64,000 bases of DNA from positions 64,834-128,833 of the forward strand of contig CAKPSB010000002.1 of the NCBI GenBank assembly GCA_934183155.1, read 5' to 3'. The notes beneath the pieces are model-generated. The model was not told the DNA's origin and searched no databases. It saw only the letters and a program-made list of their open reading frames with translations. This document shows, piece by piece, positions 1-64,000 of this stretch. The stretch is from an uncultured Bacilli bacterium. GTDB lineage: Bacteria > Bacillota_I > Bacilli_A > RF39 > UBA660. The position numbers were made by a program, and so were the translations under genes. Each line of letters starts with the position of its first letter. Within the stretch, counting starts at the first letter, position 1.

Positions 1-13
1 AATTGCTTTTTAT

Positions 14-421
14 ATGATAAATGCAGGCACTGAAACACAAGAATTAAAACTTGGCAAAGTATCACCAGACAGTAAAGAAAAATACTATATTATAAATGTT
101 TCCAATTACAATGAAGCTAAAATAAGCGAAGTAGATATGACATATAATTTATCAATTAAAACAACAACCAATATCCCTGTTTCATATAAATTATATTTAA
201 ACGATAATACAGAAAATATCATTGGAACAAAACAGTTAATCACAGATAAAGATAATATGTATTTTTATAAATATAATAGTATCTCATCAGAGTTTAATAA
301 AAACATAAAAAAAACTGACAAATATAAATTAGCTATTAGTTTCGATGAAAAATATTCAGATGAAACATATCAAAGTTTAATCGATAGTGTAGAAATAACA
401 GTTACGGCAAAACAAAAATAA
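14..421 (+). CDS. hypothetical protein; the frame is open to the window start, so this is probably the C-terminal part of a larger secreted protein
   Basis: ORF in the six-frame track; its frame stays open back to nt 2; β-rich composition with no recognisable catalytic motif. Confidence 0.3.
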   Translation: MINAGTETQELKLGKVSPDSKEKYYIINVSNYNEAKISEVDMTYNLSIKTTTNIPVSYKLYLNDNTENIIGTKQLITDKDNMYFYKYNSISSEFNKNIKKTDKYKLAISFDEKYSDETYQSLIDSVEITVTAKQK

Positions 422-514
422 AAAAATTGTAAAGTATACAAATTTTTAAAAGCTTCACTTGCAAGTTTTGTCGAAACATGATAATATCATAATAGAAGAG
501 TAAGGAGAAAAAAT

Positions 515-1528
515 ATGACAAAAAATAATAAAAAGAAAAAGAAACAAAGACGATTATTATTAGCAATATATGCTCTAATAGGAACAGCTGCCCTATTAGG
601 AACAGCAACTTATGCATGGTTTACTGCTAATAAGACTGTTTCTGTTAACCCAATTGACGTTAACGTAACAGCTAAAAGTGGTTTACAAATATCAGCTGAT
701 GGACAAAATTGGAAATCAATTTTAACAAATACTGATATAACAGGAGCAAGCGGAAATTATAAAGCAGCTGTAAACCAAATTCCAAACACATTGGAACCAG
801 TTTCATCAGTTGGAACAATTGATACAACTGGTAAAATGGAAATGTTCTTAGGAACAGTAACTGCAAATGATGAAGGTAACTGGATTCTAAGTTCTACAAA
901 ATCTACTGAAACAAACGCTTCAGGAGATGCCTCAACAGGTGCATTTGTAGCATATGACCTATTCCTTAAATCTGAAACAGCTACTAAAATTTATTTAGGT
1001 GCTGATTCTAAAATCGTATTTGCTGATGCAAAAGATACTGGTATCAAAAATGCTACAAGAGTTGGCTTCGTAACATTAGGACATACTACAAGTGATGATA
1101 CTATTGCTAACATTCAAGGATTAAATACCGGAACATCTTCAACAGTTAAAATTTGGGAACCAAATTATGATGTACATACTTCATTCGGTGTTGCTAATGC
1201 CCGTGACACATATGCTATTAATACATTAACTGCCGCTGCAGGTAACGCAGCAGTAGCTTATGATGGAATTAAAGCTACCTTTGATAAAGCCGCTGGAATT
1301 ACTTTAGGTAATGCTAAACAAGCATCATTTGCTGACTACTTCAAAACTGTAACTCCAGATATTAAAACACCAGAAACTAATACTGATAGTAATGAACTTG
1401 TTGATTTAGAAGCCGGAGTTACAAAAATCAGAGTTTATATGTGGATTGAAGGACAAGATGTCGACTGTGAAAACAATGCATCAGGTGGAAAAATTTCATT
1501 CAGTTTAAAAATGAGCACAGAAGCTTAA
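515..1528 (+). CDS. TasA/camelysin-like secreted protein with a SipW-cognate-type signal peptide
   Basis: N-terminus is K-rich, then a hydrophobic stretch, then 'GTATYAWFTAN', which resembles the TasA 'GTWAAFND' SipW-cognate motif; RBS AAGGAGA upstream; terminator downstream. Confidence 0.5.
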   Translation: MTKNNKKKKKQRRLLLAIYALIGTAALLGTATYAWFTANKTVSVNPIDVNVTAKSGLQISADGQNWKSILTNTDITGASGNYKAAVNQIPNTLEPVSSVGTIDTTGKMEMFLGTVTANDEGNWILSSTKSTETNASGDASTGAFVAYDLFLKSETATKIYLGADSKIVFADAKDTGIKNATRVGFVTLGHTTSDDTIANIQGLNTGTSSTVKIWEPNYDVHTSFGVANARDTYAINTLTAAAGNAAVAYDGIKATFDKAAGITLGNAKQASFADYFKTVTPDIKTPETNTDSNELVDLEAGVTKIRVYMWIEGQDVDCENNASGGKISFSLKMSTEA

Positions 1529-1572
1529 AAATAGTATAATTATTGATATATATTTAATAAATACAAATATTA

Positions 1573-1600
1573 GAGTGATTTTTATCACTCTTTTATAATG
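1573..1600 (+). terminator. rho-independent terminator
   Basis: AGAGTGAT-tttt-ATCACTCT hairpin followed by a T-tract. Confidence 0.6.
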
Positions 1601-1764
1601 CCTTTTATTAAATTATCAATTTAATAAAATAAACACTTGTGCGGTTTAGAATAATCAAGTAAAATGTATATCTTTTTTGAAAAAACGAACGCTTATTAAA
1701 AACAATTGGTTGATAAAAAGATAACAAATTTAGGCAACAATCATACAATATTTTAGGTGATAAA

Positions 1765-2148
1765 ATGAACAATTTAAAAGTCGTAATCGACGCAGGACAT
1801 GGAGGCACAGATAGTGGTGCGGTAAGTGGAAATGTAAAAGAAAAAGATTTAACGTTAATGATTTCAAAATATATGCTTGAACAATTTAAAAATAAAGGAA
1901 TAGATTCTACCTTAATTAGAAATACAGATGAAAGTATTTCACCAGCTGAAAGAACAAAAAGAATATTAGATGCCTATGGTGATAAGTCCAATGTTATAAT
2001 AATTTCTAATCACATTAACGCATCTGGTGCGAATGGTAAGAATGTAGGCAAAGCAAGTAGTGTCTTGTTTGCTTTAAAACAAAAGAATTTTGGCTCAATG
2101 TTGAAATTCTTTTTTTGTATATCGTTAAAAAGTTTGTTTCGTAGTTAA
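1765..2148 (+). pseudogene. 5′ fragment of an N-acetylmuramoyl-L-alanine amidase gene (Amidase_3) interrupted by the integrative element; host-derived sequence ends near 2030, after which the reading frame runs into element DNA
   Basis: 'VVIDAGHGGTDSGA' and 'HINA' Amidase_3 motifs are present; the catalytic Glu region (GAEVY) is missing here and appears at 11731-11740 in the same frame after the GGTGC core. Confidence 0.65.
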
Positions 2149-2212
2149 TATATGAAGAATAATCGTAATAATTTGACATTTTTATAAAAAAATTACTCTG
2201 TATCGTAATAAA

Positions 2213-2241
2213 TTGACAAAAATTAAATATAGTATTATAAT
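2213..2241 (+). promoter_or_regulatory. consensus sigma-A-type promoter (TTGACA-17-TATAAT) driving the cargo genes
   Basis: TTGACA at 2213-2218, 17-nt spacer, TATAAT at 2236-2241; preceded by two direct copies of ATCGTAATAAWTTGACA at 2162-2178 and 2202-2218. Confidence 0.5.
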
Positions 2242-2267
2242 GTATATATAAGAAAGGAAGATGGATT

Positions 2268-3464
2268 ATGGTTATTCGTGAAAGATATTTAAAATTAATA
2301 AGACCATTTTATGATCAAGAGTTAATTAAAGTGTTAATTGGTATTAGACGTTCTGGAAAATCAGTTATTTTAAAACAAATAATAGATGAGCTAAAAGAAA
2401 ATAATGTTGATGATAATCATATTATCTATATTAACTTTGAAGATTACGATTATGAGGAATATACTGATCCTAAAAAGTTAAACAATTATGTTAAAGAAAG
2501 AATAATTGATGATAAAAAATATTATATATTCTTTGATGAAATTCAAAATGTTGATAAATGGGAAAAAGTTGTTAATTCATTAAGAGCAACAAAGAACACA
2601 TCTATTTTTATAACTGGTTCTAATAGTGATTTATTATCTAGTGATTTAGCAACCCATATTGCAGGAAGATATGTTAGTTTTAAAATAACTCCATTTACAT
2701 TTGATGAAGTTTGTAAATTATTAAATATTACAGATAATAGAGATATTGAAGATGCATTTAATGATTATATTAAATGGGGTGGAATGCCACAAAGATTTAT
2801 GCAAAAAGATGACATTTCAAGAAAAACTTATTTAAATGATATTTATGATTCAATAATAATAAAAGATATCGTAAAAAGATTTAATATTAAAGATATTGAT
2901 TTGTTAAATAGAATAGTTACTTATATTTTAACTACTCCATCTCAAGTATTTTCACCTGATAGTTTAAAAAAATATATGCAAAGTGATTCTAGAAATGTAT
3001 CATTAGAAACATTATATAATTATCTTGATTATATAACTCGTGCAAACCTTATTTCAAAAGCAGAAAGATATGATGTTAGAGGTAAAAGAATTCTTACAGG
3101 TAAATATAAATATTATTTAACTGATTTAGGTTTTACTAATATTTTAAGTGAAGGTAAGAAAGAGCAAATAGGTGCTTATTTAGAAAATATTGTTTATAAT
3201 GAACTAATTGCTAGAGGATATAGTGTTAATATTGGTACATTAGAAAATGGTGAAATAGATTTTATAGCAACAAGGTTCAATGAAAAAATATACATTCAAG
3301 TTACTTATATTTTAAGTGATGAAACAGTAATTGAAAGAGAATTTAATGCTTATAAAAAGATTGAAGATAACTATCCAAAATATGTTCTTTCAATGGATAA
3401 ATTTGATTTATCACAAAATGGAATAATTCATAAAAATATAATTGATTGGTTGTTAAAAAAATAA
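2268..3464 (+). CDS. AAA-family ATPase of the DUF4143 (COG1373) type
   Basis: Walker A 'GIRRSGKS', Walker B 'IFFDEIQ'; characteristic C-terminal DUF4143-like region; RBS GAAAGGAAG. Confidence 0.7.
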   Translation: MVIRERYLKLIRPFYDQELIKVLIGIRRSGKSVILKQIIDELKENNVDDNHIIYINFEDYDYEEYTDPKKLNNYVKERIIDDKKYYIFFDEIQNVDKWEKVVNSLRATKNTSIFITGSNSDLLSSDLATHIAGRYVSFKITPFTFDEVCKLLNITDNRDIEDAFNDYIKWGGMPQRFMQKDDISRKTYLNDIYDSIIIKDIVKRFNIKDIDLLNRIVTYILTTPSQVFSPDSLKKYMQSDSRNVSLETLYNYLDYITRANLISKAERYDVRGKRILTGKYKYYLTDLGFTNILSEGKKEQIGAYLENIVYNELIARGYSVNIGTLENGEIDFIATRFNEKIYIQVTYILSDETVIEREFNAYKKIEDNYPKYVLSMDKFDLSQNGIIHKNIIDWLLKK

Positions 3465-3586
3465 TACAAAAACATGGAATTTCAAATAATTAATTTGATT
3501 AAAGATATATTTTAATTATTAATTAAAATGACATCATGTAATTAAAATGACATCATGTATTTATTTCTATAAGGAGTTGGTTAGAA

Positions 3587-5695
3587 ATGGCAAATAAAAA
3601 TACAAATTTACAAAATGCTAAAAATAAAAAAGATGATGAATTTTATACAACATATGAGGATATCGAAAAAGAAATAATAAATTATAAGATACATTTTAAA
3701 AACAAAACAGTATTTTGTAATTGTGATGATCCATTTGAATCTAACTTTTGCAAGTATTTTTTGAAAAACTTTAATGTATTGGAAATAAAAAGATTAATAT
3801 GTACATCATACTATTCTTCTAAAATTATATCAAAAGAATTAAATTTCTTAAAAAAAGGTGAAAAAAAGTCTAGAACTAAAGGATACGTATTAGATATACA
3901 AAAATTTGTAGATACAAAAGAAGTAATATCAGATGATGTAATTTGTAATTTATTAAAAGAATCAGGCAATATAAAAGAATTAAAAGGTACAGGAGACTTT
4001 CAAAGTGATGAATGTTTAAACTACTTGAAAGAATCAGATATAGTCGTAACTAATCCACCATTTTCTTTATTTAGAGAATTTGTCTCTATTATCATGAAAT
4101 ATAAAAAGAAGTTCTTAATTGTTGGTAATCAAAATGCACTAACATATAAAGAAATATTTCCGTTGATAAAGAATGATGAATTATGGACTGGGTATCAGTT
4201 TGGAGAGATGAAATTTAGAGTGCCCAAAACTTCTAAACCTAGAACTACAAGATACTGGGTTGATGATACAGGACAAAAATGGAGAAGTTTAGGAAATGCA
4301 ATGTGGTTAACAAACATAGATAATGAACGAAGGCATAGAGAAATTAATTTAACAAAAAAATACAATTCAAAAGATTACCCAAAATATGATAATTTTGATG
4401 CAATAAATGTAAAAACAATAAATGACATACCATATGATTACTTTGGTATTATGGGAGTACCAATAACTATTATAAATAGGTATAATAGTGAGCAATTTGA
4501 AATTGTTGGAGAAGCTAATCATGGTTCTGATAATGAATATGATTTATTTAAACCAGTTTTAAATGGAAAGGAATTATATAAAAAAATATTGATTAGAAGA
4601 AGGTGTAAAGAAGTGAAAGAAAAAGAATTTGTTATTTTAGACTTATTTAGTGGTGCAGGTGGTTTTTCTTATGGTATGGAAAAAAACAAACATTTTAAGA
4701 CTGCTATTGCGTTAGATATAAATGAATCTGCACTAAAAACATTTAAACACAATATGCCAAATACAACAACAGTTTTAGGTGATATTACTAATGAAGAAAT
4801 AAAACAAAAAATTATTAAATTAAGCAAAGAGAAAAAGGTTAATATGATTATAGGTGGACCACCATGTCAAGGTTTTTCACTAAAAGGGAAAAAATTAGGA
4901 TTAAGTGATCCAAGAAATTTTTTATTTAACGAATATTTGAATATAGTTGAATCAATTAGACCAGAAGTGTTTGTGATAGAAAATGTAAAAGCATTATTGT
5001 CTACATCATCAGGATGGTTTAAGGAACAAATAATAAATAGAGTAAAAAGTATGGGTTATTATGTTGATTGTGGAATTTTGACAGCATCGGATTTTGGCGT
5101 ACCACAATCTAGACAAAGAGCTATATTTATTTGTTCAAAAAACAAAAAAATTGAATTGCCAACTATACAAAAAAGAAAAAAGGTGACAATTAGAGATGCG
5201 ATATTTGATTTGGCATATTTAAATTCTGGCGATGGAGAATTTGAACAAGAATATATAACATCGCCTATAAGTTCATATCAAAAACTTATGAGAAAAGGAA
5301 GTGTTAAATTATATAATCATAAAGCCTCTAATCATTCTGAGGTTGCAATAAAAAAACTTCAAATGATCCCACCAGAATGTGGTAAAGAACATTTGCCAAA
5401 GGAAATGCTTGGAAAACAAAAATTTAGTGGGACATGGGGGAGATTAAAATGGGACGATGTTTCTCCAACAATTGATACAAGATTTGATGCTTCATCGAAT
5501 GGGACAAATAATCATCCGTTTTTAAACAGGGCAATTACACCAAGAGAAGCGGCTAGAATTCAATCTTTTGACGATAAATTCGTTTTTTTAGGTACAAAAG
5601 TTTGTGTAAGAGAACAAATCGGTAATGCTGTGCCACCTTTATTGGCAAAAGCAATTGCTGATAAAATATATAATGAGATAGGAGTGGAATTATGA
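3587..5695 (+). CDS. bifunctional DNA methyltransferase: N-terminal M.EcoRI-family N6-adenine MTase domain fused to a C-terminal C5-cytosine (Dcm-type) MTase domain
   Basis: N-terminal half carries 'DDEFYTTYEDIE', 'CNCDDPFESNFCKYF' and 'DIVVTNPPFSLFREF', the M.EcoRI-family hallmarks. C-terminal half carries C5-MTase motifs I 'LFSGAGGFS', IV 'GGPPCQGFS', VI 'ENV', VIII 'QSRQRAIF' and X 'GNAVPP'. Confidence 0.8.
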   Translation: MANKNTNLQNAKNKKDDEFYTTYEDIEKEIINYKIHFKNKTVFCNCDDPFESNFCKYFLKNFNVLEIKRLICTSYYSSKIISKELNFLKKGEKKSRTKGYVLDIQKFVDTKEVISDDVICNLLKESGNIKELKGTGDFQSDECLNYLKESDIVVTNPPFSLFREFVSIIMKYKKKFLIVGNQNALTYKEIFPLIKNDELWTGYQFGEMKFRVPKTSKPRTTRYWVDDTGQKWRSLGNAMWLTNIDNERRHREINLTKKYNSKDYPKYDNFDAINVKTINDIPYDYFGIMGVPITIINRYNSEQFEIVGEANHGSDNEYDLFKPVLNGKELYKKILIRRRCKEVKEKEFVILDLFSGAGGFSYGMEKNKHFKTAIALDINESALKTFKHNMPNTTTVLGDITNEEIKQKIIKLSKEKKVNMIIGGPPCQGFSLKGKKLGLSDPRNFLFNEYLNIVESIRPEVFVIENVKALLSTSSGWFKEQIINRVKSMGYYVDCGILTASDFGVPQSRQRAIFICSKNKKIELPTIQKRKKVTIRDAIFDLAYLNSGDGEFEQEYITSPISSYQKLMRKGSVKLYNHKASNHSEVAIKKLQMIPPECGKEHLPKEMLGKQKFSGTWGRLKWDDVSPTIDTRFDASSNGTNNHPFLNRAITPREAARIQSFDDKFVFLGTKVCVREQIGNAVPPLLAKAIADKIYNEIGVEL

Positions 5696-6567
5696 ATATA
5701 GAAATGGCATATTTAATTGGAATGATATTAGGCAATGGAGAAATTCAAAAGGGTAATCACGAAACAATTGTAACTATTGATATACCACATAAAAATTTAT
5801 ATACTGACGATTTTAAGGATGTAAAAATATATGTAAAAGCTAGTATTACTGATATACGAGATATTGTTGAACCACTTATTGGAAGCAACTTAAAACTTAC
5901 ACAGGAAGATAGATCAACTATAATTTCTTTTGTTAAACCGAATGAAGAATATGTAATGAGGCAAATACTGAAATTTGTTGGAAATGGTCGTAAACATTCA
6001 ACTATGGAAATGAATCCCGATTTATTTAGTATGACAAGTGATGAAAAAAAATCATTGCTTAGAGGTATTGCGGATGTTACAGGATATATTAGAAAAAGTA
6101 ACATTGCTTTTGGACAAGAGGGAGCTCATAGAGTGTACATTGAAATTCCGTGTAATTGGAAAATGGTTATTGATATTGCAAACATGTTAAAAGACGTTGA
6201 TATTCCAATTCAAACAATAGATTTTGGACATCCTAATTTTAGAGATAGTAATTTAATAAAGTATAATGAAGGTATGCCTAATTATTGGAAAAAAGAGCAT
6301 CAAATTAAAATATATGCAAATGAATTTTTACCAATTGGGTTTAATATAAAACATAAACAAGAGGCTTTAGAAAAATATAGTGATGAACTTTTAAAACATC
6401 TTAATCCAGAAAAGACTCATAAATATTATTGGGAAAAAAACATAAAGAAAGGTAAAGAAAAGTTAAAACATCCAGGTGAAAATGACCCATCCTTACCTAA
6501 GGAAATACGGGGAAAACATTTTAATTCATGGACAGAGTTAGCAAGGGTATTGGGTTATGATAAATAA
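5692..6567 (+). CDS. hypothetical protein translationally coupled to the methyltransferase (ATGA overlap); candidate restriction/effector component
   Basis: Start overlaps the MTase stop. Two weak LAGLIDADG-like segments ('LIGMILGNGE', 'LRGIADVTG'). No secure family assignment from sequence alone. Confidence 0.35.
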   Translation: MNIEMAYLIGMILGNGEIQKGNHETIVTIDIPHKNLYTDDFKDVKIYVKASITDIRDIVEPLIGSNLKLTQEDRSTIISFVKPNEEYVMRQILKFVGNGRKHSTMEMNPDLFSMTSDEKKSLLRGIADVTGYIRKSNIAFGQEGAHRVYIEIPCNWKMVIDIANMLKDVDIPIQTIDFGHPNFRDSNLIKYNEGMPNYWKKEHQIKIYANEFLPIGFNIKHKQEALEKYSDELLKHLNPEKTHKYYWEKNIKKGKEKLKHPGENDPSLPKEIRGKHFNSWTELARVLGYDK

Positions 6568-7054
6568 TGTTTCTAAAGAAATTGAATTGTATGAGCCAAT
6601 GAGAAAATGGTTGCAAAAATATTTAGAGGAAAAGTATAAAAATGCTGAAGTAATAACTATTGATTCACATGCTAGAACTTTAGATTCATATTTGAATCAA
6701 TTTGGCTTGCTTGATCAATATCCTCTAACTGTTGGGCTAGACATTCAGGTAGATGTTTTAGGTATAGTAAAGTACAAGAATAGTACTAATCTTATTTTCA
6801 TTGAGGCAAAAAAGACGCAACTTAATCTTCATGATTTGGGACAATTATGGGCTTATTGTAAGTTGTGTGATCCTCTTGAGGCCTTTCTACTATCATCATA
6901 TGGATTGGGAAGTTTAAACAAATTATTCAATAATTTATTGAGAGATGATTTATTAGATTTTGGTGATGGTAAAAAGATTAAAAAAATGCAAGTTGGGAAG
7001 TGGAATATTATAACTAACAATATAGATTATAATTCGTTAATTCCTAAAATTTAG
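6557..7054 (+). CDS. small PD-(D/E)xK nuclease-fold protein (putative)
   Basis: 'GLDIQVDVLG…IFIEAKK' fits the D…(D/E)xK restriction-endonuclease-like pattern; overlaps the upstream gene by 11 nt. Confidence 0.4.
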   Translation: MINNVSKEIELYEPMRKWLQKYLEEKYKNAEVITIDSHARTLDSYLNQFGLLDQYPLTVGLDIQVDVLGIVKYKNSTNLIFIEAKKTQLNLHDLGQLWAYCKLCDPLEAFLLSSYGLGSLNKLFNNLLRDDLLDFGDGKKIKKMQVGKWNIITNNIDYNSLIPKI

Positions 7055-7092
7055 TAGTTATACTATTACATGGATGAGGTAGGAGATGAAAT

Positions 7093-9234
7093 ATGGAATT
7101 ATTTTTAAAAAAAGTTGAAAACGCATTTGGAATTAAAAGTTTACATTTAAATTTGGAAAATGATAAGAAAATGTATCAAGAATTAATATATTCTAAAAAT
7201 GGTTCTTTTAAAACTTCTTTTTCAAATACTTTATATAATTTAAGTAATGGTACGTTAGAAAATGTATTTGATAGATTAACAGATGAAAAAGCTATTTTAG
7301 ATATATCTATTTTAGAAAATGGTAAAGAAATAAAAAATTTTGACAATCGATTTGTTGTTTTTTCTAGAGAAATATATGAACAGCATTCTAAATTATTGTC
7401 TGATTATAGTTCTGAATTAGAGACACTTACTATCGATAAAAAAAATAGTGAATATATAAATGAATTATTAACTGAGGAAACTATAGAAATCAAATTACAG
7501 ATTGATAATTATTTAAAAGGTACTGGTTTAAACTTTGAAATATTACTTGATATGTTTTCTAATTTAGAAGATGGATACTTAGATAGAATAATTCAATTAC
7601 TGAATACAATTATTAATCATGAAGCTCAAGACATTAGTGAAATAAATATAAAAAAAATATATCAGAAAGCATATGATATTGTTGATCAGAGCGAATTTCA
7701 AAGCAAAATATCAAATTACATTCAGGTATTAGAAAATAAAATTAATGCTCAACTTTTTGACAAAAATTTTAACGAAAATAATTGCTTACAGTTTATAAAT
7801 AATGTTGATAAAGCAAAATATTTATCAGAAACAAAATCTAGGGGCTTATTTTTAAAAGATAAAGTATACTATGATATTGACGAAGTAAAAAAAATATTTG
7901 AAGAAGAAATTAAAAAAATATCAAAAGACCCTGAAATAATTGAACAAAGTAAAGAAATTACTAAATTAATGGGAACTGCTAAAGAATCTGAGTTTTTAAA
8001 AGAATCAATTCAAAAAAACCCTTTGCTTGTTAAACAGTTATCTGCTGGTAGAAAAAATATTCTTTTATCATATTTAAAATCTTCAAGTATAGATTACAAT
8101 TATTGGTTAGAAGTTGTAAAAAAAGCAAAAAAAGAATTAAATAATGTTTTAAAAATTGCGCAGGATAAACAAACGAATTTTGAACGTGCAATTGAAATAT
8201 ACAAAAATAGATTTCATCCAATTTTTGACATCAAAATAGTTAATAAGGCAGAGTCCATGTTAGGCATAAAAACTCCTACTATTACTTTTTATCATAATAG
8301 ATATTGTGAGATTCCTGTCTCAGAAACAAAATTAAGCCAAATTTTATCTTCTGGAGAAAAAACAACGCTTAATATATTAAAATTTATAGTTGAATATGAA
8401 AATTGCAAAAAATATCACCCATTTATAATTTTAGATGATATCGTAGAAACTTTTGATTATTCCAATCGCTATGCTTTTATGGAATACATAAATGATTTAG
8501 TAAATTTGGATGTTCCAACAATTGTTATGACGCATAATTTTGAATTTTATAGAACAGTTAGTAAAAGAATACCAAAATTAAGAAAAAGTGTTGCATCTGC
8601 CAACTCTAACGGCGTTGTAGATATTCAAACTAATAATCGAATTAACAAAAACATGGAAAATGTTTTAAAGTGCTCAAATATTTATGATTTCTTTTGTGCC
8701 ATTCCATATTTAAGAGAAATTAAAACAATTTTATTGGAAGACACCAAAACATTAGATTCGTGCCTTCATTACAAAGAAAACACTTCTAAATTACAAATTA
8801 AAGATATATTATTACAATTTCCAAGTAATGCTATAAAAAGTCTTAAAATAGATGAAAATGATATTTACATGGAAAAGTTGTTTGAAATAGCAGACAATTT
8901 ATCTGGATTTGATGATTTTGATATTGTAAAAAAAACAATTTTATCACTTTCTTGCAGACTTTTAATAGAAAGAAAAATAATTGCAAACAATTTTAATTTA
9001 TTAACTAATATTAATACGAATCAAACTGCACAGCTTCTTGATTTATACGGTGAAAAGTTATTTCCAAATGTAAAAAAATATCTTGAAGCAGTACAGTTAT
9101 CAACACCTGAGTTTATTCATGCTAATGCATTTATGTATGAACCATTAATTGACATAAATGGAAAATACTTGTTTGAATTATATAATCAAATTAAAAAAAT
9201 ACCTGATGAAAAAATATGGAAAAATAAAAATTAA
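7093..9234 (+). CDS. SMC/RecF/ABC-fold ATPase with a long coiled-coil-like insertion, a degenerate Walker A and an uncharacterised ~230-aa C-terminal domain (defence-associated)
   Basis: N-terminal 'SKNGSFKTS' (degenerate GxxxxGKT); signature-like 'LSSGEKTTLNIL'; Walker B/D-loop 'FIILDDIVETFD'; H-loop 'IVMTHNF'. Confidence 0.5.
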   Translation: MELFLKKVENAFGIKSLHLNLENDKKMYQELIYSKNGSFKTSFSNTLYNLSNGTLENVFDRLTDEKAILDISILENGKEIKNFDNRFVVFSREIYEQHSKLLSDYSSELETLTIDKKNSEYINELLTEETIEIKLQIDNYLKGTGLNFEILLDMFSNLEDGYLDRIIQLLNTIINHEAQDISEINIKKIYQKAYDIVDQSEFQSKISNYIQVLENKINAQLFDKNFNENNCLQFINNVDKAKYLSETKSRGLFLKDKVYYDIDEVKKIFEEEIKKISKDPEIIEQSKEITKLMGTAKESEFLKESIQKNPLLVKQLSAGRKNILLSYLKSSSIDYNYWLEVVKKAKKELNNVLKIAQDKQTNFERAIEIYKNRFHPIFDIKIVNKAESMLGIKTPTITFYHNRYCEIPVSETKLSQILSSGEKTTLNILKFIVEYENCKKYHPFIILDDIVETFDYSNRYAFMEYINDLVNLDVPTIVMTHNFEFYRTVSKRIPKLRKSVASANSNGVVDIQTNNRINKNMENVLKCSNIYDFFCAIPYLREIKTILLEDTKTLDSCLHYKENTSKLQIKDILLQFPSNAIKSLKIDENDIYMEKLFEIADNLSGFDDFDIVKKTILSLSCRLLIERKIIANNFNLLTNINTNQTAQLLDLYGEKLFPNVKKYLEAVQLSTPEFIHANAFMYEPLIDINGKYLFELYNQIKKIPDEKIWKNKN

Positions 9235-9642
9235 TGGTTAAAAAACAATGTTTTTTTACATAATTTTGTCATTTTCGTTTACTTAATAACGTTCTCTTTT
9301 TTGACATTGACTTCTAATTTATTTACGATATAATTATTATAATATAGCAATAGTTCTAGGATATGAACTATTAGATGCTAAAATACTATATTCAGTTTAT
9401 GAGTATAGTATTTTTTTGTAAGGAGGAATTGTTATCTAAAATTATATAAACAAAAAGTATGTACCAAGAAATTATAAAAAAATAAATAATTAAGGTACCT
9501 AAAAAAGTTGGTTTATGTGTGAAAAGAGGTTCATAATTAGCAATTTTGTTAATCCAAAAGTATGTCATTTGTATAACCGTTTGTGTGTCTAACTGCTATT
9601 TTTGATACAAAATTTGCTATTTTTAGTTAACCCAATAGTATG

Positions 9643-9746
9643 ACATTTATTTTAATGTATGACAAAGTAGTCTTTCACAATCCCTTTAAAATAGGGCTAA
9701 ACTCCCCACTGGGAAGTTGTTTGTCAGCCATCCTTATCCTGCTAAA
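9643..9746 (+). ncRNA. candidate structured RNA/DNA element inside the island's non-coding region (function unknown)
   Basis: Locally GC-rich. Outer inverted repeat TGACAAA…TTTGTCA encloses two hairpins (CCCT-ttaaaat-AGGG and TCCC-cact-GGGA). No ORF. Confidence 0.25.
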
Positions 9747-9924
9747 AACAAACACGCGGAATATTTAGAAAATTAGAGAATTAAAGTCATAAGTTATGTA
9801 CCCAATTTTATATAAAAACAATAAAAAAATTTATTAAGGAGGAGTGATTTATAAGATGTAAAAGTAATATAAATTTAAGTTTTAGGAATATATTTAAGTA
9901 TGAAACCAAAAGGGGTAGATTGGT

Positions 9925-10110
9925 ATGATAATAACTGAAACTTTTAAAAATGGTGGTAAAGATATTGGGGCTTTATTACAAGAATATGTATGCTTAATAC
10001 TTAAATATAAAGATGAAAATGGTAAAATAGATGACACAAATGATGGTAAGAGAGTTATAATGGAATCGGCAAACAAGATGCTATGCAAAAGAAAGGAGAA
10101 TAATGTATAG
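9925..10110 (+). CDS. small hypothetical protein overlapping the recombinase start; possible accessory or directionality factor
   Basis: 61-aa ORF preceded by GGGG RBS-like sequence; stop overlaps the recombinase ATG. Confidence 0.25.
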   Translation: MIITETFKNGGKDIGALLQEYVCLILKYKDENGKIDDTNDGKRVIMESANKMLCKRKENNV

Positions 10111-11677
10111 CACAGTAAAACCGCCATCATTTTATAATGTAGGAATATATATAAGATTATCGCAAGAAGATGAGGATAAAGCACATAAAAGAGAGTCTGA
10201 AAGCGAAAGTGTATTAAATCAAAGAAGTTTACTTATGAACTTTTTGAGGGATAATGGATTTGTTTTAACTGATGAGTATGTTGATGATGGATATTCAGGT
10301 ACTAACTTTGATAGACCAGCATTTAAAAGATTACTTGAAGACATAGAAAAAGGAAAAATAAATTGTGTCATAACTAAAGACTTATCAAGATTAGGTAGAG
10401 ATTATATCAAATGTGGTTATTATATAGAACAATATTTTCCATTAAAGAAAGTTAGATATATATCTATACTAGATAATGTAGATACTTTTCTAGATTCTGC
10501 AAATAATGATATAGCACCTTTCAAAGCTTTATTTAATGATATGACTAGTAAAGATACATCAAAGAAAATAAAATCAATATTAAGAGATAAAAAAGTGAAA
10601 GGTAAGTTTATAGGTAGTAAACCCAGTTTTGGCTATATGAGAGATCCACTTGATAAAGGACATCTAGTGCCAAACCCAGACACAGCATGGATAGTAAAAA
10701 GAATATTTAATGAAGTATCAAGAGGAGATAAAATATCAGATATAATTGAAAGATTAAATAATGAGAATATTCCAACACCAAGTGCATATAAACAAATAAA
10801 AAAATCAAAAAGACAAATAAATGGATATATTTGGACTTGTAGTACGATTAACAAAATATTAAAAAATAGAATGTATACTGGTGATATGATTCAAAATGTT
10901 CAGACAAAATTAAACTATAAATCACAAAAGAGAATATGTCTTTCTAGTGAATATTGGATAATTGTAGAAAATACTCATGAACCATTAGTAAATAGGGTAA
11001 TATTTAATCAAATACAGACAAGTGCTAATAGAACTAGAACAGTAAAATTAAACCGTCCACAGAGGCTATTAGAGGGCTTACTTTATTGCAAAGAGTGTGG
11101 TAATAAGCTAACGGTTAGTTATAGGGAAAAGCGCAATTACTGGTCTATAAATTGCAATAAATATTCTAGAAGTCCAAGACAAAGATTATGTGAACCACAT
11201 TTTTCAGAATATAATAGTTTTGAAAAAATAATTTTAAATCAAATCAAAAAAACTTGTAAAAAATATATAGAAAAAGTTGACATTGATAGTTTAGTATCTA
11301 ATATAAAAAGTGAGAAGGATAACAAGGAAGATTTGATTATAGAAAAACAAAAATTAGAAAGTAATATCAAAGAACTACAACTAAAAATAGATGCTTTATA
11401 TGAAGATAAATATAATGGGATAATCTCAGTTGATACTTATACAAGATTATCTTCTAATACAGAAAATCTAATAAGAACATACAACTCTAGAATAAAAGAA
11501 TTAGAAAATTCTATTAATGAAGTTCCTAAAAAACATAATGATGAAGAAATAAAACAAAAAATAAAAGAATTAATTAGTATGAAAAAACCTACTAGAGAAT
11601 TATTATTTATACTAGTAGATAAAATAATTGTTGATAAAGATAAAAATGTAGAAATAATATATAATTTTAATAAATAA
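10103..11677 (+). CDS. large serine recombinase (resolvase/invertase N-terminal catalytic domain, recombinase domain, zinc ribbon and coiled-coil)
   Basis: 'VGIYIRLSQED', 'YVDDGYSGTNFDRPAFKRLLEDI', 'ITKDLSRLGRD', Cys-rich 'CKECGNKL…C' zinc ribbon, C-terminal coiled-coil; 524 aa. Confidence 0.85.
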   Translation: MYSTVKPPSFYNVGIYIRLSQEDEDKAHKRESESESVLNQRSLLMNFLRDNGFVLTDEYVDDGYSGTNFDRPAFKRLLEDIEKGKINCVITKDLSRLGRDYIKCGYYIEQYFPLKKVRYISILDNVDTFLDSANNDIAPFKALFNDMTSKDTSKKIKSILRDKKVKGKFIGSKPSFGYMRDPLDKGHLVPNPDTAWIVKRIFNEVSRGDKISDIIERLNNENIPTPSAYKQIKKSKRQINGYIWTCSTINKILKNRMYTGDMIQNVQTKLNYKSQKRICLSSEYWIIVENTHEPLVNRVIFNQIQTSANRTRTVKLNRPQRLLEGLLYCKECGNKLTVSYREKRNYWSINCNKYSRSPRQRLCEPHFSEYNSFEKIILNQIKKTCKKYIEKVDIDSLVSNIKSEKDNKEDLIIEKQKLESNIKELQLKIDALYEDKYNGIISVDTYTRLSSNTENLIRTYNSRIKELENSINEVPKKHNDEEIKQKIKELISMKKPTRELLFILVDKIIVDKDKNVEIIYNFNK

Positions 11678-11730
11678 AAGGTTAGTTAATACCTGCCTAC
11701 ATTCCACGACTTCGGGGGAGGAGAAGGTGC

Positions 11731-12661
11731 TGAAGTAATATACGCTTTAAGAGATAATAGTAATTTAGCAAAAAATATATTAACCTCATTAGGAAATGCT
11801 GGCCAAAAAATGAGAAAATATTTTCAAAGAAGATTACCAAGTAATACATCAAAAGATTATTACTTTATCCACAGAAATACAGGTCAAAATACAAAACCAG
11901 TAATTGTAGAATATGGTTTTATTGATAATCCTAAAGATTTAGCAAAAATTCAAGAAAATTATAAAAAATATGTTGATGCAGTGGTTGATGCAGTCATAAA
12001 AACTTATGAAGGTAAAACAATAGAAAACTTACCATCAAATGGAAAATATTATACAGTAAAAGCAGGCGATAGCCTATGGAAAATCGCTAAAGAAAATAAT
12101 ACAACAGTAGATGAAATTAAAAAATTAAATAACTTAAAATCCAACAATTTAGTAGTCGGTCAAACATTAAAATTAAGTGAAAAAACAAATGACAGCGATA
12201 AATATATTGTAATGAGTGGCGATAGTCTATGGAAAATCGCCAACCAATATGGTCTTACCGTAAATCAGTTAAAACAATTAAATAATTTAACAAGCGATAA
12301 TCTAGAAATTGGCCAAGAATTAAAAATAAAAAACAATATGGCAAAAGATGAGACAAATATATATACAGTAAAAGCAGGCGATAGTCTATGGAAAATTGCA
12401 AGCCAATATGGTCTTACCGTAAATCAGTTAAAGCAATTAAATAATTTAACAAGTGATAATTTAGAAATTGGCCAAAAGTTAAAAATAAAAAACAATATAT
12501 CAAAAGATGAGACAAATATATATACAGTAAAAGCAGGTGATAGTCTTTGGAATATTGCAAACAGATTCAAAACAACTGTTAATGAATTAAAAAAGTTAAA
12601 TAATTTAACTAACAATTATTTAACAATAGGACAAACATTAAAAATTCCAACTACCGATTAA
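11731..12661 (+). pseudogene. 3′ portion of the interrupted amidase gene: remainder of the Amidase_3 domain plus four LysM repeats. The amidase frame is open upstream through element DNA from 11690 (stop codon at 11687-11689); the six-frame-track ORF starts at an internal ATG at 11810
   Basis: 'GGGEGAEVIYALRDN…', 'YYFIHRNTGQNTKPVIVEYGFIDNPKD'; four LysM motifs 'YTVKAGDSLWKIA…'. Confidence 0.65.
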
Positions 12662-12666
12662 ACAAA

Positions 12667-13710
12667 TTATTCAATATTTTTAACAAGGTCAAATTTATAT
12701 CCTTGTTTTTTCATATTATTTATAAAAGAATCCAAAGCAAGATAATTACCTTTATTCTTAGGATGCATCAAATAAATTGCACCTCTGTGAGCTCTTATAG
12801 TAAGCTCATTTAAAGCTTTTTCCTTAGTAACATCATCTTCAAAATCCAAATAATCAGCACTATAAAAATAAGTTTTATACCCCAAATCCTTCATTATTTG
12901 AAGAGTTCTAAAGCTCCATTCACCCCGAGGCTCCCTATAAATTTTTTCCATTTGCTTGCCAGTTGCCTTATTATATGTATCCTCTACGCTAACAATCTCT
13001 TCTAAATATTTATCAAAATTTTCCTTGTTTGCCAAAGAAGGCATAGACAAATGTCGAGAAGTATGATTAGCAATAGTATGTCCCATCTCATCCATTTGCT
13101 TAATCAAAGTAGCATTATCTTCAATAAATTTTCTACATAAGAAAAAAGTAGCCTTGACATTATTTTTGTTTAAAACATCAACTATTTCCTTCAAATACGT
13201 ATCATTACTGCCCTCATCAAAAGTTAAATATAAAGTCTTTTCATCCGGCCCCATAAAAAAGGCATTAAATTTTTTAAGTTCATTAATATCAGCTCCACCA
13301 GAAGGCCTCTCACCATTTTTTTTATTATTACTCCACCAACCCCTTAAAGTATTATCAATATCATCATACTCGTCTTTATAAATAGGCAAATTGTTTGCAA
13401 TAACCTTTATAAATCTATGCGCCTTAGCAATTTCTCCTTCTTTATTTGTAACAAAATATATTAATTCATAAGTTCCTTCTTTACTTAAAACTTTTCCCTT
13501 AATCCTTACCTTATCAGTAAGATCACCATTATCATCATAAGCTTTAAAACCAGCCTCTTCATATTTTTCATTCAAATTAATAGTCACAATATGTTGACCA
13601 TTTAGTATTATTTTAGGAACAGTTGACGTGCTTTTTGTAAATTTTGAGTAAATAAAAAAACTAGCAGAGGCAAAAAAAACAATATAAATAATAAACTTTT
13701 TTTTCACCAA
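12667..13710 (-). CDS. membrane-anchored polysaccharide deacetylase (NodB homology domain; peptidoglycan/chitooligosaccharide deacetylase family)
   Basis: 'LTFDEGSND', 'HTIANHTSRH', N-terminal TM anchor. Confidence 0.75.
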   Translation of the reverse strand: MVKKKFIIYIVFFASASFFIYSKFTKSTSTVPKIILNGQHIVTINLNEKYEEAGFKAYDDNGDLTDKVRIKGKVLSKEGTYELIYFVTNKEGEIAKAHRFIKVIANNLPIYKDEYDDIDNTLRGWWSNNKKNGERPSGGADINELKKFNAFFMGPDEKTLYLTFDEGSNDTYLKEIVDVLNKNNVKATFFLCRKFIEDNATLIKQMDEMGHTIANHTSRHLSMPSLANKENFDKYLEEIVSVEDTYNKATGKQMEKIYREPRGEWSFRTLQIMKDLGYKTYFYSADYLDFEDDVTKEKALNELTIRAHRGAIYLMHPKNKGNYLALDSFINNMKKQGYKFDLVKNIE

Positions 13711-13808
13711 ATCACCCTATAAAAGCATATGTAAACAAGCAAAATATAATACATCATATTGCACTTTATTTTTATTTAATATATAATCAAAGTAGGAGAT
13801 GATGGGGC

Positions 13809-15179
13809 ATGAAAATAACAAAAAAAATAAATCCAGATATTTTCAGAGAATACGATATCAGAGGAATCTACGGTACTGATTTAAATGAAGATGTAGCATA
13901 TACCATAGGAAAAGCCTTTGGCAGCTTTGTTCGTGACCTTGGAGAAAGTAAAGTAGCATTAGGTCATGATAATCGAGCAAGCCATAGCGAGCTTTATCCA
14001 GCTCTAATGCAAGGAATACTAGATAGCGGAATTAATGTGCTAAGCCTAGGACTTATTACAACGCCAATGCACAATTTTGCCAAAATACACTATAACGTTA
14101 ATGCCGGTATAATGGTTACCGCAAGTCATAACCCAAAAGAATATAATGGTTTTAAAATGTCAGTAGAAAAAGAAAAATCACTTTATGCCGATGAATTAAA
14201 ATCATTTAAAAGTTACTTAGAATGTTATGATTTTTATGATGGGGAAGGTTGTGTAATAGAAGAAGACATAATGCCAGCCTATATTCAAAACATAAAAAAG
14301 TCATTAAACTTTGGCAATAAAAAAGTGAAAGCCGTTATTGATTGTGGAAATGGAACCGGCAGCATTTTTATTGAAAATATTTTAAAACAATTTAATATTG
14401 AATATAAACTTTTATACTGCGAAAGTAATTCCGATTTTCCAAATCATATTCCAGATCCAGCCGTTAAAGAAAATATGAAAGATTTAGGAAAAAAAGTCAA
14501 AGAACTTGGATATGACATTGGACTTGCTGTTGATGGAGATGCCGATAGATGTGGCATGGTTTTAGAAGACGGGACATTTATCTCAGCCGACTTAATTATG
14601 CTTATATTTTATCGTAGCTTAGCCAGTACCATGGAAGTGCGCAAAGGCGTATTCGATGTTAAATGTTCTAAAACCTTAATCGATGAAATAGAAAAATTAG
14701 GATTAGAGCCAATAATGAATAGAACCGGCAGTGTCTATTGTCGTGACTTTGTAGCCGAAAATAATTTAAGCTTTGGGGGTGAATACTCCGGACATCTATT
14801 CTTTAGAGATCGTTACCTAGGTTTTGATGATGGAATTTATGGTATATTAAGAATGCTAGAAATAATGTCAAAGACAGAAAAAAAACCGAGTGAACTACTC
14901 GCCAACATTAATAAATATTTTTCAACCGACGAAATAAAAATAAAAGTTACTGATGAAAATAAGTTTGAAATTGTCAAAGGGGTTATAAAATATGCCAAAG
15001 AAAAAAAATATAACTACAGCTTAGTCGATGGAATCAGAGTAACATTTTCCGATGGCTTTGCCTTAGTTAGAGCCAGTAACACAGGCCCTAATTTAACTGT
15101 TAGATATGAAGCAAGCAGCGGTAAAAGACTTAGTGAAATACAAAAAGAGTTTAATTCAGTGATAGAAAAATTAAAATAA
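13809..15179 (+). CDS. phosphomannomutase/phosphoglucomutase (alpha-D-phosphohexomutase family)
   Basis: 'FREYDIRGI', active-site 'TASHNP', 'GDGDADR' metal-binding loop. Confidence 0.85.
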   Translation: MKITKKINPDIFREYDIRGIYGTDLNEDVAYTIGKAFGSFVRDLGESKVALGHDNRASHSELYPALMQGILDSGINVLSLGLITTPMHNFAKIHYNVNAGIMVTASHNPKEYNGFKMSVEKEKSLYADELKSFKSYLECYDFYDGEGCVIEEDIMPAYIQNIKKSLNFGNKKVKAVIDCGNGTGSIFIENILKQFNIEYKLLYCESNSDFPNHIPDPAVKENMKDLGKKVKELGYDIGLAVDGDADRCGMVLEDGTFISADLIMLIFYRSLASTMEVRKGVFDVKCSKTLIDEIEKLGLEPIMNRTGSVYCRDFVAENNLSFGGEYSGHLFFRDRYLGFDDGIYGILRMLEIMSKTEKKPSELLANINKYFSTDEIKIKVTDENKFEIVKGVIKYAKEKKYNYSLVDGIRVTFSDGFALVRASNTGPNLTVRYEASSGKRLSEIQKEFNSVIEKLK

Positions 15180-15227
15180 ATTATATAGTATTGAAATCAA
15201 TAATAAAATATTATATAATTTCTATAT

Positions 15228-15301
15228 GCCGCAATAGTATAAAGGTATTACGAGGCCATGGTAAGGCTTTAATCGGCGTTCAATTCGCCGTTGCGGCACC
15301 A
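15228..15301 (+). tRNA. tRNA-Thr (anticodon GGT)
   Basis: Folded by hand. Acceptor GCCGCAA/TTGCGGC + A + CCA; anticodon stem AGGCC/GGCTT with loop ATGGTAA; T-arm CGGCG-TTCAATT-CGCCG. Confidence 0.75.
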
Positions 15302-15312
15302 TAATGATAAAA

Positions 15313-15338
15313 TCGTCACCAAAAGTGACGTTTTTTTA
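15313..15338 (+). terminator. rho-independent terminator after the tRNA
   Basis: CGTCAC-caaaa-GTGACG followed by TTTTTTT. Confidence 0.6.
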
Positions 15339-15372
15339 AAAAATAAACTATAAAATGGAAGGCGGAAAAAGC

Positions 15373-16050
15373 ATGTATAAACTAATATTAGTAAGGCACG
15401 GACAAAGCGTATGGAATTTAGAAAATAAATTTACAGGATGGACCGATGTAGATTTGTCAAAAAAAGGAATAGAAGAAGCCAAAGAAGCCGGTCAAAAACT
15501 AAAAAAAAATAATCTCCACTTTGATCTAGCCTATACCTCATATTTAAAAAGAGCACAAAACACATTAAAAATAATTCTAAATGAATTAGGTGACAGTCCA
15601 ACTATAAAAAAAAGCTATAAACTAAATGAAAGACATTACGGAGCCTTACAAGGTTTAAATAAAGCAGAAACAGCCAAAAAATATGGCGATGAGCAAGTAA
15701 AATTATGGCGAAGAAGCGCCAAAGTAAGACCACCAAAACTTTCATTAGATGATCCAAGATATCCAGGTAACGATCCACTATATGATGGAATAAAAAATCT
15801 ACCAGTTTGTGAAAATCTACTTGACACCGTAAAAAGAGTAGTAGAATATTATAAAGAAGAAATAAAGCCCAATTTAAAAAATCATCAAATAATTATAGTT
15901 GCCCACGGTAATAGCCTAAGAGGACTTATTAAATATTTAGATAATATTTCTGATGAAGATATTGTTAAACTAGAAATTCCAACAGGAAAGCCACTTTGTT
16001 ATGAACTAGACAACAATCTAAAACCTATAAAACATTATTATATTGATTAA
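15373..16050 (+). CDS. gpmA: 2,3-bisphosphoglycerate-dependent phosphoglycerate mutase
   Basis: '[24 protein letters not shown]' histidine-phosphatase signature; start chosen at MYKLIL after the GGAAGGCGG RBS. Confidence 0.9.
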
Positions 16051-16129
16051 AGATGCATTGACATCTTTTAAATTATAATATAATATGATTATATGAACAA
16101 TAATTCATATAAAAAGAAAGAGGAATATA

Positions 16130-16429
16130 ATGCATAGTAAAGAACTACTTTCCGGCTTAGCCGAATTTTATAAAATTTTTGCCGACGCTACAAGACTTAG
16201 AATATTAGACCTACTTTTAGACAAAGAAAAATGCGTGTCAGAAATTGCCAGTAAATTAGATGTTTCACAATCCGCCATATCACATCAATTAAAAACATTA
16301 AGAGCATCTAATTTAGTAAAAACAAGAAAAAATGGCCAAACAGTAAATTATAGTATAACTGATAAGCATATAGAAATAATAATAAAATACGGACTAGAAC
16401 ATATAAAGGAGACAATTCATGAAAAATAA
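16130..16429 (+). CDS. ArsR/SmtB-family metalloregulator (alpha-5-site CzrA-like)
   Basis: HTH 'CVSEIASKLDVSQSAISHQLKTL'; C-terminal H/E-rich 'DKHIEIIIKYGLEHIKETIHE'; overlaps the downstream ATPase start. Confidence 0.8.
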   Translation: MHSKELLSGLAEFYKIFADATRLRILDLLLDKEKCVSEIASKLDVSQSAISHQLKTLRASNLVKTRKNGQTVNYSITDKHIEIIIKYGLEHIKETIHEK

Positions 16430-18239
16430 AAAAATTATTAAAATCATAATAAGCAGTATTATATATTTAATATCATTTTTATTGCCAAAAGAATCATTAA
16501 TCTATTTTGTCATGTTAATATTAAGTTATGTAATCATATCATATGATATATTCATTGATGCCTTTAAAACTATTCTTAAAGGAGAAATCTTTGATGAAAA
16601 TATGTTAATGATAATAGCCACCATAAGTGCTTTTATAATCAAACAATACCCAGAAGCAGTAATGGTTATGTTATTATTTGAAATAGGAGAATATCTATCA
16701 GATATGGCAATTGACTCCTCAAAAAAATCTATTACAAAACTTATGGATTTAAGAAGTGATTATGCCAATATTTGTCTAAATGATAAAATAAATAAAACAG
16801 ATATATTCAAAGTAAAAATAGGCGATGTTTTTATATGTAAGCCAGGTGAAAAAATTCCATTAGATGGCATAATTATCAGCGGCGAAAGCGACATTGATAC
16901 ATCAAGTTTAACCGGCGAAAGCATTCCAAAAACAGTCCATAAAGGGGATAAAGTCTTAAGCGGATGTATTAACAATAGTAACGTAATAAAAGTAAAAGTT
17001 ACAAGTAAAGCGGAAGATTCAACCGCTAGTAAAGTTATTAAGCTTATTGAAAATTCAAATGAAAGAAAAACAAAAACCGAAAAATTCATTACCAAATTCT
17101 CTAAAATATATACACCAGTAGTAGTAATTTTAGCTTTATTAATAGCCATAATTCCACCTTTAATTAAGGGAAACACCACCACATGGATTTATAGATCATT
17201 AGTATTTCTAGTTACCTCATGTCCATGTGCCCTAGTTATTTCCGTACCATTAGGATTTTTCTGTGGAATTGGTAAAGCCAGCAAAGAAGGTATATTAATA
17301 AAAGGATCAAGTGAACTCGAAAGCCTAACAAAAATAAAAGCCATTGTTTTAGATAAAACAGGCACCCTTACAAAAGGAAATTTTGAAGTAACAAAAATTT
17401 ACAGTAAAATAGGGGAAGAAAACCTATTAAAAATTGCCGCATATGGCGAACATTTTTCCAATCACCCAATAGCAAAATCAATAGAAAAAAAATATAACAA
17501 AGCCATCGATGAAAAAAAAGTAAAAGAATATAAAGAAATTAGTGGTCAAGGAATATCAGCTAAAATCGATGATAAAAACATTTTAATTGGTAACGCCAAA
17601 CTTATGAACGAAAATCATATTTTATTTGAACCAACAAACGAACTAGGAACCATCATTTATGTAGCAGTAGACAGTAACTATGTAGGATATTTAGCCATAT
17701 CCGATGAAATAAAAAAAGAAGCCTACAGCTTAGTAAACGCCCTATCAAAAGAAGGTATCAATAACGTAATAATGCTCTCAGGAGACAATGTAGATATTGC
17801 CAGTAAAGTATCAAATAAGTTAAAAATAAAAGAGTTTTATGGCAACTTACTTCCACAAGATAAAGCAGCAAAACTAGATGAAATAAAGCAAAAAGGATTT
17901 ACCGCTTTTGTTGGTGATGGTATAAACGACGCTCCAGTTATAAAACTTTCAGATATAGGAATAGCTATGGGTGCTCTAGGTAGTGATGCTGCCATTGAAG
18001 CTGCCGACATAGTCTTAATGCATGATGATTTAAATAAAATACCACTTGCTATAAAAATAGCTAAAAAAACCATAAAAACAGTAAAATTTAACATTATCTT
18101 TGCTCTAAGCTTTAAAATTCTAATGTTAACTCTTGCTACAGCCGGTTATGCCACAATCTGGATGGCCGTCTTTGCTGATGTAGGTATTACCTTACTTTCA
18201 ATTTTAAATTCACTAAAAATCATGCGTAAAAACTATTAA
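16419..18239 (+). CDS. heavy-metal-translocating P1B-type ATPase (Zn/Cd/Co exporter) lacking an N-terminal HMA domain
   Basis: 'CPC' in 'SCPCALV', 'DKTGTLT', 'GDGINDAP', 'TGES'. Confidence 0.85.
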   Translation: MKNKKIIKIIISSIIYLISFLLPKESLIYFVMLILSYVIISYDIFIDAFKTILKGEIFDENMLMIIATISAFIIKQYPEAVMVMLLFEIGEYLSDMAIDSSKKSITKLMDLRSDYANICLNDKINKTDIFKVKIGDVFICKPGEKIPLDGIIISGESDIDTSSLTGESIPKTVHKGDKVLSGCINNSNVIKVKVTSKAEDSTASKVIKLIENSNERKTKTEKFITKFSKIYTPVVVILALLIAIIPPLIKGNTTTWIYRSLVFLVTSCPCALVISVPLGFFCGIGKASKEGILIKGSSELESLTKIKAIVLDKTGTLTKGNFEVTKIYSKIGEENLLKIAAYGEHFSNHPIAKSIEKKYNKAIDEKKVKEYKEISGQGISAKIDDKNILIGNAKLMNENHILFEPTNELGTIIYVAVDSNYVGYLAISDEIKKEAYSLVNALSKEGINNVIMLSGDNVDIASKVSNKLKIKEFYGNLLPQDKAAKLDEIKQKGFTAFVGDGINDAPVIKLSDIGIAMGALGSDAAIEAADIVLMHDDLNKIPLAIKIAKKTIKTVKFNIIFALSFKILMLTLATAGYATIWMAVFADVGITLLSILNSLKIMRKNY

Positions 18240-18240
18240 G

Positions 18241-18268
18241 AAGAGTTTGATTTTAAACTCTTTTTTTG
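18241..18268 (+). terminator. rho-independent terminator
   Basis: AAGAGTTT-gatt-TTAAACTCTT followed by a T-tract. Confidence 0.6.
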
Positions 18269-18310
18269 CTATAATTAATAAGGCTTTTAAAAGAAAGAAA
18301 GGAGAAAAAA

Positions 18311-19956
18311 TGAGTAAAATTAAAATATTTGCCCTCGGCGGATTAAATGAAAACGGTAAAAACATGTATGTTGTTGATGTCGACCATGACATATTTATAT
18401 TTGATGCCGGATTAAAATATGCCGATGACAAAATGCTTGGAGTAGATTATATTATTCCTAGCTTTGAATATATTAAGAAAAACAAAAAAAATATCAAAGG
18501 AATTTTTATTACCCACGGGCACTATGATCATATGGGAGCCCTAACAGAAATATTGAAAGAAATTCCTGATTTAAAAATTTATGGTACAACATTTACCATG
18601 GAAATTATTAAAGATGAACTTTTAGCGGATAATTTAAATATTAAAAACTTACATATTATTAAACCACATAGAAAAATCAACTTTGGAAAAAATAGTATTT
18701 TTCCAATATCTCTTACCCATATGTTACCAGATAACGTTGGCTATGTTTTATATACCCCAGATGGTGCAATATTCTACACCGGTAATTTTGTGTTTGATTC
18801 AACCATGCTAGGTGGATATAAAACAGACATTGGAAAATTAGCTTATGTTGGAAAGCAAGGAGTTTTATGCTTACTTTCAGAATCACTATATGCTGATAAA
18901 AAAGGTTTCACATCGCCTAACCATCGAACAGCTAAAGCTATTAGAGAAATATTAAACCGTAATAATGGAAGAATTTTATATAATATCTATCAAGCTCAGC
19001 TTTATCGTATTCAAGAATTATTTAACGAAATAAAAAACACAGATCGTAATGTAGTTATTATGGGTAAAAATTTAGAATCAGTTATTTTAAAAGCTATCGA
19101 TATGCACTATGTCGATTTTGACAAAAAAAGAATTTGTCCAATTACCCACGTTAATGATCCTAAAATAGTTGTTATTGTATCAGATGAAAGAGAAAAACCA
19201 TTTTCAAACTTAAAAAGAATTGTTAGAGGATATGACAAATTCATCACAGTAACCCCAGAAGATACAATTATATTTGCCTCACCAATTGAAGATGGCATGG
19301 AAAGAACAGCCACCAAATTGCTTGATGGACTTGCTAAAATAGGTGCCAATGTCATCGAACTTTCCAAGAAAAAATACTTGTCACATCATGCTTCTTCAGA
19401 AGATTTAATGCTTATGCTAGATTTGATGAAACCAAAATATTACATGCCAGTCATTGGTGAATATCGTCATCAAGTCGCTAATGCCAACGTTGCTAAAGAA
19501 CTTGGAATGGATGAAAAAAACATTCTACTTAAACTTAATGGACAAGTAGCTTATTTTGAAAATGGACAGTTAATTGATAATGGTTGGAAAGAAAACGTTG
19601 ATGATATTTTAATCGATGGTGAAGTAGCAGGAGATGTAGGAGAACTAGTTCTTAAAGATCGTGAACTTTTAAGTGATAGTGGAATTGTTATTATCACCGC
19701 CACATTAGATAAACAAACAAAAAAGCTATTAGCTGGTCCAGAAGTTTTAACTAGAGGATTTATATTTGTTAAAAACAATATTGATCTAATAAAAGAAGCT
19801 AGTAACATAGCTACGAATATAATTAAAGAAAACACAAAAGAAAATTATATAGATTTTTCTAAAGTAAAATATGGAATCAGAGACAAAGTTGGAAAATATT
19901 TTTATGAACAAACAGAATGTAAACCAATGATATTAATTGTTATAGGAGAGGTGTAA
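18311..19956 (+). CDS. rnj: ribonuclease J (metallo-beta-lactamase/beta-CASP RNase)
   Basis: 'MSKIKIFALGGLNENGKNMY', 'HGHYDHMGAL'; start placed at 18311 after the AAGGAGAAAAA RBS; the track ORF start at 18247 is a spurious extension. Confidence 0.85.
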
Positions 19957-20005
19957 TACCTTTCCTTTTCTTTTTAACTGTTATATACTAACTATAGGTG
20001 AGAAT

Positions 20006-21802
20006 ATGAAGAAAAAAGGATTTACATTAATAGAATTACTAGCAGTAATAACTATATTAGGAATTATATTATTAATAATAGTTCCAAACGTTACGGGTAT
20101 GTTAAACCGTTCAAAAGGAAGAATAAATGAAGAACAAAAAAGAGCATTAATAGATAGTGCCAAAAAATGGGGGACAAACAATTTATTACTCAAAAACGGT
20201 AAAGCGTATTATAATAACAATCAAAAAAGATATGTAACCTTAGGTGAATTAAAAAACTATGGATACCTAGAAGATAAAAAAATTAAAAATTTAATCAATA
20301 AATCAGATATTCCTGATGAAACAAAAATATGTATAAATTATAAAAACAATCAATTTGTCTATTCAATTAATGATGATAATATGTGTGAAAACAATTACCC
20401 TATTATGATGAAAAGAGATACGTCTAAAGCATTCTGGCAATCTGATTATAAAAATAAAATATCTACAGTAGCTGTTCTTGATAATAAAAACGTTCCTTCA
20501 ACTGTAGTAGCATCATGGGATGTATCAGAGAAACAAAACAAATCAGTTATGGCTTGGATTATAGATGATCCAAATAATAGCGGTATGTATAAGCTTTATA
20601 TTGGTGGTGATGGAGGAGTTGCTGCACCAGCTGATTCAAGTAATTTATTTGATGGGGGTATCGAAGGCCAAGAAGAAAATTTTGGTAAAACAAAGACAAT
20701 GAATTTAGCAAAATTAGATACATCAAGAGTAACAAATATGGAGGGGATGTTTGCTGGTTGTGGTTCTCTTACGAACTTAGATGTAAGTAACTTTGATACA
20801 AGCAAAGTAACAAATATGAGTTATATGTTTTCTGGCTGTGAGTCTCTTACCAGCTTAGCTTTAAATAGCTTCGATACAAGCAAAGTAACAGATATGAGTG
20901 GTATGTTTAGCTATAATTCTCTTACAAGTTTAGATGTAAGTAACTTTAATACAAGCAATGTAACAAATATGGCTTCTATGTTTAGGTACTGTAGTTCTCT
21001 TACCAACTTAGACATAAGTAACTTTAATACAAGCAAAGTAACAGATATGAGTGGTATGTTTAGCGATAGTTCTTTTACCAGCTTGGATTTAAGCAACTTT
21101 AATACAAGCAAAGTAACAGATATGAGTCGAATGTTTTATAATTATAGGTCTCTTACAAGCTTAGATTTAAGTAATTTTAACACAAGTAATGTAACAAATA
21201 TGAGTTATATGTTTGGCAGTTGTGGTTCTCTTACCAGCTTGGATTTAAGCAACTTTAATACAAGCAAAGTAACAAATATGGAAGCTATGTTTGATAGTTG
21301 TAGGGCTCTTACCAGCTTGGATTTAAGCAACTTTAATACAAGCAAAGTAACAAATATGTATTATATGTTTTATGACTGTAGTTCTCTTACAAACTTAGAC
21401 GTAAGTAACTTTAATACAAGCAAAGTAACAGATATGGGTTATATGTTTTTTCGCTGTAGTACTCTTACCAGCTTAGATTTAAGTAAATTTGATACCAGCA
21501 ATGTAGCAAATATGAGTGGTATGTTTAATTATTGTAGTTCTCTTACCAACTTAGATGTAAGTAACTTTAATACAAGCAAAGTAACAGATATGGGTTATAT
21601 GTTTAGGTATTGTAAATCTCTTACCAACCTAAAATTGTGTTCATTTGATACTTCTAAAGTAACAAATATGTATTCTATGTTTGAGGGTACTTCAAAATTA
21701 ACTAAAGTTTATGTTGGACCTAAATGGACAACGGCAAATGCTACTACAACTAGTATGTTTACTAGGAGTGGAGTATCAGCAGTAACAACAAATCAATGTT
21801 AA
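20006..21802 (+). CDS. prepilin-type N-terminal domain fused to a BspA/DUF285 leucine-rich-repeat surface protein (paralogue 1; ~13 repeats of 26 aa)
   Basis: 'MKKKGFTLIELLAVITIL' class-III signal; repeats 'SLTSLDLSNFNTSKVTNMSYMFxxC'; conserved C-terminus '…VSAVTTNQC'. Confidence 0.75.
   Translation: MKKKGFTLIELLAVITILGIILLIIVPNVTGMLNRSKGRINEEQKRALIDSAKKWGTNNLLLKNGKAYYNNNQKRYVTLGELKNYGYLEDKKIKNLINKSDIPDETKICINYKNNQFVYSINDDNMCENNYPIMMKRDTSKAFWQSDYKNKISTVAVLDNKNVPSTVVASWDVSEKQNKSVMAWIIDDPNNSGMYKLYIGGDGGVAAPADSSNLFDGGIEGQEENFGKTKTMNLAKLDTSRVTNMEGMFAGCGSLTNLDVSNFDTSKVTNMSYMFSGCESLTSLALNSFDTSKVTDMSGMFSYNSLTSLDVSNFNTSNVTNMASMFRYCSSLTNLDISNFNTSKVTDMSGMFSDSSFTSLDLSNFNTSKVTDMSRMFYNYRSLTSLDLSNFNTSNVTNMSYMFGSCGSLTSLDLSNFNTSKVTNMEAMFDSCRALTSLDLSNFNTSKVTNMYYMFYDCSSLTNLDVSNFNTSKVTDMGYMFFRCSTLTSLDLSKFDTSNVANMSGMFNYCSSLTNLDVSNFNTSKVTDMGYMFRYCKSLTNLKLCSFDTSKVTNMYSMFEGTSKLTKVYVGPKWTTANATTTSMFTRSGVSAVTTNQC
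20690..21660 (+). repeat. tandem 78-bp coding repeats (26-aa DUF285/BspA LRR units) in paralogue 1
   Basis: Periodic 'agcttagat(g/t)taagtaactttaatacaagcaaagtaaca(a/g)atatg' units. Confidence 0.8.
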
Positions 21803-21835
21803 ATAATAAAATTAATAAAAAGTTGAGGTTATAAA

Positions 21836-23782
21836 ATGAAGAAAAAAGGATTTACATTAATAGAATTACTAGCAGTAATAACTATATTAGGAATTATATT
21901 ATTAATAGTAGTTCCAAACGTTACGGGTATGTTAAACCGTTCAAAAGGAAGAATAAATGAAGAACAAAAAAGAGCATTAATAGATAGTGCCAAAAAATGG
22001 GGGACAAACAATTTATTACTCAAAAACGGTAAAGCGTATTATAATAACAATCAAAAAAGATATGTAACCTTAGGTGAATTAAAAAACTATGGATACCTAG
22101 AAGATAAAAAAATTAAAAATTTAATCAATAAATCAGATATTCCTGATGAAACAAAAATATGTATAAATTATAAAAACAATCAATTTGTCTATTCAATTAA
22201 TGATGATAATATGTGTGAAAGCAATTACCCTATTATGATGGCAAGAGATAGGTCTAAAGCATTTTGGCAAAGTACATATAAAGATAAAATATCTACAGTA
22301 GATGTTCTCGATAATAAAAACGTTCCTTCAACTGTAGTAGCATCATGGGACGTATCAGAGAAACAAAATAAATCAGTTATGGCTTGGATTATAGATGACC
22401 CAGATAATAGTGGTATGTATAAACTTTATATTGGTGGTGATGGAGGAGTTGCTGCCCCAACTAATTCAAATGGGTTATTTGGTGGATATAATTCTAATTT
22501 TAGTAAAACAAAGACAATGAATTTAACTAATTTAGATACATCAAGAGTAACAAATATGATAATGATGTTTTATGATTGTAGTTCTCTTACCAGCTTAGAT
22601 TTAAGTAATTTTGATACAAGTAATGTAACAGATATGAGTAATATGTTTTATAAATGTAGTTCTCTTACGAACTTAGATATAAGTAATTTTAATACAAGCA
22701 AGGTAACAAATATGGATACTATGTTTTATGGTTGTAGTTCTCTTACTAGCTTAGACGTAAGTAACTTTGATACAAGAAATGTAACAGATATGAGCTGGAT
22801 GTTTAGTGGGTGCAGTAAACTTACCAACTTAGATGTAAGTAATTTTAATACAAGCAAAGTAACATCTATGAGTAGTATGTTTTCTGGTTGTAGTTCTCTT
22901 ACCAGCTTAGACGTAAGTAAATTTGATACAAGCAAAGTAACATCTATGAGAAGTATGTTTTCTGGTTGTAGTTCTCTTACCAGCTTAGACGTAAGTAAAT
23001 TTGATACAAGCAAAGTAACAAATATGAGTTATATGTTTTTCTTTTGTAGTTCTCTTACCAGCTTAAATGTAAGTAATTTTAATACAATCAAAGTAACAGA
23101 TATGAGTTTTATGTTTTCTGATTGTAAATCTCTTACAAACTCAGATGTAAGTAACTTTGATACAAGTAAAGTAAAGAATATGAGTGGTATGTTTAGGTAT
23201 TGTAGTTCTCTTACCAGCTTAGATGTAAGTAACTTTGATACAAGCAAAGTAACAAATATGGACAGTATGTTTCTGGGCTGCAGTAAACTTACCAGCTTAG
23301 ATTTAAACAACTTTAATACAAGCAAAGTAACGGATATGTTCCAAATGTTTACTCATTGTAATTCTCTTAAAAATTTAGATATAAGTAAATTTAATACGAG
23401 CAATGTAACAGATATGGGTTCTATGTTTTATGGCTGCAGTAAACTTACAAATTTAGATGTAAGTAACTTTAATACAAGCAATGTAACAAGTATGTTCCAA
23501 ATGTTTAGTGGGTGTTGGGCTCTTACCAGCTTAAATGTAAGCAACTTTGATACAAGCAAAGTAACAAATATGAGTTATATGTTTATAGCCTGCAGTAAAC
23601 TTACCAGCTTAAAATTGTGCTCATTTGATACATCTAAAGTAACGACAATGAATTCTATGTTTTATGGTACTTCAAAATTAGCTAAAGTTTATGTTGGATC
23701 TAAATGGACAACGGCAAATGCTACTACAACTAATATGTTTACTGGTAGTGGCGTATCAGCAGTAACAACAAATCAATGTTAA
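21836..23782 (+). CDS. prepilin-type N-terminal domain fused to a BspA/DUF285 LRR surface protein (paralogue 2; ~15 repeats)
   Basis: First ~630 nt >95% identical to paralogue 1; identical 33-bp upstream spacer. Confidence 0.75.
   Translation: MKKKGFTLIELLAVITILGIILLIVVPNVTGMLNRSKGRINEEQKRALIDSAKKWGTNNLLLKNGKAYYNNNQKRYVTLGELKNYGYLEDKKIKNLINKSDIPDETKICINYKNNQFVYSINDDNMCESNYPIMMARDRSKAFWQSTYKDKISTVDVLDNKNVPSTVVASWDVSEKQNKSVMAWIIDDPDNSGMYKLYIGGDGGVAAPTNSNGLFGGYNSNFSKTKTMNLTNLDTSRVTNMIMMFYDCSSLTSLDLSNFDTSNVTDMSNMFYKCSSLTNLDISNFNTSKVTNMDTMFYGCSSLTSLDVSNFDTRNVTDMSWMFSGCSKLTNLDVSNFNTSKVTSMSSMFSGCSSLTSLDVSKFDTSKVTSMRSMFSGCSSLTSLDVSKFDTSKVTNMSYMFFFCSSLTSLNVSNFNTIKVTDMSFMFSDCKSLTNSDVSNFDTSKVKNMSGMFRYCSSLTSLDVSNFDTSKVTNMDSMFLGCSKLTSLDLNNFNTSKVTDMFQMFTHCNSLKNLDISKFNTSNVTDMGSMFYGCSKLTNLDVSNFNTSNVTSMFQMFSGCWALTSLNVSNFDTSKVTNMSYMFIACSKLTSLKLCSFDTSKVTTMNSMFYGTSKLAKVYVGSKWTTANATTTNMFTGSGVSAVTTNQC
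22520..23650 (+). repeat. tandem 78-bp coding repeats in paralogue 2
   Basis: Same unit as paralogue 1; it also produces the spurious antisense ORFs listed in the track. Confidence 0.8.
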
Positions 23783-23815
23783 ATAATAAAATTAATAAAA
23801 AGTTGAGGTTATAAA

Positions 23816-25051
23816 ATGAAGAAAAAAGGTTTTACATTAATAGAATTACTAGCAGTAATAACTATATTAGGAATTATATTATTAATAGTAGTTCCAAACG
23901 GTACGGGTATGTTAAACCGTTCAAAAGAAAGAATAAATGAAGAACAAAAAAGAACATTAATGGATAGTGTTAAAAAGTGGGGGACAAGTAACTTAACGCT
24001 TAAAAATGACAGAGTATATTATAATAATAGTCCCAAATCGTATGTTACTATAGGTGAGTTAAAAAACTATGGATATTTAGAAGATAAAAAAATTAAAAAT
24101 CTAACTAATAAATCAGACATTTCGGATGAGACAAAAATATGTATAAATTACAAAAACAATCAATTTGTCTATTCAATTAATGATGATAATAAGTGCAAAA
24201 ACAATTACCCTATGATGATGGAAAGAGATGTGTCTAAAGCTTTTTGGACTTATGAGTCAAGAATATCTACTATAGATGTTCTTGACAATAAAAGCGTACC
24301 CAATAATGCAGTAGCATCATGGGACGTATCAGAGAAACAAAATAAATCAGTTATGGCTTGGATTATAGATGATCCAAATAATAGTTATATGTATAAACTT
24401 TATATTGGTGGTGATGGTGGTGTTGCCGCCCCAGCTGATTCATATTCATTATTTGGTGGGTATGAAAGTAGTTTTGATAGAACAAAGACAATGAATTTAG
24501 CAAAATTAGATACATCTAAAGTAGCAAATATGAGCGAAATGTTTGCCTATTGTAATTCTCTTACCAGCTTAGATGTAAGTAACTTTGATACAAGTAATGT
24601 ACTAAATATGCGTGCTATGTTTGCCGGTTGTAATAATCTTACTGATTTAAATATAAGTGGCTTTGATACAAACAATGTAAAGAACATGGCATATATGTTT
24701 TATAATTGTAATTCCCTTAAAACTTTAAATTTAAGTTCATTTGATACATCTAAAGTAATATATATGGATAACATGTTTTACAATTGTAATTCCCTTACAA
24801 GCTTAGATTTAAACAACTTTAATACAAGTAGTGTAACAATTATGGATTCAATGTTTGCCGAGTGTAGTTCTCTTACAAGCCTAAAATTATGTTCATTCGA
24901 CACATCAAAAACAACCATAATGAGTTATATATTCAGTGGCACTTCAAAATTAACTAATGTTTACGTTGGAAGCAAATGGAAAACTGTAGCTACAGCAACT
25001 AATATGTTTACTGGTAGTGGCGTATCAGCAGTAACAGAGGGTCAATGTTAA
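23816..25051 (+). CDS. prepilin-type N-terminal domain fused to a BspA/DUF285 LRR surface protein (paralogue 3; ~6 repeats)
   Basis: Same N-terminal module and same upstream spacer; shorter repeat array; ends '…VSAVTEGQC'. Confidence 0.75.
   Translation: MKKKGFTLIELLAVITILGIILLIVVPNGTGMLNRSKERINEEQKRTLMDSVKKWGTSNLTLKNDRVYYNNSPKSYVTIGELKNYGYLEDKKIKNLTNKSDISDETKICINYKNNQFVYSINDDNKCKNNYPMMMERDVSKAFWTYESRISTIDVLDNKSVPNNAVASWDVSEKQNKSVMAWIIDDPNNSYMYKLYIGGDGGVAAPADSYSLFGGYESSFDRTKTMNLAKLDTSKVANMSEMFAYCNSLTSLDVSNFDTSNVLNMRAMFAGCNNLTDLNISGFDTNNVKNMAYMFYNCNSLKTLNLSSFDTSKVIYMDNMFYNCNSLTSLDLNNFNTSSVTIMDSMFAECSSLTSLKLCSFDTSKTTIMSYIFSGTSKLTNVYVGSKWKTVATATNMFTGSGVSAVTEGQC
24500..24930 (+). repeat. tandem 78-bp coding repeats in paralogue 3
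   Basis: Same unit as paralogue 1, more divergent. Confidence 0.7.
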
Positions 25052-25065
25052 ATAATTAATGATTC

Positions 25066-25092
25066 AAAGCTAGATATACCCTAGCTTTTTTT
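25066..25092 (+). terminator. rho-independent terminator
   Basis: AAGCTAG-atatacc-CTAGCTT followed by TTTTTT. Confidence 0.6.
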
Positions 25093-25129
25093 CAGCAAAT
25101 ATGATATTATCTTTGAGGAAGTGATTTAC

Positions 25130-26539
25130 ATGTTAAAACCAGAATTAAAAGAAGCAAAAAAAAGAACAAAGAACAAAGTTGATATAAAAAAATATACAAT
25201 AGATAATAATTTAAAAAATTTAGGCGAAGGCAAAACTTATTTTGTAAAAACATATGGCTGTCAAATGAATGTTCATGATTCTGAAAATATAAAAGCTATA
25301 TTAGAACAAATGAAATTTAAAGAAGCCAGCAGCATGGAAACAGCAGATCTAATTTTACTTAATACATGCGCTATTAGAGAAAACGCTCATAATAAAGTAT
25401 TTGGTATGATTGGAAGAATTAAACACATGAAAGAGGAAAGACCAAATATAATTGCTGGAGTGTGTGGTTGTATGGCTCAAGAAGAAGTGGTTGTTAATGA
25501 AATATTAGACAAATATAAATGGCTTGACTTTGTATTTGGTACGCACAACATTCATGAACTTCCTAAAGTTTTAGAAAATGCTATGAATAATAAAAAAATA
25601 GATATAGAAGTCTACAGCTGCGAAGGAGACATCATCGAAGACATGCCAGCCAAAAGAGACAGCAAATATAAAGCTTGGGTAAATATTATGTATGGATGTG
25701 ATAAGTTTTGTACATATTGTATAGTACCATACACTAGAGGCAAACAAAGAAGCAGAAGATTTGGAGATATTATAAGAGAAGTTAAATCATTAAAAGATGA
25801 AGGCTATAAAGAAGTAACCTTACTTGGCCAAAATGTTAATGCTTATGGTAAAGATTTAAACTTAGAATATGACATGGGTGATCTATTAAAAGCTGTTGCT
25901 GAAACAAATATCGAAAGAGTTAGATTTATTACATCTCATCCTTGGGATTTTACAGATAAAATGATTGATATAATTGGAAAATATCCTAATATAATGCCTT
26001 ATATTCATCTTCCTCTGCAATCTGGAAGTGACAAAATATTAAAATTAATGGGAAGAAGATATACCAAGGATTCTTATTTAAAATTATTTAAAAAAATAAA
26101 AGAAACAGTACCTAATGCCGCAATCACTACAGATATTATTGTTGGCTTTCCAGGTGAAACAGAAGAAGATTTTAATGATACCTTAGAAGTCGTAAACGAA
26201 TGTAAATATGATTCAGCCTTTACCTTTATTTTTTCTCCTAGAGAAGGCACACCAGCCGCAAAAATGAAAGATGATGTACCATTAAAACAAAAAGAACAAC
26301 GATTATACAAATTAAATGAAGTTGTCAATAAATACGCTAAAGAGGCTAATGAAAAATATAAAGATAAAGTAGTAAAAGTATTACTTGAAAATGAAAGTGA
26401 AAAAGAAGGAAAACTTGCAGGATATACAGAAACAATGAAGTTAGTTAATGTTAAAGCACCAAAGAGTATGCTTGGACAAATTGTTGATGTGAAAATAACC
26501 GACGTTAAAACATGGAGTATGGATGGCAAGATAGCTTAA
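25130..26539 (+). CDS. miaB: tRNA (i6A37) methylthiotransferase MiaB (radical-SAM MTTase with TRAM domain)
   Basis: 'YFVKTYGCQMNVHDSE', radical-SAM 'CDKFCTYC', C-terminal TRAM; ATG at 25130 after GAGGAA. Confidence 0.85.
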   Translation: MLKPELKEAKKRTKNKVDIKKYTIDNNLKNLGEGKTYFVKTYGCQMNVHDSENIKAILEQMKFKEASSMETADLILLNTCAIRENAHNKVFGMIGRIKHMKEERPNIIAGVCGCMAQEEVVVNEILDKYKWLDFVFGTHNIHELPKVLENAMNNKKIDIEVYSCEGDIIEDMPAKRDSKYKAWVNIMYGCDKFCTYCIVPYTRGKQRSRRFGDIIREVKSLKDEGYKEVTLLGQNVNAYGKDLNLEYDMGDLLKAVAETNIERVRFITSHPWDFTDKMIDIIGKYPNIMPYIHLPLQSGSDKILKLMGRRYTKDSYLKLFKKIKETVPNAAITTDIIVGFPGETEEDFNDTLEVVNECKYDSAFTFIFSPREGTPAAKMKDDVPLKQKEQRLYKLNEVVNKYAKEANEKYKDKVVKVLLENESEKEGKLAGYTETMKLVNVKAPKSMLGQIVDVKITDVKTWSMDGKIA

Positions 26540-26548
26540 TTAATAAAA

Positions 26549-26585
26549 CCCCGTTTCTTGAGAACATAGAAACGAGGTTTTTATA
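26549..26585 (+). terminator. rho-independent terminator
   Basis: CCCCGTTTCT…AGAAACGAGG followed by TTTTT. Confidence 0.6.
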
Positions 26586-26813
26586 TGTCAAAATTAAATT
26601 GTTCAGTTAACAGATTCATTAATGATTCTTCCACAAGTATCCATTTTAACAAATATTATTATACTTTATCAAAAACTGATAAAGATGATAAATAAAAGCG
26701 TAAACGAAAATATTAAGCGTCCTCACATTTTATTATTGTTTAAAAGTAATTAATGATATTGAAATTTATTTAATATTTTGGTATTATCTATATAAAGAGT
26801 AGGAGATAAATTT

Positions 26814-28145
26814 ATGGAAAATTCTAATAAAAAGAATAAAATTTTAGATTTTGTTCAAAAAGTTGAAGACAGAGCCAATGATACTTTAAATGACTCTTTA
26901 TTGGACGAAGATGCAAAAGGAGAAAATTTTAATGTCAGCAGTAGTGATATAGTCAAAAATTCAACCAGAGCCAAATTATCAAAAATACCATGGCTAATAG
27001 CTATATTCTTAATCTTAATTATATCATTAATGATTGGAACTATGTTTTTCAAAAATAACCCTAAAACCTTGTTTACTCAAACAATTGACGGGATGTTTTC
27101 CTATTTAGAAAACAATTTCAATGATAGTGCCTATGACATTACTGACGGTAATATAAGTTTAAATTATAATTTAATAACAGATAAAGAAAACAATCAATTA
27201 AATGAAGATTTAAATCATATAAAATGGAACATTGATTATGTATTAGATAGTGCCTCAAACAAGGCCTATATCGATTTAAAAACAAAATATGATGATGATA
27301 ATTTGCTTAATTTAAATGTGTATTCCGATGATATAAACACTTATATATATATACCAAGTTTATATAACAAATATATCAAAACAAAAACCGAAAAAAAAGT
27401 TGGCTTTGCAACTAGTCATGATATAAGAGTTATTCTCGACGGCTTCAATCAAGCCATTGATAAAGTTATCAATAACGAAAAAATTTATAACGCCAAAGAA
27501 GACATTCAAATAGATAATAAAAATATCAAAGCATACAAAACTAAACTTATTGTTAGTAAACAAAACAGAGATAGAGTTAGTGCAACTTTTATAAACACCT
27601 TAAAAGCAAATGATGAATTTGTAGAATCACTAGCCAAACTCAAAAGACAAACAACTAGTGAAATTACTGAAAAATTAGATAAATATTCAACCAAGTTAAA
27701 CAAAAAACTAAAAACCCTAGGTACATTAGATGTTTCACTTTATACAAACAGAAAAACAAAAGACTTTTTAAAAGTTACCTTTGCAGCTAAAAATAAAAAT
27801 GCTAGTTTAATAAGACTAGCTCAAGATAAATTTTCTTATGAACTAAATAAAGAAGACCAACAAGAAAGCGGCGAATTTTCTTTAAAGGTAAATGATAATA
27901 AAACAAAATACATAATCAATACTACATATAAAAAAGTAGAAAATGGTAATACCGTTTTTGAAGATAATTGTAATTTAAAACTAACTAATAAAAAAGCAAA
28001 TTCATTTAAAAAAATAGATACTACAAGTAGTGTCACTCAAGATCAAATAAGTGATTTAGAGAAAGCTCAAATATATATGAATGTTGTAAATAATCAAAAA
28101 TTGAATAGTATAATAAGTAAATACATAAAAACTTTTGAAAACTGA
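26814..28145 (+). CDS. hypothetical membrane-anchored protein (single TM, large extracytoplasmic domain)
   Basis: TM 'IPWLIAIFLILIISLMIGTMFF'; no recognisable catalytic motif. Confidence 0.5.
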   Translation: MENSNKKNKILDFVQKVEDRANDTLNDSLLDEDAKGENFNVSSSDIVKNSTRAKLSKIPWLIAIFLILIISLMIGTMFFKNNPKTLFTQTIDGMFSYLENNFNDSAYDITDGNISLNYNLITDKENNQLNEDLNHIKWNIDYVLDSASNKAYIDLKTKYDDDNLLNLNVYSDDINTYIYIPSLYNKYIKTKTEKKVGFATSHDIRVILDGFNQAIDKVINNEKIYNAKEDIQIDNKNIKAYKTKLIVSKQNRDRVSATFINTLKANDEFVESLAKLKRQTTSEITEKLDKYSTKLNKKLKTLGTLDVSLYTNRKTKDFLKVTFAAKNKNASLIRLAQDKFSYELNKEDQQESGEFSLKVNDNKTKYIINTTYKKVENGNTVFEDNCNLKLTNKKANSFKKIDTTSSVTQDQISDLEKAQIYMNVVNNQKLNSIISKYIKTFEN

Positions 28146-28212
28146 TATAAAATTATCAGTTTTTTATCATTTTTAGACCATAAAAGCATATCTTAAAATG
28201 AGGGGTGATAAT

Positions 28213-28746
28213 ATGGCATCATATAAAGAAATAGTAACTAAAGCAATTATTGGAAAAGGAAAAAAACACTTTAAAAATAATTATTCATTAAAAGTAGAAA
28301 ATAAGCCAACTACTGTCTTAGGTTGCTGGGTAATAAACCATAAATTTAAGGGATATAAATCAGGTGATAAAATAGGAGTAGATGGTTCCTTTGATATAAA
28401 CATCTGGTACTCATATAACAGTGACAGTCAAACAGCCGTTATCAATAAAAAAATAGAATATAATGAGCTATTCAATGTTAAATTAAAAGAAAACACCGAC
28501 TCCACCAATGCCGATATTATTGTAAGATCTTTAAAACAACCAACTTGCTCCGGCGTTAATATCAAAGATGATGAAACAATATCATTTAACATTGAAAAAG
28601 AATTAGGCGTTGAAATAGTAGGAGAAGCCAAAGTTAAAATAGCAGTTGAAGAAGATGAAGAGCCATGGGAAGAAATAACAGATGATGTAGATGAAGACAC
28701 ATTAAAAGAAATAGACGAAAAAGTAGACGAAGATTATCTAAAATAG
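28213..28746 (+). CDS. cotE: spore coat morphogenetic protein CotE homologue
   Basis: 'SYKEIVTKAIIGKGKKHF…VLGCWVINHKF…DINIWYSY…LKQPTCSGVNI…EIVGEAKVKIAVEEDEEPWEE' is collinear with B. subtilis CotE, including the acidic tail. Confidence 0.7.
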   Translation: MASYKEIVTKAIIGKGKKHFKNNYSLKVENKPTTVLGCWVINHKFKGYKSGDKIGVDGSFDINIWYSYNSDSQTAVINKKIEYNELFNVKLKENTDSTNADIIVRSLKQPTCSGVNIKDDETISFNIEKELGVEIVGEAKVKIAVEEDEEPWEEITDDVDEDTLKEIDEKVDEDYLK

Positions 28747-28817
28747 TGCGAAAAAACGCACTTTTTTTAACTTGTCAAAAATAGTTATAAAAGTGTATAA
28801 TTATTTAGGTGATTAAA

Positions 28818-30626
28818 ATGGCAATAATAAAAGTAATGGATGAACTACTTGCAAATAAGATAGCCGCTGGTGAAGTTGTTGAAAGATGCGCATCAGTTGT
28901 TAAAGAACTCGTAGAAAATAGTATAGATGCTGGCAGTAGTGAAATAAAAGTTGAACTAGAAGATGCTGGAACAAAGCAAATAAAAGTAATTGACAACGGT
29001 AAAGGAATGGATAAAGACGACGCCGTATTAGCTTTCTCACGTCATGCCACCAGCAAAATAATAGACGAAGATGATTTATATCGTCTAACAACGTTAGGCT
29101 TTAGAGGAGAAGCCTTAGCGTCAATTGCCGCCGTAAGTAAAGTTGACTTAAAAACATGTCAAAAGGATATCGGAACCCATGTCATCATAAATGGTGGAAA
29201 AATATTAGAAACAGGTTTGGGAGATGCTAGAAAAGGTACAACAATAAGTGTATCTGAACTTTTTTACAATACCCCAGCAAGACTAAAACACATGAAAAGC
29301 TTATATACTGAACTAGCTAGTATAACTGATTATATAAATAAATTAGCATTATCAAGACCCGACATAAGATTCACCTTAAAAAACAATGACAATACCATAT
29401 TAAAAACAGATGGATCCAATAATATTTTAAAAGTAATAAGCAGTATCTATGGAACAGCCGTAGCTCGTAAAATGGTCCCAATTAAAGGAGAAAATAGTGA
29501 TTATGAAATATCTGGCTATATATCCCTTCCAGAAGTACATAGATCAAGCAGAAATAACATGGTCACAATTGTAAATGGTAGAGTAGTTAGAAACGCCGAT
29601 ATAAATAGAATAATTAACGATGCCTATCACTCATATAAACCAGATAACAGATACCCAATAACTGTTATTAACATATTAGTAGACCCAAGTGTTATAGACG
29701 TAAATATCCATCCAACCAAAATGGATATTAAATTTAGTAAAATGGACACCTTATTAGACCTTATTAAAGCAACTGTAATAGCAGGTATAACGGATAGAAA
29801 TTTAATACCAGAAGTATCAATCAGAAAAGAAAAGCCAAAAAGAGAAATGCTATTTTTTGATCTAGAAAGGCATTCCAACAAACCATCAATAACCCCAAAG
29901 CCAATAGAAGAAATTATTCCCGTAAATGATACAATATATGAAGACGAAACAAATGGTGATATCGTTCATGAGGTAGTCATGGGAAACGACAATTATGAAA
30001 TAAAATTAGATGAAGAAGAAAAAGAATTTATGCCAGAAATGTACCCCGTTGGATTAGTACATGGAACATACATAATATGCCAAAACGAAAAAGGAATGTA
30101 CATCATAGACCAGCACGCTGCCAAAGAAAGATGTAATTATGAAAAATATAAAGAAGCTATGGGCAAACCAAACATAGCCTCTACAAGCTTGCTTTTCCCA
30201 ATAACCATAGAGCTATCAAACGAGGAATATATAATTTTAAAAGAAAACATGCATATATTAGAAAGCTTAAAATTTAAAATAGAAGATTTTGGCATAAATT
30301 CAATTATAGTAAAGCAACATCCCGCTTGGCTTCCCAAAGACAATGAAGAACAAGCAATCAGAAAAATAATTGAAATAGTAATTCAAACAAAAAAAGATTT
30401 TAGTATTGAAAAATTTAATGAGAAAGTAGCAACCATGATGAGCTGCAAACACGCTATAAAAGCTAACACAAATTTAACCATGAACGAAATGGAAGCCCTA
30501 ATAACTGATTTAAGAAATTGCAAAAATCCATTTAATTGTCCCCACGGAAGACCAACAATGATATATTACTCAAATTATGATTTAGAAAAATTATTTAAAC
30601 GTAGTGGATTTGATAATATAAAATAA
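28818..30626 (+). CDS. mutL: DNA mismatch repair protein MutL
   Basis: GHKL ATPase 'LANKIAAGEVVERCASVVKELVENSIDAG', 'DNGKGM', C-terminal dimerisation domain; ATG at 28818 after AGGTGA. Confidence 0.9.
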   Translation: MAIIKVMDELLANKIAAGEVVERCASVVKELVENSIDAGSSEIKVELEDAGTKQIKVIDNGKGMDKDDAVLAFSRHATSKIIDEDDLYRLTTLGFRGEALASIAAVSKVDLKTCQKDIGTHVIINGGKILETGLGDARKGTTISVSELFYNTPARLKHMKSLYTELASITDYINKLALSRPDIRFTLKNNDNTILKTDGSNNILKVISSIYGTAVARKMVPIKGENSDYEISGYISLPEVHRSSRNNMVTIVNGRVVRNADINRIINDAYHSYKPDNRYPITVINILVDPSVIDVNIHPTKMDIKFSKMDTLLDLIKATVIAGITDRNLIPEVSIRKEKPKREMLFFDLERHSNKPSITPKPIEEIIPVNDTIYEDETNGDIVHEVVMGNDNYEIKLDEEEKEFMPEMYPVGLVHGTYIICQNEKGMYIIDQHAAKERCNYEKYKEAMGKPNIASTSLLFPITIELSNEEYIILKENMHILESLKFKIEDFGINSIIVKQHPAWLPKDNEEQAIRKIIEIVIQTKKDFSIEKFNEKVATMMSCKHAIKANTNLTMNEMEALITDLRNCKNPFNCPHGRPTMIYYSNYDLEKLFKRSGFDNIK

Positions 30627-30694
30627 GAAAAATTAATCTAGCATTTAGCTAGATTTTCTTTATAAAATAAGTTATAATCAAAAAGGTGATAAAA

Positions 30695-31804
30695 ATGACA
30701 TATTTAGATTACAGCGCAACAACTTATCCAGATGAAAAAGTGCTAGAAAGTTTTATAAAAGCCAGTAAATATATTGGAAATCCTAATTCACTACATAAAC
30801 TAGGAGTTAAAACAAAAAAATTAATAGAGGCATCTACTAATCAAATAGCAGGACTATTAAACGTTAAGCCAAATGAAATAATATATACCTCTGGAGCTAG
30901 TGAAAGTAACAACACAATAATAAAAGCCATGGAAAAATTTAAAAATAGGGGAATGAAAATAATAACAACCCCTTTAGAACATTCATCCATTTACGCTCCA
31001 TTAAAGCAATTAGAAGAAAAAGGTTTTAAAATAGAATATACTCCACTTAAAGATGGAGTCGTTGATATAAATGCCTTAAAAAACATGCTAACAGATGACA
31101 CTGTTTTAGTAACTATAGGCATGGTAAACAGCGAAACCGGCATTCGTCAGCCTATAGAACAAATTGGCAAAATATTAAAAGATTATCCTAAAATAATTTT
31201 TCATAGTGACATTACCCAAGCTGCAGGTAAAATAAAATTTGACCTAACTGATGTTGATGCAGCCAGTTTTTCTGCTCATAAATTTTTTGGAATAAAAGGT
31301 ATAGGCGTTTTATATAAAAAAGAAAATTTAATTATTGAACCACTAATTGCTGGGGGAAAATCAACCACATCATTCAGAAGTGGAACCCCACCAACTGAAC
31401 TAATCGTATCAATGGCCAAAGCCTTAAGATTAAGTTATGAAAATTTAAATGAAGAGAAAATTTTAAAATTAAATAAAACATTAAAAGAAAATTTAAAAAA
31501 ATATAAAGATGTCTCTTTAAATAGTAATGAATACTCCATACCTCATATATTAAATATAAGTGTTAAAAACATAAAACCCGAAACATTATTGCACGCTTTA
31601 GAGCAAGAAGAAGTTTATATATCAACTCAAAGTGCTTGTTCTACTGCCGAAGCCTCAAAAGCCATATTAACATTAACCGGTAGCAAAGAAAAAGCAACTA
31701 CCAGTATAAGAATAAGCATATCAAGAAAAACAACAGATGCTGATATTGAAAATTTCTTAAAAGCCTTTGATAAATCGTATAAATCTTTAGGAGGAACTTT
31801 ATGA
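30695..31804 (+). CDS. cysteine desulfurase / class-V aminotransferase (NifS/IscS family)
   Basis: 'LDYSATT' N-terminus, PLP-lysine region 'SFSAHKFFGIKGIGVLY'. Confidence 0.8.
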   Translation: MTYLDYSATTYPDEKVLESFIKASKYIGNPNSLHKLGVKTKKLIEASTNQIAGLLNVKPNEIIYTSGASESNNTIIKAMEKFKNRGMKIITTPLEHSSIYAPLKQLEEKGFKIEYTPLKDGVVDINALKNMLTDDTVLVTIGMVNSETGIRQPIEQIGKILKDYPKIIFHSDITQAAGKIKFDLTDVDAASFSAHKFFGIKGIGVLYKKENLIIEPLIAGGKSTTSFRSGTPPTELIVSMAKALRLSYENLNEEKILKLNKTLKENLKKYKDVSLNSNEYSIPHILNISVKNIKPETLLHALEQEEVYISTQSACSTAEASKAILTLTGSKEKATTSIRISISRKTTDADIENFLKAFDKSYKSLGGTL

Positions 31805-32880
31805 AAAAAGTAGTCTTATTAATACTTTTACTACTTCCCTTTAATGTAAAAGCTCAAACCAATATAAATTTATTTTATGGTAAAGAATGTCCTTATTGCC
31901 AAAAAGAAGAAAAAAATTTAAAAATATTAAAATACCAATTAGGCGATAATATAAACATAAAAAAATATGAAGTATGGCATAATAAAAAAAGCAATGACCT
32001 ACTTACAAAAGTAAAAAACGAATTTAACAGCGACAAGCAAGGTGTTCCCTTTACTACAGTAGGTGATAAATATTTTACAGGCTACAATGATGAAATATTT
32101 AAAAATATTAAATCAACCATTTTAGAAAATATAAAAAACCCAAACACTGATATAGTTGAAAAAATAAAAACAGATAAAGAGACAAAATCAGCCCCTTCAA
32201 TTAATTTTCCATTAATAGGAAATGTAGATATAAAAACAAAAAAAACAAAATTAGTTGCTTTTATATCAGGTATATCTGATGGCATCAATTTAAATAACCT
32301 TTGGCTAATGCTATTTTTATCGTCAATTCTTTTGTGCATATATAATAATAAAAAAAGAATAATTTTAGGTGGCACATTTGTTTTAACATCATTTATAACT
32401 TATATATTTTTTATATTAAATAATGTAAGTTTAAGTATAACCGCATGTACAATAATTCGCTCAGTTATAAGCATAATTTTCATTATAATAGGAGCTATTA
32501 GCTTTGATGCTTATATCAAAATAGAAAAACCTCAAAAAAGCCTCTTGCAAATAATAAGCGAAAAGCTAGGAAAAAGACAAATGATGTTTTATATCATAAG
32601 TATAATAATTGTAAGTATTTTAGCCTCATTTGCCTTAATAAACTCAGCTCAAAGCACTCCAGTTTTATTAAGCCTCATGAAAGGAAATTATAAAACACTA
32701 TTTTATGCCATAGGCTACCTTCTTTCAAATATAATTATATTTATAACCATTAGTATCATAATTAAAGAGTTAATTATGGAAAACACTATAGGAACGTATA
32801 GTAGATTAATCAGCCTAATAGTAACATTAATATGTGCTTTTAGCATCTTATATATTCCAAGCATCTTTATGATGGTGTAA
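31801..32880 (+). CDS. secreted thioredoxin-like (CPYC) domain fused to a polytopic membrane domain; putative thiol-disulfide oxidoreductase
   Basis: Signal peptide then 'GKECPYCQ'; about six C-terminal TM helices; ATGA overlap with the nifS-like stop. Confidence 0.4.
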   Translation: MKKVVLLILLLLPFNVKAQTNINLFYGKECPYCQKEEKNLKILKYQLGDNINIKKYEVWHNKKSNDLLTKVKNEFNSDKQGVPFTTVGDKYFTGYNDEIFKNIKSTILENIKNPNTDIVEKIKTDKETKSAPSINFPLIGNVDIKTKKTKLVAFISGISDGINLNNLWLMLFLSSILLCIYNNKKRIILGGTFVLTSFITYIFFILNNVSLSITACTIIRSVISIIFIIIGAISFDAYIKIEKPQKSLLQIISEKLGKRQMMFYIISIIIVSILASFALINSAQSTPVLLSLMKGNYKTLFYAIGYLLSNIIIFITISIIIKELIMENTIGTYSRLISLIVTLICAFSILYIPSIFMMV

Positions 32881-33020
32881 CTTAAAAATTATAAAATTTG
32901 CCATTTTCCTTGCATTTTTAATTAAACTCCTGTATATTATTAATGTACTTATTTCTAAGTTCAAAAGAACTCCATCTTTTCTACTTGGAATTAAGCGAAT
33001 ATAAATAAAGGAGGATTAAA

Positions 33021-33290
33021 ATGGCTTTAAGTAAAGAAGAAAAAGCTAAGTTAGTTAAAAAGTACGCTAAAAAAGATGGCGACACAGGTTCAGCCGAAGT
33101 TCAAATAGCAATTTTAACTGAAGAAATTAAAGAATTAACTGAGCACTTAAAAACACATATTCATGATTTCCATTCACGTCGTGGTCTTCTTAAAAAAGTT
33201 GGTAAACGTAGAAGTCTACTTAAATATTTAATGAAGAAAGATGTAACTAGATATCGTGAAGTTGTTAAAAGTTTAGGACTTAGAAAATAA
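33021..33290 (+). CDS. rpsO: 30S ribosomal protein S15
   Basis: '[39 protein letters not shown]'. Confidence 0.95.
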
Positions 33291-33295
33291 TTGAT

Positions 33296-33322
33296 AGACA
33301 CTCTTTTAGAGTGTCCTTTTTA
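33296..33322 (+). terminator. rpsO terminator / pnp leader hairpin
   Basis: GACACTCT-ttta-GAGTGTC followed by a T-tract. Confidence 0.6.
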
Positions 33323-33333
33323 TGGGAGGATAT

Positions 33334-35472
33334 ATGAAAAAAACATTTGAAACAGAATTTTATGGAAGAAAACTAACTGTAGAAATAGGAGAAGTAGCTA
33401 AACAAGCCGATGGAGCAGTTATAGTTAGATATGGAGATACCGTCGTTTTATCAACCGTAGTAGTTGGTAAAGAAGCAAAATTACTTTCTGATTTTTTTCC
33501 ATTAATGGTTTTATACCAAGAAAAATTATATTCAGTAGGCAAAATACCAGGTGGATTTATTAAAAGAGAAGGTAGACCAAGTGAAGCCGCTACATTAGCA
33601 GCCAGAATGATTGATAGACCAATGCGACCATTATTCCCAGAAGACTTTAGAAACGAAGTTCAAATTGTCAACACAATACTATCAGTCGATCCAGACAATT
33701 CACCAGAACTTGCTGCCTTATTTGCCTCATCATTAGCTACATCCATAAGTAAAATTCCATTTAACGGACCAGTAGCAGGTGTCAAAGTAGGAAAAGTAGA
33801 AGGTAAATTAATAATCAACCCAACCACTGCTCAAACCGAAAAATCTGACATAGATCTAACCGTAGCAGGTACATCAGATGCTATAAACATGGTTGAATCA
33901 TCAGCTAAAGAAGTTAAAGAAGAAGATATGTTAGAAGCCTTAATGTTTGGCCATGAAGCTGTAAAAGAATTAGTAAAATTTGAAAATAAAATAATCAAAG
34001 AAATTGGCCAAGAAAAAATGGAATATGAAAAATTAGAAATAACTGATAATTTGAAAGAAGAAGTAACAAAGCTAATAAAAGATGATGTAGATAAAGCATT
34101 AAGAATAAAAGATAAATTAGAAAAAAACGCACGCTTAGATGAAATAAAAGAAAACATTATTAATAAATACAAAAGTGAAAATGAAAATTTAAATCCCGAA
34201 CAATTAGCCCAGCTAATTGCCAAAATAAATATAATTTATGGCAATGTAGAATATGAACTATTTAGAAATATAGTTGTTAAAGAAAAAGTAAGAGCTGATG
34301 GAAGAAAAATGGATGAAATTAGGCCACTTTCAGCCTCAGTTGATTTCTTGCCTAGAACTCATGGCTCAGCCTTATTTACAAGAGGTCAGACCCAAAGCCT
34401 ATCCGTAACAACTCTAGGAGCCTTAGGTGAGCATCAAATATTAGATGGACTTGGATTAGAAGATTCCAAAAGATTCATGCTTCACTATAATTTCCCACAA
34501 TTTTCAGTAGGAGAAACAGGAAGATATGGAGCTCCAGGTAGAAGAGAAATCGGTCATGGAGCCTTAGGTGAAAAAGCCTTATTACAAGTAATACCATCAG
34601 AAGAACAATTTCCATATACCATTAGAGTTGTTTCCGAAATATTAGAAAGTAATGGTTCATCATCACAAGCAAGTATTTGTGCTGGTTGTATGAGCTTAAT
34701 GGCCGCAGGTGTTCCTATTAAAGCACCTGTTGCTGGAATAGCAATGGGGTTAATTACAAAAGGCGATGATTATACTATATTAACCGATATTCAAGGCATG
34801 GAAGATCACCTAGGAGACATGGACTTTAAAGTTGCCGGCACTAAAGATGGCGTTTGTGCTTTACAAATGGATATAAAAATCAAAGGCATAACTAAAAATA
34901 TATTAAAAGAAGCTTTAATCCAAGCTAAAAAAGCCAGATTGCAAATACTAGATGTTATGCACACCGCCATCAGCAAGCCACGTGATGAAGTAAGTAAATA
35001 TGCCCCTAAAGTAATGACCTTTATGATAAACCCAGATAAAATAAAAGACGTTATTGGTAAAGGTGGCGACACAATAACAAAAATAATATTAGAATCTAGT
35101 CACGTTAATAGTGTTAATGATATAAATGCTGTTAAAGTAGATTTAGAAGACGATGGAAAAGTAGTTATATATCATACCGACAAAGAAATAATTGAAAAAA
35201 CAGCAAACATGATTAAAAATGTCGTAAGAGAAGTTGAAGAAGATAAAATATATACAGGTAAAATTACTAAAGTAGAAGACTTTGGCTGCTTTGTTGAACT
35301 ATGGCCAGGCTGTGAAGGATTAGTTCATGTATCACAGCTAGATGTAAAAAGAGTAGAAAAACCATCAGATATAGTTAAAATAGGTGATGAAATACTAGTA
35401 AAATCATTAGGCTATGACAAAAAAGGTAGACTAAATTTATCAAGAAAAGCTGTCTTAACTTCAAAAAAATAG
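33334..35472 (+). CDS. pnp: polyribonucleotide nucleotidyltransferase (PNPase)
   Basis: Two RNase PH domains, KH and S1 domains; '[25 protein letters not shown]'; ATG at 33334 after GGGAGGA. Confidence 0.95.
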
Positions 35473-35484
35473 AAAGGAAAACCA

Positions 35485-35847
35485 ATGGATAGAGTAACTC
35501 AAAAGAAAATAAATGATATCAATTTCATGATTCAAACAGAAAACGGATGGAAAAATAAATATCAACTACAAAAAAACAAAATAGAAAGCCATCCAGTTAA
35601 TTTTGCCCATCAAATGATAATAGGAACAGCATTTGAACTATCTGCATTAGCCTACACTAGTAGTCATGGAAGTAGACTAGATACCGCTTTATTAGCAAGC
35701 CTCGGAGCATTTGCCATAGGCACATGCGTTCCAATCGTTATAAAAAAAATAAGAATAGCTGATAAAGACTATCAAATACATATAATAAATTCCATACTTG
35801 ACGATTTAGACAAAAAAGCAGATAAAATAAAAACTTTACATAAATAA
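35485..35847 (+). CDS. hypothetical small protein with one hydrophobic segment
   Basis: ORF with RBS; no recognisable motifs. Confidence 0.35.
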   Translation: MDRVTQKKINDINFMIQTENGWKNKYQLQKNKIESHPVNFAHQMIIGTAFELSALAYTSSHGSRLDTALLASLGAFAIGTCVPIVIKKIRIADKDYQIHIINSILDDLDKKADKIKTLHK

Positions 35848-35950
35848 ATAATTTTATTTATGTTTTTTTGTGCATTAAAAGGCAAGAATATTGTAAAATA
35901 AAGAAAGAAATGCTATATTTAAAGTGTAATTTTAATTATGGGGGAAAAAT

Positions 35951-37763
35951 TATGATAGAAAATTTAAAAGTAAGCAGTAAAATATTTGATATTGAAAAAT
36001 CAAAACTAGATAAAGAAACCAGTAAAAAATTAACAGGTTATCCTCAAGCTGATAAACCGTGGCTTAAATACTATTCTGAAAAATCACAAAACACACCTGT
36101 TCCACAAAAAACAATTTATCAAAATATAAAAGATGTATGTGAAAAATTTAAAGACAATTGTGCAATTGAATTTTTTTATAAAAAAATAACATATGGCAAA
36201 TTTTTAAAAAAAATCGATAGCATTGCTAATTCTTTTACTAAATTAGGTGTAAAGCAAGGCGATTTAGTAACTCTAATGATGGCAAACACACCAGAATATA
36301 TTGTGTCAATTTATGCTCTAAATAAAATAGGAGCAGTTATCAATTCAGTAGATTTAAGAACTTCTGAAGAAGAATTAGTAGAAAACTTAACCAATGCCAA
36401 TTCTGAGACAGTTGTAGCTACAGATATGTTTTTGCCAAATTTAACAAAAATCATCGAAAAAACACCAGCAAAAAAAGTTATAGTAACATCTGCAATTGAA
36501 GGCCTAGCCCTACCTATAAGAAAACTTTTTAATCTAAAAAACAAAATAGCAAAAATTCCAAAAGAATACATGACTTGGAAACAATTTGAAAAAATTGGGA
36601 AAAACATGGAAAATGTTCCAGAAGTTCCATTTCTGCCAAATCAAGCAGCATGTATAACGTATACAAGTGGAACAACCGGAAAACCAAAAGGCGTAGTTTT
36701 AACAAATGAAAACTTCTTAGCACAAGTTGTTCAGTATCAACAAAGTGGAATAAAATTTAAACAAGGAGAAAAGTTCTATGACCAAGTTCCGCCTTTCTTA
36801 GCATTTAACTGTATAATGACTACCAATTTACCTTTATCACTTGGTCTACGTTTAGTGGTAAGTCCTGCATATGAACCAGAAAAATTTGCCGAAAACATCA
36901 TTAAACACCAAATAGATCACGCCGTGGCTGGACCGGCTGATTGGACAAGTTTTTTAAATAGTCAAACAGCTAAAAATGCCGACTTAAGTTTCTTAAAAAC
37001 ATTAGCTAGTGGTAGTTCTCATATTGATGTTACTAAAAAAGAAAAAATCGATAATTTTTTAGCATCAAGAGGATGCCAAAATAAAATTATAGAAGGTTAT
37101 GGAATGAGTGAAGCTGCCACCGCCGTTTGTACTAATTTACCACAATGTAATATTAATGGAAGTGCAGGTATACCACTACCTAAAACAACAATGGCTGTCT
37201 GCAATCCAGAAACAGGTGAATTTTTAAAATATAATGAAGAAGGCGAACTATGCATCACAGGGCCAGAAGTCATGAAAGAATACTTTAACAATGCTGAAGC
37301 CACCGACAAAGTTTTGAAAAAACATAGTGACGGAAAAATTTATCTTCACAGCGGAGATTTGGGCTACATAACAGAAGATGGCGTTGTTTATGTTAGTGGC
37401 CGAATAAAAAGAGTAATCGTTAGTTGTTATGGCTTTAAAATATCACCATTAGAAATAGAAACCATAATAATGGAAAACCCAAATGTCAGCGACTGCTGTG
37501 TTGTTGGTGTCTTCGATGATGTACATGAATTTGGACAAATTCCAGTTGCTAATGTTGTTTTGAAAGACGGTATAATCAATGAAGATGCAGTTGCCGAAGA
37601 AATAAAACAATTATGTAGAGAAAAAATCATTGAAATACATCTACCAAAAAAAATAAAACTAGTTAAAGAACTACCTTTAACCAAAAACGGTAAAGTTGAC
37701 TATAGAACACTAACCAAAGAATGCGAAAGCAACAAAGCCAAACAAAAAATATATTCATTATAA
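35951..37763 (+). CDS. AMP-dependent synthetase/ligase (acyl-CoA or fatty-acid ligase family)
   Basis: 'YTSGTTGKPKGV', 'GYGMSEA'; start at MIENLK after the GGGGGA RBS; the longer track ORF start is spurious. Confidence 0.8.
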
Positions 37764-37778
37764 AAAAGGGGGAATAAT

Positions 37779-39575
37779 ATGAATCCTAACATGATTTTTT
37801 CACTTTGCAGTTTTATCTATGCAAGTTTAATAGCCATAATGTATTTTTCAAAAGAACGCATTAAGTCAGTAGAAAATAAGATGTACTCAATAATTTTAAT
37901 GTCAACAATTATTGGCCTAGCAGTTGAATTATTAGGAGCTATATCAAATTTAATTTTATCATCAACATCTATAGTTACCAATATACTATTCAAATTAATA
38001 ATGTTATACTTTTTTAGCTGGATATTTGAACTTTTTATATACGTTTATGTTGTGTCAAAAAATAAAAAGAAAATAAATTCTCGCTTAATCTTGTCAGTTT
38101 ATCTACCACTTGCCATAATTACTTTACTACTGCCATTGTATAGTAAAGAAGTAAATGGACTTGCCCAATATACATATGGTCCAAGTGTCAACTTTGTATA
38201 TGGCATATCAGGAATACTAATTTTAACACTTATAGTTATAATGATTATTAATATAAAACATATTATTTCCAAAAAATATGCCCCATTATTTGCCTTTATG
38301 ATCCTTGGCATTTTAATGGCTATCATCCAACACATCTATCCACAACTACTTTTGATGTCATCTGTTGAAGCTTTTGTTACAATCTTAATGTATTTTACAA
38401 TTGAAAATCCAGATACACAAATGATGAGAGAGCTTTACAAAAATAGAAAATTAATTGAAAAATCAAACGAAGATACATCAAACTTTTTATTTAAAATGAC
38501 CCAAGATATTAAAAAACCAGTAAAAGACATTATTGAAGTTAGTAAAAATATGGAATCATTAAACAAATTAGAAGAATTAAAACAACAAGCAAAATATATA
38601 AACAACGTTGGTAGTGATATAGACTATTTAATTAACGATGCCCTAGATGTATCAGCTATGAATACAAAACAATTAAAAATATACGATAGTAGATATAATC
38701 CTACAAATTTATTTAAAGAAGTAGAATATCGCTTTGAAAACGAACTCGATGAAAATATTAAGTTTCATTTTGAAATCAGTAAAGTCGTTCCAAATTACCT
38801 ATATGGCGATTCTATAAAACTAAAACAAGCAATTAATTCCTTACTTGCAAACAGTAAAAAGCATACCACATCAGGAGAAATAAATATGACCGTAAGTGGT
38901 ATTGTTAAATACGGAATATGTAGATTAATTATTGATATAAATGATACTGGTAAAGGCATGAGTATAGAAGAAGTCAATGACGTATTAAGCCTAAATAGTA
39001 AACAACTTTCTGAAATTGATCTTCATAATCGCGATGGCGAAATTTTAAAACTGAAAGAAGTAAAAAAATTGATTACCATATTAGGTGGTAATTTAATGGT
39101 AAAAAGTGAAGAAAATAAAGGAACAACAGTTAATATTGTTTTAGACCAAAAAGTAGTTGAAACAAAAGAAACAGAAATATCAAAAAAACTAGAAACCTAC
39201 GAGCAAACATTATATAAAAACAAAAAAGTAATGGTTGTTGATGACGATGCTAAAGAGCTAGCCAAAATAACTTCATATCTAGAAAATCATGAAGCTGAGG
39301 TAAGCGGTTCATTATTTGGAAGAGACTGCATTGAAAAAATCGAGAATAATATCAAGTATGATTTAATATTATTAGATGATGAAACCTCTACCTATAGCGC
39401 CCTTGAAGTATTAAAAGAGTTAAAAACAAATAAAAAATTCAACATTCCAGTTGTTGTCATGATAAATGATAGCAAAGAATTTATAAAGCTTCATTATCTT
39501 CAAGATGGTTTTGCTGACGTTATTTTAAAATCAAAATTAGAAAGTGAAGTAAATAGAATAATGAAAAGGTTTTAA
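37779..39575 (+). CDS. membrane sensor histidine-kinase-like protein with C-terminal receiver domain (hybrid); the H-box His appears replaced by Gln
   Basis: Six or seven N-terminal TMs; 'TQDIKKPV' where 'HELRTPL' is expected; N-box 'LLANSKKH'; G1 'DTGKGMS'; receiver 'KVMVVDDD…DLILLDD'. Confidence 0.55.
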   Translation: MNPNMIFSLCSFIYASLIAIMYFSKERIKSVENKMYSIILMSTIIGLAVELLGAISNLILSSTSIVTNILFKLIMLYFFSWIFELFIYVYVVSKNKKKINSRLILSVYLPLAIITLLLPLYSKEVNGLAQYTYGPSVNFVYGISGILILTLIVIMIINIKHIISKKYAPLFAFMILGILMAIIQHIYPQLLLMSSVEAFVTILMYFTIENPDTQMMRELYKNRKLIEKSNEDTSNFLFKMTQDIKKPVKDIIEVSKNMESLNKLEELKQQAKYINNVGSDIDYLINDALDVSAMNTKQLKIYDSRYNPTNLFKEVEYRFENELDENIKFHFEISKVVPNYLYGDSIKLKQAINSLLANSKKHTTSGEINMTVSGIVKYGICRLIIDINDTGKGMSIEEVNDVLSLNSKQLSEIDLHNRDGEILKLKEVKKLITILGGNLMVKSEENKGTTVNIVLDQKVVETKETEISKKLETYEQTLYKNKKVMVVDDDAKELAKITSYLENHEAEVSGSLFGRDCIEKIENNIKYDLILLDDETSTYSALEVLKELKTNKKFNIPVVVMINDSKEFIKLHYLQDGFADVILKSKLESEVNRIMKRF

Positions 39576-39604
39576 AAACCTTTTTTTGGAAAGGAAGTAA
39601 TACA

Positions 39605-40927
39605 ATGTTTAAAAACAAAAAAATATTTATTTTAGGAATGGGTAAAAGTGGTGTAAGTGTTGCCAAATTACTAGCAAAAGATAATCACGTTTTACTCACA
39701 GATATTAAATGTGAAGATGAAAGTCAAATAAAAGAATTAGAAAAATTAAATATAAACGTTATTATCACAAAAAATCAAGAAGAACTATTTGATGAAACAT
39801 TTGATATACTTGTTAAAAATCCAGGTGTTAGACTAGACCATCCAGTAGTACTAAAAGCAAATAAATTAAACATTCCAGTTATAACAGAACTAGAAGTTGC
39901 TTATAGATATTTGCCAGAAGTTAAAATAGTTGGAATAACAGGTTCAAATGGTAAAACAACTACTACGACAATTATCTATGAAATGTTAAAAATGGCCAAT
40001 CTGCCAGTTCATTTAGCGGGTAATATAGGTTATCCACTATGTGACCAAATTAAAGATATAAAAAAAGATGATATTCTAGTTATCGAAATATCATCACATC
40101 AACTCGCAAACATGGACAAATTCAAAGTCGACATTGCTGTTTTAACCAATCTATGCCCAGTTCACTTAGATCATTTTGGTACTTACGAAAATTATAAAAA
40201 TACCAAATTACGTATATTTAATAATCAAACAAATAAAGATGTTGCCATATTAAATAAAGGTGATGCAGAAGTTTATAAAAGAACTTTAAACTTACCAGCA
40301 AAAAAACTATATTTTTCATCTAATCTAGATGCCGACATATGTATAAAAAATGAGGCTATTAAGTTAAAAGACGAAAAAATAGTAGATTTATCCGACATAA
40401 GAGTAAAAGGAATGCATAATTATGAAAACATTATGGCAGCTATATTAGTAGCAAAAGAATTCAATATTTCAAATGAAGTAATTAAAGAAGTTTTAGATAA
40501 TTTCGCCGGAGTTGAACATCGCTTGGAATTTGTTATCAAAAAAAATGATCGTGAATTTTACAACGATTCAAAAGCTACAAACGTTGATTCAACCATCATT
40601 GCCCTAAAATCATTTAATAATCCAGTAGTACTTTTGTTAGGCGGTCTAGACAGAGGACATTCATTTGAACCACTTGTTCCTTATTTAACAAATGTAAAAC
40701 ACATTGTATGTTTTGGACAAACAAAAAAACGAATAGAAGAGTTTGCAAATAAACACAATATTGATGTAACCGTAACCGATAATTTAGAAGAAGCTACCAA
40801 AGCCGCATATAACATTTCTGACCAAGGTGATACTATCTTACTTTCACCAGCGTGTGCAAGTTGGGATCAATACAATCACTTCGAAGAAAGAGGAAAAGAA
40901 TTTAAAAAAATCGTCTTCAACCTATAG
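39605..40927 (+). CDS. murD: UDP-N-acetylmuramoylalanine--D-glutamate ligase
   Basis: 'KKIFILGMGKSGVSVAKLL', 'GITGSNGKTTTTT'. Confidence 0.9.
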   Translation: MFKNKKIFILGMGKSGVSVAKLLAKDNHVLLTDIKCEDESQIKELEKLNINVIITKNQEELFDETFDILVKNPGVRLDHPVVLKANKLNIPVITELEVAYRYLPEVKIVGITGSNGKTTTTTIIYEMLKMANLPVHLAGNIGYPLCDQIKDIKKDDILVIEISSHQLANMDKFKVDIAVLTNLCPVHLDHFGTYENYKNTKLRIFNNQTNKDVAILNKGDAEVYKRTLNLPAKKLYFSSNLDADICIKNEAIKLKDEKIVDLSDIRVKGMHNYENIMAAILVAKEFNISNEVIKEVLDNFAGVEHRLEFVIKKNDREFYNDSKATNVDSTIIALKSFNNPVVLLLGGLDRGHSFEPLVPYLTNVKHIVCFGQTKKRIEEFANKHNIDVTVTDNLEEATKAAYNISDQGDTILLSPACASWDQYNHFEERGKEFKKIVFNL

Positions 40928-40997
40928 ACGGTTTTTTAATTTCTTGAAAATCAAAGCTTTAAATGTTATAATATAACAAAAAAATGGAAGTGATAAA

Positions 40998-43529
40998 ATG
41001 GATAGAAAAACTGTTGATATGACGAAAATAACCCCAATGATGAAACAATATTTAGAAATCAAAAATCAAAATGAAGACCTAATTATATTTTTTAGATTAG
41101 GTGATTTTTATGAGATGTTTTTTGATGACGCCATTAAAGTAAGTCATGAATTAGAACTTACACTAACTGGTAAATCAGCAGGCCTAGAAGAAAGAATTCC
41201 AATGTGTGGTATTCCATTTCACGCCGCCAACAGTTATATAGAAAAATTAATTGAAAATGGCCATAAAATAGGTATTGTTGAACAATTAGAAGATCCAAAA
41301 ACAGCCAAAGGAATAGTAAAAAGGGGAATCGTTCAAATAGTATCATCTGGTACTAATATGGATAGCGAAACAATCAAAGCAAACGATTTTAACTACATAG
41401 CTTCAATTACCGAAACAGCATACAACTACGTAATAAGTTACGCCGATGTATCAACGGGCGAGCTATATGCCTTTGCCATAGAACATAATCAAGCCAAAGT
41501 GATCTCTGAAATTATTAACCTAAATGCCAAAGAAGTAATTATGGATAGTAAAACTGACAAAAATATTTATTCAATTTTAAAAAATCAATTTCATCTAACC
41601 TTAACAATTACTGATGAATTAACAGATGACTATTCATACACTTACAAAGATATTATTGACCCAAGATATATATTGTCAGTTAAACACTTGCTCGCATACA
41701 TTATTCACAATCAAAAAAGAGATCTCAATCATTTACAAAAACTTCAAATAAAAGAATCTAAAGATTATTTAAAAATGGATGTACATACCAAAAGGAACTT
41801 AGAATTAACCGAAACATTGAGATTAAAGCAAAGAAATTATTCCTTAATATGGCTTTTAGATAAAACAAAAACTGCCATGGGTGCTAGAACATTAAAAAAC
41901 TATGTATTAAACCCCTTAGTAGATAAAAAAGAAATAGAAAAAAGATATGATATGGTTGATATCCTTCTTAAAGAATTTATCCTAAAAAGTGATTTAGAAA
42001 AATATTTAACCGAAGTCTATGATTTAGAAAGATTGAGTGGTAAAATTGCCTTCGGCAATGTAAATGGTAAAGATTTACTACAATTAAAAACATCCTTAAA
42101 AGTATTTCCATATATAAATGAAATATTAAAAAAATTAAATTTTTCTAAGTCATTAGATGATTTGACAGAACTATATAATCTTTTAGAAAATAGTATATAT
42201 GAAAACCCACCAGCAACCATCAAAGAAGGTTATTTAATTAAAGCCGGTTATAATAGTCAACTTGATGAGTTAAAAAAACTTCGGAAAGGTGGCAAAGATT
42301 TCATTGCCAAATTTGAACAAGAAGAAAGAGAAAAAACAGGCATAAAAAATTTAAAAGTAGCCTACAATAGAATCTTTGGCTATTATATAGAAATTAGTAA
42401 AGGTAATTTAGACTTAGTTCAAGAAAAATGGGGTTATCAACGAAAACAAACTCTTGCGAACGCCGAAAGATACATCTCACCAGTGTTAAAAGAAAAAGAA
42501 TCTTTAATATTAAATGCTGAAGAAAAAATAATTAATTTAGAATATGAATTATTTATACAAATTAAAGATGAAGTAAAAAAATATATTCCAAACTTACAAA
42601 AGTGTGCCAAAGTAATTAGTGAAATAGACGTTTTAGCGTCTTTCGCAACCGTATCGGAAGCAAATAATTACATAAGACCAGAAATAACAAAAAATGAACT
42701 TTATATTAAAGAAGCTAGACATCCAGTTGTCGAAAAAGTAATATCATCCGAATTTGTAAGTAATGATATCATCATGGATAAAAACACCAACATTTTATTG
42801 ATAACTGGACCAAATATGGCCGGAAAATCAACATATATGAGACAAATGGCTATAATTGCCATCATGGCACAAATAGGTTGCTTTGTTCCCGCAAGTGAAG
42901 CAAAATTACCAATATTTGATGCCATTTACACGAGAATAGGAGCATCTGATGACCTAGTATCTGGTCAATCAACCTTTATGGTTGAAATGAAAGAAGCCGC
43001 CGAAGCCATAACACAAGCCACAGATAAAAGTCTACTTCTGTTTGATGAATTAGGTAGAGGAACTGCCACTTTCGACGGAATGGCTTTAGCCCAAGGAATA
43101 TTAGAATATATTCATCAAAACATTAAAGGAAAAACATTCTTTTCAACCCATTACCACGAACTTACAGATCTAGATAAAACATTAAAACATTTAAAAAATA
43201 TTCACGTAAGTGCCTATGAAGAAGATGGTAAAATCACATTTTTACATAAAATAAAACAGGGAAGTGTAGATAAAAGTTATGGTATACATGTAGCTAAATT
43301 AGCAAACTTGCCATCATCAGTTATAAAAAGAGCAGACGAAATATTAAAAGTTTATGAAGCAAACGAAAACAAACGAGATTTAAAAATTCAAGAAGCCTTA
43401 CCAATAGACGACCTAATGCCAAAAAAATCAAAGATAGAAGAAAAACTAGATAAAATAGACCCACTTTCTATTACACCAATGGAAGCCTTAAACATCTTAT
43501 ATGAATTAAAAAAAAATAAACAAAATTAA
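40998..43529 (+). CDS. mutS: DNA mismatch repair protein MutS
   Basis: 'TPMMKQYLEIK', 'GPNMAGKSTYMRQ', 'FDELGRGT', 'THYHEL'. Confidence 0.95.
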   Translation: MDRKTVDMTKITPMMKQYLEIKNQNEDLIIFFRLGDFYEMFFDDAIKVSHELELTLTGKSAGLEERIPMCGIPFHAANSYIEKLIENGHKIGIVEQLEDPKTAKGIVKRGIVQIVSSGTNMDSETIKANDFNYIASITETAYNYVISYADVSTGELYAFAIEHNQAKVISEIINLNAKEVIMDSKTDKNIYSILKNQFHLTLTITDELTDDYSYTYKDIIDPRYILSVKHLLAYIIHNQKRDLNHLQKLQIKESKDYLKMDVHTKRNLELTETLRLKQRNYSLIWLLDKTKTAMGARTLKNYVLNPLVDKKEIEKRYDMVDILLKEFILKSDLEKYLTEVYDLERLSGKIAFGNVNGKDLLQLKTSLKVFPYINEILKKLNFSKSLDDLTELYNLLENSIYENPPATIKEGYLIKAGYNSQLDELKKLRKGGKDFIAKFEQEEREKTGIKNLKVAYNRIFGYYIEISKGNLDLVQEKWGYQRKQTLANAERYISPVLKEKESLILNAEEKIINLEYELFIQIKDEVKKYIPNLQKCAKVISEIDVLASFATVSEANNYIRPEITKNELYIKEARHPVVEKVISSEFVSNDIIMDKNTNILLITGPNMAGKSTYMRQMAIIAIMAQIGCFVPASEAKLPIFDAIYTRIGASDDLVSGQSTFMVEMKEAAEAITQATDKSLLLFDELGRGTATFDGMALAQGILEYIHQNIKGKTFFSTHYHELTDLDKTLKHLKNIHVSAYEEDGKITFLHKIKQGSVDKSYGIHVAKLANLPSSVIKRADEILKVYEANENKRDLKIQEALPIDDLMPKKSKIEEKLDKIDPLSITPMEALNILYELKKNKQN

Positions 43530-43531
43530 AA

Positions 43532-43562
43532 AACATGTTCAATATCAAACATGTTTTTATTA
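43532..43562. terminator. bidirectional rho-independent terminator between mutS and the convergent sortase gene
   Basis: Palindrome AACATGTT-caatatca-AACATGTT with flanking A/T tracts. Confidence 0.55.
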
Positions 43563-44429
43563 TAATGTTTTACCAACTTCCAAGTCTTTATATTTTTCAA
43601 GTTGTCTTGCCCTTGCAAATACTAAAACTCGATTATTACCCTTGTGATCAGAAGAATTACGATATGGACACGTCCAAAGACAAACAATTTTATCACCAAA
43701 ATGAGGCACAACATCTGTTTTAATATCAGACTCACTCATTATTTCATTCATTTTTTGCTGAAAATCATTCTCATCAGCAAAATCTCCAACCCAATTGTAA
43801 GCATCACTAGCGTCATAAACACCAGAAGCAAAAATATCAAGTGAATAATGACCATATTCATCGTAATAATCAATTCCTTTAGTTTTATCAAGCATTTGTT
43901 GTGGCGTTTTAGTAGCTTTGTAACTATCACTATCCGCAAACTGACTTAATTTACTAAATAAAAATCTATCACCACTAGGAGCAACAATATTATGACCATA
44001 TATAAGAGTAAAGTCATCACTTAAGCCTTCTGAATTACGACTATCTTTGAAAATACAACCATGATTATTTTCCGCACCTTCTATGTCATGTGAAAGACCA
44101 TAATTGTTATCATCAAATTGTCCAACTGGCAGCGTACCACCATCAGAGCTAAATAAATCATCACTTTTTAAATAAGCCTCAGTATTTTCATCATAAATAT
44201 AAGGACTAATAGCATAATCATCATCTGCGTCATAAATAGTTTCAATGCTATGTTCTTCTACATAATCACTAGTTTTATTACTCTCCAAAAAATAAGGAAT
44301 ATTAAGAGCCTCTAAAACAATAGTTCCAATAATTAGTGCTTTAAACGTAACCCTAGTTATACATTTAAATTTTTCCTTTATATTACCAACTTTTCTAACG
44401 TTATATTTTTCAAATATATCAGATTCCAT
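43560..44429 (-). CDS. srtB: class B sortase (membrane-anchored transpeptidase)
   Basis: N-terminal TM; 'TLIYGHN', catalytic 'IVCLWTCPY' (TLxTC-like) and downstream 'NNRVLVFARA' Arg, collinear with S. aureus SrtB. Confidence 0.65.
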   Translation of the reverse strand: MESDIFEKYNVRKVGNIKEKFKCITRVTFKALIIGTIVLEALNIPYFLESNKTSDYVEEHSIETIYDADDDYAISPYIYDENTEAYLKSDDLFSSDGGTLPVGQFDDNNYGLSHDIEGAENNHGCIFKDSRNSEGLSDDFTLIYGHNIVAPSGDRFLFSKLSQFADSDSYKATKTPQQMLDKTKGIDYYDEYGHYSLDIFASGVYDASDAYNWVGDFADENDFQQKMNEIMSESDIKTDVVPHFGDKIVCLWTCPYRNSSDHKGNNRVLVFARARQLEKYKDLEVGKTL

Positions 44430-44541
44430 AAAATCACCAAATAAATTGTATCACAATTATAAAGAAAGTACAATTTCAAAAAATTTATTGTTATTAGCCT
44501 TAATTTTTGATATAATTTATATGATAGGGAAACGTGATAAT

Positions 44542-44898
44542 ATGAATAAAAAAGGGCAAGCATTAATTGAATTCGTACTAATACTACCAGTTTTACTATT
44601 AATAATTATGACGATGATAGATGTTGGTAATATTTTTATAAAAAAGTATGAATTAAATAAAGACTTAGAAACAATAAGCGATTTGTACCAAAACAATGAA
44701 AACAAACAACTTGCCGCATATATTGCCAGTGAGGAAATAAAATTTGAAGAAAAACCAGTAGGTGATATGGTAAAATTAACTATAACAAAAGATATAAATA
44801 TAGCGGCACCTATTTTGTCAAATGTCCTTGGAAAAGAATATAAAATAAGCTTGTCAAAAATGGTATATGCCAGCTACGAGGGAATAAATGGACAATAA
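44542..44898 (+). CDS. TadE-like pseudopilin / Flp-pilus assembly protein
   Basis: 'MNKKGQALIEFVLILPVLLLIIMTMIDVGN' TadE N-terminal motif; ATG at 44542 after the GGGAAACGTGA RBS. Confidence 0.7.
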   Translation: MNKKGQALIEFVLILPVLLLIIMTMIDVGNIFIKKYELNKDLETISDLYQNNENKQLAAYIASEEIKFEEKPVGDMVKLTITKDINIAAPILSNVLGKEYKISLSKMVYASYEGINGQ

Positions 44899-45256
44899 AG
44901 GACAAAGCTTAGTAATATTCGTTTTGCTGCTTCCTATAATATTCATAATACTTTCTATTATCTGGGAACTTGGTAATATGCAACTTCAAATTAGTCAGTA
45001 TGAAAATGCCATAAAAGACAATATTAAATATGGACTTAACCATCAAAATTTAGAAAATCTAAAAGAAAAACTAGATAATTTAATGTCCAAAAATACTGAC
45101 GGAAACTATCAAATAGAAATAAAAAACGAAATAATAAAAATAAATTTAAAAACAAACTACCAAAGCATTTATTCAGAAATATTACATTTTTCTAATATAG
45201 ATATAACATATATAGGATACAAAGAAAACAATAAAATAATTATAAAAAAAGAATAG
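44888..45256 (+). CDS. TadE-like pseudopilin (second copy)
   Basis: 'MDNKGQSLVIFVLLLPIIFIILSIIWELGN'. Confidence 0.65.
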   Translation: MDNKGQSLVIFVLLLPIIFIILSIIWELGNMQLQISQYENAIKDNIKYGLNHQNLENLKEKLDNLMSKNTDGNYQIEIKNEIIKINLKTNYQSIYSEILHFSNIDITYIGYKENNKIIIKKE

Positions 45257-45265
45257 AGGGATATC

Positions 45266-46000
45266 ATGGCTATAAAGCAAGCAAAAGTTATCACCATAAC
45301 ATCAGTTAAAGGTGGTACCGGAAAAACAACATTAACCTTAGCACTAGCGGGATTATTATCACAAAAAAACAAAAAAACAATCATCGTTGATATGGATCTT
45401 CATACAGGGGTAATTGCTCCATCTTTAAACTTAAAATACGACAAAGACTTCTATACACTAACCAGCGATATTATGAATCATCAATTTAAAACATTAGAAA
45501 ACTATACACTTCATTACAATGAATATATTGATGTTCTACCAGCGCCTAAAGATCCTAGAAACGTTGCTAAAATAGCCACTTCATACATTGATATTATTTT
45601 AAAAAAACTAAAATACCTTTACGATGTAATTTTAATCGATACAAATCACATTATTGACAACATCAATCTTGTAACGTATGACAACAGTGATAATATAATA
45701 TATGTTTTAAACCATGACTTAATGGCCTTAAAAAACATGAAAACAATGTTAGCCATATATGATGATATGAAATTATCAAAATACACCCTAGTTCTAAACA
45801 GTATATTTAACGATACCAATATACAAAAAAAAGATATAACCGATTATCTAGGAGTTCATATAAACTATGTTATTTCAAAAAACTTTTATGAAAAAAAGTT
45901 AACAAGTTGCCTAATGAAAGGGAAAATATTTAATTTAGAAAAACAATATCAAAAAGAAAATAGCATTTTAAATAAATTATTAGACGACATTTTAAAGTAA
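45266..46000 (+). CDS. CpaE/TadZ-like ParA/MinD-family ATPase of the Tad locus
   Basis: Deviant Walker A 'ITSVKGGTGKTT'. Confidence 0.7.
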   Translation: MAIKQAKVITITSVKGGTGKTTLTLALAGLLSQKNKKTIIVDMDLHTGVIAPSLNLKYDKDFYTLTSDIMNHQFKTLENYTLHYNEYIDVLPAPKDPRNVAKIATSYIDIILKKLKYLYDVILIDTNHIIDNINLVTYDNSDNIIYVLNHDLMALKNMKTMLAIYDDMKLSKYTLVLNSIFNDTNIQKKDITDYLGVHINYVISKNFYEKKLTSCLMKGKIFNLEKQYQKENSILNKLLDDILK

Positions 46001-46011
46001 AGGAGGATACC

Positions 46012-47334
46012 ATGGAAAAAAAATTTGTAGATGAATTTTCATTGTCAACAGACCAAAATATTCCAAAAGAGATAGATGATTATGATGAATTTCCAAATAA
46101 AATTTTACTAGACAAATTAAGAGGAAAAATAATCCAAAGCCTTATAGACAGCAAAAAAATGGAAAATGAAAATATGCAAGATTTCATCAAAGATAAAATT
46201 AACAAAGCAACTGAAGGATACGATCTTTCAAATGATGAAAGAAGCTACATATATAATTTAATTGATAACGAAATAAATGGGTATGGTCCTTTAACCGAAC
46301 TTTTAAAAGACAAAGAATTAACAGAAATAATGGTAAATGCCCCAGATGAAATATACATAGAGCTAGATGGTAAAATAATAAAAGATGACAGTGTCAGCTT
46401 TATAAATGATGAGCACATTGTAAGAGTCGTTCAAAGACTAATTCAACCAATCGGTAAAACTGTAGATTTAGCTCATCCAATGGTAGACGCCAGATTAGAC
46501 GATGGGTCAAGATTAAATGCCATATTGCCACCGCTTTCATTAAATGGACCAGTTGTAACTATCCGTAAATTCAAAAGTGAACTTGCAAATGTTGAAGATT
46601 TTTTAAGAACTGGAACACTAACGCCATATATGGCTAGATTTCTAGAAGCCTGTGTTCACGCTAAGTTAAACATTTTAGTAGTAGGGGGAACAGGTAGTGG
46701 TAAAACCACTTTATTAAATGTTCTATCTTCATTTTGCGATCCAAACGATCGTATAATAACCATAGAAGATGCCGCTGAACTAAAGTTAAAACAAAAACAT
46801 GTAATTTCACTTGAAACAAGAACCACAAATTATGAAGGACAAGGAGCAGTAACTATAAGAGATTTAGTTAGAAACTCTCTAAGAATGAGACCGGATAGAA
46901 TAATTGTTGGAGAAGTTAGAGGAAAAGAAGCCTTTGACATGCTGCAAGCCATGAACACTGGCCATGAAGGAAGTATGACAACCATGCATGCCAATAGTCC
47001 ACAAGACGCCCTAAATAGATTAGAAACTATGGTTTTAATGAATGGAGTAGAAATACCAGTTGGAGCTATTCGAGAATACATTGAAAGCGCTATTCAAATA
47101 GTTGTTCAAGTTACCAGATTATCCGACGGTCGAAGGAGAGTCTGCAGCATAAATGAAATTACCGGAATAGAAAACGGAGAAATAAAACAAAAAGAAATAT
47201 TTAAATTCAAACAAACAGGCGTTTTGCCAAATGGCGATGTTGATGGAGAATTTTTACTTCATAAATATGTGCCAAAAGTTTATAGTAAAATAAAATCAAA
47301 AGGTATTGATGACTTAAAAGATATATTTGGATAA
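46012..47334 (+). CDS. cpaF: CpaF/TadA secretion ATPase (type II/IV secretion NTPase family)
   Basis: '[14 protein letters not shown]', '[11 protein letters not shown]', 'TMHANS'. Confidence 0.85.
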
Positions 47335-47344
47335 GGAGGATAAA

Positions 47345-48808
47345 ATGGACGGAAAATTCGATATAAAAAGTAATAAAAAACCAGTAAATAAAGACATTAC
47401 TATCGTCTTTTCCCCATCTAGTAATGTCCAAAAATATACTTATAAAATATACAAAGATGATATATTACAAAATAGTTTTGATGTGAATTTTTCAACTCCA
47501 TCTAATATCTATTTAAATAAAACTGGAAAATATAAAATAAAAGTTGTACTTTTTTTAAAAAATGGTCAAATAGAAAGCCTTGAAAGTGGCTATTACAATA
47601 TTGATAAAGAAAAACCTATAATAAATATTGTAACAGGTAGTAATAATAAAGTTACCTGTACAGCACATGACAATATAGACGGCGATATAACAAAAAAAAT
47701 TCAAGAAAGTAAACTTGACTTAAAAAAATCAGGGGCACAAAAATTCACCTGTACAGTTCAAGATGAAGCCGGAAACATTGCCACCAACTTTACCGATATA
47801 AATGTTGTAAAGCCTGATGCTACAATATATATAATTCAAATGATATGCTTTATAACAGCACTTATTTTTATCAAAAGAATTATTCATTTATTTAAAGTTG
47901 TAAAACTAGAAGAAAGATTAGATAGTTATACCATAAAGCCATTAGACAAAAAACAAATATCAACCTTTGAAAAAATTTCAAAAATTTATCAAAAAATTAT
48001 ATCTAGTTTCAGCAAAAAACTTGAAAAATCAGTTATAGCAAAAAAACAAGCCCAAAAATTAGATAAATATACTATTGTCAGTCCCATATATAAAAATGGT
48101 TTTGATATAATTAGCGGCAAAATAATTATCGCCTTTGCAGTAACACTACTAGCTTTATTTTCGAAAGCTTTGCAATTCAAATTATTAATTCCATCTGAAG
48201 CTTTATTCTCATTTGTCTTAGGATTTTTTATCCTAGATATTTATCTATTTACTAAATATAAGTTTTTTCGCTGGCGATTAGAAAGCGATTTCATTGCGGC
48301 CATCACCATTATGAATAACGCTTTTAAATCAGGAAGAAGCATTACCCAAGCAATTGACATTGTATCTACCGAAGTACAAGGAGTAATTGGTTCCGAATTT
48401 AAAAGAATGAGCATGGAACTTCTTTATGGATTAAGTGTTGATACCGTTTTTAAAAGATTTGCCAAAAGAGTAGATTTAGAAGAAGCCAGCTATCTAACAG
48501 CCTCACTTACAATTTTAAATAAAACTGGTGGCGACATCATAAAAGTTTTTTCTTCCATTGAAAGAAGCATGTTTGATAAAAGAAAATTAAGATTAGAATT
48601 AAAATCCTTAACAAGCGGTAGTAAAATAGTGGTTTATGTTTTACTTGGAATACCATTTTTCTTTAGTTTAGTTATATCAATAATAAATAAAGATTATTTA
48701 TTGCCATTTATAAATACTAATATTGGTAGATGTCTCTTGATATTTATGATAATTTACTATATAATTTTTGTGGTAGTAGTTAAAAAGATAATGAAGGTGG
48801 TGATTTGA
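47345..48808 (+). CDS. TadB-like inner-membrane platform protein (T2SSF domain) with an extra ~150-aa N-terminal domain
   Basis: T2SSF-like TM/loop organisation after aa ~160; ATG at 47345 after AAGGAGGA; the track start at 47327 is a TTG. Confidence 0.6.
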   Translation: MDGKFDIKSNKKPVNKDITIVFSPSSNVQKYTYKIYKDDILQNSFDVNFSTPSNIYLNKTGKYKIKVVLFLKNGQIESLESGYYNIDKEKPIINIVTGSNNKVTCTAHDNIDGDITKKIQESKLDLKKSGAQKFTCTVQDEAGNIATNFTDINVVKPDATIYIIQMICFITALIFIKRIIHLFKVVKLEERLDSYTIKPLDKKQISTFEKISKIYQKIISSFSKKLEKSVIAKKQAQKLDKYTIVSPIYKNGFDIISGKIIIAFAVTLLALFSKALQFKLLIPSEALFSFVLGFFILDIYLFTKYKFFRWRLESDFIAAITIMNNAFKSGRSITQAIDIVSTEVQGVIGSEFKRMSMELLYGLSVDTVFKRFAKRVDLEEASYLTASLTILNKTGGDIIKVFSSIERSMFDKRKLRLELKSLTSGSKIVVYVLLGIPFFFSLVISIINKDYLLPFINTNIGRCLLIFMIIYYIIFVVVVKKIMKVVI

Positions 48809-49509
48809 TGGAAGATGAAAAAAAAATCGTCCAAAGAATTTACCGAAAAGAAGAATTAGATAAAATAGATAATCAACTTAAGAGTTTAAGCAAGAATACT
48901 AAATACAACGTTTATACATTTTGCTTTACTCGTTTAGTATCAACCACAATAATCTTCTTAATTACCTTATTTACTTTAAAATTAGGCTATATTATTGCTC
49001 CATTCGTAGCTATAATATTTTACCAACTTTTCTATTACTTAAATATTACTAAAAAATTAACGGCGCGTAATCGTAAATTAGAACACGAAGCTTTATATTT
49101 TTTTGAAATATTAACATTAACATTAGAATCAGGAAGAAATTTGGAAAACGCTTTAGTTGTTACCTGTGATAATGTTGATTCGGAAATTTCAAATGAATTT
49201 AAAGAAGCATTAGAAGAAATGAAATTTGGAAAATCATTAATTGAAACATTGAGCGATTTAAAAAGTCACATTTCATCAGATATTATAAATAACATAATAT
49301 TAAATATAATTCAAACAAGCCAGTTTGGTAATAGTATATTAGAAACGTTATACAACGAAGTTGATTTTTTAAGACAAAAAGAACTTTTATCAGTTAAAGA
49401 GCAAATAAACAAAATACCAAATAAAGTAAGTATTATCTCTGTTTTGTTTATCGTACCATTAATAATTATTCTAATATTAGGCCCATATTTGATAAAAGTT
49501 ATTGGTTAG
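48808..49509 (+). CDS. TadC-like inner-membrane platform protein (T2SSF domain)
   Basis: TGATG overlap with tadB; T2SSF-like membrane topology. Confidence 0.6.
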   Translation: MEDEKKIVQRIYRKEELDKIDNQLKSLSKNTKYNVYTFCFTRLVSTTIIFLITLFTLKLGYIIAPFVAIIFYQLFYYLNITKKLTARNRKLEHEALYFFEILTLTLESGRNLENALVVTCDNVDSEISNEFKEALEEMKFGKSLIETLSDLKSHISSDIINNIILNIIQTSQFGNSILETLYNEVDFLRQKELLSVKEQINKIPNKVSIISVLFIVPLIIILILGPYLIKVIG

Positions 49510-49520
49510 GGGGAAAAAAT

Positions 49521-50822
49521 ATGTATTATTTTATAGGAATAAAAGGAACTGGTATGAGTGCACTCGCATGTTTTCTATGTGATTTAGGCTATGAGGTTAA
49601 AGGAAGTGACGTTGAAAGACACTTCTTCACTGAAAAAGGCTTAAATGAAAGAGGCATTGAAATATTACCATACGATGAAAATAACATAAAAAAAGACATG
49701 GTTATTATTAAAGGAAATGTTATCAAAGAAGATCATCCAGAATATATGAAAGCTAAAGAACTTGATTTAAAAATTTACACATACCAAGAAATGATTTCAA
49801 AGCTAACTAAAATGTTTATGACCGTCACAGTAGCTGGCTGCCATGGTAAAACAACGACATCAACAATGGCTTACCAAGTTTTAAATAAATTAAAAGGAGC
49901 AAATTGTTTAATTGGTGATGGTACAGGAATAGCAAATAGAGAAAACAAATATTTTATATTAGAAGCCTGTGAATACCAAAGACATTTTTTAAACTACACT
50001 CCGTATTATGCCATTATCACAAACATCGAGTTAGATCATGTTGACTATTATAAGGATATCGATGACGTTATTGACGCTTTTACTCAGTATGCTAATAACG
50101 CTGAAAAAATGGTTATTGCCTGTGGTGATGATCCATATACTCATAGCCTAGAAGTAAATAAACCAATATTTTATTATGGCTTAGATGAAGACAATGATAT
50201 AATTGCTAAAAATGTTGATTTCAACGAAAACGGTGTTAACTTTGATGTATTTGTTGAAGACAATTACTATGGCCATTTTGATTTACCAATATATGGAAAA
50301 CACATGCTTTTAGATGCTCTAGCCGTAATCAGTTTGTGTTACTACGAAAGGTTAGATGCCAAAGAAGTATCTAAAGAACTTAAACATTTTCATACAGCAC
50401 GCCGAAGATTTAATGAAACCATAGTTGGAGATAATGTTGTTATTGATGATTATGCTCACCATCCAACTGAACTAAAATGTACAATTAAATCAGCTAAACA
50501 AAAATATCCAAACAAAAAACTAGTAGTAATATGGGGACCACACACTTACTCTAGAACAAAAGCATTTAAAGATGAATACATTGAAATATTAAAAACAGTA
50601 GATAAAGCTTACATTATGGATATATATGCTGCCAGAGAAAAACAAGGAGATATTGACATAAATATAAATGATATAATTGAAGCCATACCTAACGCTGAAC
50701 ATATTACCACAAATGAAGCTGATAAATTATTAAAATATAAAAACACAGTATTATTATTTATGAGTCCAAACGATTTAATTAACTTCGAACAGGATTATAT
50801 AAATAAAGCTCAAAGATTTTAA
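49521..50822 (+). CDS. murC: UDP-N-acetylmuramate--L-alanine ligase
   Basis: 'MYYFIGIKGTGMSALACFL', 'VAGCHGKTTTSTM'. Confidence 0.9.
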   Translation: MYYFIGIKGTGMSALACFLCDLGYEVKGSDVERHFFTEKGLNERGIEILPYDENNIKKDMVIIKGNVIKEDHPEYMKAKELDLKIYTYQEMISKLTKMFMTVTVAGCHGKTTTSTMAYQVLNKLKGANCLIGDGTGIANRENKYFILEACEYQRHFLNYTPYYAIITNIELDHVDYYKDIDDVIDAFTQYANNAEKMVIACGDDPYTHSLEVNKPIFYYGLDEDNDIIAKNVDFNENGVNFDVFVEDNYYGHFDLPIYGKHMLLDALAVISLCYYERLDAKEVSKELKHFHTARRRFNETIVGDNVVIDDYAHHPTELKCTIKSAKQKYPNKKLVVIWGPHTYSRTKAFKDEYIEILKTVDKAYIMDIYAAREKQGDIDININDIIEAIPNAEHITTNEADKLLKYKNTVLLFMSPNDLINFEQDYINKAQRF

Positions 50823-50893
50823 GAATAAGCCTTAAAGTCTTTTTATTAAAACAAAAATATGATAAACTAATTGTTAGAAATGAAGGTGAGAAA

Positions 50894-52165
50894 ATGAATG
50901 GTTTACTTCCAGCAGACACATATATAGTTAAAAATAATACCATTTTAAATAATGAATCTCGTCTCATTTTAGTTAAACTTTATCAACCAATTATTGGCAC
51001 AGTAGCAGTTAACCTATACTTCTCTCTATGGAGTAATTTAGATGTAAGTCAAATCATTTCCGTAGCTTATACTCATCATAATTTAATGGCAATGATGAGA
51101 ATTAAATTAGATGACATATTAGAAGCAAGAGAAAAATTAGAAGCCATAGGACTATTAAAAACATACGTAAAAAAGGGGAGTGTTAATAATTATATTTATG
51201 AACTATATTCTCCTCTTGAGCCTTATGAATTTTTTGACAATCCAATATTAGCGACAACTTTAGAAAGCAATATTGGCAAAAACGAATATAACAAAATTTT
51301 AAACTTTTTTACCATTCCTCAAATAAATTTAAAAGAATATGAAAATATCAGTAAAACATTTTCTGAAACATTTGAAACAACTAATTCACTAAATGTTGAA
51401 GCCACTGACGATCTTCGTAGAGTTAAACAAGTAGATCTAATTGTAGATGAAAAAATATCATTGAATAATCTATTAGAGCTAATACCTAATGAAATATTAA
51501 ATCATCGAACAGTAACCAAAGAAATAAAAAAATTAATCTATAATTTAGCCTATATCTACGATTTTAAAGAAGACGAACTCGCTGAATTAATTAGTAATTC
51601 AATAAATGATAAAAAAATGATTGATAAAAATCTATTAAGAGAACATTGTCGTAACTACTATACCTTTGAACATAATGACAAACCAACTCTAATATATAAA
51701 AACCAGCCAGAATTCTTAAGACAACATCTCAGCGACACATCAAAAAAATCAAAGCAAATACATGTTTTTGAAACAACCTCACCATATGATTTTCTAACAG
51801 GCAAAAATAAAGGAGCAACCCCCGAAAAATCAGACTTACTATTAATTGAAAACTTAATGCTAGATTATGAACTAAATCCAGGCGTTGTAAACGTACTAAT
51901 AGATTATGTTTTACGAATTAACAACAATAAATTAACTAGAAATTTTGTGTTAAAAATAGCCTCACAATGGAAAAGAAGCAATATAAAAACCGCCTCTGAA
52001 GCTATGAACATATGTAAAAAAGAAATTCAAACAAAAAAACAAACTAATGTTAAAAAAATAAAAAGTGAAACAAAACCAGAATGGTTTAACAAAAACATTG
52101 CTGAAACAAACGCCTCTGAAGATGATATAAAAGCTTTAGAAGAAAAAATGAAAAGTATTGTATAA
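50894..52165 (+). CDS. dnaB: replication initiation / membrane attachment protein DnaB (Bacillus nomenclature, DnaD/DnaB family helicase-loader component; not the replicative helicase)
   Basis: N-terminus resembles B. subtilis DnaB; C-terminal DDBH2-like '…IASQWKRSNIKTASEAM'; followed by dnaI. Confidence 0.65.
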   Translation: MNGLLPADTYIVKNNTILNNESRLILVKLYQPIIGTVAVNLYFSLWSNLDVSQIISVAYTHHNLMAMMRIKLDDILEAREKLEAIGLLKTYVKKGSVNNYIYELYSPLEPYEFFDNPILATTLESNIGKNEYNKILNFFTIPQINLKEYENISKTFSETFETTNSLNVEATDDLRRVKQVDLIVDEKISLNNLLELIPNEILNHRTVTKEIKKLIYNLAYIYDFKEDELAELISNSINDKKMIDKNLLREHCRNYYTFEHNDKPTLIYKNQPEFLRQHLSDTSKKSKQIHVFETTSPYDFLTGKNKGATPEKSDLLLIENLMLDYELNPGVVNVLIDYVLRINNNKLTRNFVLKIASQWKRSNIKTASEAMNICKKEIQTKKQTNVKKIKSETKPEWFNKNIAETNASEDDIKALEEKMKSIV

Positions 52166-52174
52166 GGAGGACAT

Positions 52175-53095
52175 ATGCAAAAATTATCAGATAACTTTCA
52201 TAAAAAAAATTTAGACTATCTATTAGATGAAGCCTATGATGAGGCTTTAGAAAATGATGATTTTAAAAACTTTGTATGTAAATTAAAAATGAAAAGAGAA
52301 AATTTAAAAAAATATACCTCTCTTTTAGAAGAAAGTTCTAAAGAATATAACAATTGTTTAAATTGTAAAGGTATTTTAGAGTGCAAAAACAAAATAGAAG
52401 GATACGCTAAATTACCCAAAATAAATGAAAATGCTTTAGAATTTATTTACAAACCATGTAAATATAAAAGAAAATTAGATAAAGAAGAAATGAAACATCA
52501 AAACATAAAATTATTTAATATTCCTAAAGAAATAAAAGAAGCTTCTTTTAAAAAAATATATAAGACAGATAAAAATAGATATAACACCATCTTATGGCTA
52601 ACTGAATTTATAAAGAAATACAAAGAAGATAAACATCAAAAAGGACTTTATTTATGCGGTAATTTTGGAAGCGGTAAAACATACTTGACAGCTGCTATGT
52701 TTAATGAACTCTCCAAAGACAAAGTTAAAAGCGCTATTGTCTTTTGGCCAGAATTTTTAAACAACTTAAAATCATCATTTAATTCAGAAAACAAAAACGA
52801 ATTTAAAAATAAATACAACTACGTAAAAAAAGTAGATTTGCTTTTAATTGATGATATAGGAGCCGAAAGCGTTACTCCATGGTCACGCGATGAAATTTTG
52901 TGTCCACTTCTACAATATCGAATGGATGAAAAATTACCAACATTTTTCACCTCAAACTTAAATTTAGAAGCCTTAGAAAATCATCTAGCAATTACTTCTA
53001 GAGGCGATGAAATAATAAAAGCAGGTAGAATTATATCAAGAATAAAACAATTAACTGAATATCAAGAACTTATCTCTAAAAATTTAAGAAAATAA
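52175..53095 (+). CDS. dnaI: primosomal helicase loader DnaI
   Basis: AAA+ 'GLYLCGNFGSGKTYL', Walker B 'LLLIDDIGAE', N-terminal Cys-rich zinc module. Confidence 0.85.
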   Translation: MQKLSDNFHKKNLDYLLDEAYDEALENDDFKNFVCKLKMKRENLKKYTSLLEESSKEYNNCLNCKGILECKNKIEGYAKLPKINENALEFIYKPCKYKRKLDKEEMKHQNIKLFNIPKEIKEASFKKIYKTDKNRYNTILWLTEFIKKYKEDKHQKGLYLCGNFGSGKTYLTAAMFNELSKDKVKSAIVFWPEFLNNLKSSFNSENKNEFKNKYNYVKKVDLLLIDDIGAESVTPWSRDEILCPLLQYRMDEKLPTFFTSNLNLEALENHLAITSRGDEIIKAGRIISRIKQLTEYQELISKNLRK

Positions 53096-53199
53096 TTATA
53101 AAAACAGTGGCGTATAATTTATCATTTCAAACAATTTTCATGATTGACAAATTTTCCTAGACAATAGAATCAAAATATGATATTATTAAATAGTCATAT

Positions 53200-53274
53200 G
53201 GTCTATTGGTCAAGTGGTTAAGACGCCACCCTCTCAAGGTGGAAGCATGAGTTCAATTCTCATATAGACTACCA
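53200..53274 (+). tRNA. tRNA-Glu (anticodon CTC as folded)
   Basis: Strong similarity to Bacillus tRNA-Glu: GGTC-AAGTGGTTAA-GAC D-arm; anticodon stem CCACC/GGTGG with loop CTCTCAA; T-arm ATGAG-TTCAATT-CTCAT; 3′ CCA. Confidence 0.7.
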
Positions 53275-53355
53275 AGAGCAAAGCTGTTCGAATACATCGA
53301 ACTTCAATATAGAAAATATTTGCCATGAAATAGTGATGGTGAAAATGATAAAAGA

Positions 53356-53392
53356 CCCGTTTTTTAAGACAGAAAAACGAGTTTTTTTATGA
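53356..53392 (+). terminator. rho-independent terminator
   Basis: CCCGTTTTT…AAAAACGAG hairpin followed by TTTTTTT. Confidence 0.5.
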
Positions 53393-53590
53393 CAAAATCA
53401 ACTTATGAAGATATAATCTTTTATAATCTAAGCAAAATTGAAAAAAATTATTGTAAATTTATTATAAAAAGCTTGCTTTTTAATTTGAATAAATAATAGT
53501 TTTGGATTATACTTTAATAAAGTAGTATTAAAAAATTAGATAAACAATGGATAATAAGCAGTTTATTATCTAAAAACCGGGGGGGATTTT

Positions 53591-55450
53591 ATGAAAAAAC
53601 AAGACTATGAAGCACAAATAGAAAACGTAATTAATAATGGCTATTTTATGGTAGCACAAAAAAGACAACAGGAAATAGGTCCCAAATTAAAAGCCTTAGT
53701 TCAAGATTATATGCAAATTGTAGAAAAAAATAAACATATATTCGAAAACTATCACAAATCCTTTATCAATGATGACATAGTAACCAATTTATCAGATAAT
53801 ATTCTGTTTTTAAGTGATGGCATAAATAAACTAGAAATAACCGAATATGATTTAGATTTACTAATTGATGAAGATAAACAAATGACCTTGTTAGATTTTA
53901 TTTTAGCCTATAAGCCACACCTTTCTTTGAAAAATTTTAGTTTAGGCGGTTCATATACCAAAATTGGTATTAAATTTTTAGAAAAAATTTTTACAAATAA
54001 TGATAAAGAGTATATAAAATATTTGAACGAAATTGGTTTTTATGGTAGCCCAGATTTATTTTTAATAACAATAAATAGCAAAAAAGTAATTGATCATTTA
54101 ATAGAAAACTATGAGGAATATAGTAATTTTTGTGGTATAAAATTTAATTTATTAATAAAAGATAACGATACAAAAAAATATGTTTTAGACCAAATACAAA
54201 AAGGCTCTTACAATATTATAAAAATAGATGGAACGATTAATTATGATAAACTGCTTTTGATATTAGATCACATGGACTTAACTACCAAAGATTTATTTAA
54301 TCAAATAACGCTAAATAATAATAGCTTTAACATTTTACAAATATATTTAAACAACAACATTTTAAAAAATGAAGAAAAATTAAGAAATGTGATTTTACCA
54401 TATGAGGTTGTGGAGCCTTTGATAAATAAATATTTTACAGCAGGTGATGAAGAACTAAAAAATAAAATAAAAAAATGCCTTGAAAATTCATATATTGATA
54501 ACAATTGTTTAGAAAAATTAGACGAAAATACAATAAATAAATTAAAAAATAGTATAACATTAAAAATAAAAGATGCATCACCAAAAGATATAACCTTTGA
54601 AGATAGACTAATAGAACTAGCAAATGTTTTAAAAACCGGTATATCAACCTCAGATACTATAATTAAATATATTTTGAATAATTATATTAATATGTATAAT
54701 ACAAATATTAGTTTTGCCGCAAATGAAGTTGAGACCCTAATTTTAATTAAAAAAAATAACCCAGAGTTTCATATAGTAGATTCTAATAAAGGACCCAATT
54801 TTGATAATCAAATTCTCCATTTAATTTTAAGCGATAAGACTTCGCTTGGTTATCATGGTGAAGATAATTATGCAGCTTTGAATCATGAAATAACTCATGC
54901 CTTGCAATATTACTGTTATAACGACAATACCCCAACAAATTTTTATAAAACTTTACCAAACAAGTTAAATATTACAAATGATGTCGCAAGTTTTTGTGCA
55001 AATATTATATTAAAAATGGATACATTTATGTCCACTCTTGAAATTCCCAAAAATAATGATGATTTAAAAAAATTAATTTTCCATATTTCCTTAAATCAAT
55101 TTAGTTATGAAAGAGAAGTTATTGACATATTTGATACATTTTTATGTTTTACAGAGCATCTAGCAAAGCTTGGATTTGATAAAGCAAGCTACATAGAAGG
55201 TCATCCATATGATTATATGAAATATGCTGGCTACGATTTTTCTGAATTGCTTGCTGACTATAAATCTATTATGTGTTCAAATAGGGAAGATTTAAAACTA
55301 TTTGTTCAAAAAAATTTATCAAATGATTGCATTACATTTATTGAATCTTTCTACAATAATATGTTAGAAAATTATATTTCTCTATATAAACATAATAATG
55401 TTGAAAAGATTACTTATGAAAATGAAGCTCACAATACAAAAACAAAATAA
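53591..55450 (+). CDS. hypothetical 619-aa protein with an HExxH motif (possible zinc-metallopeptidase-like domain)
   Basis: 'ALNHEITHALQYY'; otherwise no recognisable family. Confidence 0.4.
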   Translation: MKKQDYEAQIENVINNGYFMVAQKRQQEIGPKLKALVQDYMQIVEKNKHIFENYHKSFINDDIVTNLSDNILFLSDGINKLEITEYDLDLLIDEDKQMTLLDFILAYKPHLSLKNFSLGGSYTKIGIKFLEKIFTNNDKEYIKYLNEIGFYGSPDLFLITINSKKVIDHLIENYEEYSNFCGIKFNLLIKDNDTKKYVLDQIQKGSYNIIKIDGTINYDKLLLILDHMDLTTKDLFNQITLNNNSFNILQIYLNNNILKNEEKLRNVILPYEVVEPLINKYFTAGDEELKNKIKKCLENSYIDNNCLEKLDENTINKLKNSITLKIKDASPKDITFEDRLIELANVLKTGISTSDTIIKYILNNYINMYNTNISFAANEVETLILIKKNNPEFHIVDSNKGPNFDNQILHLILSDKTSLGYHGEDNYAALNHEITHALQYYCYNDNTPTNFYKTLPNKLNITNDVASFCANIILKMDTFMSTLEIPKNNDDLKKLIFHISLNQFSYEREVIDIFDTFLCFTEHLAKLGFDKASYIEGHPYDYMKYAGYDFSELLADYKSIMCSNREDLKLFVQKNLSNDCITFIESFYNNMLENYISLYKHNNVEKITYENEAHNTKTK

Positions 55451-55490
55451 TAGTACCATTTATACATATTAAAAAGCCATACACGGCTTT

Positions 55491-56783
55491 TTAATTTAAA
55501 ATTTTTTTAATACATATATATTGATGAATAGTAACATAGATAATATTAATAGCAGTTGCCCATATTAAAGCCCACATTCCTACACGGCAAAATGATAATA
55601 CAAAAAGAAGACAAGTTCTTATAATCGTTGCTTGAATAGTTCCATTCATAGCTTCTCTAGCTTTTCCCATCGCCTGAAGAGATGCTGTTAAAGGTGATTG
55701 AATATAATGAAATAATGCAATAGGCGCAAGTATTCTTAAATAGTTCAAACCAATTACATTATTATATACAAATTTCATTGGTAAACTTGGTACAAATTCA
55801 AAAATTAAAGTTGCCGGAATACCTATTAATAAAGATAAAAAAATAGCTAGTTTTATTCTGCTCCATATATATTTATAATTTTTTTTACTATGAGCTTTAC
55901 TTATACTAGGAATTAAAGCCTGTGATATAGCCAAAGTAAAAAAAGAAGGTAAAAGAATTAAAGGCATAATATAACCATTGATTATACCATATTCATTCAC
56001 AATATAACTATTATCATATCCACACTTAATTAATCCATACGTTAAAATAATCGGCTCAAAAAAATATCCAATTGAACCAATTATCTTACTCATCGTAGTA
56101 GGAATTCCTATGCCAAAGATCTGTTTAATATTATTTTTATCCGGTTTTAAATCATTTATAGAAATTTTAAAGTTTTTTGGAATAAAGAAAAATAAAATTA
56201 AAATAGATGTTAATTCACTTATAATATTAACAAGAATTATATAAGCAACCGCATATTCTATACCTTTTTTAATTAAAAAAGGAAGCCCAATCATTAAACA
56301 AAGAAGTCTTACAATATCCTCTGTTATATTTGAAACAACATGTGGCAGCATCTTTTGCTTGCCAAAAAAATATCCTCTTAGAATACTAGAAATACTAATA
56401 AAAGGTAAAACAAATCCTATACAAACAATAGCCCAGTAGCATCTATCTTCATTAAGCAAATTATGACTAATATAAGGTGCAAAAAGAATTAAAAACACAA
56501 TAATTATCATATTTAAAAATAAAGCAATAGGGATAACCGAAAATACCAAATTTTTATTATTCCTATTTCCCTCAGCCACCAATTTACTAATAGCCACAGG
56601 CATTCCCAGTTGAGCCAAGGAAATTAGTAAAATAAAAGTAGGGCTTGTAAGCATATAAATTCCCATACCTTCGCTGCCAATTGATCTAGCTAAGACTATT
56701 TTTATAATCATACTTATAATTTTAGTGATAAACCCACCAATTAAAAGTAATGTAACCGTTTTAAAAAAAGTGTTATTTTTCAT
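55491..56783 (-). CDS. spoVB: stage V sporulation protein B-like MOP/MurJ-family flippase
   Basis: 'VTLLLIGGFITKIISMIIKIVLARSIGSEGMGIYMLTSPTFILLISLAQLGMPVAISKLVAE' is collinear with the SpoVB N-terminus; 12-14 TMs. Confidence 0.7.
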   Translation of the reverse strand: MKNNTFFKTVTLLLIGGFITKIISMIIKIVLARSIGSEGMGIYMLTSPTFILLISLAQLGMPVAISKLVAEGNRNNKNLVFSVIPIALFLNMIIIVFLILFAPYISHNLLNEDRCYWAIVCIGFVLPFISISSILRGYFFGKQKMLPHVVSNITEDIVRLLCLMIGLPFLIKKGIEYAVAYIILVNIISELTSILILFFFIPKNFKISINDLKPDKNNIKQIFGIGIPTTMSKIIGSIGYFFEPIILTYGLIKCGYDNSYIVNEYGIINGYIMPLILLPSFFTLAISQALIPSISKAHSKKNYKYIWSRIKLAIFLSLLIGIPATLIFEFVPSLPMKFVYNNVIGLNYLRILAPIALFHYIQSPLTASLQAMGKAREAMNGTIQATIIRTCLLFVLSFCRVGMWALIWATAINIIYVTIHQYICIKKILN

Positions 56784-56826
56784 ATTAAATTTTATTATAT
56801 ATAAAAAAAATAATTACGCTTAATAA

Positions 56827-57198
56827 TTATTTTTTCAAAGTTTTTACATATTTAATATCATCTTTAATTTGATCTATCTCTTTATATTCCTCGTTATCTT
56901 TTTTCTGCTCTAAAAATAAATCATATAGGCTGCTATAAGTATCTACATCAATATTTAAACCAAATTTGAAGTCAACTTGCCCAGTACGCTTATCAGCTTT
57001 ATACATATCATTGATTGGAATTATTACAGGTTCATTATTAGTTATTTCAATAGTGTTCCCACAAACATCGCAATCATAATAGTTTGGCATAGGTAAAAGG
57101 CACGAATCATTTACCTTAAGAATTAAATGATACTCATATTCACCAAACACAGCATAAGAATTTTCCTCGCCATTATTTTTAATTTTAACACTAAACAT
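56827..57198 (-). CDS. hypothetical protein
   Basis: ORF with RBS; Cys pair 'CDVCGN'. Confidence 0.4.
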   Translation of the reverse strand: MFSVKIKNNGEENSYAVFGEYEYHLILKVNDSCLLPMPNYYDCDVCGNTIEITNNEPVIIPINDMYKADKRTGQVDFKFGLNIDVDTYSSLYDLFLEQKKDNEEYKEIDQIKDDIKYVKTLKK

Positions 57199-57315
57199 TA
57201 TTTGTCCTCCTTTTAAATTGCTTTCCTATAATACAATATATTAAAACAAAATTCAAGTAAATATCTTTAAAATTAAATAAAATTAATATATAATATCTAT
57301 ATGGGAGGGCAAAAA

Positions 57316-57588
57316 ATGGAAATTGAATTCAAATCACAAGAAGAACTTTATAAAAGATTGAAACCAGCCTTAAACACAAAAAAAGATGAACTAAATGTTA
57401 ATGGCTATGGTTATTTAAAAATAGAAGATATTTGGAATTATTTAAAAGAAAACAAATGGAAAACTAGTCATGACCTTTCTTTAAATGAAATGGTCAGCGA
57501 CATACTTAATGCCGATAACGAACTTATCGATGCATATTTTAAAACTAAAATAAATGAAAAAAATCGTAAAATTTATTTTGATATTTAA
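57316..57588 (+). CDS. small YrzD/ComN-like post-transcriptional regulator family protein (tentative)
   Basis: ~90 aa with 'GYGYLKIEDIWNYLKENKWK'; sits before relA as in Bacillus. Confidence 0.35.
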   Translation: MEIEFKSQEELYKRLKPALNTKKDELNVNGYGYLKIEDIWNYLKENKWKTSHDLSLNEMVSDILNADNELIDAYFKTKINEKNRKIYFDI

Positions 57589-57603
57589 GTGAGAGTGATA
57601 AAA

Positions 57604-59769
57604 ATGAGTAAACATCTAAAAGATTTAACAATAGAAAAATTAAAAGACAAAGTAAAAAATTATATAACGGATGAAAAGAAAATAGAAATAATTGATAAAG
57701 CTTATAAATTTGCCTACAAGTCTCATTATGGTCAAAAAAGATTGACTGGGGAAGAATACATTATTCACCCCTTAAATGTAGCCTATATTTTAACAAGAAT
57801 AAACGCTGATTATGAAACTATATCAGCTGCGCTTTTGCACGATGTAGTTGAAGATTGCAATGTTTCTATAGATGAAATTGAAAGCAAGTTTGGATACAAT
57901 ATTTCTATACTAGTTGATGGTGTAACCAAAATTAACAAGTTAAACTTCTCCGCTGCCACCGAAAGCGTTATAAACAATCAAAGAAAAATATTAGTCGGTT
58001 TATCTGAAGACGTAAGAGTTATTATTATTAAATTAGCCGACAGATTAAATAACATGCAAACACTTTTTGTTCATAGTGAAGCTAAACAAAAATCAATTTC
58101 AAAAGAAACGCTAGATATCTTAACGCCAATTGCTGATAGACTTGGTATAAACAGTATTAAACAAGACTTAGAAGAGCTATGTTTAAGATACTTAAAACCA
58201 GAAGAGTATTATGACATAGTTGAAAAGCTAAATGCCACCAAAGCCGAAAGAGATAACAGCGTAGCAAAAATGATTGAAAGTGTTGATGAACTTTTATACA
58301 AGCATGACATCAAACACGAGATAAAAGGTCGTTCAAAAAGCATCTACAGTATTTATAAAAAGCTAGAAAAAGGAAAAAGATTCAGCGATATATACGATTT
58401 ATTAGCTTTAAGAATTTATGTCGATACCGAGCAAGATTGCTATCAAGCCCTAGGTATAATTCACTCTAAATTTAGACCAAAGCCCAAAAGATTTAAAGAT
58501 TATATTGCTATGCCTAAAACCAACATGTATCAATCACTTCATACAACTGTTTTTGGCGTTGATGGTCAATTATATGAAATTCAAATAAGAACATATGAAA
58601 TGGATAGAGTAGCCGAATATGGTATTGCATCGCATTGGTCATACAAAGAAAAAGGTTCAGTAAAAGCAGTCATGCAAAATGAAATGGAACAAAAACTGCA
58701 GTTCTTCAGAGCCATAATGGACTTAAAAAAAGAACAAGACAATCCAGAAGATTTCGTCAATACCGTTAAACAAGAAGTTTTTCAAAATACAATATATGTC
58801 TTTACCCCAATGGGAGACGTCATAGAGCTTCCAAATGGCTCAACCCCTATAGACTTTGCCTACCGAGTTCATTCAAACGTTGGTGATAAAGCCGTTGGAG
58901 CAATAGTTAATTCTAATATGGTTCCTCTTGATTATCAATTAAAAAATGAAGATATAGTTAAGATAATTACAAACAATAATTCTTTAGGTCCTAGTAGAGA
59001 ATGGTTAAATATTGTTAAAACAACAGGCGCAAAAAATAAAATAAGAGCCTTTTTCAATAAAGCCAATAAGGAAGAAAACATAAAAAAAGGCGAAGAAATT
59101 TTAATAAAAGAATTACGAAAAAATAAAATAAATAATGAAGAGTTTATGCAAGAAGATAGACTAAACAAACTATTAAATGAACTTAAAATAGGCTCATTAA
59201 CTGAACTTTATAGTAGTATTGGTAGTGGCAAATTATCTATTAAAACCGTATTTGATAATTACCTAAAAAAAGAAGCAACAAAAGAAGAAAAATTGTTAGA
59301 AAAAGTTTCTAAAGGTAGTCAAAAAGAAAGCGAAAGTAATAGTTTAATTTCCATTGCTGGAATTGATGATATAAAAGTTAATTTAGCCTCATGCTGTAAT
59401 CCCGTACCAGGAGATAGAATAGTTGGTTATATTACCAAAGGCTATGGTATTAATATTCATAGAATGGTATGTCCAAATATTGCCAATATTGAAGAAAGAT
59501 TAATTGAAGTAACATGGAATAAAGAAGAAAGTAAACTTCCAACAAATATATTAATAAGATCAGCCCATTCATCTACCATTTTGTTAAATATTATCTCCAA
59601 AGCCGCCGATAAAGACGTTCCCGTTAGAAACTTTTTTACACATCATGGTAAAGAAGATGAATCAATTGAAATGACAATACTAGTTAAAAATAAAGAACAG
59701 CTTGTTAAATTCATGAATGATATCAAGATGATTCCAGAAGTTACAGATGTAGAAAGACTTATAAAATGA
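57604..59769 (+). CDS. relA: bifunctional (p)ppGpp synthetase/hydrolase RelA/SpoT
   Basis: HD 'HPLNVAYIL…LLHDVVED', synthetase 'YQSLHTTV', TGS and ACT domains. Confidence 0.9.
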   Translation: MSKHLKDLTIEKLKDKVKNYITDEKKIEIIDKAYKFAYKSHYGQKRLTGEEYIIHPLNVAYILTRINADYETISAALLHDVVEDCNVSIDEIESKFGYNISILVDGVTKINKLNFSAATESVINNQRKILVGLSEDVRVIIIKLADRLNNMQTLFVHSEAKQKSISKETLDILTPIADRLGINSIKQDLEELCLRYLKPEEYYDIVEKLNATKAERDNSVAKMIESVDELLYKHDIKHEIKGRSKSIYSIYKKLEKGKRFSDIYDLLALRIYVDTEQDCYQALGIIHSKFRPKPKRFKDYIAMPKTNMYQSLHTTVFGVDGQLYEIQIRTYEMDRVAEYGIASHWSYKEKGSVKAVMQNEMEQKLQFFRAIMDLKKEQDNPEDFVNTVKQEVFQNTIYVFTPMGDVIELPNGSTPIDFAYRVHSNVGDKAVGAIVNSNMVPLDYQLKNEDIVKIITNNNSLGPSREWLNIVKTTGAKNKIRAFFNKANKEENIKKGEEILIKELRKNKINNEEFMQEDRLNKLLNELKIGSLTELYSSIGSGKLSIKTVFDNYLKKEATKEEKLLEKVSKGSQKESESNSLISIAGIDDIKVNLASCCNPVPGDRIVGYITKGYGINIHRMVCPNIANIEERLIEVTWNKEESKLPTNILIRSAHSSTILLNIISKAADKDVPVRNFFTHHGKEDESIEMTILVKNKEQLVKFMNDIKMIPEVTDVERLIK

Positions 59770-60215
59770 GAATTTTAGTTCAAAGAAGCAAAAAATCATC
59801 AGTAACAGTAGATAATAAAGTAATTGGTCAAATAAATAAAGGATTAGTGTTATTTGTATCTTTTACCCAAAATGATAGTATTAATGAGATTGATTATTTA
59901 GTAAACAAAGTTTTAAACCTCCGTATTTTTGATGACGAAAACGGAATAATGAACAAGTCTATTTTAGAGGTAGGGGGTTCTATTTTAAGCATATCACAGT
60001 TTACATTATATGCAGATAGTACTAAAGGAAATAGACCAAGTTATAAAAACGCTTTAAACGGTATAAAGGCCGAGGAATTATATAAAATATTTAATGAACA
60101 CTTGCAAAAGAAAATAGAAGTTCAAACCGGTAAATTTGGTGCCAATATGCTTGTAAAAATAGAAAATGATGGACCAATTACCATCGCTTTAGAAAGAAGG
60201 GGTAAATGTGAGTAA
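59766..60215 (+). CDS. dtd: D-aminoacyl-tRNA deacylase
   Basis: 'MRILVQRS', 'SQFTLYAD…GNRPS'. Confidence 0.9.
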   Translation: MRILVQRSKKSSVTVDNKVIGQINKGLVLFVSFTQNDSINEIDYLVNKVLNLRIFDDENGIMNKSILEVGGSILSISQFTLYADSTKGNRPSYKNALNGIKAEELYKIFNEHLQKKIEVQTGKFGANMLVKIENDGPITIALERRGKCE

Positions 60216-61266
60216 AAACAAAATAGATTTTAAACTAGTCAATATTGTCTTATTTTTCTTAGCCGTATATTTAGTATATCAAACAAAAGACTTTTGGCTT
60301 GGAGTTACTAATTTAATTTTAAAAATAACCATTCCATTTTTAATAGCTTTTACACTAGCTTATGCCATATATCCATTAGTTAGAAAACTCATGAATAAAA
60401 ATATATCAAAGTCAATTTCCATATTAATTGTTCTTGGCAGTATTTGTTTAATATTTGGTATAATTTTAGTTTTAATCGTTCCAACTATAGCCGGACAAAT
60501 GGGTGGACTATTCAACGGTATTATTTCATTCTTAAAAGAATTATCAATAAACTATAATATCAATTTTAAGGACATTCAAAATACTTTATCATCCAGTTTT
60601 AATAATGTTTTAGCAAAAGTTGGGACATACATATCAAATGGAGCAATAAGCGTTATAAGCATATCAATTGATTACATGTCAAAACTATTTATTATTTTAA
60701 CTGCGTTTATCTACTTTTTAATCGATATGGATAAAATAAGAGCATCTATAAAAAAATACTTAAAAACTAAATCACAAAAATTATATAATTATGTCTTAGC
60801 TTTAGATGATGAGATGGGCAAATACTTATCTGGATTTGTTAAAATCGTGATGATCTCATTTGTAGAGTACACAATAACTTATTCAATTATTGGACACCCA
60901 GATGCACTAATGCTTGGTACTTTAGCCGCTTTAGGAAACTTAATTCCATATTTTGGTGGTATACTTGTAAATATAATTGCTGCCATTACCGCTTTTGTTA
61001 TAAGTCCGGCATTATTTGTCAAAACTTGTTTAGTATTCTTTATCTTCTCAGGAATTGATGGAAATATCATAAATCCACTAGTTTATGGTAAAACTAATCA
61101 AATTCACCCATTAGTCGTTATTATTTCAGTTTTTGTTGGAGGTATTTTATGGGGCGTTTCAGGTATAATAATTTCCTTACCATTAGCGATTATTTTACTT
61201 GCTACCTATAAATATTTTAAAAAAGACATTACAGAAATAACTAAACATAAATTTAAAAAAGCCTAA
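60208..61266 (+). CDS. AI-2E family transporter (UPF0118/PerM-like membrane protein)
   Basis: Eight-TM topology; 'ALGNLIPYFGG' region typical of the AI-2E family. Confidence 0.7.
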   Translation: MSKNKIDFKLVNIVLFFLAVYLVYQTKDFWLGVTNLILKITIPFLIAFTLAYAIYPLVRKLMNKNISKSISILIVLGSICLIFGIILVLIVPTIAGQMGGLFNGIISFLKELSINYNINFKDIQNTLSSSFNNVLAKVGTYISNGAISVISISIDYMSKLFIILTAFIYFLIDMDKIRASIKKYLKTKSQKLYNYVLALDDEMGKYLSGFVKIVMISFVEYTITYSIIGHPDALMLGTLAALGNLIPYFGGILVNIIAAITAFVISPALFVKTCLVFFIFSGIDGNIINPLVYGKTNQIHPLVVIISVFVGGILWGVSGIIISLPLAIILLATYKYFKKDITEITKHKFKKA

Positions 61267-61270
61267 ATAA

Positions 61271-61297
61271 AAAAATCCTAAAAAGGATTTGTTTTTC
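61271..61297. terminator. bidirectional terminator
   Basis: AAATCCT-aaaa-AGGATTT followed by a T-tract. Confidence 0.55.
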
Positions 61298-61301
61298 TAA
61301 G

Positions 61302-61378
61302 TGGCGTCCTTGGGCAGATTCGAACTGCCGACCTACCGCTTAGGAGGCGGTTGCTCTATCCGACTGAGCTACAAAGAC
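61302..61378 (-). tRNA. tRNA-Arg (anticodon CCT)
   Basis: Reverse complement folds as a tRNA: acceptor GTCTTTG/CAAGGAC; D-arm GCTC-AGTCGGATA-GAGC; anticodon stem ACCGC/GCGGT with loop CTCCTAA; T-arm GGCAG-TTCGAAT-CTGCC; 3′ GCCA. Confidence 0.75.
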
Positions 61379-61476
61379 ACAATACAATTGTACCATGGAT
61401 ATTTTAAAATGTAAATTATAAAAAAAACAAAGATTTTTAAATTTAAATTTGTTACAATAATAGGGGAGGAAATTAT

Positions 61477-61764
61477 ATGGATATATATACAATAGTAGAA
61501 TTTGGGGACAATGACAAATGGTTTGTTATGGCTTGCGATACAATTAAGGGAAATAAATATAGTTACTTAATAAAAGTAAACGAAAAAGAAGACGACTTTA
61601 TTGATGAATATCAAGTTGTTAAAAGCTATTTTGACGCTTCAGATGAATATATGGATGTCGTATCAGGTGATGAGTTAAAAGAAGCCTTAAAAATATTAGC
61701 GCCAGAAGCCAAGGAACTAATAGATAACCCAGAAAAACTAAAAAAAATCTTAAACAATAATTAA
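61477..61764 (+). CDS. small acidic hypothetical protein
   Basis: ORF with GGGGAGGA RBS. Confidence 0.45.
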   Translation: MDIYTIVEFGDNDKWFVMACDTIKGNKYSYLIKVNEKEDDFIDEYQVVKSYFDASDEYMDVVSGDELKEALKILAPEAKELIDNPEKLKKILNNN

Positions 61765-61786
61765 AATAACTCTACGAAATGTAGAG

Positions 61787-62653
61787 TTATTTATATAATT
61801 CATTTTTTAAAAGTTCAAGATTATTATTCATAATACTAAAATAATCTTTTTTTTCTGATCTTTCAATTTCAGATAAATTAGAAAGAGTATGCCAGCTTTG
61901 AACAATTACATTAGTTTGCTTTTGTAAACTTTGAACATAACGATTGGTTTTATCATTAGATTTTATGAAAATATATTTAATATCACCTTTATTAATTAAT
62001 TTTAAAACTTCTTTATAAGTAACATTAACATCTGAATTTTTCTCATCCAAAGAATAAACCTTTAAACCATATTTTTCCAAATATTTGAAAGTATTACTAG
62101 ATACTACAATACTTTTACTACTCGCACTCGTTACAATTTCTTTCATTTTAGCATCTAAATTAGATGCCTCTATTTTTAATTTTTCATAATTTTCATTAAT
62201 TTTATTTCTTAAATAATAACTATCAATATATTCATTAAGACCTGTTTTAACATTTTGCGCCATCATTAGAAAATTTGAAGGATCAAGCCATAATTGTTCA
62301 ATACTATTATCATATTCCATAGATAATGTTGTATCAATAATTTTTAAATTTTTATTATTTTTTCGCATTTTAGTAACATAATTCTTTTCATTATTTAACC
62401 CATTAAATATAAATAAATCCGAATTACTATAATCAGCCAATTGCTTATCAGTCAACTTGTAATTATTAATATTAACCCCATCTGGATAAATACTTTTTAC
62501 CTTACTAAAAGAACCATATAACCTCTTAGTAATATACTCACTAGGATAATTAGTTGTATATATAGTTATTCCTTCCATATTATCCCTTTTTATACATCCT
62601 GTTAAACATATTGTTATAAATAAAATTAAAATTACATTAGTTATTTTTCTCAT
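61787..62653 (-). CDS. lipoprotein; possible metal ABC-transporter substrate-binding (TroA/ZnuA-like) family
   Basis: Lipobox 'LTGC'; weak 'EQLWLDP' similarity to ZnuA 'HIWLDP'. Confidence 0.35.
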
Positions 62654-62870
62654 ACGTCTCCTCCTTAATCACCGGATCATACCCGCCTTTGTGCCATGGA
62701 TTACATCTCAAAATTCTTTTAATACCCATAAAACTACCTTTAAAAGCCCCGTACGTTTCAATAGCTTCAATAGTATACTGTGAACACGTAGGAACGTATC
62801 TGCACGCTCCATGCCAAGGACCAGGTAATTTTTGATATACTTTTATTAATTTAATTAAAATGTTCTTCAT
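62637..62870 (-). CDS. yidD: membrane protein insertion efficiency factor YidD
   Basis: '[15 protein letters not shown]…GGYDPV'. Confidence 0.85.
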
Positions 62871-62984
62871 ACGCTCTCATAACTATTATACTAGAATTTA
62901 AAACAAATTAAAAGTCAAAAAAATTATATTGACAAATAAAGATTAAGTAATATAATATTATTACCAACTTGAAAGGAAATAAAA

Positions 62985-63776
62985 ATGAACGATGATATAC
63001 AGAAATTAGATAAAAACAGTCTTTTAGAAATAAAAGAACATTATCGACTTTATAAATTTTATAAAAAAAGAGTAGATGAATTAGAAAATTGCTTAGCCGA
63101 TTGTCAAGCAAAAAAAAATAAGCAACTTGAGCTTAATTACGAAGGATGCAGTTTAAGCCGAAACATTGATCAATTAGACTATACATACGATAAAAGATTA
63201 CATCAAGTTAAAGGAAAATTTGATGATAATAAAAAAATATTATATCTTGCTATTGATAATAATGTTTTTGAAACAGCTCATTTAAATGATTATAAATATT
63301 ATGATATTTTGTTTAAAAGAACTTCAAAAAATTTGAAAAAGGGTATTTTTTCTTTATCCTTACTACTTTCATCAATAATTTTAGAATCATTTTTGAAACA
63401 GCCTTTGATCTACATTATGACCATAATTACAGCCGGTCTATCAATAAAAAACTTTTGTAGATATGTTGATGAAAAACCACAAGGTAACCAATTTTGCGGG
63501 AAATTATCTCAAAATCGTCTTAATAGATTTTCAAAACAATTAGAAAAAGATCTAGAAAAAGCCAAACAAGAAAGTTTAGAATTACATGAATGTAATACTA
63601 GTTTTCTTAATAAAAAAGAAGAAATTATATTTTCAATGATGGATTCTTATAAAAAGGGTATGAAAAGAGAACTTAAAATAATTGATGAAATTTTACCAAT
63701 TGATAACGTTGCTGAGGAAATTAATTCAAATGTTAAGAATAACCAATTTGTTAAAAAAAATAGCCTTTATAAATAA
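62985..63776 (+). CDS. hypothetical membrane protein (two TMs)
   Basis: ORF with AAAGGAAA RBS; followed by a terminator hairpin at 63790-63822. Confidence 0.45.
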   Translation: MNDDIQKLDKNSLLEIKEHYRLYKFYKKRVDELENCLADCQAKKNKQLELNYEGCSLSRNIDQLDYTYDKRLHQVKGKFDDNKKILYLAIDNNVFETAHLNDYKYYDILFKRTSKNLKKGIFSLSLLLSSIILESFLKQPLIYIMTIITAGLSIKNFCRYVDEKPQGNQFCGKLSQNRLNRFSKQLEKDLEKAKQESLELHECNTSFLNKKEEIIFSMMDSYKKGMKRELKIIDEILPIDNVAEEINSNVKNNQFVKKNSLYK

Positions 63777-63789
63777 TAAGGATAAACTA

Positions 63790-63822
63790 AAAACCTCGTT
63801 TTTTTTAAAACGGGGTTTTCAT
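63790..63822 (+). terminator. rho-independent terminator
   Basis: AAAACCTCGTTTT-ttttaaa-ACGGGGTTTT. Confidence 0.55.
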
Positions 63823-64000
63823 ATATTAAAAACAATAAAGAAAAAACCATTATTTATACTCATTAATAAAAAGGATTGCCTTATTTCAATCACAATCCTT
63901 AATACCTAACTTTTTTTAAACATATTAGAAAAACCAGATGAATTTTTATAAACAAAATATAAAGGAGAATTAGTTATCAATTCAAAATCGCCTATATATT

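Follow-up and report, generated by a model that had tools for sequence, protein, structure and literature searches.

Within a 64,000-nucleotide stretch of DNA from an uncultured Bacilli bacterium (the window), a cell-wall amidase gene is interrupted by an element that encodes a serine recombinase, raising the question of whether the element can leave the gene precisely and, if so, whether it does so in the mother cell of a sporulating host. The split, described in a first-pass annotation of the window, was readily recovered: in Pfam searches the ORF at 1765-2148 corresponds to an N-terminal Amidase_3 fragment (profile positions 1-83 of 174), and the remainder of the domain, followed by four LysM domains, is found 3' of the recombinase gene (10103-11677).

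Precise boundaries of the island

Two contigs, L081 and L082, carry the same site without the island, with flanks 96-97% identical to the window, and the intact same-species copy of the amidase gene shares 97% nucleotide identity with it. Alignment to this empty site revealed that host sequence stops at 2027, where the homology of L081 to the amidase 5' segment also ends, and restarts at 11719. With a slash marking the junction, attL reads GCATCTGG/TGCG, attR reads CGGGGG/AGGAGAAGGTGC and attB, as seen in the empty site, GCATCTGG/AGGAGAAGGCGC; the three have an identical 2-bp GG in common and no larger target duplication. The crossover had previously been placed at a shared GGTGC core. This pentanucleotide does occur at 2026-2030 and 11726-11730, and joining the two copies is in frame (398 aa), but it does not serve as the core, as the empty-site alignment leaves only GG common to both ends. 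The GGTGC junction was rejected because its right-hand copy is host sequence lying 9 bp inside the gene, where the empty-site allele has GGCGC.

The corrected join (1765-2027 plus 11719-12661; 1,206 nt) remains in frame in silico and encodes a 401-aa amidase reading ...NASGGEGAEVIY..., three residues longer than the product of the earlier join, which matched Amidase_3 positions 1-173 of 174 and four LysM domains. The peptide at the junction is accordingly S-G-G-E-G-A-E-V and not S-G-A-E-V as first given, and residues 1-194 of the rebuilt protein equal the intact L081 allele without a mismatch. The insertion falls within the catalytic domain, at codon 88/89, and on these in silico grounds the removal of the large serine recombinase element could indeed be scar-free and in frame, as had been suggested.

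The attP rebuilt from the island ends, TGCCTACATTC-N12-GG-N12-GAATGTAGGCA, consists of perfect 11-bp inverted repeats symmetric around the GG, and the attP of the L091 element is equally symmetric (TTTTGGACTTCA-GT-GG-TG-TGAAGTCCAAAA). A likeness between the peptides SSVLFALKQKN and AEVIYALRDNS, formerly read as attP/attB mimicry, lies 6 codons off the true crossover and did not hold up as such: it is marginal against residue shuffles (p about 0.03), even though its score was reached by 0 of 119 element-derived peptides, and it is lacking in the short read-through tails of the L091 and L105 elements, which have a related P' arm. The junction sequences expected after excision are AACGCATCTGGAGGAGAAGGTGCTGAAG for attB and ACGACTTCGGGGGTGCGAATGG for attP. 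No assembled attP was found, including no episomal attP contig in the two collections scanned, and no clade-specific attB in the assemblies scanned; such absence is not informative, since excision limited to mother cells would give the same result.

Cargo and recombination module

The features of the locus are collected in Table 1. The island has a GC content of about 25.5% (taken over 2031-11730), compared to 28.1% for the window, and its predicted cargo is made up of PDC-S01, PDC-S46 and type II methyltransferases that are probably accompanied by endonucleases. The restriction endonuclease candidate was so designated by gene position only; its product had no match in Pfam, NCBIfam, PADLOC or PHROGs, and its best PDB match, to a designed protein, was not significant (E 0.019). 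The stretch that follows the SMC_N-like gene had no Rfam match. The PHROGs matches of the island are confined to integrase, DNA methyltransferase and families without a known function; as none is a phage structural, lysis or replication family, a prophage or prophage remnant was rejected.

Table 1. Positions of the features of the interrupted amidase locus, counted from the first nucleotide of the window
Feature	Position	Strand	Basis or remark
Sigma-K-type promoter of amidase gene	1724..1750	+	AC-N16-CATACAATA, ends 14 nt before ATG
Amidase 5' segment	1765..2027	+	codons 1-87 plus 2 nt; DAGHGG and NHINA motifs; no signal peptide
attL crossover dinucleotide GG	2026..2027	+	attL/attR/attB comparison
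Integrated island, 9,691 bp	2028..11718	+	all genes co-oriented with amidase gene; absent from L081/L082
P' arm of attP	2028..2050	+	inverted-repeat arm GAATGTAGGCA at 2040-2050; related arms in L091, L105
Perfect sigma-A-type promoter TTGACA-17-TATAAT	2213..2241	+	before first cargo gene; consensus match only
AAA_14/DUF4143 ATPase, PADLOC candidate defence gene PDC-S01	2268..3464	+	Pfam; PADLOC 6.2e-150
Fused EcoRI-type N6-adenine and C5-cytosine DNA methyltransferase	3587..5695	+	Pfam 4e-120, 2e-70; PADLOC MTase_II
Unassigned protein overlapping methyltransferase stop	5692..6567	+	restriction endonuclease candidate
165-aa protein, overlaps preceding gene	6557..7054	+	no significant family match
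SMC_N-like ATPase, PADLOC candidate defence gene PDC-S46	7093..9234	+	PADLOC 1.5e-98; Pfam SMC_N weak, below cutoff
About 690 nt without convincing ORF	9235..9924	+	conserved recombination module from 9249 on
Sigma-A-like TTGACT-16-TATAAT	9307-9334	+	promoter scan; within 9235..9924
Small ORF, 61 aa	9925..10110	+	overlaps recombinase start by 8 nt
Large serine recombinase, 524 aa	10103..11677	+	Pfam Resolvase, Recombinase, Zn_ribbon_recom; PHROG integrase 4.7e-93
P arm of attP	11694..11716	+	inverted-repeat arm TGCCTACATTC at 11694-11704
attR crossover dinucleotide GG	11717..11718	+	attL/attR/attB comparison
Amidase 3' segment	11719..12661	+	remainder of Amidase_3 including VEYGF, then four LysM domains

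The recombinase gene adjoins attR, and its product exceeds the Pfam cutoffs of PF00239, PF07508 and PF13408. Its YIRLSQEDE aligns with the catalytic-serine motif YERLSRDDD of TnpX, and among solved structures the catalytic domain of TnpX, from Tn4451 of Clostridium perfringens, is the nearest (1e-25) and SprA the closest full-length match (5e-15). Tn4451 is a non-phage element that carries chloramphenicol resistance and whose movement by TnpX involves a circular form and a 2-bp crossover; TnpX excises and inserts autonomously, without a directionality factor, at GA cores in many loosely related targets. The island family, in contrast, is found at GG in a single, highly specific intragenic position.

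Directly upstream of the recombinase genes of six other members we found a core of ~30 aa homologous to the 61-aa small ORF, the recombinases themselves being just 45-74% identical. The small ORF product is therefore a candidate recombination directionality factor, one that would probably help excision. Precedents are found in gin, where the GirC recombinase is likewise accompanied by a very small protein, the 42-aa GirX (PMC5595907), and in skin, where skr and the 5' end of spoIVCA, the recombinase gene, overlap as do the 61-aa ORF and the recombinase gene here (PMC6957869).

An amidase with a mother-cell-type promoter

The Amidase_3 domain is N-terminal, beginning at residue 6 without a signal peptide, a trait of the CwlC type. 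CwlC, the mother-cell lytic amidase of Bacillus subtilis, has SPOR repeats, whereas the C-terminus here holds four LysM domains; orthology to CwlC is unsupported, as the only NCBIfam amidase equivalog matched was CwlD, whose 72.7 bits fall far short of the 221.6-bit cutoff. The strict sigma-K-type motif (consensus KCACM / GCATANNNTA; PMC3416734) has only 6 matches in the whole window, both strands included, one of which is the amidase promoter. A form of it, AC-N16/17-CATAnnnTA, is kept in 51 of 67 upstream regions of amidase orthologues; it was present for 55 of 865 ORFs of at least 150 aa, amidase genes included, with other genes at ~1% and a background of 1.2e-4 per nt. The lack of a signal peptide, together with the conserved sigma-K-type promoter, suggests that the amidase gene is a mother-cell gene.

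No strict sigma-K-type motif lies anywhere in the island, and a looser scan of the island gave sigma-E/K-type matches only inside coding sequence or on the other strand, none of them ahead of the small ORF or the recombinase gene. The best promoter matches in the island are sigma-A-type. A sigma-E-like -10 element, at -23 to -26 before the small ORF, is restricted to the classes L083, L095 and L097. In skin, spoIVCA is served by a mother-cell promoter, whereas none was found for the island recombinase; this, and TnpX being the nearest solved relative, are points against excision tied to the mother cell.

As for the host, it appears to be a small-genome, spore-forming gut member of the Bacilli, its ability to sporulate being inferred from few genes. 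The cotE gene reported earlier is present (CotE at 28198-28746, Pfam 1.5e-46), and the spoVB reported with it proved to be a gene for a SpoVB-like flippase (55491-56783, minus strand), whose TIGR02900 score of 311 bits is below the cutoff of 372. A PdaA-like best match was also below its curated cutoff, and spoVA, cotJB/cotJC and SleB-like genes were found on related contigs.

Different islands at the same site

This GG is the endpoint, in near-identical strains, of islands belonging to at least four recombinase/attP classes that differ in defence cargo, with four distinct P arms and recombinases that are 46-72% identical; every locus with an attR junction has it at this GG, the other classes being judged from their attR ends. 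In two other species the orthologous amidase gene is interrupted at this position as well. Among loci of other species, L091-L094 carry TIR/Fic cargo there, and L105-L107 the same recombination module with different methyltransferases, positions 9249-11679 of the window being 95% identical to L105 at the nucleotide level. A 72%-identical recombinase resides in an element with the conjugative-transfer genes MobL and TraG (L088), and relatives also split cotJC, another mother-cell gene. Regulated gene integrity has been recognized by several independent integrations of related integrases at the same position of the same domain (Mageeney et al. 2020), and at the Amidase_3 GG we found four classes in one species and insertions in two further species.

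Interruption is the prevalent state. Among the matches listed, 3 of 3 distinct places were interrupted on contigs with the upstream gene (n=22) and 10 of 10 on contigs with the downstream PGM protein (n=23), and the N-fragment protein is encoded on 35 contigs, compared to 5 contigs for three intact alleles, which occur in a sister subclade. None of five reconstituted alleles is present as an intact protein among ~15 billion sequences. In the amidase fragments of five interrupted alleles pN/pS is 0.03-0.14 at a pS of 4-9%, and the amidase domain differs from an intact allele by 0 nonsynonymous and 7 synonymous changes; this purifying selection could stem from uninterrupted periods, if islands turn over quickly. 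In the L097 allele the C-fragment is disrupted, which may reflect misassembly of the LysM repeats or genuine decay.

Proposed excision in the mother cell and its alternatives

We favour, with reasonable though not strong confidence, the explanation that the island resides in a mother-cell amidase gene and is removable by its own recombinase, as for skin, SPbeta and gin. The architecture and the putative mother-cell target fit skin- and gin-type intervening elements, and it is by such a mother-cell-type gene context that skin, vfbin, vrin and gin are defined; the likeness to skin-type elements drawn at first reading agrees with the sigma-K-type promoter of the amidase gene. Recombination of attL with attR at GG would yield the in-frame 401-aa amidase and a circle bearing the defence cargo. 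An amidase of the mother cell would be dispensable to the lineage that passes on the genome, and the island would persist in its gene so long as the recombinase removes it in the terminally differentiating mother cell. Sporulation-timed excision is what we propose on this basis.

A possible, though in our judgement unlikely, alternative is an ordinary mobile defence island for which the amidase gene is a convenient attB: a dispensable amidase would be knocked out, and excision would be sporadic, autonomous as with TnpX, and serve transfer or turnover rather than development. The island's promoters speak for it, being sigma-A-type with no strict sigma-K-type motif and nothing sigma-E/K-type before the small ORF or recombinase, as do the kinship with TnpX, the MobL and TraG genes beside the 72%-identical recombinase, the rapid turnover of cargo and recombinase classes and the intact alleles of the sister subclade. 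Yet the split lies within the catalytic domain and both fragments have stayed open at the low pN/pS given above, with all of these alleles interrupted and no intact version of them on record; the target has a conserved mother-cell-type promoter, and the splitting of cotJC by relatives likewise argues against a merely convenient site.

That the island acts as a reversible population-level switch like the Listeria comK phage, its excision and re-integration in growing cells toggling amidase expression or defence content without a link to the mother cell, seems to us improbable. The site fits the multiple-independent-insertion pattern of regulated gene integrity, and a GG core with an intact recombinase would permit both directions; against this stand the lack of an episomal attP contig in the two collections and an amidase without a signal peptide and with a sigma-K-type promoter, which would leave vegetative toggling without an obvious phenotype. 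An assembly chimera, or a decayed pseudogene joined in frame by chance, is effectively refuted: the data are metagenome-derived and the L097 C-fragment is broken, but the same arrangement recurs on numerous independent contigs that differ in sample and assembler (the N-fragment on 35), L085 is 100% identical to the window across 11.5 kb, and the junction is exact at a symmetric attP and perfectly restores the domain.

Comparison with known intervening elements

Taken as an element that leaves a mother-cell gene, the island has close counterparts. In skin(Cd) of Clostridioides difficile a large serine recombinase brings about the kind of rejoining proposed here (PMC5025042). In Bacillus subtilis, the large serine recombinase SpoIVCA, with Skr, similarly rejoins the split mother-cell gene sigK; skin is, however, a degraded prophage, while the island is without phage genes, and sigK is essential for late sporulation, whereas a cell may tolerate losing one amidase. 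Also unlike the island, SPbeta is an active phage of 134 kb. Its likeness lies in a serine integrase (SprA) and a directionality factor (SprB), which restore a mother-cell envelope gene, spsM (PMC4191935, PMC5499854).

The gin element in gerE of Bacillus cereus ATCC10987 is likewise non-prophage, of lower GC and with restriction-modification cargo, and splits the coding region of a mother-cell sporulation gene, a putative one in the island's case, whose frame is restored by precise excision, for the island in silico (PMC5595907). The two differ in target (the regulator gerE and an amidase), in the number of recombinases (three and one) and in the shared sequence (9 bp reported for gin, a 2-bp core here); unlike that of gin, the island site receives several recombinase/attP classes within one species. 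The arrangement as such is known, and the locus adds a further case in which several different islands share one two-base site.

The island and its junctions

The amidase gene, which encodes an Amidase_3 domain followed by four LysM domains, is indeed split by a recombinase element, as the first-pass annotation had claimed, and comparison with an empty site corrects the position of the junction. Full-length relatives of the joined protein exist (the intact alleles P0001 and P0002, at 96% identity), and two contigs of the same species, L081 (the contig of P0002) and L082, are collinear with the window over both flanks at 96-97% nucleotide identity and lack the island. Base-level comparison with these contigs gave attB as GCATCTGG followed by AGGAGAAGGCGCTGAAG, attL as GCATCTGG followed by TGCGAATGG, and attR as CTTCGGGGG followed by AGGAGAAGGTGCTGAAG. 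The dinucleotide GG (2026-2027 and 11717-11718) is all that the three have in common, and a crossover at GG therefore delimits an island of 9,691 bp, at 2028-11718. The junction-spanning sequences are GCATCTGGTGCGAATGG for attL, ACTTCGGGGGAGGAGAAGG for attR, AACGCATCTGGAGGAGAAGGTGCTGAAG for attB and ACGACTTCGGGGGTGCGAATGGTAAG for attP. The restored gene (1765-2027 joined to 11719-12661) has 401 codons and reads ...HINASGGEGAEVIY... in frame, and residues 1-194 of its product are identical to the intact allele.

The same alignment rules out the GGTGC core and the S-G-A-E-V join proposed earlier: both pentamers are present and can be joined in frame, but they are not the crossover, the right-hand one being host sequence 9 bp inside the gene. 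The peptide resemblance that had been read as mimicry between attP and attB is displaced by six codons from the true crossover; it stands out only marginally from shuffled sequences (p about 0.03), its score was reached by none of 119 element-derived peptides, and the peptide is not present in the related elements of L091 and L105, contigs of two other species. The rebuilt attP, TGCCTACATTC-CACGACTTCGGG-GG-TGCGAATGGTAA-GAATGTAGGCA, carries perfect 11-bp inverted repeats 12 nt either side of the GG and an inner TTCG..CGAA symmetry. Symmetric inverted repeats about a central dinucleotide are the layout expected of a serine-integrase attP with a non-palindromic core.

ORF calls and Pfam searches place seven genes, all co-oriented, after the ORF of the N-terminal amidase fragment, and the architecture is almost certainly that of a large serine recombinase island. 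Its PHROGs matches comprise an integrase, a methyltransferase and families of unknown function only, and so the island is not a prophage. The two overlapping ORFs had no family match in Pfam, PADLOC or PHROGs, and the first of them had none in NCBIfam and no significant match in the PDB. An Rfam scan of 1500-12800 returned chance snoRNA-type matches only. Between the SMC_N-like gene and the small ORF lie ~690 nt (9235-9924) with no convincing ORF and no Rfam match; this stretch holds a sigma-A-like promoter (9307-9334) and, from 9249 on, belongs to a recombination module shared at 95% identity with another species.

Genes of the interrupted amidase locus, in window coordinates
Feature	Coordinates	Strand	Assignment
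Amidase N-terminal fragment ORF	1765-2148	+	Amidase_3 up to profile position 83 of 174
AAA_14/DUF4143 ATPase	2268-3464	+	PADLOC candidate defence family PDC-S01, 6e-150
Fused EcoRI-type N6-adenine and C5-cytosine methyltransferase	3587-5695	+	PADLOC type II methyltransferases
Two overlapping ORFs without family assignment	5692-6567, 6557-7054	+	
SMC_N-like ATPase	7093-9234	+	PADLOC candidate defence family PDC-S46, 1.5e-98
Small ORF, 61 aa	9925-10110	+	Directly before the recombinase gene
Recombinase, 524 aa	10103-11677	+	Resolvase, Recombinase and Zn-ribbon domains
Rest of amidase domain and four LysM domains	after recombinase stop to 12661	+	

Several islands use one site

On the attR side we found four distinct P arms (those of the window, L083, L095 and L097/L103) and five gene contents, namely the window type; type I HsdM/HsdS with a Bro-N protein and a TPR protein; type I HsdR; Fic, MazG, AIPR and a SLFN-like helicase; and one with no recognisable genes within the short stretch seen. 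All of these islands terminate at the same GG, and the recombinases of the classes at this site are 46-72% identical. In one other species (L091-L094) the orthologue is split at the same GG by a ~5.5-kb island with TIR and Fic genes, and in a second (L105-L107) by an island whose methyltransferases differ but whose 2.4-kb recombination module matches window 9249-11679 at 95% identity. The amidase site shows the pattern by which 'regulated gene integrity' has been defined (PMC7192596), in which related integrases have inserted several times independently at a single position within one domain.

Among 22 contigs encoding an identical upstream protein the gene is interrupted at all three distinct places listed, and among 23 encoding an identical downstream PGM protein at all ten places listed; the N-fragment protein occurs on 35 contigs, as against 5 in total for the intact alleles P0001, P0002 and P0004. 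L081 and L082, the two intact loci examined at the DNA level, belong to a subclade with 96-97% identical flanks. When five alleles of the interrupted clade were reconstituted and looked up exactly among ~15 billion sequences, none occurred as an intact protein.

Comparison with L091 revealed a second serine-recombinase element (534 aa, DUF4368 domain) at the DAGHGG codons in L092 (7785-9460), whose amidase gene also holds the TIR/Fic island, and thus one gene holds two distinct att sites. Contig L086 (ena:ERZ27286946 k141_240235, 11250-21014) matches the window through attL and the PDC-S01 gene up to window 3496, beyond which it carries a second AAA_14/DUF4143 gene, spoVAC-spoVAD-spoVAEB, a two-component system and a dockerin protein; this spoVA stretch may be island cargo, recalling the spoVA operons known to be mobile, or else reflect a rearrangement or a chimeric contig. 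The uninterrupted amidase genes of two related species have an AAA_14/DUF4143 (PDC-S01-like) gene directly upstream (L011:8692-9894 and L020:3588-4778).

The target is a putative mother-cell gene

The amidase orthologue is uninterrupted in all 80 related genome loci. Within 80 nt upstream, 51 of the 67 orthologue loci with a definable start carry AC-N16/17-CATAnnnTA (spacer of 16 nt in 36 loci and 17 nt in 15; consensus ttttAaC-N-taCATATAtTA), a motif with a background of 1.2e-4 per nt, equivalent to about 1% of the other ORFs that are 150 aa or longer. Its occurrence before the interrupted gene, at 1724-1750, is among only six strict matches on both strands of the whole window. Sigma-K and sigma-E are both mother-cell sigma factors. 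The motif agrees with the Bacillus subtilis sigma-K consensus, KCACM / GCATANNNTA, and its -35 element is unlike the sigma-E consensus TYATATTT (PMC3416734). The conserved promoter suggests that the amidase is a mother-cell-type gene of a putative spore former.

According to Pfam the catalytic domain begins right at the N-terminus, and hence the protein has no signal peptide; its LysM repeats score above the SafA/ExsA domain cutoff. The amidase has LysM repeats where CwlC has SPOR repeats. Its resemblance to CwlC is one of layout and inferred timing, not of orthology, CwlC being turned on late in the mother cell (PMC517825). We also considered CwlD, given the adjacent PdaA-like gene; it is the only amidase equivalog match, scores far below cutoff, and is further opposed by the LysM repeats and by the catalytic domain standing first. 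That neighbour, a polysaccharide deacetylase gene convergent with the amidase gene (12667-13710, minus strand), has the spore-cortex enzyme PdaA as its best NCBIfam match (188 bits, cutoff 298), and is another spore-related, peptidoglycan-modifying candidate.

The host is not a Clostridium: the closest genomes are assemblies of uncultured gut 'Bacilli bacterium' (e.g., CAG:822 and Candidatus Coprosoma), two of them complete chromosomes of about 1.5 Mb each. As to the spore genes reported earlier from the window, CotE holds (Pfam 1.5e-46), whereas SpoVB is a best match only, the SpoVB-like flippase, like the PdaA-like deacetylase, falling below its curated cutoff. Together the sigma-K-type promoter and CotE suggest that this small-genome gut lineage, which is represented by metagenomes only, is able to form endospores.

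Recombination module and timing of excision

A homologous small ORF lies immediately 5' of every recombinase examined, with a core of about 30 aa (x-I-x-E-T/S-F-K...L-I-x-N-Y-I-K), and in the window its last 8 nt overlap the start of the recombinase gene. Comparable cases are the 42-aa GirX of the gin element (PMC5595907) and skr, which overlaps spoIVCA (PMC6957869); by this parallel the product is a candidate directionality factor. Among solved structures, the recombinase is closest to the TnpX catalytic domain (1e-25) and SprA (5e-15).

A recombinase 72% identical to that of the window occurs in L088 in an element with the conjugative-transfer genes MobL, TraG and ArdC, and is followed (L088:11608-11680) by TTTTGGACTTCGGGGGTGTGAAGT, which looks like an intact attP core and not like attR in an amidase gene. 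The mother-cell coat gene cotJC seems to be split in L090 (1-21581; GCA_031556545.1, JAVBST010000005.1): its N-terminal fragment (MWSYEKKLQYPV...QYGGP*) directly follows cotJB, and the Mn-catalase part resumes ~21 kb on, past three large serine recombinase genes, one of them 70% identical to that of the window.

The island is probably excised during sporulation, a view that draws on analogy, the kind of gene targeted and the signal of selection. Among the five interrupted alleles pairwise pN/pS is 0.03-0.14 at pS of 4-9%, and the amidase domain differs from that of the intact allele by 7 synonymous changes and no nonsynonymous one. The fragments are open throughout, apart from L097, whose LysM repeats contain an indel that may be an assembly artefact. 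Such constraint on a gene split in its catalytic domain implies that it is rejoined at a frequency that matters, unless every one of the insertions is very recent. The main rival, a plain mobile island in a dispensable gene, we regard as rather unlikely. Expression signals within the island include no strict sigma-K-type motif; looser sigma-E/K-type matches lie inside coding regions or on the opposite strand, none preceding the small ORF or the recombinase, and the best promoter matches are sigma-A-type (2213-2241 and 9307-9334). Only in the L083, L095 and L097 classes does a sigma-E-like -10 element precede the small ORF, at a distance of 23-26 nt. The attP junction had no exact match in IMG/VR or the JGI metagenomes, nor the clade-specific attB in the latter, collections that may lack the host organism. 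Speculatively, excision could be triggered when transcription from the amidase promoter runs on into the island, whose genes have the same orientation; no plus-strand terminator is predicted inside the island of the window, but L091 has a terminator-like hairpin between the amidase fragment and the small ORF.

With excision in sporulation, several serine recombinases, different in their attP arms but alike in the attB dinucleotide that they use, would share one insertion site in a gene needed only in the mother cell, and interchangeable anti-phage islands would pass through the spore line and be removed from the mother cell whenever the amidase is needed. We put forward this reading as a whole tentatively, as something short of probable. 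If true, it would tie the turnover of defence genes to the split between spore line and mother cell in little-studied, small-genome gut Bacilli.

Sporulation genes split by excisable elements form a short list, which the amidase would extend by a new target and by an uncultured host lineage not on it so far, and it would show that such sites can be hotspots where several defence islands replace one another; to our knowledge, defence islands and the rearrangement of genes in development are usually treated as separate subjects. The closest known case is gin in gerE, and we found no earlier report of the amidase gene as such a target in the open-access literature searched. What is new are the target, the uncultured host lineage and the single dinucleotide common to several recombinase classes with interchangeable defence cargo. 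Recombinases 46-72% identical, with distinct attP arms and one attB, form a natural set that may aid the study and engineering of site specificity, and the conserved core of the small ORF is a directly testable candidate directionality factor.

Other loci in the window

Upstream of the amidase gene, window 14-1528 and L081:1-9765 hold genes with SipW-dependent (TasA-like) signal peptides; the L081 cluster also includes a gene of >2,300 codons and a weak Peptidase_S24 match that could be a SipW-like signal peptidase. Three tandem paralogues at 20006-25051 have prepilin-type N-terminal domains and DUF285 repeats; near-identical strains (L095-L104) differ in the number and length of these genes, and the locus may therefore encode hypervariable surface proteins. 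Judged by eye from ORF translations, a gene run at 44446-49509 resembles a Tad/Flp-type pilus cluster, with a candidate secretion ATPase and multi-pass membrane proteins.

Follow-up and report, generated by a model that had tools for sequence, protein, structure and literature searches.

Do the five neighboring, co-directional genes on a mobile element of an uncultured Bacilli bacterium form one undescribed defense cassette linked to restriction-modification (R-M), as a reading of the sequence alone had proposed, or do only some of them belong together? We examined this question in a window of 64,000 nucleotides (nt), which is the whole stretch of DNA that was analyzed (Table 1).

The element and its five genes

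The five open reading frames (ORFs) were found exactly where the sequence-only reading had placed them, all on the plus strand. They are carried by an element of ∼9.7 kb of the serine-recombinase type, and the whole block interrupts a chromosomal Amidase_3/LysM gene. The left element junction lies directly after ...ISNHINA in the translation of the 5' amidase half; in the translation of the 3' half, the amidase frame reopens at ...FHDF/GGGEGAEVIYAL and continues into four LysM repeats. The earlier description of R-M-linked defense cargo on a recombinase-borne element was upheld.

Table 1. Features of the element and its insertion site (positions in the window)
Feature	Position	Strand	Assignment or evidence
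5' half of interrupted Amidase_3/LysM cell wall hydrolase gene	1765-2040	+	Matches positions 1-83 of 174 in the Amidase_3 profile of Pfam
Promoter TTGACA-17-TATAAT	2213-2241	+	Consensus sigma-70 type, 12/12 match, upstream of gene 1
Gene 1	2268-3464	+	AAA_14/DUF4143 ATPase, PADLOC candidate PDC-S01; neighbor, outside the core
Tandem repeat TAATTAAAATGACATCATGTA, two copies, unit of 19-21 nt	3518-3567	+	In the 122-bp gap 5' of the methyltransferase gene; repeat search
Weak promoter-like site with TG extension	3528-3556		In the 122-bp gap upstream of gene 2
Gene 2	3587-5695	+	Bifunctional DNA methyltransferase; modification component of the proposed core R-M system
Gene 3	5692-6567	+	291-aa LAGLIDADG-fold protein without canonical catalytic acids; proposed large DNA-recognition subunit of the endonuclease
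Gene 4	6557-7054	+	165-aa PD-(D/E)xK nuclease; proposed small catalytic subunit
Gene 5	7093-9234	+	ABC/SMC-like ATPase with unknown C-terminal domain, PADLOC candidate PDC-S46; neighbor, outside the core
Large serine recombinase	10103-11677	+	Pfam Resolvase, Recombinase, and Zn_ribbon_recom; phrog_95 integrase (4.7e-93)
3' half of interrupted amidase gene	11698-12661	+	Amidase_3 profile positions 132-173, then four LysM (Pfam)

The consensus promoter reported ahead of gene 1 is the only 12/12 match within positions 1700 to 12000; promoter-like sites overall occurred at chance level in this AT-rich DNA (83 found versus 83.0 expected). The couplings described between the genes were also present: the sequence ATGA at 5692-5695 joins the stop codon of the methyltransferase (MTase) gene to the start codon of gene 3, genes 3 and 4 overlap by 11 nt (ATGATAAATAA at 6557-6567), and a gap of 38 nt, which contains the ribosome-binding site GGTAGGAG, precedes the start of gene 5. 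Genes 1 and 2 are separated by 122 bp, a feature that had not been stressed before. The tandem repeat in this gap is possibly an operator, or the own promoter, of the operon that starts with gene 2; an alignment of the intergenic regions upstream of the MTase gene in relatives contained no conserved operator.

Conservation of the gene neighborhood

We compared 83 distinct related loci from at least 8 phyla. The unit conserved among them consists of an m6A MTase, an m5C MTase, the 291-amino-acid (aa) protein of gene 3, and the 165-aa protein of gene 4 (termed the core herein). Upstream of the LAGLIDADG gene (gene 3), both MTase domains are encoded in 72/72 loci, 35 of which have a fused gene and 37 two separate ones; the PD-(D/E)xK gene (gene 4) lies downstream of the LAGLIDADG gene in 79/80 loci, and the two endonuclease genes nearly always overlap by a few nucleotides in the 83 loci. 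The predicted conservation of the block outside this genome therefore holds for genes 2 to 4 and fails for the five genes as a whole, and the view of all five as a single cassette had to be given up: a PDC-S46 gene (gene 5) adjoins the core in 4 of 59 loci, namely, directly downstream in the four closest relatives (L011 to L014), and a PDC-S01-like gene (gene 1) is adjacent upstream in only 2 of 55.

Each flanking ATPase matches a known candidate. Gene 1 had been called a DUF4143 AAA ATPase, and Pfam agrees (AAA_14, 2.7e-37; DUF4143, 7.7e-17); it also matches PADLOC PDLC04787 (PDC-S01) with 6.2e-150 over residues 1 to 397 of 398. The product of gene 5 matches PDLC05023 (PDC-S46) with 1.5e-98 over residues 6 to 703 of 713, phrog_38705 with 2.6e-38, and, weakly and below the Pfam cut-off, SMC_N (1.7e-7); it contains the degenerate Walker A motif (SKNGSFKTS), the signature (LSSGEKT), the Walker B motif (FIILDD), and the H-loop (MTHN) that had been read from its sequence. 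PADLOC lists PDC-S01 and PDC-S46 as stand-alone, single-gene candidates, unvalidated and predicted through guilt by embedding. PDC-S46 homologs occur without this R-M system, either with no MTase nearby or behind a different MTase. A 697-aa gene after the nuclease gene in phage PV036447.1 was considered as a PDC-S46 homolog and rejected.

A new ATPase-assisted, R-M-linked defense system made up of all five genes would account for their common direction behind a perfect promoter, for the short gap before gene 5, for the retention of PDC-S46 in L011 to L014, for the position of a PDC-S46 homolog in L178, where it follows a different pair that includes an MTase, and for an AAA_14/DUF4143 gene upstream of the core in L001 to L004 and L022. 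We regard it as very improbable, given the low counts of adjacency and the separate occurrence and listing of the two ATPases. Moreover, the slot 3' of the nuclease gene is filled elsewhere by Gabija-like, CTD6, SLFN-helicase, or other genes, and the Lactiplantibacillus plantarum plasmid p9 (6,495 bp) encodes Rep, DUF536, a YafQ toxin, and only a three-gene core (fused MTase, LAGLIDADG protein, and nuclease), with neither ATPase. Genes 1 and 5 are separate single-gene defense candidates and independent neighbors of the core, alongside which they happen to lie in a small defense islet on the 9.7-kb element.

The linkage of the endonuclease genes to MTases extends beyond the loci with a separate nuclease gene. 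In a clade in which the LAGLIDADG and PD-(D/E)xK proteins are fused, a scan of 60 loci found a DNA MTase gene next to the fusion gene in every one (60/60); 49 of these genes encode an N6_N4_Mtase and 11 an MT-A70. The trio of MTase, LAGLIDADG, and nuclease genes also occurs in phage genomes, and two viral loci, L181 and L182, encode a TaqI/Eco57I-type N6 MTase and an N6_N4 MTase ahead of the unfused pair; a third clade (unfused, ∼300 to 320 aa) had no match in the viral-contig scan. In total, five MTase families surround one endonuclease family, and across clades the pair always lies beside DNA MTases. This is the tight linkage that a Type II R-M system requires, and the swapping of MTase partners across clades is the kind of modularity that marks R-M systems. 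With about 1,900 clusters, 344 metagenomic loci of the fused form, and a spread over at least 240 species, the family is abundant among bacteria of the gut, the rumen, and the environment and on plasmids and phages; cultured carriers are L. plantarum P9 (plasmid p9), [Ruminococcus] torques ATCC 27756, R. albus 8, and Haloimpatiens lingqiaonensis KCTC 15321.

In the PADLOC scan, none of the five proteins matched a signature protein of BREX, DISARM, Lamassu, Gabija, or PrrC/RloC, in agreement with the sequence-only reading; the sole DISARM- or Druantia-labeled matches were generic m5C MTase models (DrmMII and DruM) on the MTase domain. The further statement of that reading that this is not a canonical R-M operon was too strong, since the genes are organized as in a Type II R-M system, with two MTase activities and an endonuclease of two subunits. 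The unusual part of the system is the fold of the large endonuclease subunit.

Methyltransferase and putative endonuclease subunits

Gene 2 was confirmed to encode a fusion of an EcoRI-family m6A MTase (Pfam EcoRI_methylase, aa 7 to 333, about nt 3605 to 4585, 4.3e-120) and a Dcm-type m5C MTase (Pfam DNA_methylase, aa 350 to 695, about nt 4634 to 5671, 2.2e-70). All of its catalytic motifs (NPPF, FSGAGG, GGPPCQ, ENV, QSRQR, and GNAVPP) are intact, as needed for the MTase of a Type II R-M system.

The PD-(D/E)xK signature noticed in the 165-aa protein proved to belong to a PD-(D/E)xK fold with conserved catalytic residues, the nuclease that a Type II system also requires: D66, E83, and K85 are invariant among close homologs and are spaced D66-X16-E83-A-K85. 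Genes 3 and 4 are undescribed and had zero matches in Pfam, NCBIfam, PADLOC, and PHROGs, and a phmmer search of both proteins against PDB chain sequences yielded nothing useful; fold comparison alone was successful. It assigned the 291-aa protein to the LAGLIDADG fold, with no PD-(D/E)xK structural matches, and thereby bore out the two faint LAGLIDADG-like segments read from the sequence, for which Pfam gave no LAGLIDADG match at E ≤ 0.01. The positions of the canonical acids are occupied by N15 and T130. Aligned relatives have R, N, K, S, or G at the first position (R being the commonest) and A, T, C, G, or S at the second, never D or E (36 and 56 informative sequences, respectively). This loss parallels that in WhiA, which is unable to cleave DNA.

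In the fused clade, the LAGLIDADG and PD-(D/E)xK parts form one polypeptide in 18/18 representative proteins of 539 to 557 aa (18 clusters), in the order recognition domain, linker of ∼60 aa, and nuclease domain; D, E, and K are intact in 80/80, and this clade bears an additional, catalytically dead nuclease paralog. Such fusions, in 18 clusters and 344 loci, would make no sense if the 165-aa protein were a complete, small homodimeric Type IIP restriction enzyme of PvuII size and the LAGLIDADG protein did no more than control the transcription of the operon in the manner of WhiA. We hold that possibility to be highly doubtful, even though functional restriction enzymes of about 160 aa exist (PvuII has 157 aa) and the tandem repeat upstream of the MTase gene might be an operator. 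Controller proteins of R-M systems typically have about 80 to 100 aa, Pfam detected neither a helix-turn-helix (HTH) nor the LAGLIDADG_WhiA or WhiA C-terminal domain in the 291-aa protein, the overlap of the two genes suggests stoichiometric co-synthesis, and the two MTases of differing chemistry in each system suggest an asymmetric target, which would not be read by a homodimer.

We consider it likely that genes 2 to 4 (3587-7054) constitute a self-contained Type II-like R-M system with a LAGLIDADG reader and a PD-(D/E)xK cutter. The fused MTase would place m6A and m5C on the host copies of a target sequence that is probably asymmetric, and the restriction enzyme would be a two-subunit protein. 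Its 291-aa subunit, a monomeric double-LAGLIDADG scaffold that has lost the two metal-binding acids, most likely only reads the DNA sequence, because both catalytic acids of homing endonucleases are gone. The 165-aa subunit, a putative minimal PD-(D/E)xK nuclease without a recognition domain of its own, would have its synthesis coupled to that of the large subunit by the 11-nt overlap and would be recruited by that subunit to cleave unmethylated DNA. The computation itself yielded the folds, the state of the motifs, the linkage of the genes, their natural fusions, and the swapping of MTase partners; from these we infer the physical complex, the split of labor between the subunits, the asymmetric target, and the protection by methylation. 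The two different MTases of each unfused system fit a scheme seen in BsrDI/BtsI, in which each strand of an asymmetric site is methylated by its own enzyme. In k-mer counts over the window and 1.15 Mb of related loci, made without a control genome set, under-representation amounted to generic palindrome avoidance only: GAATTC had an observed/expected ratio of 0.70, like many other palindromes, and GAATGC, GCAATG, and GCAGTG were not depleted.

Several observations count against the reader-plus-cutter system as described. Each system has only one intact PD-(D/E)xK site with which to cut both strands, ∼18% of the model of the 291-aa protein has a pLDDT below 50, and the near-invariant residues of the LAGLIDADG subunit (D128, R147, GHPNxRD, and (K/R)EHQxK) are odd for a pure specificity module; GHPNxRD and (K/R)EHQxK are kept across clades of <40% identity that pair with differing MTases. 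Judged by conservation, these residues might belong to an additional active site that has been rewired, with which the LAGLIDADG subunit nicks one strand (through D128, R147, H180, E202, H203, and K206) while the other is cut by the PD-(D/E)xK subunit. Such an arrangement would resemble the division between large and small subunits in BtsI, BsrDI, and BspD6I; in BtsI/BsrDI, the small subunit adds the second site to a large subunit that nicks alone. We think this variant unlikely: both canonical LAGLIDADG metal ligands are missing in all relatives examined, and the equivalent loss in WhiA abolishes cleavage. The candidate residues match no known nuclease motif and lie in a hairpin that belongs to the low-confidence part of the model (pLDDT below 50), and FokI-like dimerization of the small subunit would be a simpler route to double-strand cleavage.

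Relation to known systems and significance

Among the closest parallels are the heterodimeric Type IIS/IIT restriction enzymes BtsI and BsrDI (also BspD6I/BstNBI), which consist of a large recognition subunit and a small one of ∼165 aa. The small subunit, to which the product of gene 4 corresponds, bears a canonical PD-Xn-EXK site; that of BtsI (A subunit) is an 18.6-kDa protein encoded by an ORF of 495 bp. As proposed for genes 2 to 4, two MTases protect an asymmetric site in BtsI/BsrDI, and there are single-chain relatives that resemble fusions of both subunits. However, their large subunit is a PD-Xn-E-X12-QR nuclease with a target recognition domain, whereas that of the window has the LAGLIDADG fold and lacks both this motif and the canonical acids; homology of the large subunit to the BtsI/BsrDI/BsmI/Mva1269I family, our first hypothesis, was rejected, a conclusion drawn from the fold. 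The MTases are also of other families: those of BsrDI show the motifs of N6-adenine and N4-cytosine enzymes, and BtsI has two amino-MTases, in contrast to the EcoRI-like m6A and m5C MTases of the window.

Like the 291-aa protein, WhiA (DUF199) has a monomeric double-LAGLIDADG fold in which other residues (R and G in WhiA) stand in place of the catalytic acids. Unlike the 291-aa protein, it has a C-terminal HTH and a conserved housekeeping and sporulation role; the 291-aa protein has a different conserved tail and is encoded in an R-M operon, where its gene overlaps that of a nuclease to which it is fused in other clades. It also differs from the LAGLIDADG homing endonucleases (I-Tsp061I, I-DmoI, and PI-SceI) in that it has no D or E at either helix end, is not encoded in an intron or intein, and is always linked to DNA MTases. 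FokI-type Type IIS enzymes, in which a recognition module is tethered to a nonspecific PD-(D/E)xK cleavage module, also keep the two tasks apart, but their recognition module consists of winged-helix domains instead of a LAGLIDADG fold, and in the clade of the window the modules are separate polypeptides.

No LAGLIDADG-fold component of a restriction enzyme was found in the literature or the four profile libraries, REBASE lying outside this search. The catalytic cores of restriction enzymes include PLD and half-pipe folds. Reviews of homing endonucleases (2012) and Type II restriction enzymes (2014) name PD-(D/E)xK, HNH/beta-beta-alpha-Me, and GIY-YIG cores, and LAGLIDADG is the only major homing endonuclease fold to which they assign no restriction enzyme relative. 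We lean toward the view that the family described here is a large, cross-phylum family of restriction enzymes that use a domesticated LAGLIDADG meganuclease scaffold as the reader, in trans or in cis with a PD-(D/E)xK cutter, possibly with unusually long or strictly asymmetric sites and a rewired second active site (GHPNxRD/EHQxK). If so, it would close the LAGLIDADG gap, add a new protein fold to the restriction enzyme repertoire, represent a second independent domestication of the LAGLIDADG scaffold after WhiA, and offer a parallel from nature to engineered reader-plus-FokI nucleases. Current censuses of R-M and defense systems miss the endonuclease genes of the family, since Pfam, NCBIfam, PADLOC, and PHROGs do not detect it. 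Engineered meganucleases rest on LAGLIDADG scaffolds, and a natural split of reader and cutter that comes with many MTase specificities could yield new asymmetric-site restriction or nicking enzymes as well as new design rules.

Layout and identity of the five genes

All five open reading frames (ORFs) proposed by the sequence-only reading were placed exactly and lie on the plus strand, and a check at the sequence level recovered the three junctions it had described, namely, the ATGA shared by genes 2 and 3, the 11-nt overlap of genes 3 and 4, and the 38-nt gap before gene 5, which is preceded by a ribosome-binding site (RBS). Its consensus promoter was also found, as the only full match in the region, with promoter-like sites overall occurring at a chance-level number for DNA of 25 to 30% GC. 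Genes 1 and 2 are separated by 122 bp that hold a tandem repeat of 19 to 21 nt and a weak promoter-like site, so that transcription of genes 2 to 5 separately from gene 1 is also possible. The repeat may serve as an operator of the restriction-modification (R-M) core; the relatives examined show nothing conserved that corresponds to it.

The assignments made for genes 1 and 2 held. Gene 1 encodes an AAA_14 plus DUF4143 ATPase (Pfam) and matches the PADLOC candidate PDC-S01 (6e-150). Gene 2 encodes an EcoRI-family m6A methyltransferase (MTase; 4e-120) fused to a Dcm-type m5C MTase (2e-70), with every catalytic motif intact. For genes 3 and 4, encoding a 291-amino-acid (aa) LAGLIDADG-fold protein and a 165-aa PD-(D/E)xK nuclease, there were no matches across Pfam, NCBIfam, PADLOC, and PHROGs, and no PDB chain was matched by sequence. 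The product of gene 5 showed an SMC_N match below threshold and matched PADLOC PDC-S46 over its full length (1.5e-98) as well as a PHROG of unknown function; its sequence shows a degenerate Walker A motif (SKNGSFKTS) together with the signature motif LSSGEKT, a Walker B of FIILDD, and MTHN as the H-loop. PDCs are unvalidated single-gene candidates obtained by guilt-by-embedding.

Features of the window and of related loci (L numbers)
Feature	Position	Remark
Amidase_3 + 4xLysM cell-wall hydrolase gene, chromosomal	1765-2040 and 11698-12661	Split
Mobile element	about 2040-11697	~9.7 kb
Promoter TTGACA-17-TATAAT	2213-2241	12/12
Gene 1, DUF4143 ATPase	2268-3464	
Tandem repeat TAATTAAAATGACATCATGTA x2	3518-3567	Directly upstream of MTase RBS
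Gene 2, fused MTase	3587-5695	
Junction of genes 2 and 3	5692-5695	ATGA
Gene 3, LAGLIDADG-fold protein	5692-6567	
Gene 4, PD-(D/E)xK nuclease	6557-7054	
Junction of genes 3 and 4	6557-6567	Overlap
Gene 5, PDC-S46	7093-9234	RBS ahead of 7093
Mostly noncoding stretch, ~870 bp	9235-10110	Between PDC-S46 and recombinase
Promoter-like site	9307-9334	11/12; between PDC-S46 and recombinase
61-aa ORF	9925-10110	8-nt overlap with recombinase start
Three tandem paralogous genes	20006-25051	DUF285/leucine-rich repeat
Second free nuclease paralog, fused clade	L095 3902-4399	Example
Extra ORF	L001 9653-9988	Also L002-L007, L016, L026, L029, L073, L089
PDC-S46 homolog with neighboring genes	L178 168-8774	
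PDC-S46 homolog with neighboring genes	L173 3075-8906	

Conservation and genomic context of the three-gene core

All five genes had been proposed to form one R-M-linked defense cassette, a claim to be judged by conservation of the gene block. Linkage counts, drawn from 83 distinct loci, do not support this single-system interpretation, because PDC-S46 adjoins the core in just 4/59 loci, those of the closest relatives, and a PDC-S01-like gene does so in only 2/55. Genes 2 to 4 alone, in contrast, are very strongly conserved as a block: both MTase domains have upstream homologs in all 72 loci (fused in 35, separate in 37), and a PD-(D/E)xK gene lies downstream in 79 of 80. The flanks in other loci contain Gabija-like genes, CTD6, an SLFN-type helicase, HNH, and other defense-island genes. 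An additional ORF of 111 to 113 aa, matching no family, is found between the m5C MTase and LAGLIDADG genes in 12/72 loci; the window lacks it.

The window derives from an uncultured gut Bacilli metagenome-assembled genome, and one related locus (L011) is 100% identical. At 90% identity, the 291-aa family comprises ∼1,900 clusters and the 165-aa family ∼2,600, all labeled "hypothetical." At least 240 species genomes (67 to 87% identity) carry the family, in Bacillota, Bacteroidota, Alphaproteobacteria, Spirochaetota, Synergistota, Saccharibacteria, Desulfobacterota, and Melainabacteria, and phage genomes and viral contigs also harbor the core. Two cultured carriers are minimal: L. plantarum P9 plasmid p9 (L091, NZ_CP060181.1; 6,495 bp) contains only replication genes, a YafQ toxin gene, and the adjoining three-gene core, and the second is NZ_CP141333.1 (8,781 bp).

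The five-gene block rides an element that ends in a large serine recombinase and cleanly interrupts the amidase gene at ...ISNHINA/GGGEGAEVIYAL..., a junction at which excision would be expected to rejoin the reading frame. In this respect the element resembles those known to interrupt sporulation genes. In 14/83 loci, a large serine recombinase maps no more than about 7 kb from the core. The 61-aa ORF ahead of the recombinase is possibly a directionality factor. The remainder of the window consists of housekeeping genes; the products of the three tandem paralogs all have an N_methyl signal like that of type IV pilins at the N terminus.

PDC-S46 homologs were also found without any MTase nearby. 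At L178, a homolog (63% identity) follows an 838-aa m5C MTase and a 411-aa unknown protein, a pair different from the core, on an element carrying HTH_36 and a large serine recombinase. This locus looks like the window's element backbone with the R-M cargo swapped, hinting that PDC-S46 is part of the element or prone to sit behind R-M modules. At L173, where the homolog has 50% identity, unknown genes of 715 and 205 aa come before it and an Amidase_3 gene comes directly after, again an amidase neighborhood, with Abi_2 nearby.

Natural fusions and active-site states

Searching 1.84 billion representative proteins by profile yielded 305 relatives of the LAGLIDADG protein, and all 18 relatives of 539 to 557 aa are natural fusions in which the LAGLIDADG domain, with a CxxC...CxxC insert, is joined by a linker to a C-terminal domain matching the 165-aa family profile (1e-9 to 1e-23). 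Such fusions are encoded at 344 metagenomic loci, and the 291-aa and 165-aa proteins are thus predicted to be one enzyme. Four long relatives (P0332, P0339, P0341, and P0366; 991 to 1,299 aa) end in a LAGLIDADG domain that likewise lacks the acids, plus its tail, after ∼700 to 1,100 aa without a Pfam match; this is a further architecture, so far uncharacterized, on the same reader module.

In the fused clade (L093 to L172), a DNA MTase gene occupies the third position, behind the fused gene and a second nuclease-like ORF, in 60/60 of the loci scanned (49 with N6_N4_Mtase, 11 with MT-A70). The unfused pair of two viral loci, L181 and L182, has 52 to 57% identity and follows a TaqI/Eco57I-type N6 MTase and an N6_N4 MTase. 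One endonuclease family thus pairs with five MTase families, a partner swapping of the modular kind that R-M systems typically show. Each system of the unfused clades has two dissimilar MTases, as needed for asymmetric (type IIS/IIT) sites.

Homing endonucleases have a metal-binding D or E at the ends of both LAGLIDADG helices. In the window protein these positions are N15 and T130; its aligned relatives have R/N/K/S/G at site 1 (36 informative sequences) and A/T/C/G/S at site 2 (56 informative sequences), never D/E. WhiA, which shows a similar loss of acids, is unable to cut DNA. In the fused nuclease domain, D, ExK, and Q are retained in 79 to 80 of 80 sequences. Directly after the fused gene, 63/80 loci encode a second nuclease-like ORF of ∼165 aa, which has N instead of E in 57/63 and never has K; with these residues lost, it is a conserved pseudonuclease. 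An intact fused domain beside a degenerate free paralog leaves each system with exactly one intact PD-(D/E)xK site.

Cutting of two strands with one classical site could involve FokI-like dimerization, the enzyme may only nick, or the LAGLIDADG subunit could have a second, rewired site that makes the other cut. That subunit has near-invariant D128, R147, H180 (GHPNxRD), and E202-H203 ((K/R)EHQxK), which surround a hairpin of low model confidence, and both helix-end acids are missing; we consider a rewired site unlikely.

Predicted mechanism and relation to known systems

The analysis shows the folds, the motif states, the linkage of the genes, their fusions, and the swapping of MTase partners; complex formation, a division of labor, a recognition site, and methylation sensitivity are inferred. 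The bifunctional MTase would place m6A and m5C on host sites; the LAGLIDADG subunit would bind unmethylated sites as a two-domain, inherently asymmetric DNA reader devoid of catalysis; and the PD-(D/E)xK subunit, presumably coproduced through the 11-nt overlap, would be recruited and then cut.

In organization, the core is closest to the heterodimeric type IIS/IIT enzymes BtsI and BsrDI, with their small canonical PD-Xn-EXK subunit (a 495-bp ORF in BtsI), large recognition subunit, two MTases, and single-chain relatives. However, their large subunit is itself a PD-(D/E)xK-type nickase, and the core does not belong with them on this point. [quoted passage not shown] A 2012 review of homing-endonuclease relatives lists restriction enzymes only for the PD-(D/E)xK, GIY-YIG, and beta-beta-alpha-Me folds, and a 2014 type II review nowhere mentions LAGLIDADG. 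Our full-text literature searches, with REBASE outside their scope, found no description of a LAGLIDADG-fold restriction enzyme subunit; within the literature searched, such a subunit in a predicted R-M core is unprecedented. The core of three genes is genuine, occurs widely without annotation, and is predicted to be an R-M system; plasmid p9 provides a ready handle for experiments on it.

Follow-up and report, generated by a model that had tools for sequence, protein, structure and literature searches.

We propose that the 702-amino-acid (aa) DNA methyltransferase encoded on the plus strand at positions 3587-5695 of the 64,000-nucleotide (nt) stretch analyzed here (the window) is the modification half of what is probably a compact, horizontally mobile type II restriction-modification (R-M) cassette. 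Its four functional parts would be, in order, an m6A methylase, an m5C methylase, a LAGLIDADG-derived recognition subunit (ORF291), and a PD-(D/E)XK cleavage subunit (ORF165). A broader claim, to which we give even chances, is that LAGLIDADG-scaffold restriction endonucleases constitute a widespread, unannotated family, in which a domesticated, catalytically dead homing-endonuclease scaffold provides recognition of an asymmetric site and brings in a separate PD-(D/E)XK cleavage module.

The methylase gene is a single uninterrupted ORF with an ATG start, and its two halves score above curated thresholds as an EcoRI-type m6A methylase and an m5C methylase, bearing out the single-chain fusion described in the initial annotation. 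The first half (aa 7-333; positions 3605-4585) matches the Pfam EcoRI_methylase domain (PF13651; E=4e-120; 401.6 bits against a cut-off of 26.4) across profile positions 1-339 of 345. The proposed collinearity with M.EcoRI, for which the reference was the copy encoded beside R.EcoRI on an Escherichia coli plasmid, extends from end to end, with 44% identity over aa 1-339 (E=2e-87), and the catalytic block VVTNPPFSLFRE is identical in the two proteins; the catalytic NPPF itself lies at aa 156-159 (nt 4052-4063). A short Lys/Glu-rich junction (…KKILIRRRCKEVKEKEFV…; 4586-4633), equivalent to a stop/start overlap in split relatives, leads into the C-5 cytosine methyltransferase domain (aa 350-695; 4634-5671), which is recovered by both Pfam DNA_methylase (PF00145; 238.1 bits against 22, E=2e-70; one collinear match over profile positions 3-323 of 324) and the NCBIfam dcm model (TIGR00675; 201.6 bits for the 702-aa protein against a cut-off of 100.65). 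Every peptide and Dcm motif quoted in the initial annotation is present at its expected place: in the adenine half, DEFYTTYEDIE (aa 17-27), CNCDDP (44-49), SNFCKYF (52-58), VVTNPPFSLFREF (153-165), KYNSKDYPKYDNFDAINV (258-275), and IMGVPIT (288-294); and in the cytosine half, motifs I (FSGAGG, aa 354-359), IV (PPCQGFS, 425-431), VI (ENV, 465-467), VIII (QSRQR, 507-511), and X (GNAVPP, 679-684), which follow the canonical order from I to X and place the catalytic Cys427 at nt 4865-4867. With all catalytic motifs present in both halves, the loss of catalytic residues that might have undone the original reading did not materialize, and the protein can reasonably be expected, from its sequence, to deposit both m6A and m5C.

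The fused state is widespread among relatives. At 90% identity, over 120 protein clusters are full length and contain both methylase domains, and 37 independent genome loci carry the fused ORF, with lengths of 683-716 aa and with NPPF, FxGxGG, PPCQ, ENV, and GNAV retained in all 37. The hosts include isolates such as [Ruminococcus] torques ATCC 27756, Ruminococcus albus 8, and Haloimpatiens lingqiaonensis (a complete genome), and the fused ORF is also found on complete L. plantarum plasmids and in one phage genome. The reading under which two genes only appear fused, owing to a frameshift introduced by sequencing or assembly, could draw on the origin of the window in a metagenome-assembled genome and on the separate genes with overlapping ends in about half of the relatives. 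It is already effectively refuted by this recurrence in isolates, a complete chromosome, complete plasmids, and a phage, along with the consistent lengths, intact motifs, and numerous full-length clusters; nor is there any frameshift or stop between the halves in the window. Across 71 related loci, the methylases are fused in 37 and encoded by separate overlapping genes in 34, where stop and start codons overlap by 1-23 nt. Similarity trees of these loci call for at least 9-14 switches between the two states, a number that is approximate since it was counted on UPGMA trees with Fitch parsimony. As 34 of the 71 cassettes are split and at least 9 switches of state have taken place, we consider the single-chain status incidental to function. 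An m6A~m5C fusion is, moreover, of a kind already known (M.Esp3I/M.BsmBI) and not peculiar to this protein; hence, the novelty that had been placed in the fusion lies elsewhere, and the unusual feature is instead the nuclease partner. The fusion is a further, independent example of the known double-methylase solution for asymmetric sites, and is mostly of annotation value, given that PGAP labels the protein just “dcm.” The frequent switching, for its part, offers a clean natural case of overlapping, translationally coupled genes fusing and splitting again.

The methylase stop codon overlaps (ATGA) the start of ORF291 (5692-6567, plus strand), the candidate DNA-recognition subunit, for which a two-domain LAGLIDADG fold is predicted. 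An AF2 model of moderate confidence (pLDDT 70.6, pTM 0.74; residues 180-200 and 239-262 below 50) yielded 61 Foldseek matches in the PDB at E<=1e-3, of which the top 50 are all LAGLIDADG enzymes, maturase, or WhiA (8dy9_I and 8dy7_I), with TM-scores of 0.35-0.66. In LAGLIDADG homing endonucleases, each LAGLIDADG helix carries a metal-binding acid at its base, such as D21 and E117 of I-DmoI (PMC3384342). The equivalent positions in ORF291 are N15 and T130, in a register supported by alignments to PI-PfuI, I-SceI, and I-CreI, and among relatives at 25-57% identity the first position is occupied by R/N/K/S and the second by T/A/C/S/G, but never by D or E, even as Y7, G10, G16, and G125 are invariant. 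Outside the LAGLIDADG motifs, H180, P181, N182, E202, and H203 are strictly conserved (the equivalent of H203 being His or Gln in the single-chain forms described below), and a C-terminal extension (GHPN…KEHQ…) is conserved as well. Sequence-only comparisons were less telling. ORF291 has no Pfam match even at E<=10, whether to LAGLIDADG, WhiA, HTH, or any other model; a search of the PDB with the family profile retrieved PI-PfuI as the only LAGLIDADG match, at a nonsignificant E=0.24; and hhalign against I-SceI and I-CreI gave a nonsignificant probability of about 1%, these alignments serving for the register only. A uL6 match of the same profile (E=0.049) was judged spurious. Structure prediction thus points to ORF291 as a LAGLIDADG scaffold that lacks the catalytic acids.

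ORF165 (165 aa; 6557-7054, plus strand), which we propose as the cleavage subunit, shares an 11-nt overlap with ORF291 and bears a PD-(D/E)XK motif. Residues E8, D66, E83, K85, Q96, and Y100 (E…D…ExK…QxxxY) are invariant among relatives at 24-80% identity, single-chain forms included. Its AF2 model is confident (pLDDT 91.8), and the best fold matches in the PDB are PD-(D/E)XK restriction endonucleases, albeit at weak E values (0.02-0.09). In Pfam, NCBIfam, and PADLOC, nuclease models all fell below threshold; the sub-threshold Pfam matches were to YhcG_C (6 of 19 members), HSDR_N, HSDR_N_2, and PDDEXK_4. Matches of the family profile to designer pentatricopeptide repeats in the PDB were set aside as a repeat artifact, because every one of them depends on the short string “IKPDVV,” with no individual stretch passing. 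We infer that ORF165 is a small PD-(D/E)XK nuclease, for which cleavage would be the expected activity.

The association of these genes is tight. ORF291 is present in all 80 loci examined, ORF165 in 78 (one locus having lost it), and the order m6A methylase, m5C methylase, ORF291, ORF165 is fixed in 80 of 80 wherever the contig allows. Any other gene is linked in at most 12 of the 80; for instance, a 713-aa SMC-like gene that follows ORF165 is present in only 4. The suggested tie between the methylase and downstream effector genes hence holds for the next two ORFs (5692-7054) and not for the genes beyond them, and nothing supports the idea that the two marks protect against two nucleases, as one two-part nuclease candidate is linked in the 80 loci. 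The locus search was run with one alignment (A4), a diverse one (A3) being too divergent. Relatives at >=67% identity are found in Bacillota, Bacteroidota, Alphaproteobacteria, Spirochaetota, Synergistota, Saccharibacteria, and others, a spread across phyla that points to heavy horizontal transfer, which is typical of R-M modules. The cassette is also seen in phage genomes and in different serine-recombinase elements with different cargo, and on a 6.5-kb L. plantarum plasmid it is the sole cargo besides rep and a toxin-antitoxin system. Cultured strains and small plasmids are among its carriers, as is plasmid p9 of L. plantarum P9. As in type II R-M systems, the methylases and the candidate nuclease are encoded together and transferred as a unit.

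More distant relatives extend this picture. In about 20 representatives (539-557 aa), the ORF291-like and ORF165-like domains are joined in one chain, and these adjoin DNA methylases of four other families in 66 of 80 of their loci, namely, N6_N4_Mtase along with D12, N6_Mtase/Eco57I/TaqI_C, or MT-A70. Of these 66 loci, 49 have two different methylases, and most of the 14 loci with no neighboring methylase are truncated contigs. In all, the nuclease family is associated with six methylase families. Such single-chain forms occur in marine and freshwater metagenomes, and ORF291 and ORF165 are carried by 252 or more species-level genomes and represented by some 1,900-2,600 protein clusters.

The wider surroundings are those of a mobile element. 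An integrated element of ~9.7 kb (2040-11704) harbors the cassette. Copies of a perfect 11-bp inverted repeat, at 2040 and 11694, mark the two ends of the element, which interrupts an Amidase_3-LysM gene and has fragments of that gene on either side (1765-2148 and 11690-12661). The element encodes a large serine recombinase (10103-11677, plus strand; Resolvase, Recombinase, and Zn_ribbon_recom domains), and the same arrangement is seen in loci L004-L006. Just upstream of the methylase ribosome-binding site there is a perfect 19-bp tandem direct repeat (AATTAAAATGACATCATGT twice; 3521-3558, plus strand), each copy of which holds the palindrome ACAT-C-ATGT; it is a possible operator. A near-identical locus (L007) has one copy. 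Because other loci do not conserve the motif, we do not take it as the recognition site. A subset of loci have small Xre-type genes with ATGAC-N6-GTCAT palindromes upstream, which resemble R-M controller proteins. A scan for promoters and terminators was uninformative (27 sites against 30 expected and zero terminators).

Taking these findings together, we postulate a mechanism along the lines of known double-methylase systems. Separate m6A and m5C methylases (Eco31I/BsaI) or their fusion (Esp3I/BsmBI) accompany restriction enzymes with asymmetric sites, and the established role of such pairs is to provide one methylase per strand of a single asymmetric site (PMC3874165). Likewise, each methylase of the cassette would bind an asymmetric target in one orientation only, one depositing m6A on its strand and the other m5C on the complement or the other half-site; as each would mark its own strand or half-site, the host site would be protected on both strands. 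The fusion in the window may have arisen by readthrough of the overlapping stop/start junction seen in relatives, and the fused and split states would be functionally equivalent, interconverting often. ORF291, envisaged as a pseudo-dimeric LAGLIDADG scaffold from which both metal-binding acids have disappeared, would be responsible for asymmetric recognition, and ORF165 would supply phosphodiester cleavage, like the small subunit of BtsI/BsrDI or the cleavage domain of FokI. The gene order and overlapping codons suggest coupled translation, with the methylase made first. We infer that the site is asymmetric, that ORF291 binds DNA and ORF165 cleaves it, and that the cassette as a whole has an anti-phage or addiction function.

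Several observations sit uneasily with this R-M reading. A single PD-(D/E)XK site per complex cannot alone explain a double-strand break; the conserved H180, P181, N182, E202, and H203 of ORF291 might constitute a second active site; confidence in the ORF291 model is only moderate, and LAGLIDADG comparisons at the sequence level fall short of significance; and the fold matches of ORF165 are weak (best E=0.02). Moreover, LAGLIDADG scaffolds normally read 14-40 bp, and sites of such length would be odd for a defense enzyme accompanied by ordinary methylases. The first two of these points would be accommodated by a variant of the same cassette, in which a cryptic non-LAGLIDADG site in ORF291 nicks one strand and ORF165 the other. 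The BtsI, BsrDI, and BspD6I heterodimers work exactly so (PMC1950550, PMC3017599), and the size of the small subunit and its catalytic spacing match well (D65/E78/K80 in BtsI-A and D67/E82/K84 in BsrDI-A, against D66/E83/K85 in ORF165), with the conserved His, Asn, and Glu residues in a long loop of the second domain of ORF291 (H180/N182/E202/H203) furnishing candidates for the second site. We nevertheless regard this variant as rather unlikely: neither ORF291 nor any of 31 diverged relatives has the (P/A/F)D-X13-17-E-X12-QR motif of those large subunits, H203 gives way to Gln in some single-chain forms, and the loop in question is modeled at low confidence, with no known nuclease fold detected in its region.

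Further removed are interpretations in which the genes do not form a restriction system at all. Multi-specific methylases carried by phages are known, and the cassette rides plasmids, phages, and integrative elements; the methylase might hence be an anti-restriction or orphan epigenetic enzyme directed against two host specificities, with ORF291 and ORF165 as a homing or mobility nuclease or a regulator, in keeping with the classical roles of LAGLIDADG proteins as homing enzymes or regulators such as WhiA (PMC3384342). The linkage of the methylase to ORF291 (80/80) and ORF165 (78/80), in fixed order and with overlapping stop and start codons, makes this quite improbable, as does the pairing of distant ORF291~ORF165 relatives with entirely different methylases, which is expected of a restriction enzyme and not of a homing nuclease. 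ORF291 also lacks the catalytic acids of LAGLIDADG enzymes, and it is always the third element of a methylase-led operon, never intron- or intein-encoded and never a homing gene standing on its own; the genes as a set likewise lie outside introns and inteins. A still slimmer prospect is a nonclassical defense system, either BREX- or DISARM-like, with the marks as a self label and effectors that sense something else, or built on a modification-dependent nuclease. It is prompted by the two ORFs matching no known restriction endonuclease model and by the PADLOC “phage defence candidate” genes PDC-S01 and PDC-S46, which flank the cassette within the element. These two genes, however, were rejected as parts of the system, as they accompany it in only 4 of 80 loci, all close relatives; an ATPase or helicase component is absent; the cassette appears self-sufficient on the 6.5-kb plasmid; and a modification-dependent nuclease would be lethal beside its own methylases. 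We therefore retain the R-M cassette with a LAGLIDADG-derived recognition subunit as the preferred reading.

To our knowledge, LAGLIDADG proteins outside homing are represented mainly by WhiA. In the open-access literature searched, we found no description of the fold in restriction or defense contexts; a REBASE entry may exist. Censuses of the folds of type II restriction enzymes list PD-(D/E)XK, HNH, GIY-YIG, PLD, and half-pipe, with LAGLIDADG absent (PMC2441816). If our proposal is true, LAGLIDADG would join the folds used by restriction enzymes, homing-endonuclease scaffolds having been recruited as a specificity module, and the cassette would represent nature's own version of the engineered nucleases in which inactive I-SceI is combined with FokI or PvuII. 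It would also assign a function to “hypothetical proteins” that number in the thousands across gut bacteria, plasmids, and phages, and point to a new source of modular asymmetric-site cutters or nickases, composed of a binding subunit and a detachable cleavage subunit, of use in enzyme discovery and engineering.

Among the closest known systems, M.Esp3I/M.BsmBI and M.Alw26I/M.BsmAI share with the cassette the chain of an N-terminal m6A and a C-terminal m5C methylase, as well as the existence of fused and split relatives (PMC3874165). However, the C5 half of the M.Esp3I type is circularly permuted, with motifs IX-X before I-VIII (PMC5944983), whereas that of the window runs canonically from I to X; further, comparing by description, the adenine half in the window is instead of the M.EcoRI type (PF13651), and the partner of the M.Esp3I type is a single type IIS restriction endonuclease rather than a two-gene LAGLIDADG-like and PD-(D/E)XK pair. 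M.EcoRI belongs to the same Pfam family as the N-terminal 339 aa, to which it is collinear and 44% identical, but it is a stand-alone enzyme for the palindrome GAATTC and paired with R.EcoRI, while its counterpart here is fused to an m5C methylase in a cassette that has no R.EcoRI-like gene. The class III heterodimeric type IIS enzymes BtsI, BsrDI, and BspD6I/BstNBI provide a parallel in subunit organization, with a large specificity subunit and a catalytic subunit of ~18-25 kDa (PMC1950550, PMC3017599); BtsI-A (164 aa) and ORF165 (165 aa) have their PD-Xn-EXK sites at nearly the same positions, the BtsI/BsrDI class is likewise accompanied by two methylases for an asymmetric site, and its single-chain relatives BsmI and BsrI are mirrored by the ORF291~ORF165 chains (PMC1950550). 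The large subunits of that class, however, have an N-terminal (P/A/F)D-X13-17-E-X12-QR site and a TRD where ORF291 has a predicted LAGLIDADG fold, and their methylases are amino-methylases (m6A/m4C) in place of the m6A and m5C of the cassette. We accordingly rejected membership of the cassette in the BtsI/BsrDI type, which is set apart by this published motif, given its absence from ORF291 and its relatives. FokI resembles the proposed arrangement in keeping recognition apart from a nonspecific PD-(D/E)XK cleavage module, and in its asymmetric target and fused double methylase, but its recognition domain is built on winged helices and shares one chain with the cleavage domain, whereas the window encodes two polypeptides. 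WhiA/DUF199 offers a precedent for a bacterial two-domain LAGLIDADG fold that lost its acids and was recruited for a host function (PMC3384342). It is a Gram-positive chromosomal transcription factor with a C-terminal HTH and neither nuclease partner nor methylases, while ORF291 has a different conserved C-terminal extension and resides in a mobile R-M operon. Finally, inactive I-SceI has been joined to FokI or PvuII modules, with the dead LAGLIDADG protein serving as the binder (PMC2685105, PMC3258161); those chimeras are artificial, whereas the arrangement in the cassette is natural.

The gene at 3587-5695 on the forward strand is one intact ORF encoding a 702-aa protein, in which an EcoRI_methylase domain (aa 7-333, Pfam E=4e-120) is joined by a linker of only about 15 residues to a C-5 DNA_methylase domain (aa 350-695, a single collinear Pfam match, E=2e-70). 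This confirms the single-chain m6A/m5C methylase proposed in the initial annotation, and all the peptides quoted there are found in the protein. The N-terminal half is 44% identical from end to end (E=2e-87) to the authentic M.EcoRI, whose gene adjoins that of R.EcoRI on an E. coli plasmid, and the two share the catalytic block VVTNPPFSLFRE without a difference. The C5 half exceeds the NCBIfam dcm cut-off and carries its motifs in the canonical order (I, FSGAGG; IV, PPCQ; VI, ENV; VIII, QSRQR; X, GNAVPP). A frameshift or stop between the halves, or an artefactual fusion, can be rejected, as more than 120 protein clusters (90% identity) are full length with both methylase domains, and the fused ORF is also found in isolate genomes, complete plasmids, and one phage. 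Nor has either half lost its catalytic residues, both motif sets being present in every fused copy.

The two methylases form one ORF in 37 of the 71 loci that could be judged and are encoded by two genes in the other 34. Where the genes are split, that of the adenine methylase terminates shortly past a conserved KRILIRxK motif, and the ATG of the cytosine-methylase gene either overlaps it by 1 to 23 nt or sits 1 to 10 nt downstream; the window's copy reads uninterrupted across the position of this junction. The similarity trees call for at least 9 to 14 changes between the two states, a count that is approximate because it was obtained with UPGMA and parsimony. The earlier interpretation is supported in part; taken alone, the fusion is ordinary.

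Directly 3′ of the fusion methylase lie ORF291 (291 aa; 5692-6567), whose start overlaps the methylase stop (ATGA), and ORF165 (165 aa; 6557-7054), which overlaps ORF291 by 11 nt. Neither has a match in Pfam, NCBIfam, or PADLOC, and both belong to large families of “hypothetical proteins” (about 1,900 clusters for ORF291 and about 2,600 for ORF165). With each species represented by a single genome, the scan recovered ORF291 relatives in 252 species. The best 80 loci, every one with at least 67% identity, come from Bacillota, Bacteroidota, Alphaproteobacteria, Spirochaetota, Synergistota, Saccharibacteria, Desulfobacterota, and Melainabacteria, and share the gene order adenine methylase, cytosine methylase, ORF291, ORF165, with ORF165 lost in one. 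That locus (L079, 6001-8200) keeps the methylase and ORF291 and has an unrelated gene 3′ of the latter; it looks like a decaying system. No other linked gene exceeds 12 of the 80 loci. All three genes of the window have counterparts (64%, 59%, and 48% identity) on a 6.5-kb L. plantarum plasmid with little other content, and the cassette is also carried by two gut phages.

Some copies of the cassette carry additional genes. In eight loci (L011, L012, L016, L019, L022, L024, L030, and L044), the adenine methylase is directly preceded by a small Xre-type HTH gene (63 to 65 aa), and the same cassettes have ATGAC-N6-GTCAT palindromes; together these resemble the controller (C) proteins and C-boxes of R-M systems. 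The window's copy has no such upstream gene. Six loci (L012, L022, L025, L049, L069, and L085) have about 350 bp extra between the cytosine methylase and ORF291, encoding a gene of about 112 aa that is found downstream of the cassette in three further loci.

The predicted model of ORF165 is confident (pLDDT 91.8). Its fold matches in the PDB are weak (E=0.02 to 0.9), the best being mostly PD-(D/E)XK nucleases, including EcoT38I, BamHI, MspJI, Can2, and Hjc; its sub-threshold Pfam matches likewise recur among PD-(D/E)XK families. Across ORF165 domains only 24 to 36% identical, E8, D66, E83, K85, Q96, and Y100 are invariant, giving the signature E…(P)D…ExK…QxxxY.

For ORF291, whose predicted model is of moderate confidence only, Foldseek returned 61 PDB matches at E≤1e-3. 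Each of the top 50 is a LAGLIDADG homing endonuclease, a LAGLIDADG maturase, or WhiA; they include I-AniI, I-DmoI, I-Tsp061I, I-SceI, PI-SceI, I-OnuI, and 8dy9_I. The interface helices correspond to AYLIGMILGNGEI and LLRGIADVTGYI, a register supported by weak, individually nonsignificant alignments to PI-PfuI, I-SceI, and I-CreI. An exhaustive profile search of the family yielded 305 representatives (50% identity). In its full-length relatives (25 to 57% identity), the helix glycines are invariant and the metal-binding Asp/Glu positions are never acidic, the first being R/N/K/S and the second T/A/C/S/G. With both acid positions non-acidic, ORF291 falls outside the catalytic definition of the family despite its predicted LAGLIDADG fold. 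In this it is like WhiA, a non-nuclease through loss of the LAGLIDADG acids (PMC3384342), and we read ORF291 as a DNA-binding scaffold.

ORF291 further has a C-terminal extension with a strictly conserved GHPN…(K/R)E(H/Q)Q motif. About 45 residues of the tail (aa ~243-289, window 6418-6558; …HPGENDPSLPKEIRGKHFNSWTELARVLGY) match 7 to 11 tandem repeats in two unrelated proteins (P0429 and P0506), one of which scores 25.3 bits, just under the cut-off of 27, with the model of the I-TevI DNA-binding domain. These similarities hint at the tail being a small DNA-binding module of the homing-endonuclease type. In four proteins of 991 to 1299 aa (P0452, P0458, P0460, and P0482), an ORF291-like domain at the C-terminus is preceded by 700 to 1100 residues with no Pfam match; these are a third architecture of the family.

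About 20 distant representatives (539 to 557 aa) combine the two in one chain: the N-terminal part resembles ORF291, and the C-terminal domain resembles ORF165 (hmmsearch E between 1e-24 and 1e-10) and retains D…ExK. We infer that ORF291 and ORF165 are one enzyme. In 80 loci from environmental metagenomes encoding such single-chain forms, methylase genes lie directly downstream, in convergent orientation, in 66; for most of the 14 without, the contig breaks off within a few hundred bases. All but one of the 66 have an N6_N4_Mtase, partnered by a D12-class enzyme (23 to 24 loci), a gamma-class N6_Mtase/Eco57I/TaqI_C enzyme (20 loci), or an MT-A70 enzyme (6 loci), and two different methylases are present in 49 loci. 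The nuclease is methylase-associated in independent lineages, and a nuclease family with changing, nearly always paired methylases is the classic signature of asymmetric-site restriction enzymes. In the 540-aa forms (e.g., P0417), the first LAGLIDADG-like domain has an insertion with four cysteines (C48, C51, C61, and C64; e.g., CPLC…CKSC) each of which is either invariant or conserved to at least 90% in the alignment of single-chain relatives; the insertion, probably a zinc ribbon, is not found in the window's ORF291.

In the window, the cassette resides in an integrated element that spans 2040-11704 (about 9.7 kb), has a perfect 11-bp inverted repeat as its boundaries (GAATGTAGGCA at 2040 and its reverse complement at 11694), and encodes a large serine recombinase (10103-11677). 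The element interrupts an N-acetylmuramoyl-L-alanine amidase gene (Amidase_3 and four LysM domains; 1765-2148 and 11690-12661); when the sequences on either side of it are joined, the amidase motif “…SNHINASGA…GGGEGAEVIY…” is restored. In L004 to L006, an Amidase_3 gene is likewise split by a related recombinase element, whose cargo differs, and in L008 to L010 N-terminal pieces of the amidase are found upstream. These elements could be a family targeting the amidase gene, possibly excised developmentally by analogy with skin-type elements. Two PADLOC phage defence candidates, PDC-S01 (an AAA_14/DUF4143 ATPase; 2268-3464, E=6e-150) and PDC-S46 (a 713-aa SMC_N-like protein; 7093-9234, E=1.5e-98), flank the cassette, making the element a small defence island; only in close relatives is either of them linked to the cassette, and we reject them as parts of it. 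Directly upstream of the methylase RBS is a perfect 19-bp tandem duplication (AATTAAAATGACATCATGT twice; 3521-3558), each copy of which contains the palindrome ACAT-C-ATGT; the otherwise near-identical locus L007 has a single copy, and the duplication may be an operator or a promoter polymorphism. The remaining window is ordinary chromosome of an uncultured, low-GC (28%) Bacilli MAG from a Hadza gut sample. It includes two adjacent paralogues (20006-21802 and 21836-23782) with DUF285 “Mycoplasma” leucine-rich repeats and an N-terminal N_methyl prepilin-type methylation motif; they are possible pilin-like surface proteins of the low-GC Bacilli lineage.

We propose that the cassette is a Type II R-M system, in which the methylases would mark an asymmetric target with m6A and m5C, one on each strand or on each half-site. 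ORF291, as a pseudo-dimer, would be an intrinsically asymmetric reader that binds the unmodified target, and ORF165 would cleave the DNA. The gene order and the overlapping stop and start codons suggest that translation is coupled, with the methylase made first. To cut both strands, ORF165 might dimerize as the FokI domain does; alternatively, the enzyme might only nick. Another possibility is suggested by the heterodimeric Type IIS enzymes BtsI and BsrDI, whose small subunits have nearly the same size and catalytic spacing as ORF165 (BtsI-A, 164 aa, D65/E78/K80; BsrDI-A, D67/E82/K84; PMC1950550): ORF291, like their large subunits, may hide a second active site. However, the motif defining those subunits is found neither in ORF291 nor in any of 31 relatives.

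Methylases of asymmetric sites each modify one strand only and act as pairs, and the variability seen here parallels that between Eco31I/BsaI, with separate m6A and m5C enzymes, and the related Esp3I/BsmBI, with an m6A~m5C fusion (PMC3874165). The C5 half of M.Esp3I and M.Alw26I is circularly permuted (PMC5944983), unlike that of the window's methylase, which consequently represents a distinct lineage; taken by itself, the fusion adds a new lineage to an enzyme type already known. The part that departs from known systems is the nuclease partner. LAGLIDADG is not included in a census of Type II enzyme folds (PMC2441816), and the word is never used in a 2025 review of R-M biology; we found no description of a LAGLIDADG-type restriction nuclease in the literature searched, and an earlier REBASE entry is possible. 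The cassette as a whole is worth experimental follow-up, and engineered nucleases combining inactive I-SceI with FokI or PvuII modules show that the design proposed for ORF291 and ORF165 is workable (PMC2685105, PMC3258161).

Follow-up and report, generated by a model that had tools for sequence, protein, structure and literature searches.

The window, which is the whole stretch of DNA analysed here (64,000 nt), contains a 9.6-kb mobile element carrying the gene for a 713-aa ABC ATPase. The features of the element and of the ATPase gene are listed below by their positions in the window.

2065..11697, no strand assigned: mobile element, 9.6 kb, inside an Amidase_3/LysM gene (split amidase)
2268..3464, + strand: PDC-S01 (AAA_14 + DUF4143), second defence candidate on the element (PADLOC E=6e-150; Pfam)
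3587..7054, + strand: upstream co-oriented block of a methyltransferase gene and two orphan genes
3587-5695, + strand: fused EcoRI-like N6A + C5 DNA methyltransferase (Pfam and PADLOC)
5692-6567, + strand: orphan gene, 291 aa, overlapping its neighbour, presumed restriction component by position
6557-7054, + strand: orphan gene, 165 aa, overlapping the 291-aa gene, presumed restriction component by position
7093..9234, + strand: complete gene, PDC-S46-family ABC ATPase, 713 aa (ORF; full-length PADLOC PDC-S46 and phrog_38705 matches)
7093..7374, + strand: ABC N-lobe, residues 1-94, predicted beta strands and P-loop helix (AF2 pLDDT ~88-93; Foldseek matches to Rad50/SMC heads)
7192..7218, + strand: deviant Walker A, S34-K-N-G-S-F39-K40-T41-S42 (SKNGSFKTS, residues 34-42; family logo, PrrC control, AF2)
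7375..8217, + strand: insert domain, residues 95-375, predicted short-helix bundle with a small beta element, poorly conserved (AF2)
8218..8574, + strand: ABC C-lobe, residues 376-494 (invariant columns; hhalign to PrrC; AAA_13 match of the relative P0160)
8344-8379, + strand: signature motif LSSGEKTTLNIL (LSSGE), residues 418-429
8422-8457, + strand: Walker B/D-loop FIILDDIVETFD (given as ILDDIVETFDYSN in the C-lobe entry), residues 444-455
8527-8541, + strand: H-loop MTHNF, residues 479-483 (THNFEF in the C-lobe entry)
8575..9231, + strand: C-terminal domain, predicted all-alpha, residues 495-713, family-specific (AF2; conservation; no database match)
10103-11677: large serine recombinase at the right end of the element

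The element is 97.8% identical in nucleotide sequence to the locus L001, while the genes flanking the latter show only 45-52% protein identity. Its GC content is 25.4%, compared to 28.5-29.7% in the flanks. No att-site repeats were found at the island ends, as is expected for serine recombinases. The ATPase gene, which starts with ATG and is preceded by an AGGAG-type ribosome-binding site, is carried by this serine-recombinase element as cargo, alongside a type II restriction-modification (RM) module and PDC-S01. Neither of the two orphan genes of this module matched Pfam, NCBIfam, PADLOC, PHROGs or PDB; judged from their position only, they probably encode restriction components. The scan for promoters and terminators performed at chance level and was uninformative on operon structure, and Rfam gave no matches over window positions 1-16000.

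The protein matches the PADLOC profile PDC-S46 (HMM PDLC05023) almost from end to end (residues 6-703 against model positions 6-718 of 719, E=1.5e-98), and the same profile is matched by 25 of 25 diverse relatives, with a best E-value of 4e-255. A full-length match to phrog_38705 was obtained as well. According to these profile matches the protein is a member of PDC-S46, a candidate family that is catalogued already, also as phrog_38705. PDC-S46 is a single-gene phage defence candidate nominated through 'guilt-by-embedding', whereby such candidates are defined by their embedding in BREX, DISARM or type I RM loci (Payne et al. 2024, bioRxiv 10.1101/2024.01.29.577857). The name 'PDC-S46' was found neither in the papers searched nor in the searched supplements of that study, and this search yielded no report on a defence phenotype or the biochemistry of the family, nor any account of its C-terminal domain or its deviant P-loop. 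With 612 clusters at 50% identity (E<1e-30) the family extends over Firmicutes, Mycoplasmatota, Proteobacteria, Bacteroidota and Leptospira and is also present on plasmids and in phages. Proteobacterial homologues are known, for example, from an A. baumannii plasmid (WP_140973889.1) and from Providencia (WP_036954393.1). In RefSeq some of its members carry generic labels such as 'AAA family ATPase'.

A preliminary description, made from the DNA sequence, had placed the ORF at 7093-9234 and quoted its P-loop, signature, Walker B/D-loop and H-loop motifs, all of which are present at the residues given there. It had also proposed an SMC/ABC fold, and this assignment holds: the best Foldseek matches are the heads of Rad50, Smc2 and cohesin (E=1e-6 to 1e-4), so that an SMC/Rad50-type ABC fold is supported by the structure prediction. 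In Pfam, SMC_N reaches 31 bits and stays under the 40-bit cut-off, and one family member (P0160) exceeds the gathering score of AAA_13. LSSGE, ILDD, TFD and THN are invariant across the PDC-S46 relatives.

The most conspicuous feature of the head is its P-loop. The canonical Walker A pattern [AG]-x4-G-K-[ST] is not matched, Phe preceding the Lys in this protein and Met or Phe in 138 of 140 relatives. These 140 diverse homologues, reaching down to ~25% identity, share the consensus Y-[A/S]-x-N-G-x-[M/F]-K-[T/S]-S. At position 39 Met occurs in 110 of them, Phe in 28, Leu and Thr in one each and Gly in none; position 34 is Ala in 125 and Ser in 15, and Lys40 is conserved throughout (100%). Of the close homologues, 119 have an N-terminus that can be read, and all of these show Y-S-[KR]-N-G-x-F-K-T-S. 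Conservation of the degenerate P-loop among homologues had been set as a test beforehand, and indeed a canonical GK[ST] occurs in no homologue. A sequencing error or a pseudogene as source of the motif is excluded, since the identical 713-aa protein is present on 57 contigs and none of the 140 homologues has the Gly. PrrC proteins, which served as control, have Gly before Lys in 84 of 84 cases within the P-loop Y-A-F-N-G-T-G-K-T, and this Gly is the sole difference from the PDC-S46 P-loop. The claim that both Walker A glycines are replaced is therefore correct for the second one only: Ala at the first position fits [AG]-x4-G-K-[ST] and is the residue of PrrC, so that, judged by sequence, the only truly aberrant position is that of the Gly before Lys, normally an invariant residue and the most conserved glycine of the P-loop.

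Could the head then be a pseudo-ATPase, in which Met/Phe abolishes nucleotide binding and the head acts as dimerisation or scaffold module, or as sensor of a phage protein or nucleic acid, while the function resides in the remaining parts of the protein? The complete loss of the Gly from the family would fit such a head. A side chain at this position usually weakens nucleotide binding, and substitutions of the Ras G15A type strongly reduce nucleotide affinity; moreover, the AF2 confidence drops at the P-loop block (pLDDT 78 compared to ~90 in the flanks), where the model retains the geometry of strand (30-34), loop and helix (38-51). A dead site, however, would normally be expected to degenerate at more than one motif. 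Here Lys40, Ser/Thr41, Ser42, Asp448, Asp449, Ser419, Gly421, Glu422, His481 and Asn482 are conserved to 96-100%, compared to a mean column identity of 34% in the family alignment, and together with the D-loop these motifs are essentially invariant over ~25% identity. Because of this conservation we argue that the nucleotide site is still used. The restriction to Met or Phe likewise suggests a selected role rather than relaxation. An inactivated ATPase, as considered in the preliminary description, is thus at odds with the conservation pattern, and we regard a nucleotide-free head as unlikely.

The two halves of the head are separated by a spacing of about 376 residues between P-loop and signature motif, in line with the ~380 residues described before. 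The supposed K/E-rich coiled coil was not borne out to the same extent. K and E make up 23.5% of the middle region compared to 19.8% of the whole protein, a mild enrichment only, and the ~280-aa insert (residues 95-375) is predicted by AF2 to consist of about 15 helices, none longer than 25 residues, and a small beta element (pTM of this model 0.50). A long coiled coil is not supported by this predicted model. The invariant columns of the family include no Cys pair or CxxC zinc hook in the insert, and against Pfam the insert produced weak noise alone.

For the C-terminal domain (~220 aa) the expectation that it has no obvious homologue was confirmed outside the family, and no match to a non-defence family was found. 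AF2 predicts, from 32 sequences, a confidently folded all-alpha domain (pLDDT 89, pTM 0.85). Searches of the domain against Pfam (E<=10), against PDB by sequence profile, and against PDB and the viral structures of BFVD by Foldseek gave no match, and a profile search for the domain in other architectures recovered only fragments of the same family. The best Foldseek match, to HepT HEPN toxins, is not significant (probability 0.21, E=4.5), and hhalign against the C-terminal profile of 84 metagenomic PrrCs gave a probability of 0.6%; neither method yielded a significant match to a nuclease. The catalytic motif Rx4-6H, which goes with a four-helix core in the HEPN superfamily, was not found either, as no Arg lies 4-6 residues before the invariant H559 or H676. 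Invariant within the family are R541, H559, K614, R622, E626, Q644, T671, H676, N678, E683, P684 and D687, and the polar ones among them are such as are commonly seen in catalytic or ligand-binding sites. The most conserved stretch of the domain, residues 671-688, is rendered by AF2 as a low-confidence loop and could equally be an interaction surface. The domain may represent a new effector fold.

Several features of the protein are paralleled in the anticodon nuclease PrrC. Both combine an N-terminal ABC NTPase and a unique C-terminal domain in one polypeptide, and both show frequent linkage to RM genes. Their ABC motifs are nearly identical in style, with the P-loop IYAxNG..KT (Y-A-x-N-G-x-?-K-T), a Walker B ending in DD (FIDDPVSSLDDNH is the PrrC motif), a D-loop S-x-x-D followed by a conserved Asn, and an H-loop T-H-N..F-Y followed by a beta-hairpin; hhalign over Walker B, the H-loop and this hairpin gave a probability of 86.6%. 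PrrC has a P-loop of the form AxxGxGKT and the anticodon-nuclease residues His295, His315, Arg320, Glu324 and Arg349-x6-His356 (PMC3025547). Of these residues only R-x3-E in a long C-terminal helix is paralleled (R622/E626 here, R320/E324 in PrrC), whereas His295/His315 and the HEPN motif have no counterpart. Furthermore, PrrC comprises ~400 aa without a large insert, has Gly instead of Met/Phe before the Lys and belongs to a type Ic hsdMSR locus, while the protein studied here has 713 aa with a ~280-aa insert, and its gene lies behind those of a type II-like fusion methyltransferase and the two orphans. No PADLOC match to PrrC was obtained for the protein or its diverse relatives. Membership in PrrC is therefore rejected on account of the missing profile match, the motifs and profile of the C-terminal domain and the different architecture.

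With RloC the protein shares the large insertion between the ABC halves, a C-terminal non-ATPase domain, the stand-alone gene and an affinity to Pfam AAA_13. RloC, a Rad50-like ABC ATPase joined to an anticodon nuclease, however, has a long antiparallel coiled coil with a CxxC hook, neither of which is seen in the model or in the invariant columns, and an Arg-Glu-His/HEPN signature is not demonstrable here. No RloC HMM match was obtained either, and membership in RloC is rejected as well. The resemblance to an RloC/PrrC class that had been suggested holds for the arrangement of N-terminal ATPase and unique C-terminal domain, and fails for the coiled coil and zinc hook of RloC.

LmuB, JetC, DndD, PtuA, GajA and AriA are likewise Rad50/SMC-class ABC ATPases of defence islands. 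SMC-type defence ATPases act with separate effectors (LmuA, JetD, PtuB, the Toprim of GajA, AriB) and keep the canonical GK[ST], whereas the present family has no conserved partner and a deviant P-loop. The resemblance to Lamassu LmuB that had been suggested could not be substantiated, and membership is rejected: LmuB profiles did not match the protein at E<=0.1 and matched a single one of 25 relatives (E=0.0026, about 0.003), and PADLOC and Pfam revealed no LmuA-like gene beside the ATPase gene. Its ABC motifs, compared by sequence, resemble those of PrrC more closely than those of LmuB.

Members of the family from independent lineages lie in a defence context. A type II RM system precedes the ATPase gene here and in 80%-identical relatives (L002/3/9), and an N6_N4 methyltransferase together with an Eco57I-like RM fusion does so in relatives with 36% identity (L006/L007). 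One ATPase gene is located inside a BREX operon, flanked by AbiH and PglZ (P0230), another adjoins a FokI RM system and AbiH (L138), and one sits between HEPN-MNT pairs. Conjugative plasmids and mobile elements carry relatives, too. None of the neighbouring genes recurs as a partner across lineages, which fits a single-gene system.

From these observations we propose that the gene encodes a PDC-S46 protein that is mobile, would work without a partner and is a candidate for defence against phages or plasmids. A PrrC-like ABC head with a ~280-aa helical insert and a Met/Phe P-loop would serve as nucleotide-gated switch that licenses an effector, the family-specific C-terminal domain (probability roughly 0.55). 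Most likely the protein would be a sensor ATPase that is gated by nucleotide and fused to its effector; this mechanism and the effector role of the C-terminal domain are inferences. If the protein works like PrrC, RloC and ABC defence proteins of the OLD type, two heads would dimerise head-to-tail around the nucleotide. The bulky Met/Phe would change the affinity or specificity of the P-loop, so that the switch would be thrown only on an infection cue, candidates being a breakdown of the adjacent RM or BREX system and altered nucleotide pools. The resulting conformational change would then license the C-terminal domain as toxic effector; as most plausible guess we consider a metal-independent nuclease acting on RNA and causing abortive infection.

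Going further, the exchange of Gly for Met/Phe could be a functional innovation that defines a new mechanistic subclass of ABC NTPase switches, for instance one that recognises another ligand (a phosphorylated signal, dNTP or GTP) or one that closes only when triggered. If the C-terminal domain were an effector with a nuclease or toxin fold not described before, head and effector would constitute a new single-gene abortive-infection system backing up RM and BREX. We put this extended version forward tentatively, as a possibility well short of probable.

The neighbourhood also allows the ATPase to be viewed as accessory subunit of the adjacent RM system, an ATP-dependent translocase or regulator, instead of an independent defence gene. 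It is co-oriented with the methyltransferase-291aa-165aa block and separated from it by a 39-nt gap without predicted terminator (in the scan at chance level), the block of four genes is kept in L001 and in the ~80%-identity relatives L002, L003 and L009, and RM genes lie upstream even at 36% identity. Yet the type of the neighbouring system varies by lineage (type II fusion methyltransferase, Eco57I-like, FokI, BREX), many members lack an RM neighbour (plasmid, TA-flanked and L013 contexts), and the 291-aa and 165-aa genes are missing outside the close clade, which makes such a dependence rather improbable. Still less credible is an SMC-like protein that serves housekeeping or element maintenance (DNA repair, partition, or stability of or addiction to the element) and takes no part in immunity: the Rad50/SMC structural matches, the presence on plasmids and integrative elements and the generic RefSeq annotations would agree with it, but neither a long coiled coil nor a hinge appears in the model, partners of the Mre11/SbcD, ScpAB or kleisin type are absent from the neighbourhoods examined, and the distribution is patchy across phyla, with recurrent siting in RM, BREX and Abi islands and a match to a defence-candidate HMM.

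Fusions of ABC ATPase and effector (PrrC, RloC, OLD, Gabija, PARIS) are a recurring logic of bacterial immunity, and how such ATPases sense infection is poorly understood. PDC-S46 offers a clean handle on the link between the chemistry of a P-loop and the tuning of a defence switch, because the PrrC P-loop differs at exactly one position and the other catalytic residues are kept in the family. Should a defence function be borne out for the family, PDC-S46 would advance from a candidate to a defence system. Next to PDC-S46 itself, the nearest PADLOC relatives of the protein are PDC-S06, MADS mad8/mad3 and AbiLi, all with weak E-values.

The ATPase gene is an open reading frame of 713 codons (window positions 7093..9234, +; window GC 28%), and an AGGAG-type ribosome-binding site is located 8 nt 5′ of its ATG. 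The preliminary description was essentially correct in what it observed on this protein; the reading frame and all four quoted motifs are present:

Residues 34-42: deviant P-loop, SKNGSFKTS
Residues 418-429: ABC signature, LSSGEKTTLNIL
Residues 444-455: Walker B/D-loop, FIILDDIVETFD
Residues 479-483: H-loop, MTHNF

The identical protein is encoded on 57 contigs, which rules out a sequencing error as source of the odd P-loop, and near-identical variants occur on many others. Among 18 homologues with identity down to 48%, no substitution occurs at Y33, S34, N36, G37, F39, K40, T41, S42 or F43. When 1.84 billion cluster representatives were searched with a profile, 1372 relatives scored E ≤ 1e-3 (612 at E ≤ 1e-30), nearly all of about 720 aa and aligned over their full length. 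In 140 of these relatives position 34 is occupied by Ala (125) or Ser (15) and position 39 by Met (110), Phe (28), Leu (1) or Thr (1); Y33, N36 and K40 are conserved in 100%, G37 in 99% and S42 in 98%. A canonical Gly before the Lys was found in 0/140, so that the change from Gly to Met or Phe is family-wide.

Ala at the first P-loop position is allowed by the classical pattern [AG]-x4-G-K-[ST]. It is also used by PrrC, whose P-loop reads AxxGxGKT (PMC3025547). The true anomaly is therefore restricted to one position, and of the claim that both Walker-A glycines are replaced only the part concerning the Gly before the Lys holds. For control, 84 distinct PrrC sequences were retrieved from metagenomes by the FIDDPVSSLDDNH motif. 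Y-A-F-N-x-x-G-K-T is present in every one of them, most often as Y-A-F-N-G-T-G-K-T, and the sole difference given between this P-loop and the PDC-S46 consensus Y-A-P-N-G-T-M-K-T is the Gly before the Lys. Residues S419, G421, E422, D448, D449, F454, D455, Y456, N458, H481 and N482 of the remaining nucleotide site are 96–100% conserved, at a mean column identity of 34% for the family. This conservation argues for a selected variant and against a decayed site, and thus against the inactivated ATPase considered earlier. The biochemical oddity that the P-loop of this large candidate family offers is clean and testable.

Pfam gave only a sub-threshold match of the ATPase to SMC_N, and NCBIfam gave none. 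The protein belongs to PDC-S46, a family already catalogued as a candidate: the PADLOC model was matched over the full length (E = 1.5e-98) and also by 25/25 diverse relatives. In PHROGs, phrog_38705, to which no function is assigned there, was matched full length. The PDC systems of Payne et al. (2024) comprise 145 candidates, defined by their position within loci of BREX, DISARM or type I RM; PDC-S46 was not mentioned in the literature searched, including supplementary files. Database names of members are "hypothetical protein", "AAA family ATPase" and occasionally "phage infection protein". Weaker PADLOC matches in the family were to PDC-S06, MADS mad8/mad3 and AbiLi. Pfam AAA_13, the PrrC/RloC-type ABC family, is reached or nearly reached by more typical members (6/25 at E ≤ 1e-3; relative P0160 with 56.6 bits at a cut-off of 36). 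LmuB was matched by a single member of 25 (E = 0.003), the PADLOC PrrC and RloC models were matched by none of these 25, and the family alignment columns contain no conserved CxxC hook; the proposed likeness to LmuB and RloC was not borne out.

An AF2 model of the full-length ATPase (pLDDT 81, pTM 0.50) places the ABC head in residues 1-94 and 376-494. Foldseek against the PDB retrieved Rad50, Smc2, cohesin and condensin heads (E = 1e-6 to 1e-4), in agreement with the SMC/Rad50-type fold first recognised. The P-loop keeps its strand-loop-helix arrangement (strand 30-34, helix starting at 38), with lower confidence than the flanks (pLDDT 78 vs. ~90). The insert (residues 95-375) consists of about 15 helices, the longest of ≤25 residues, and a small beta element, which does not support the long coiled coil suspected at first. 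The head appears to be PrrC-like. In profile-profile comparison, the stretch from Walker B through D-loop and H-loop to the beta-hairpin behind them aligns with PrrC at a probability of 86.6%, and the signature region does so at 59%. For the P-loop segment the likeness is seen by eye but is statistically not significant.

The C-terminal domain, modelled alone from a 32-sequence alignment (AF2; pLDDT 89, pTM 0.85), forms a beta-hairpin followed by an all-alpha part. It is unique to the family. As already suspected, no homologue was detected in Pfam (E ≤ 10), PDB sequences or BFVD viral structures, and searching with a profile of the domain brought up fragments of PDC-S46 proteins but no other architectures. 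Foldseek likewise gave no match in the PDB; its best probability was 0.21, to the HEPN toxin HepT (5yep_C, 6m6w; E = 4.5). R541, H559, K614, R622, E626, Q644, T671, H676, N678, E683, P684 and D687 are invariant throughout the family. The PrrC nuclease domain requires His295, His315, Arg320, Asn321, Glu324, Arg349, Asn352 and His356 (PMC3025547). Both share R-x3-E in a long helix (R622/E626 in PDC-S46) and a late invariant His, but PDC-S46 proteins lack the Rx4-6H motif. Because of this absence and an hhalign probability of 0.6% between the C-terminal profiles, a HEPN or PrrC-like label is not justified. From residue chemistry, our best guess is a metal-independent nuclease.

The ATPase gene lies 39 nt 3′ of a co-oriented, overlapping three-gene block, which is kept in relatives of ~80% identity (loci L002, L003, L009):

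3587-5695 (+): EcoRI-like N6A and C5 methyltransferase fusion, single polypeptide of 702 aa, first gene of the block
Following it, to 7054 (+): two overlapping orphan genes, 291 aa and 165 aa

The orphans matched nothing in Pfam, NCBIfam, PADLOC, PHROGs or PDB; presumably they encode one novel type II restriction endonuclease, or two. A perfect tandem repeat (3520-3557, 19-nt unit TAATTAAAATGACATCATG x2) in the intergenic region ends 30 nt 5′ of the methyltransferase start and may serve the RM operon as operator or regulatory site. Relatives have the following surroundings:

L006/L007: N6_N4 methyltransferase and Eco57I-like fusion
L008: SF1 helicase-DUF2726, DEAD/MZB helicase
L140 (relative P0230, 7001-9208): BREX operon with BrxC, PglX, AbiH, 238-aa protein, ATPase, PglZ, BrxL
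L138: FokI RM and AbiH
L142: two HEPN-MNT pairs
L143: Mob_Pre/serine-recombinase element
Plasmid members: accessory regions of conjugative plasmids
L013: unrelated genes

The context is that of defence islands or mobile elements. No partner gene is conserved across the compared loci; PDC-S46 is therefore a single-gene module, which lodges repeatedly in defence loci. The BREX operon of L140 is of type 1, with P0230, AbiH and the 238-aa protein between PglX and PglZ. AbiH is a neighbour of the homologue in both L140 and L138, which may reflect a recurrent pairing.

The ATPase would be a nucleotide-gated sensor, whose dimerisation would control a toxic C-terminal effector, possibly an RNase, and the system may back up RM or BREX. 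Three other readings fit the pattern of conservation and the variety of contexts less well: a pseudo-ATPase that serves as scaffold, an accessory subunit of RM, and an SMC-like protein with no role in defence. Compared to characterised systems, the sensor-effector candidate is a new variant among ABC ATPase-effector proteins, within a candidate family already catalogued.

The gene is carried by a 9.6-kb element (~2065-11697), which interrupts an N-acetylmuramoyl-L-alanine amidase gene (Amidase_3 and 4xLysM; flanks 1765-2148 and ~11700-12661). The amidase frame is broken between "...SNHINASGANG" and "GEGAEVIYALRDNS...", inside the HxNAxG...GxE motif. Further genes of the element are:

2268-3464 (+): PDC-S01, second defence candidate, AAA_14 and DUF4143 ATPase (PADLOC E = 6e-150)
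10103-11677: large serine recombinase, right end

The element is 97.8% identical in nucleotides to that of L001, from another Bacilli MAG, despite only 45–52% protein identity of the flanking amidase and LysM genes, and its GC content deviates from the flanks (25.4% vs. 28.5–29.7%). This points to a site-specific, horizontally mobile element with defence genes as cargo. It is reminiscent of the skin-type elements that interrupt sporulation genes, or of a small integrative defence island. In L013 an intact Amidase_3 gene (10226-10906) directly adjoins ATPase P0112 (50% identity), which suggests a preference of such elements in this Bacilli group for amidase genes, as neighbours or as targets of integration. 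A perfect 12/12 sigma-70 consensus promoter (2213-2241) is located just 5′ of the PDC-S01 gene. The AT-rich stretch of 870 nt (9235-10102) between ATPase and recombinase has no convincing gene (sole ORF 61 aa, 9925-10110) and no Rfam match; the promoter of the recombinase, a directionality factor or sequences of an attachment site may lie there.
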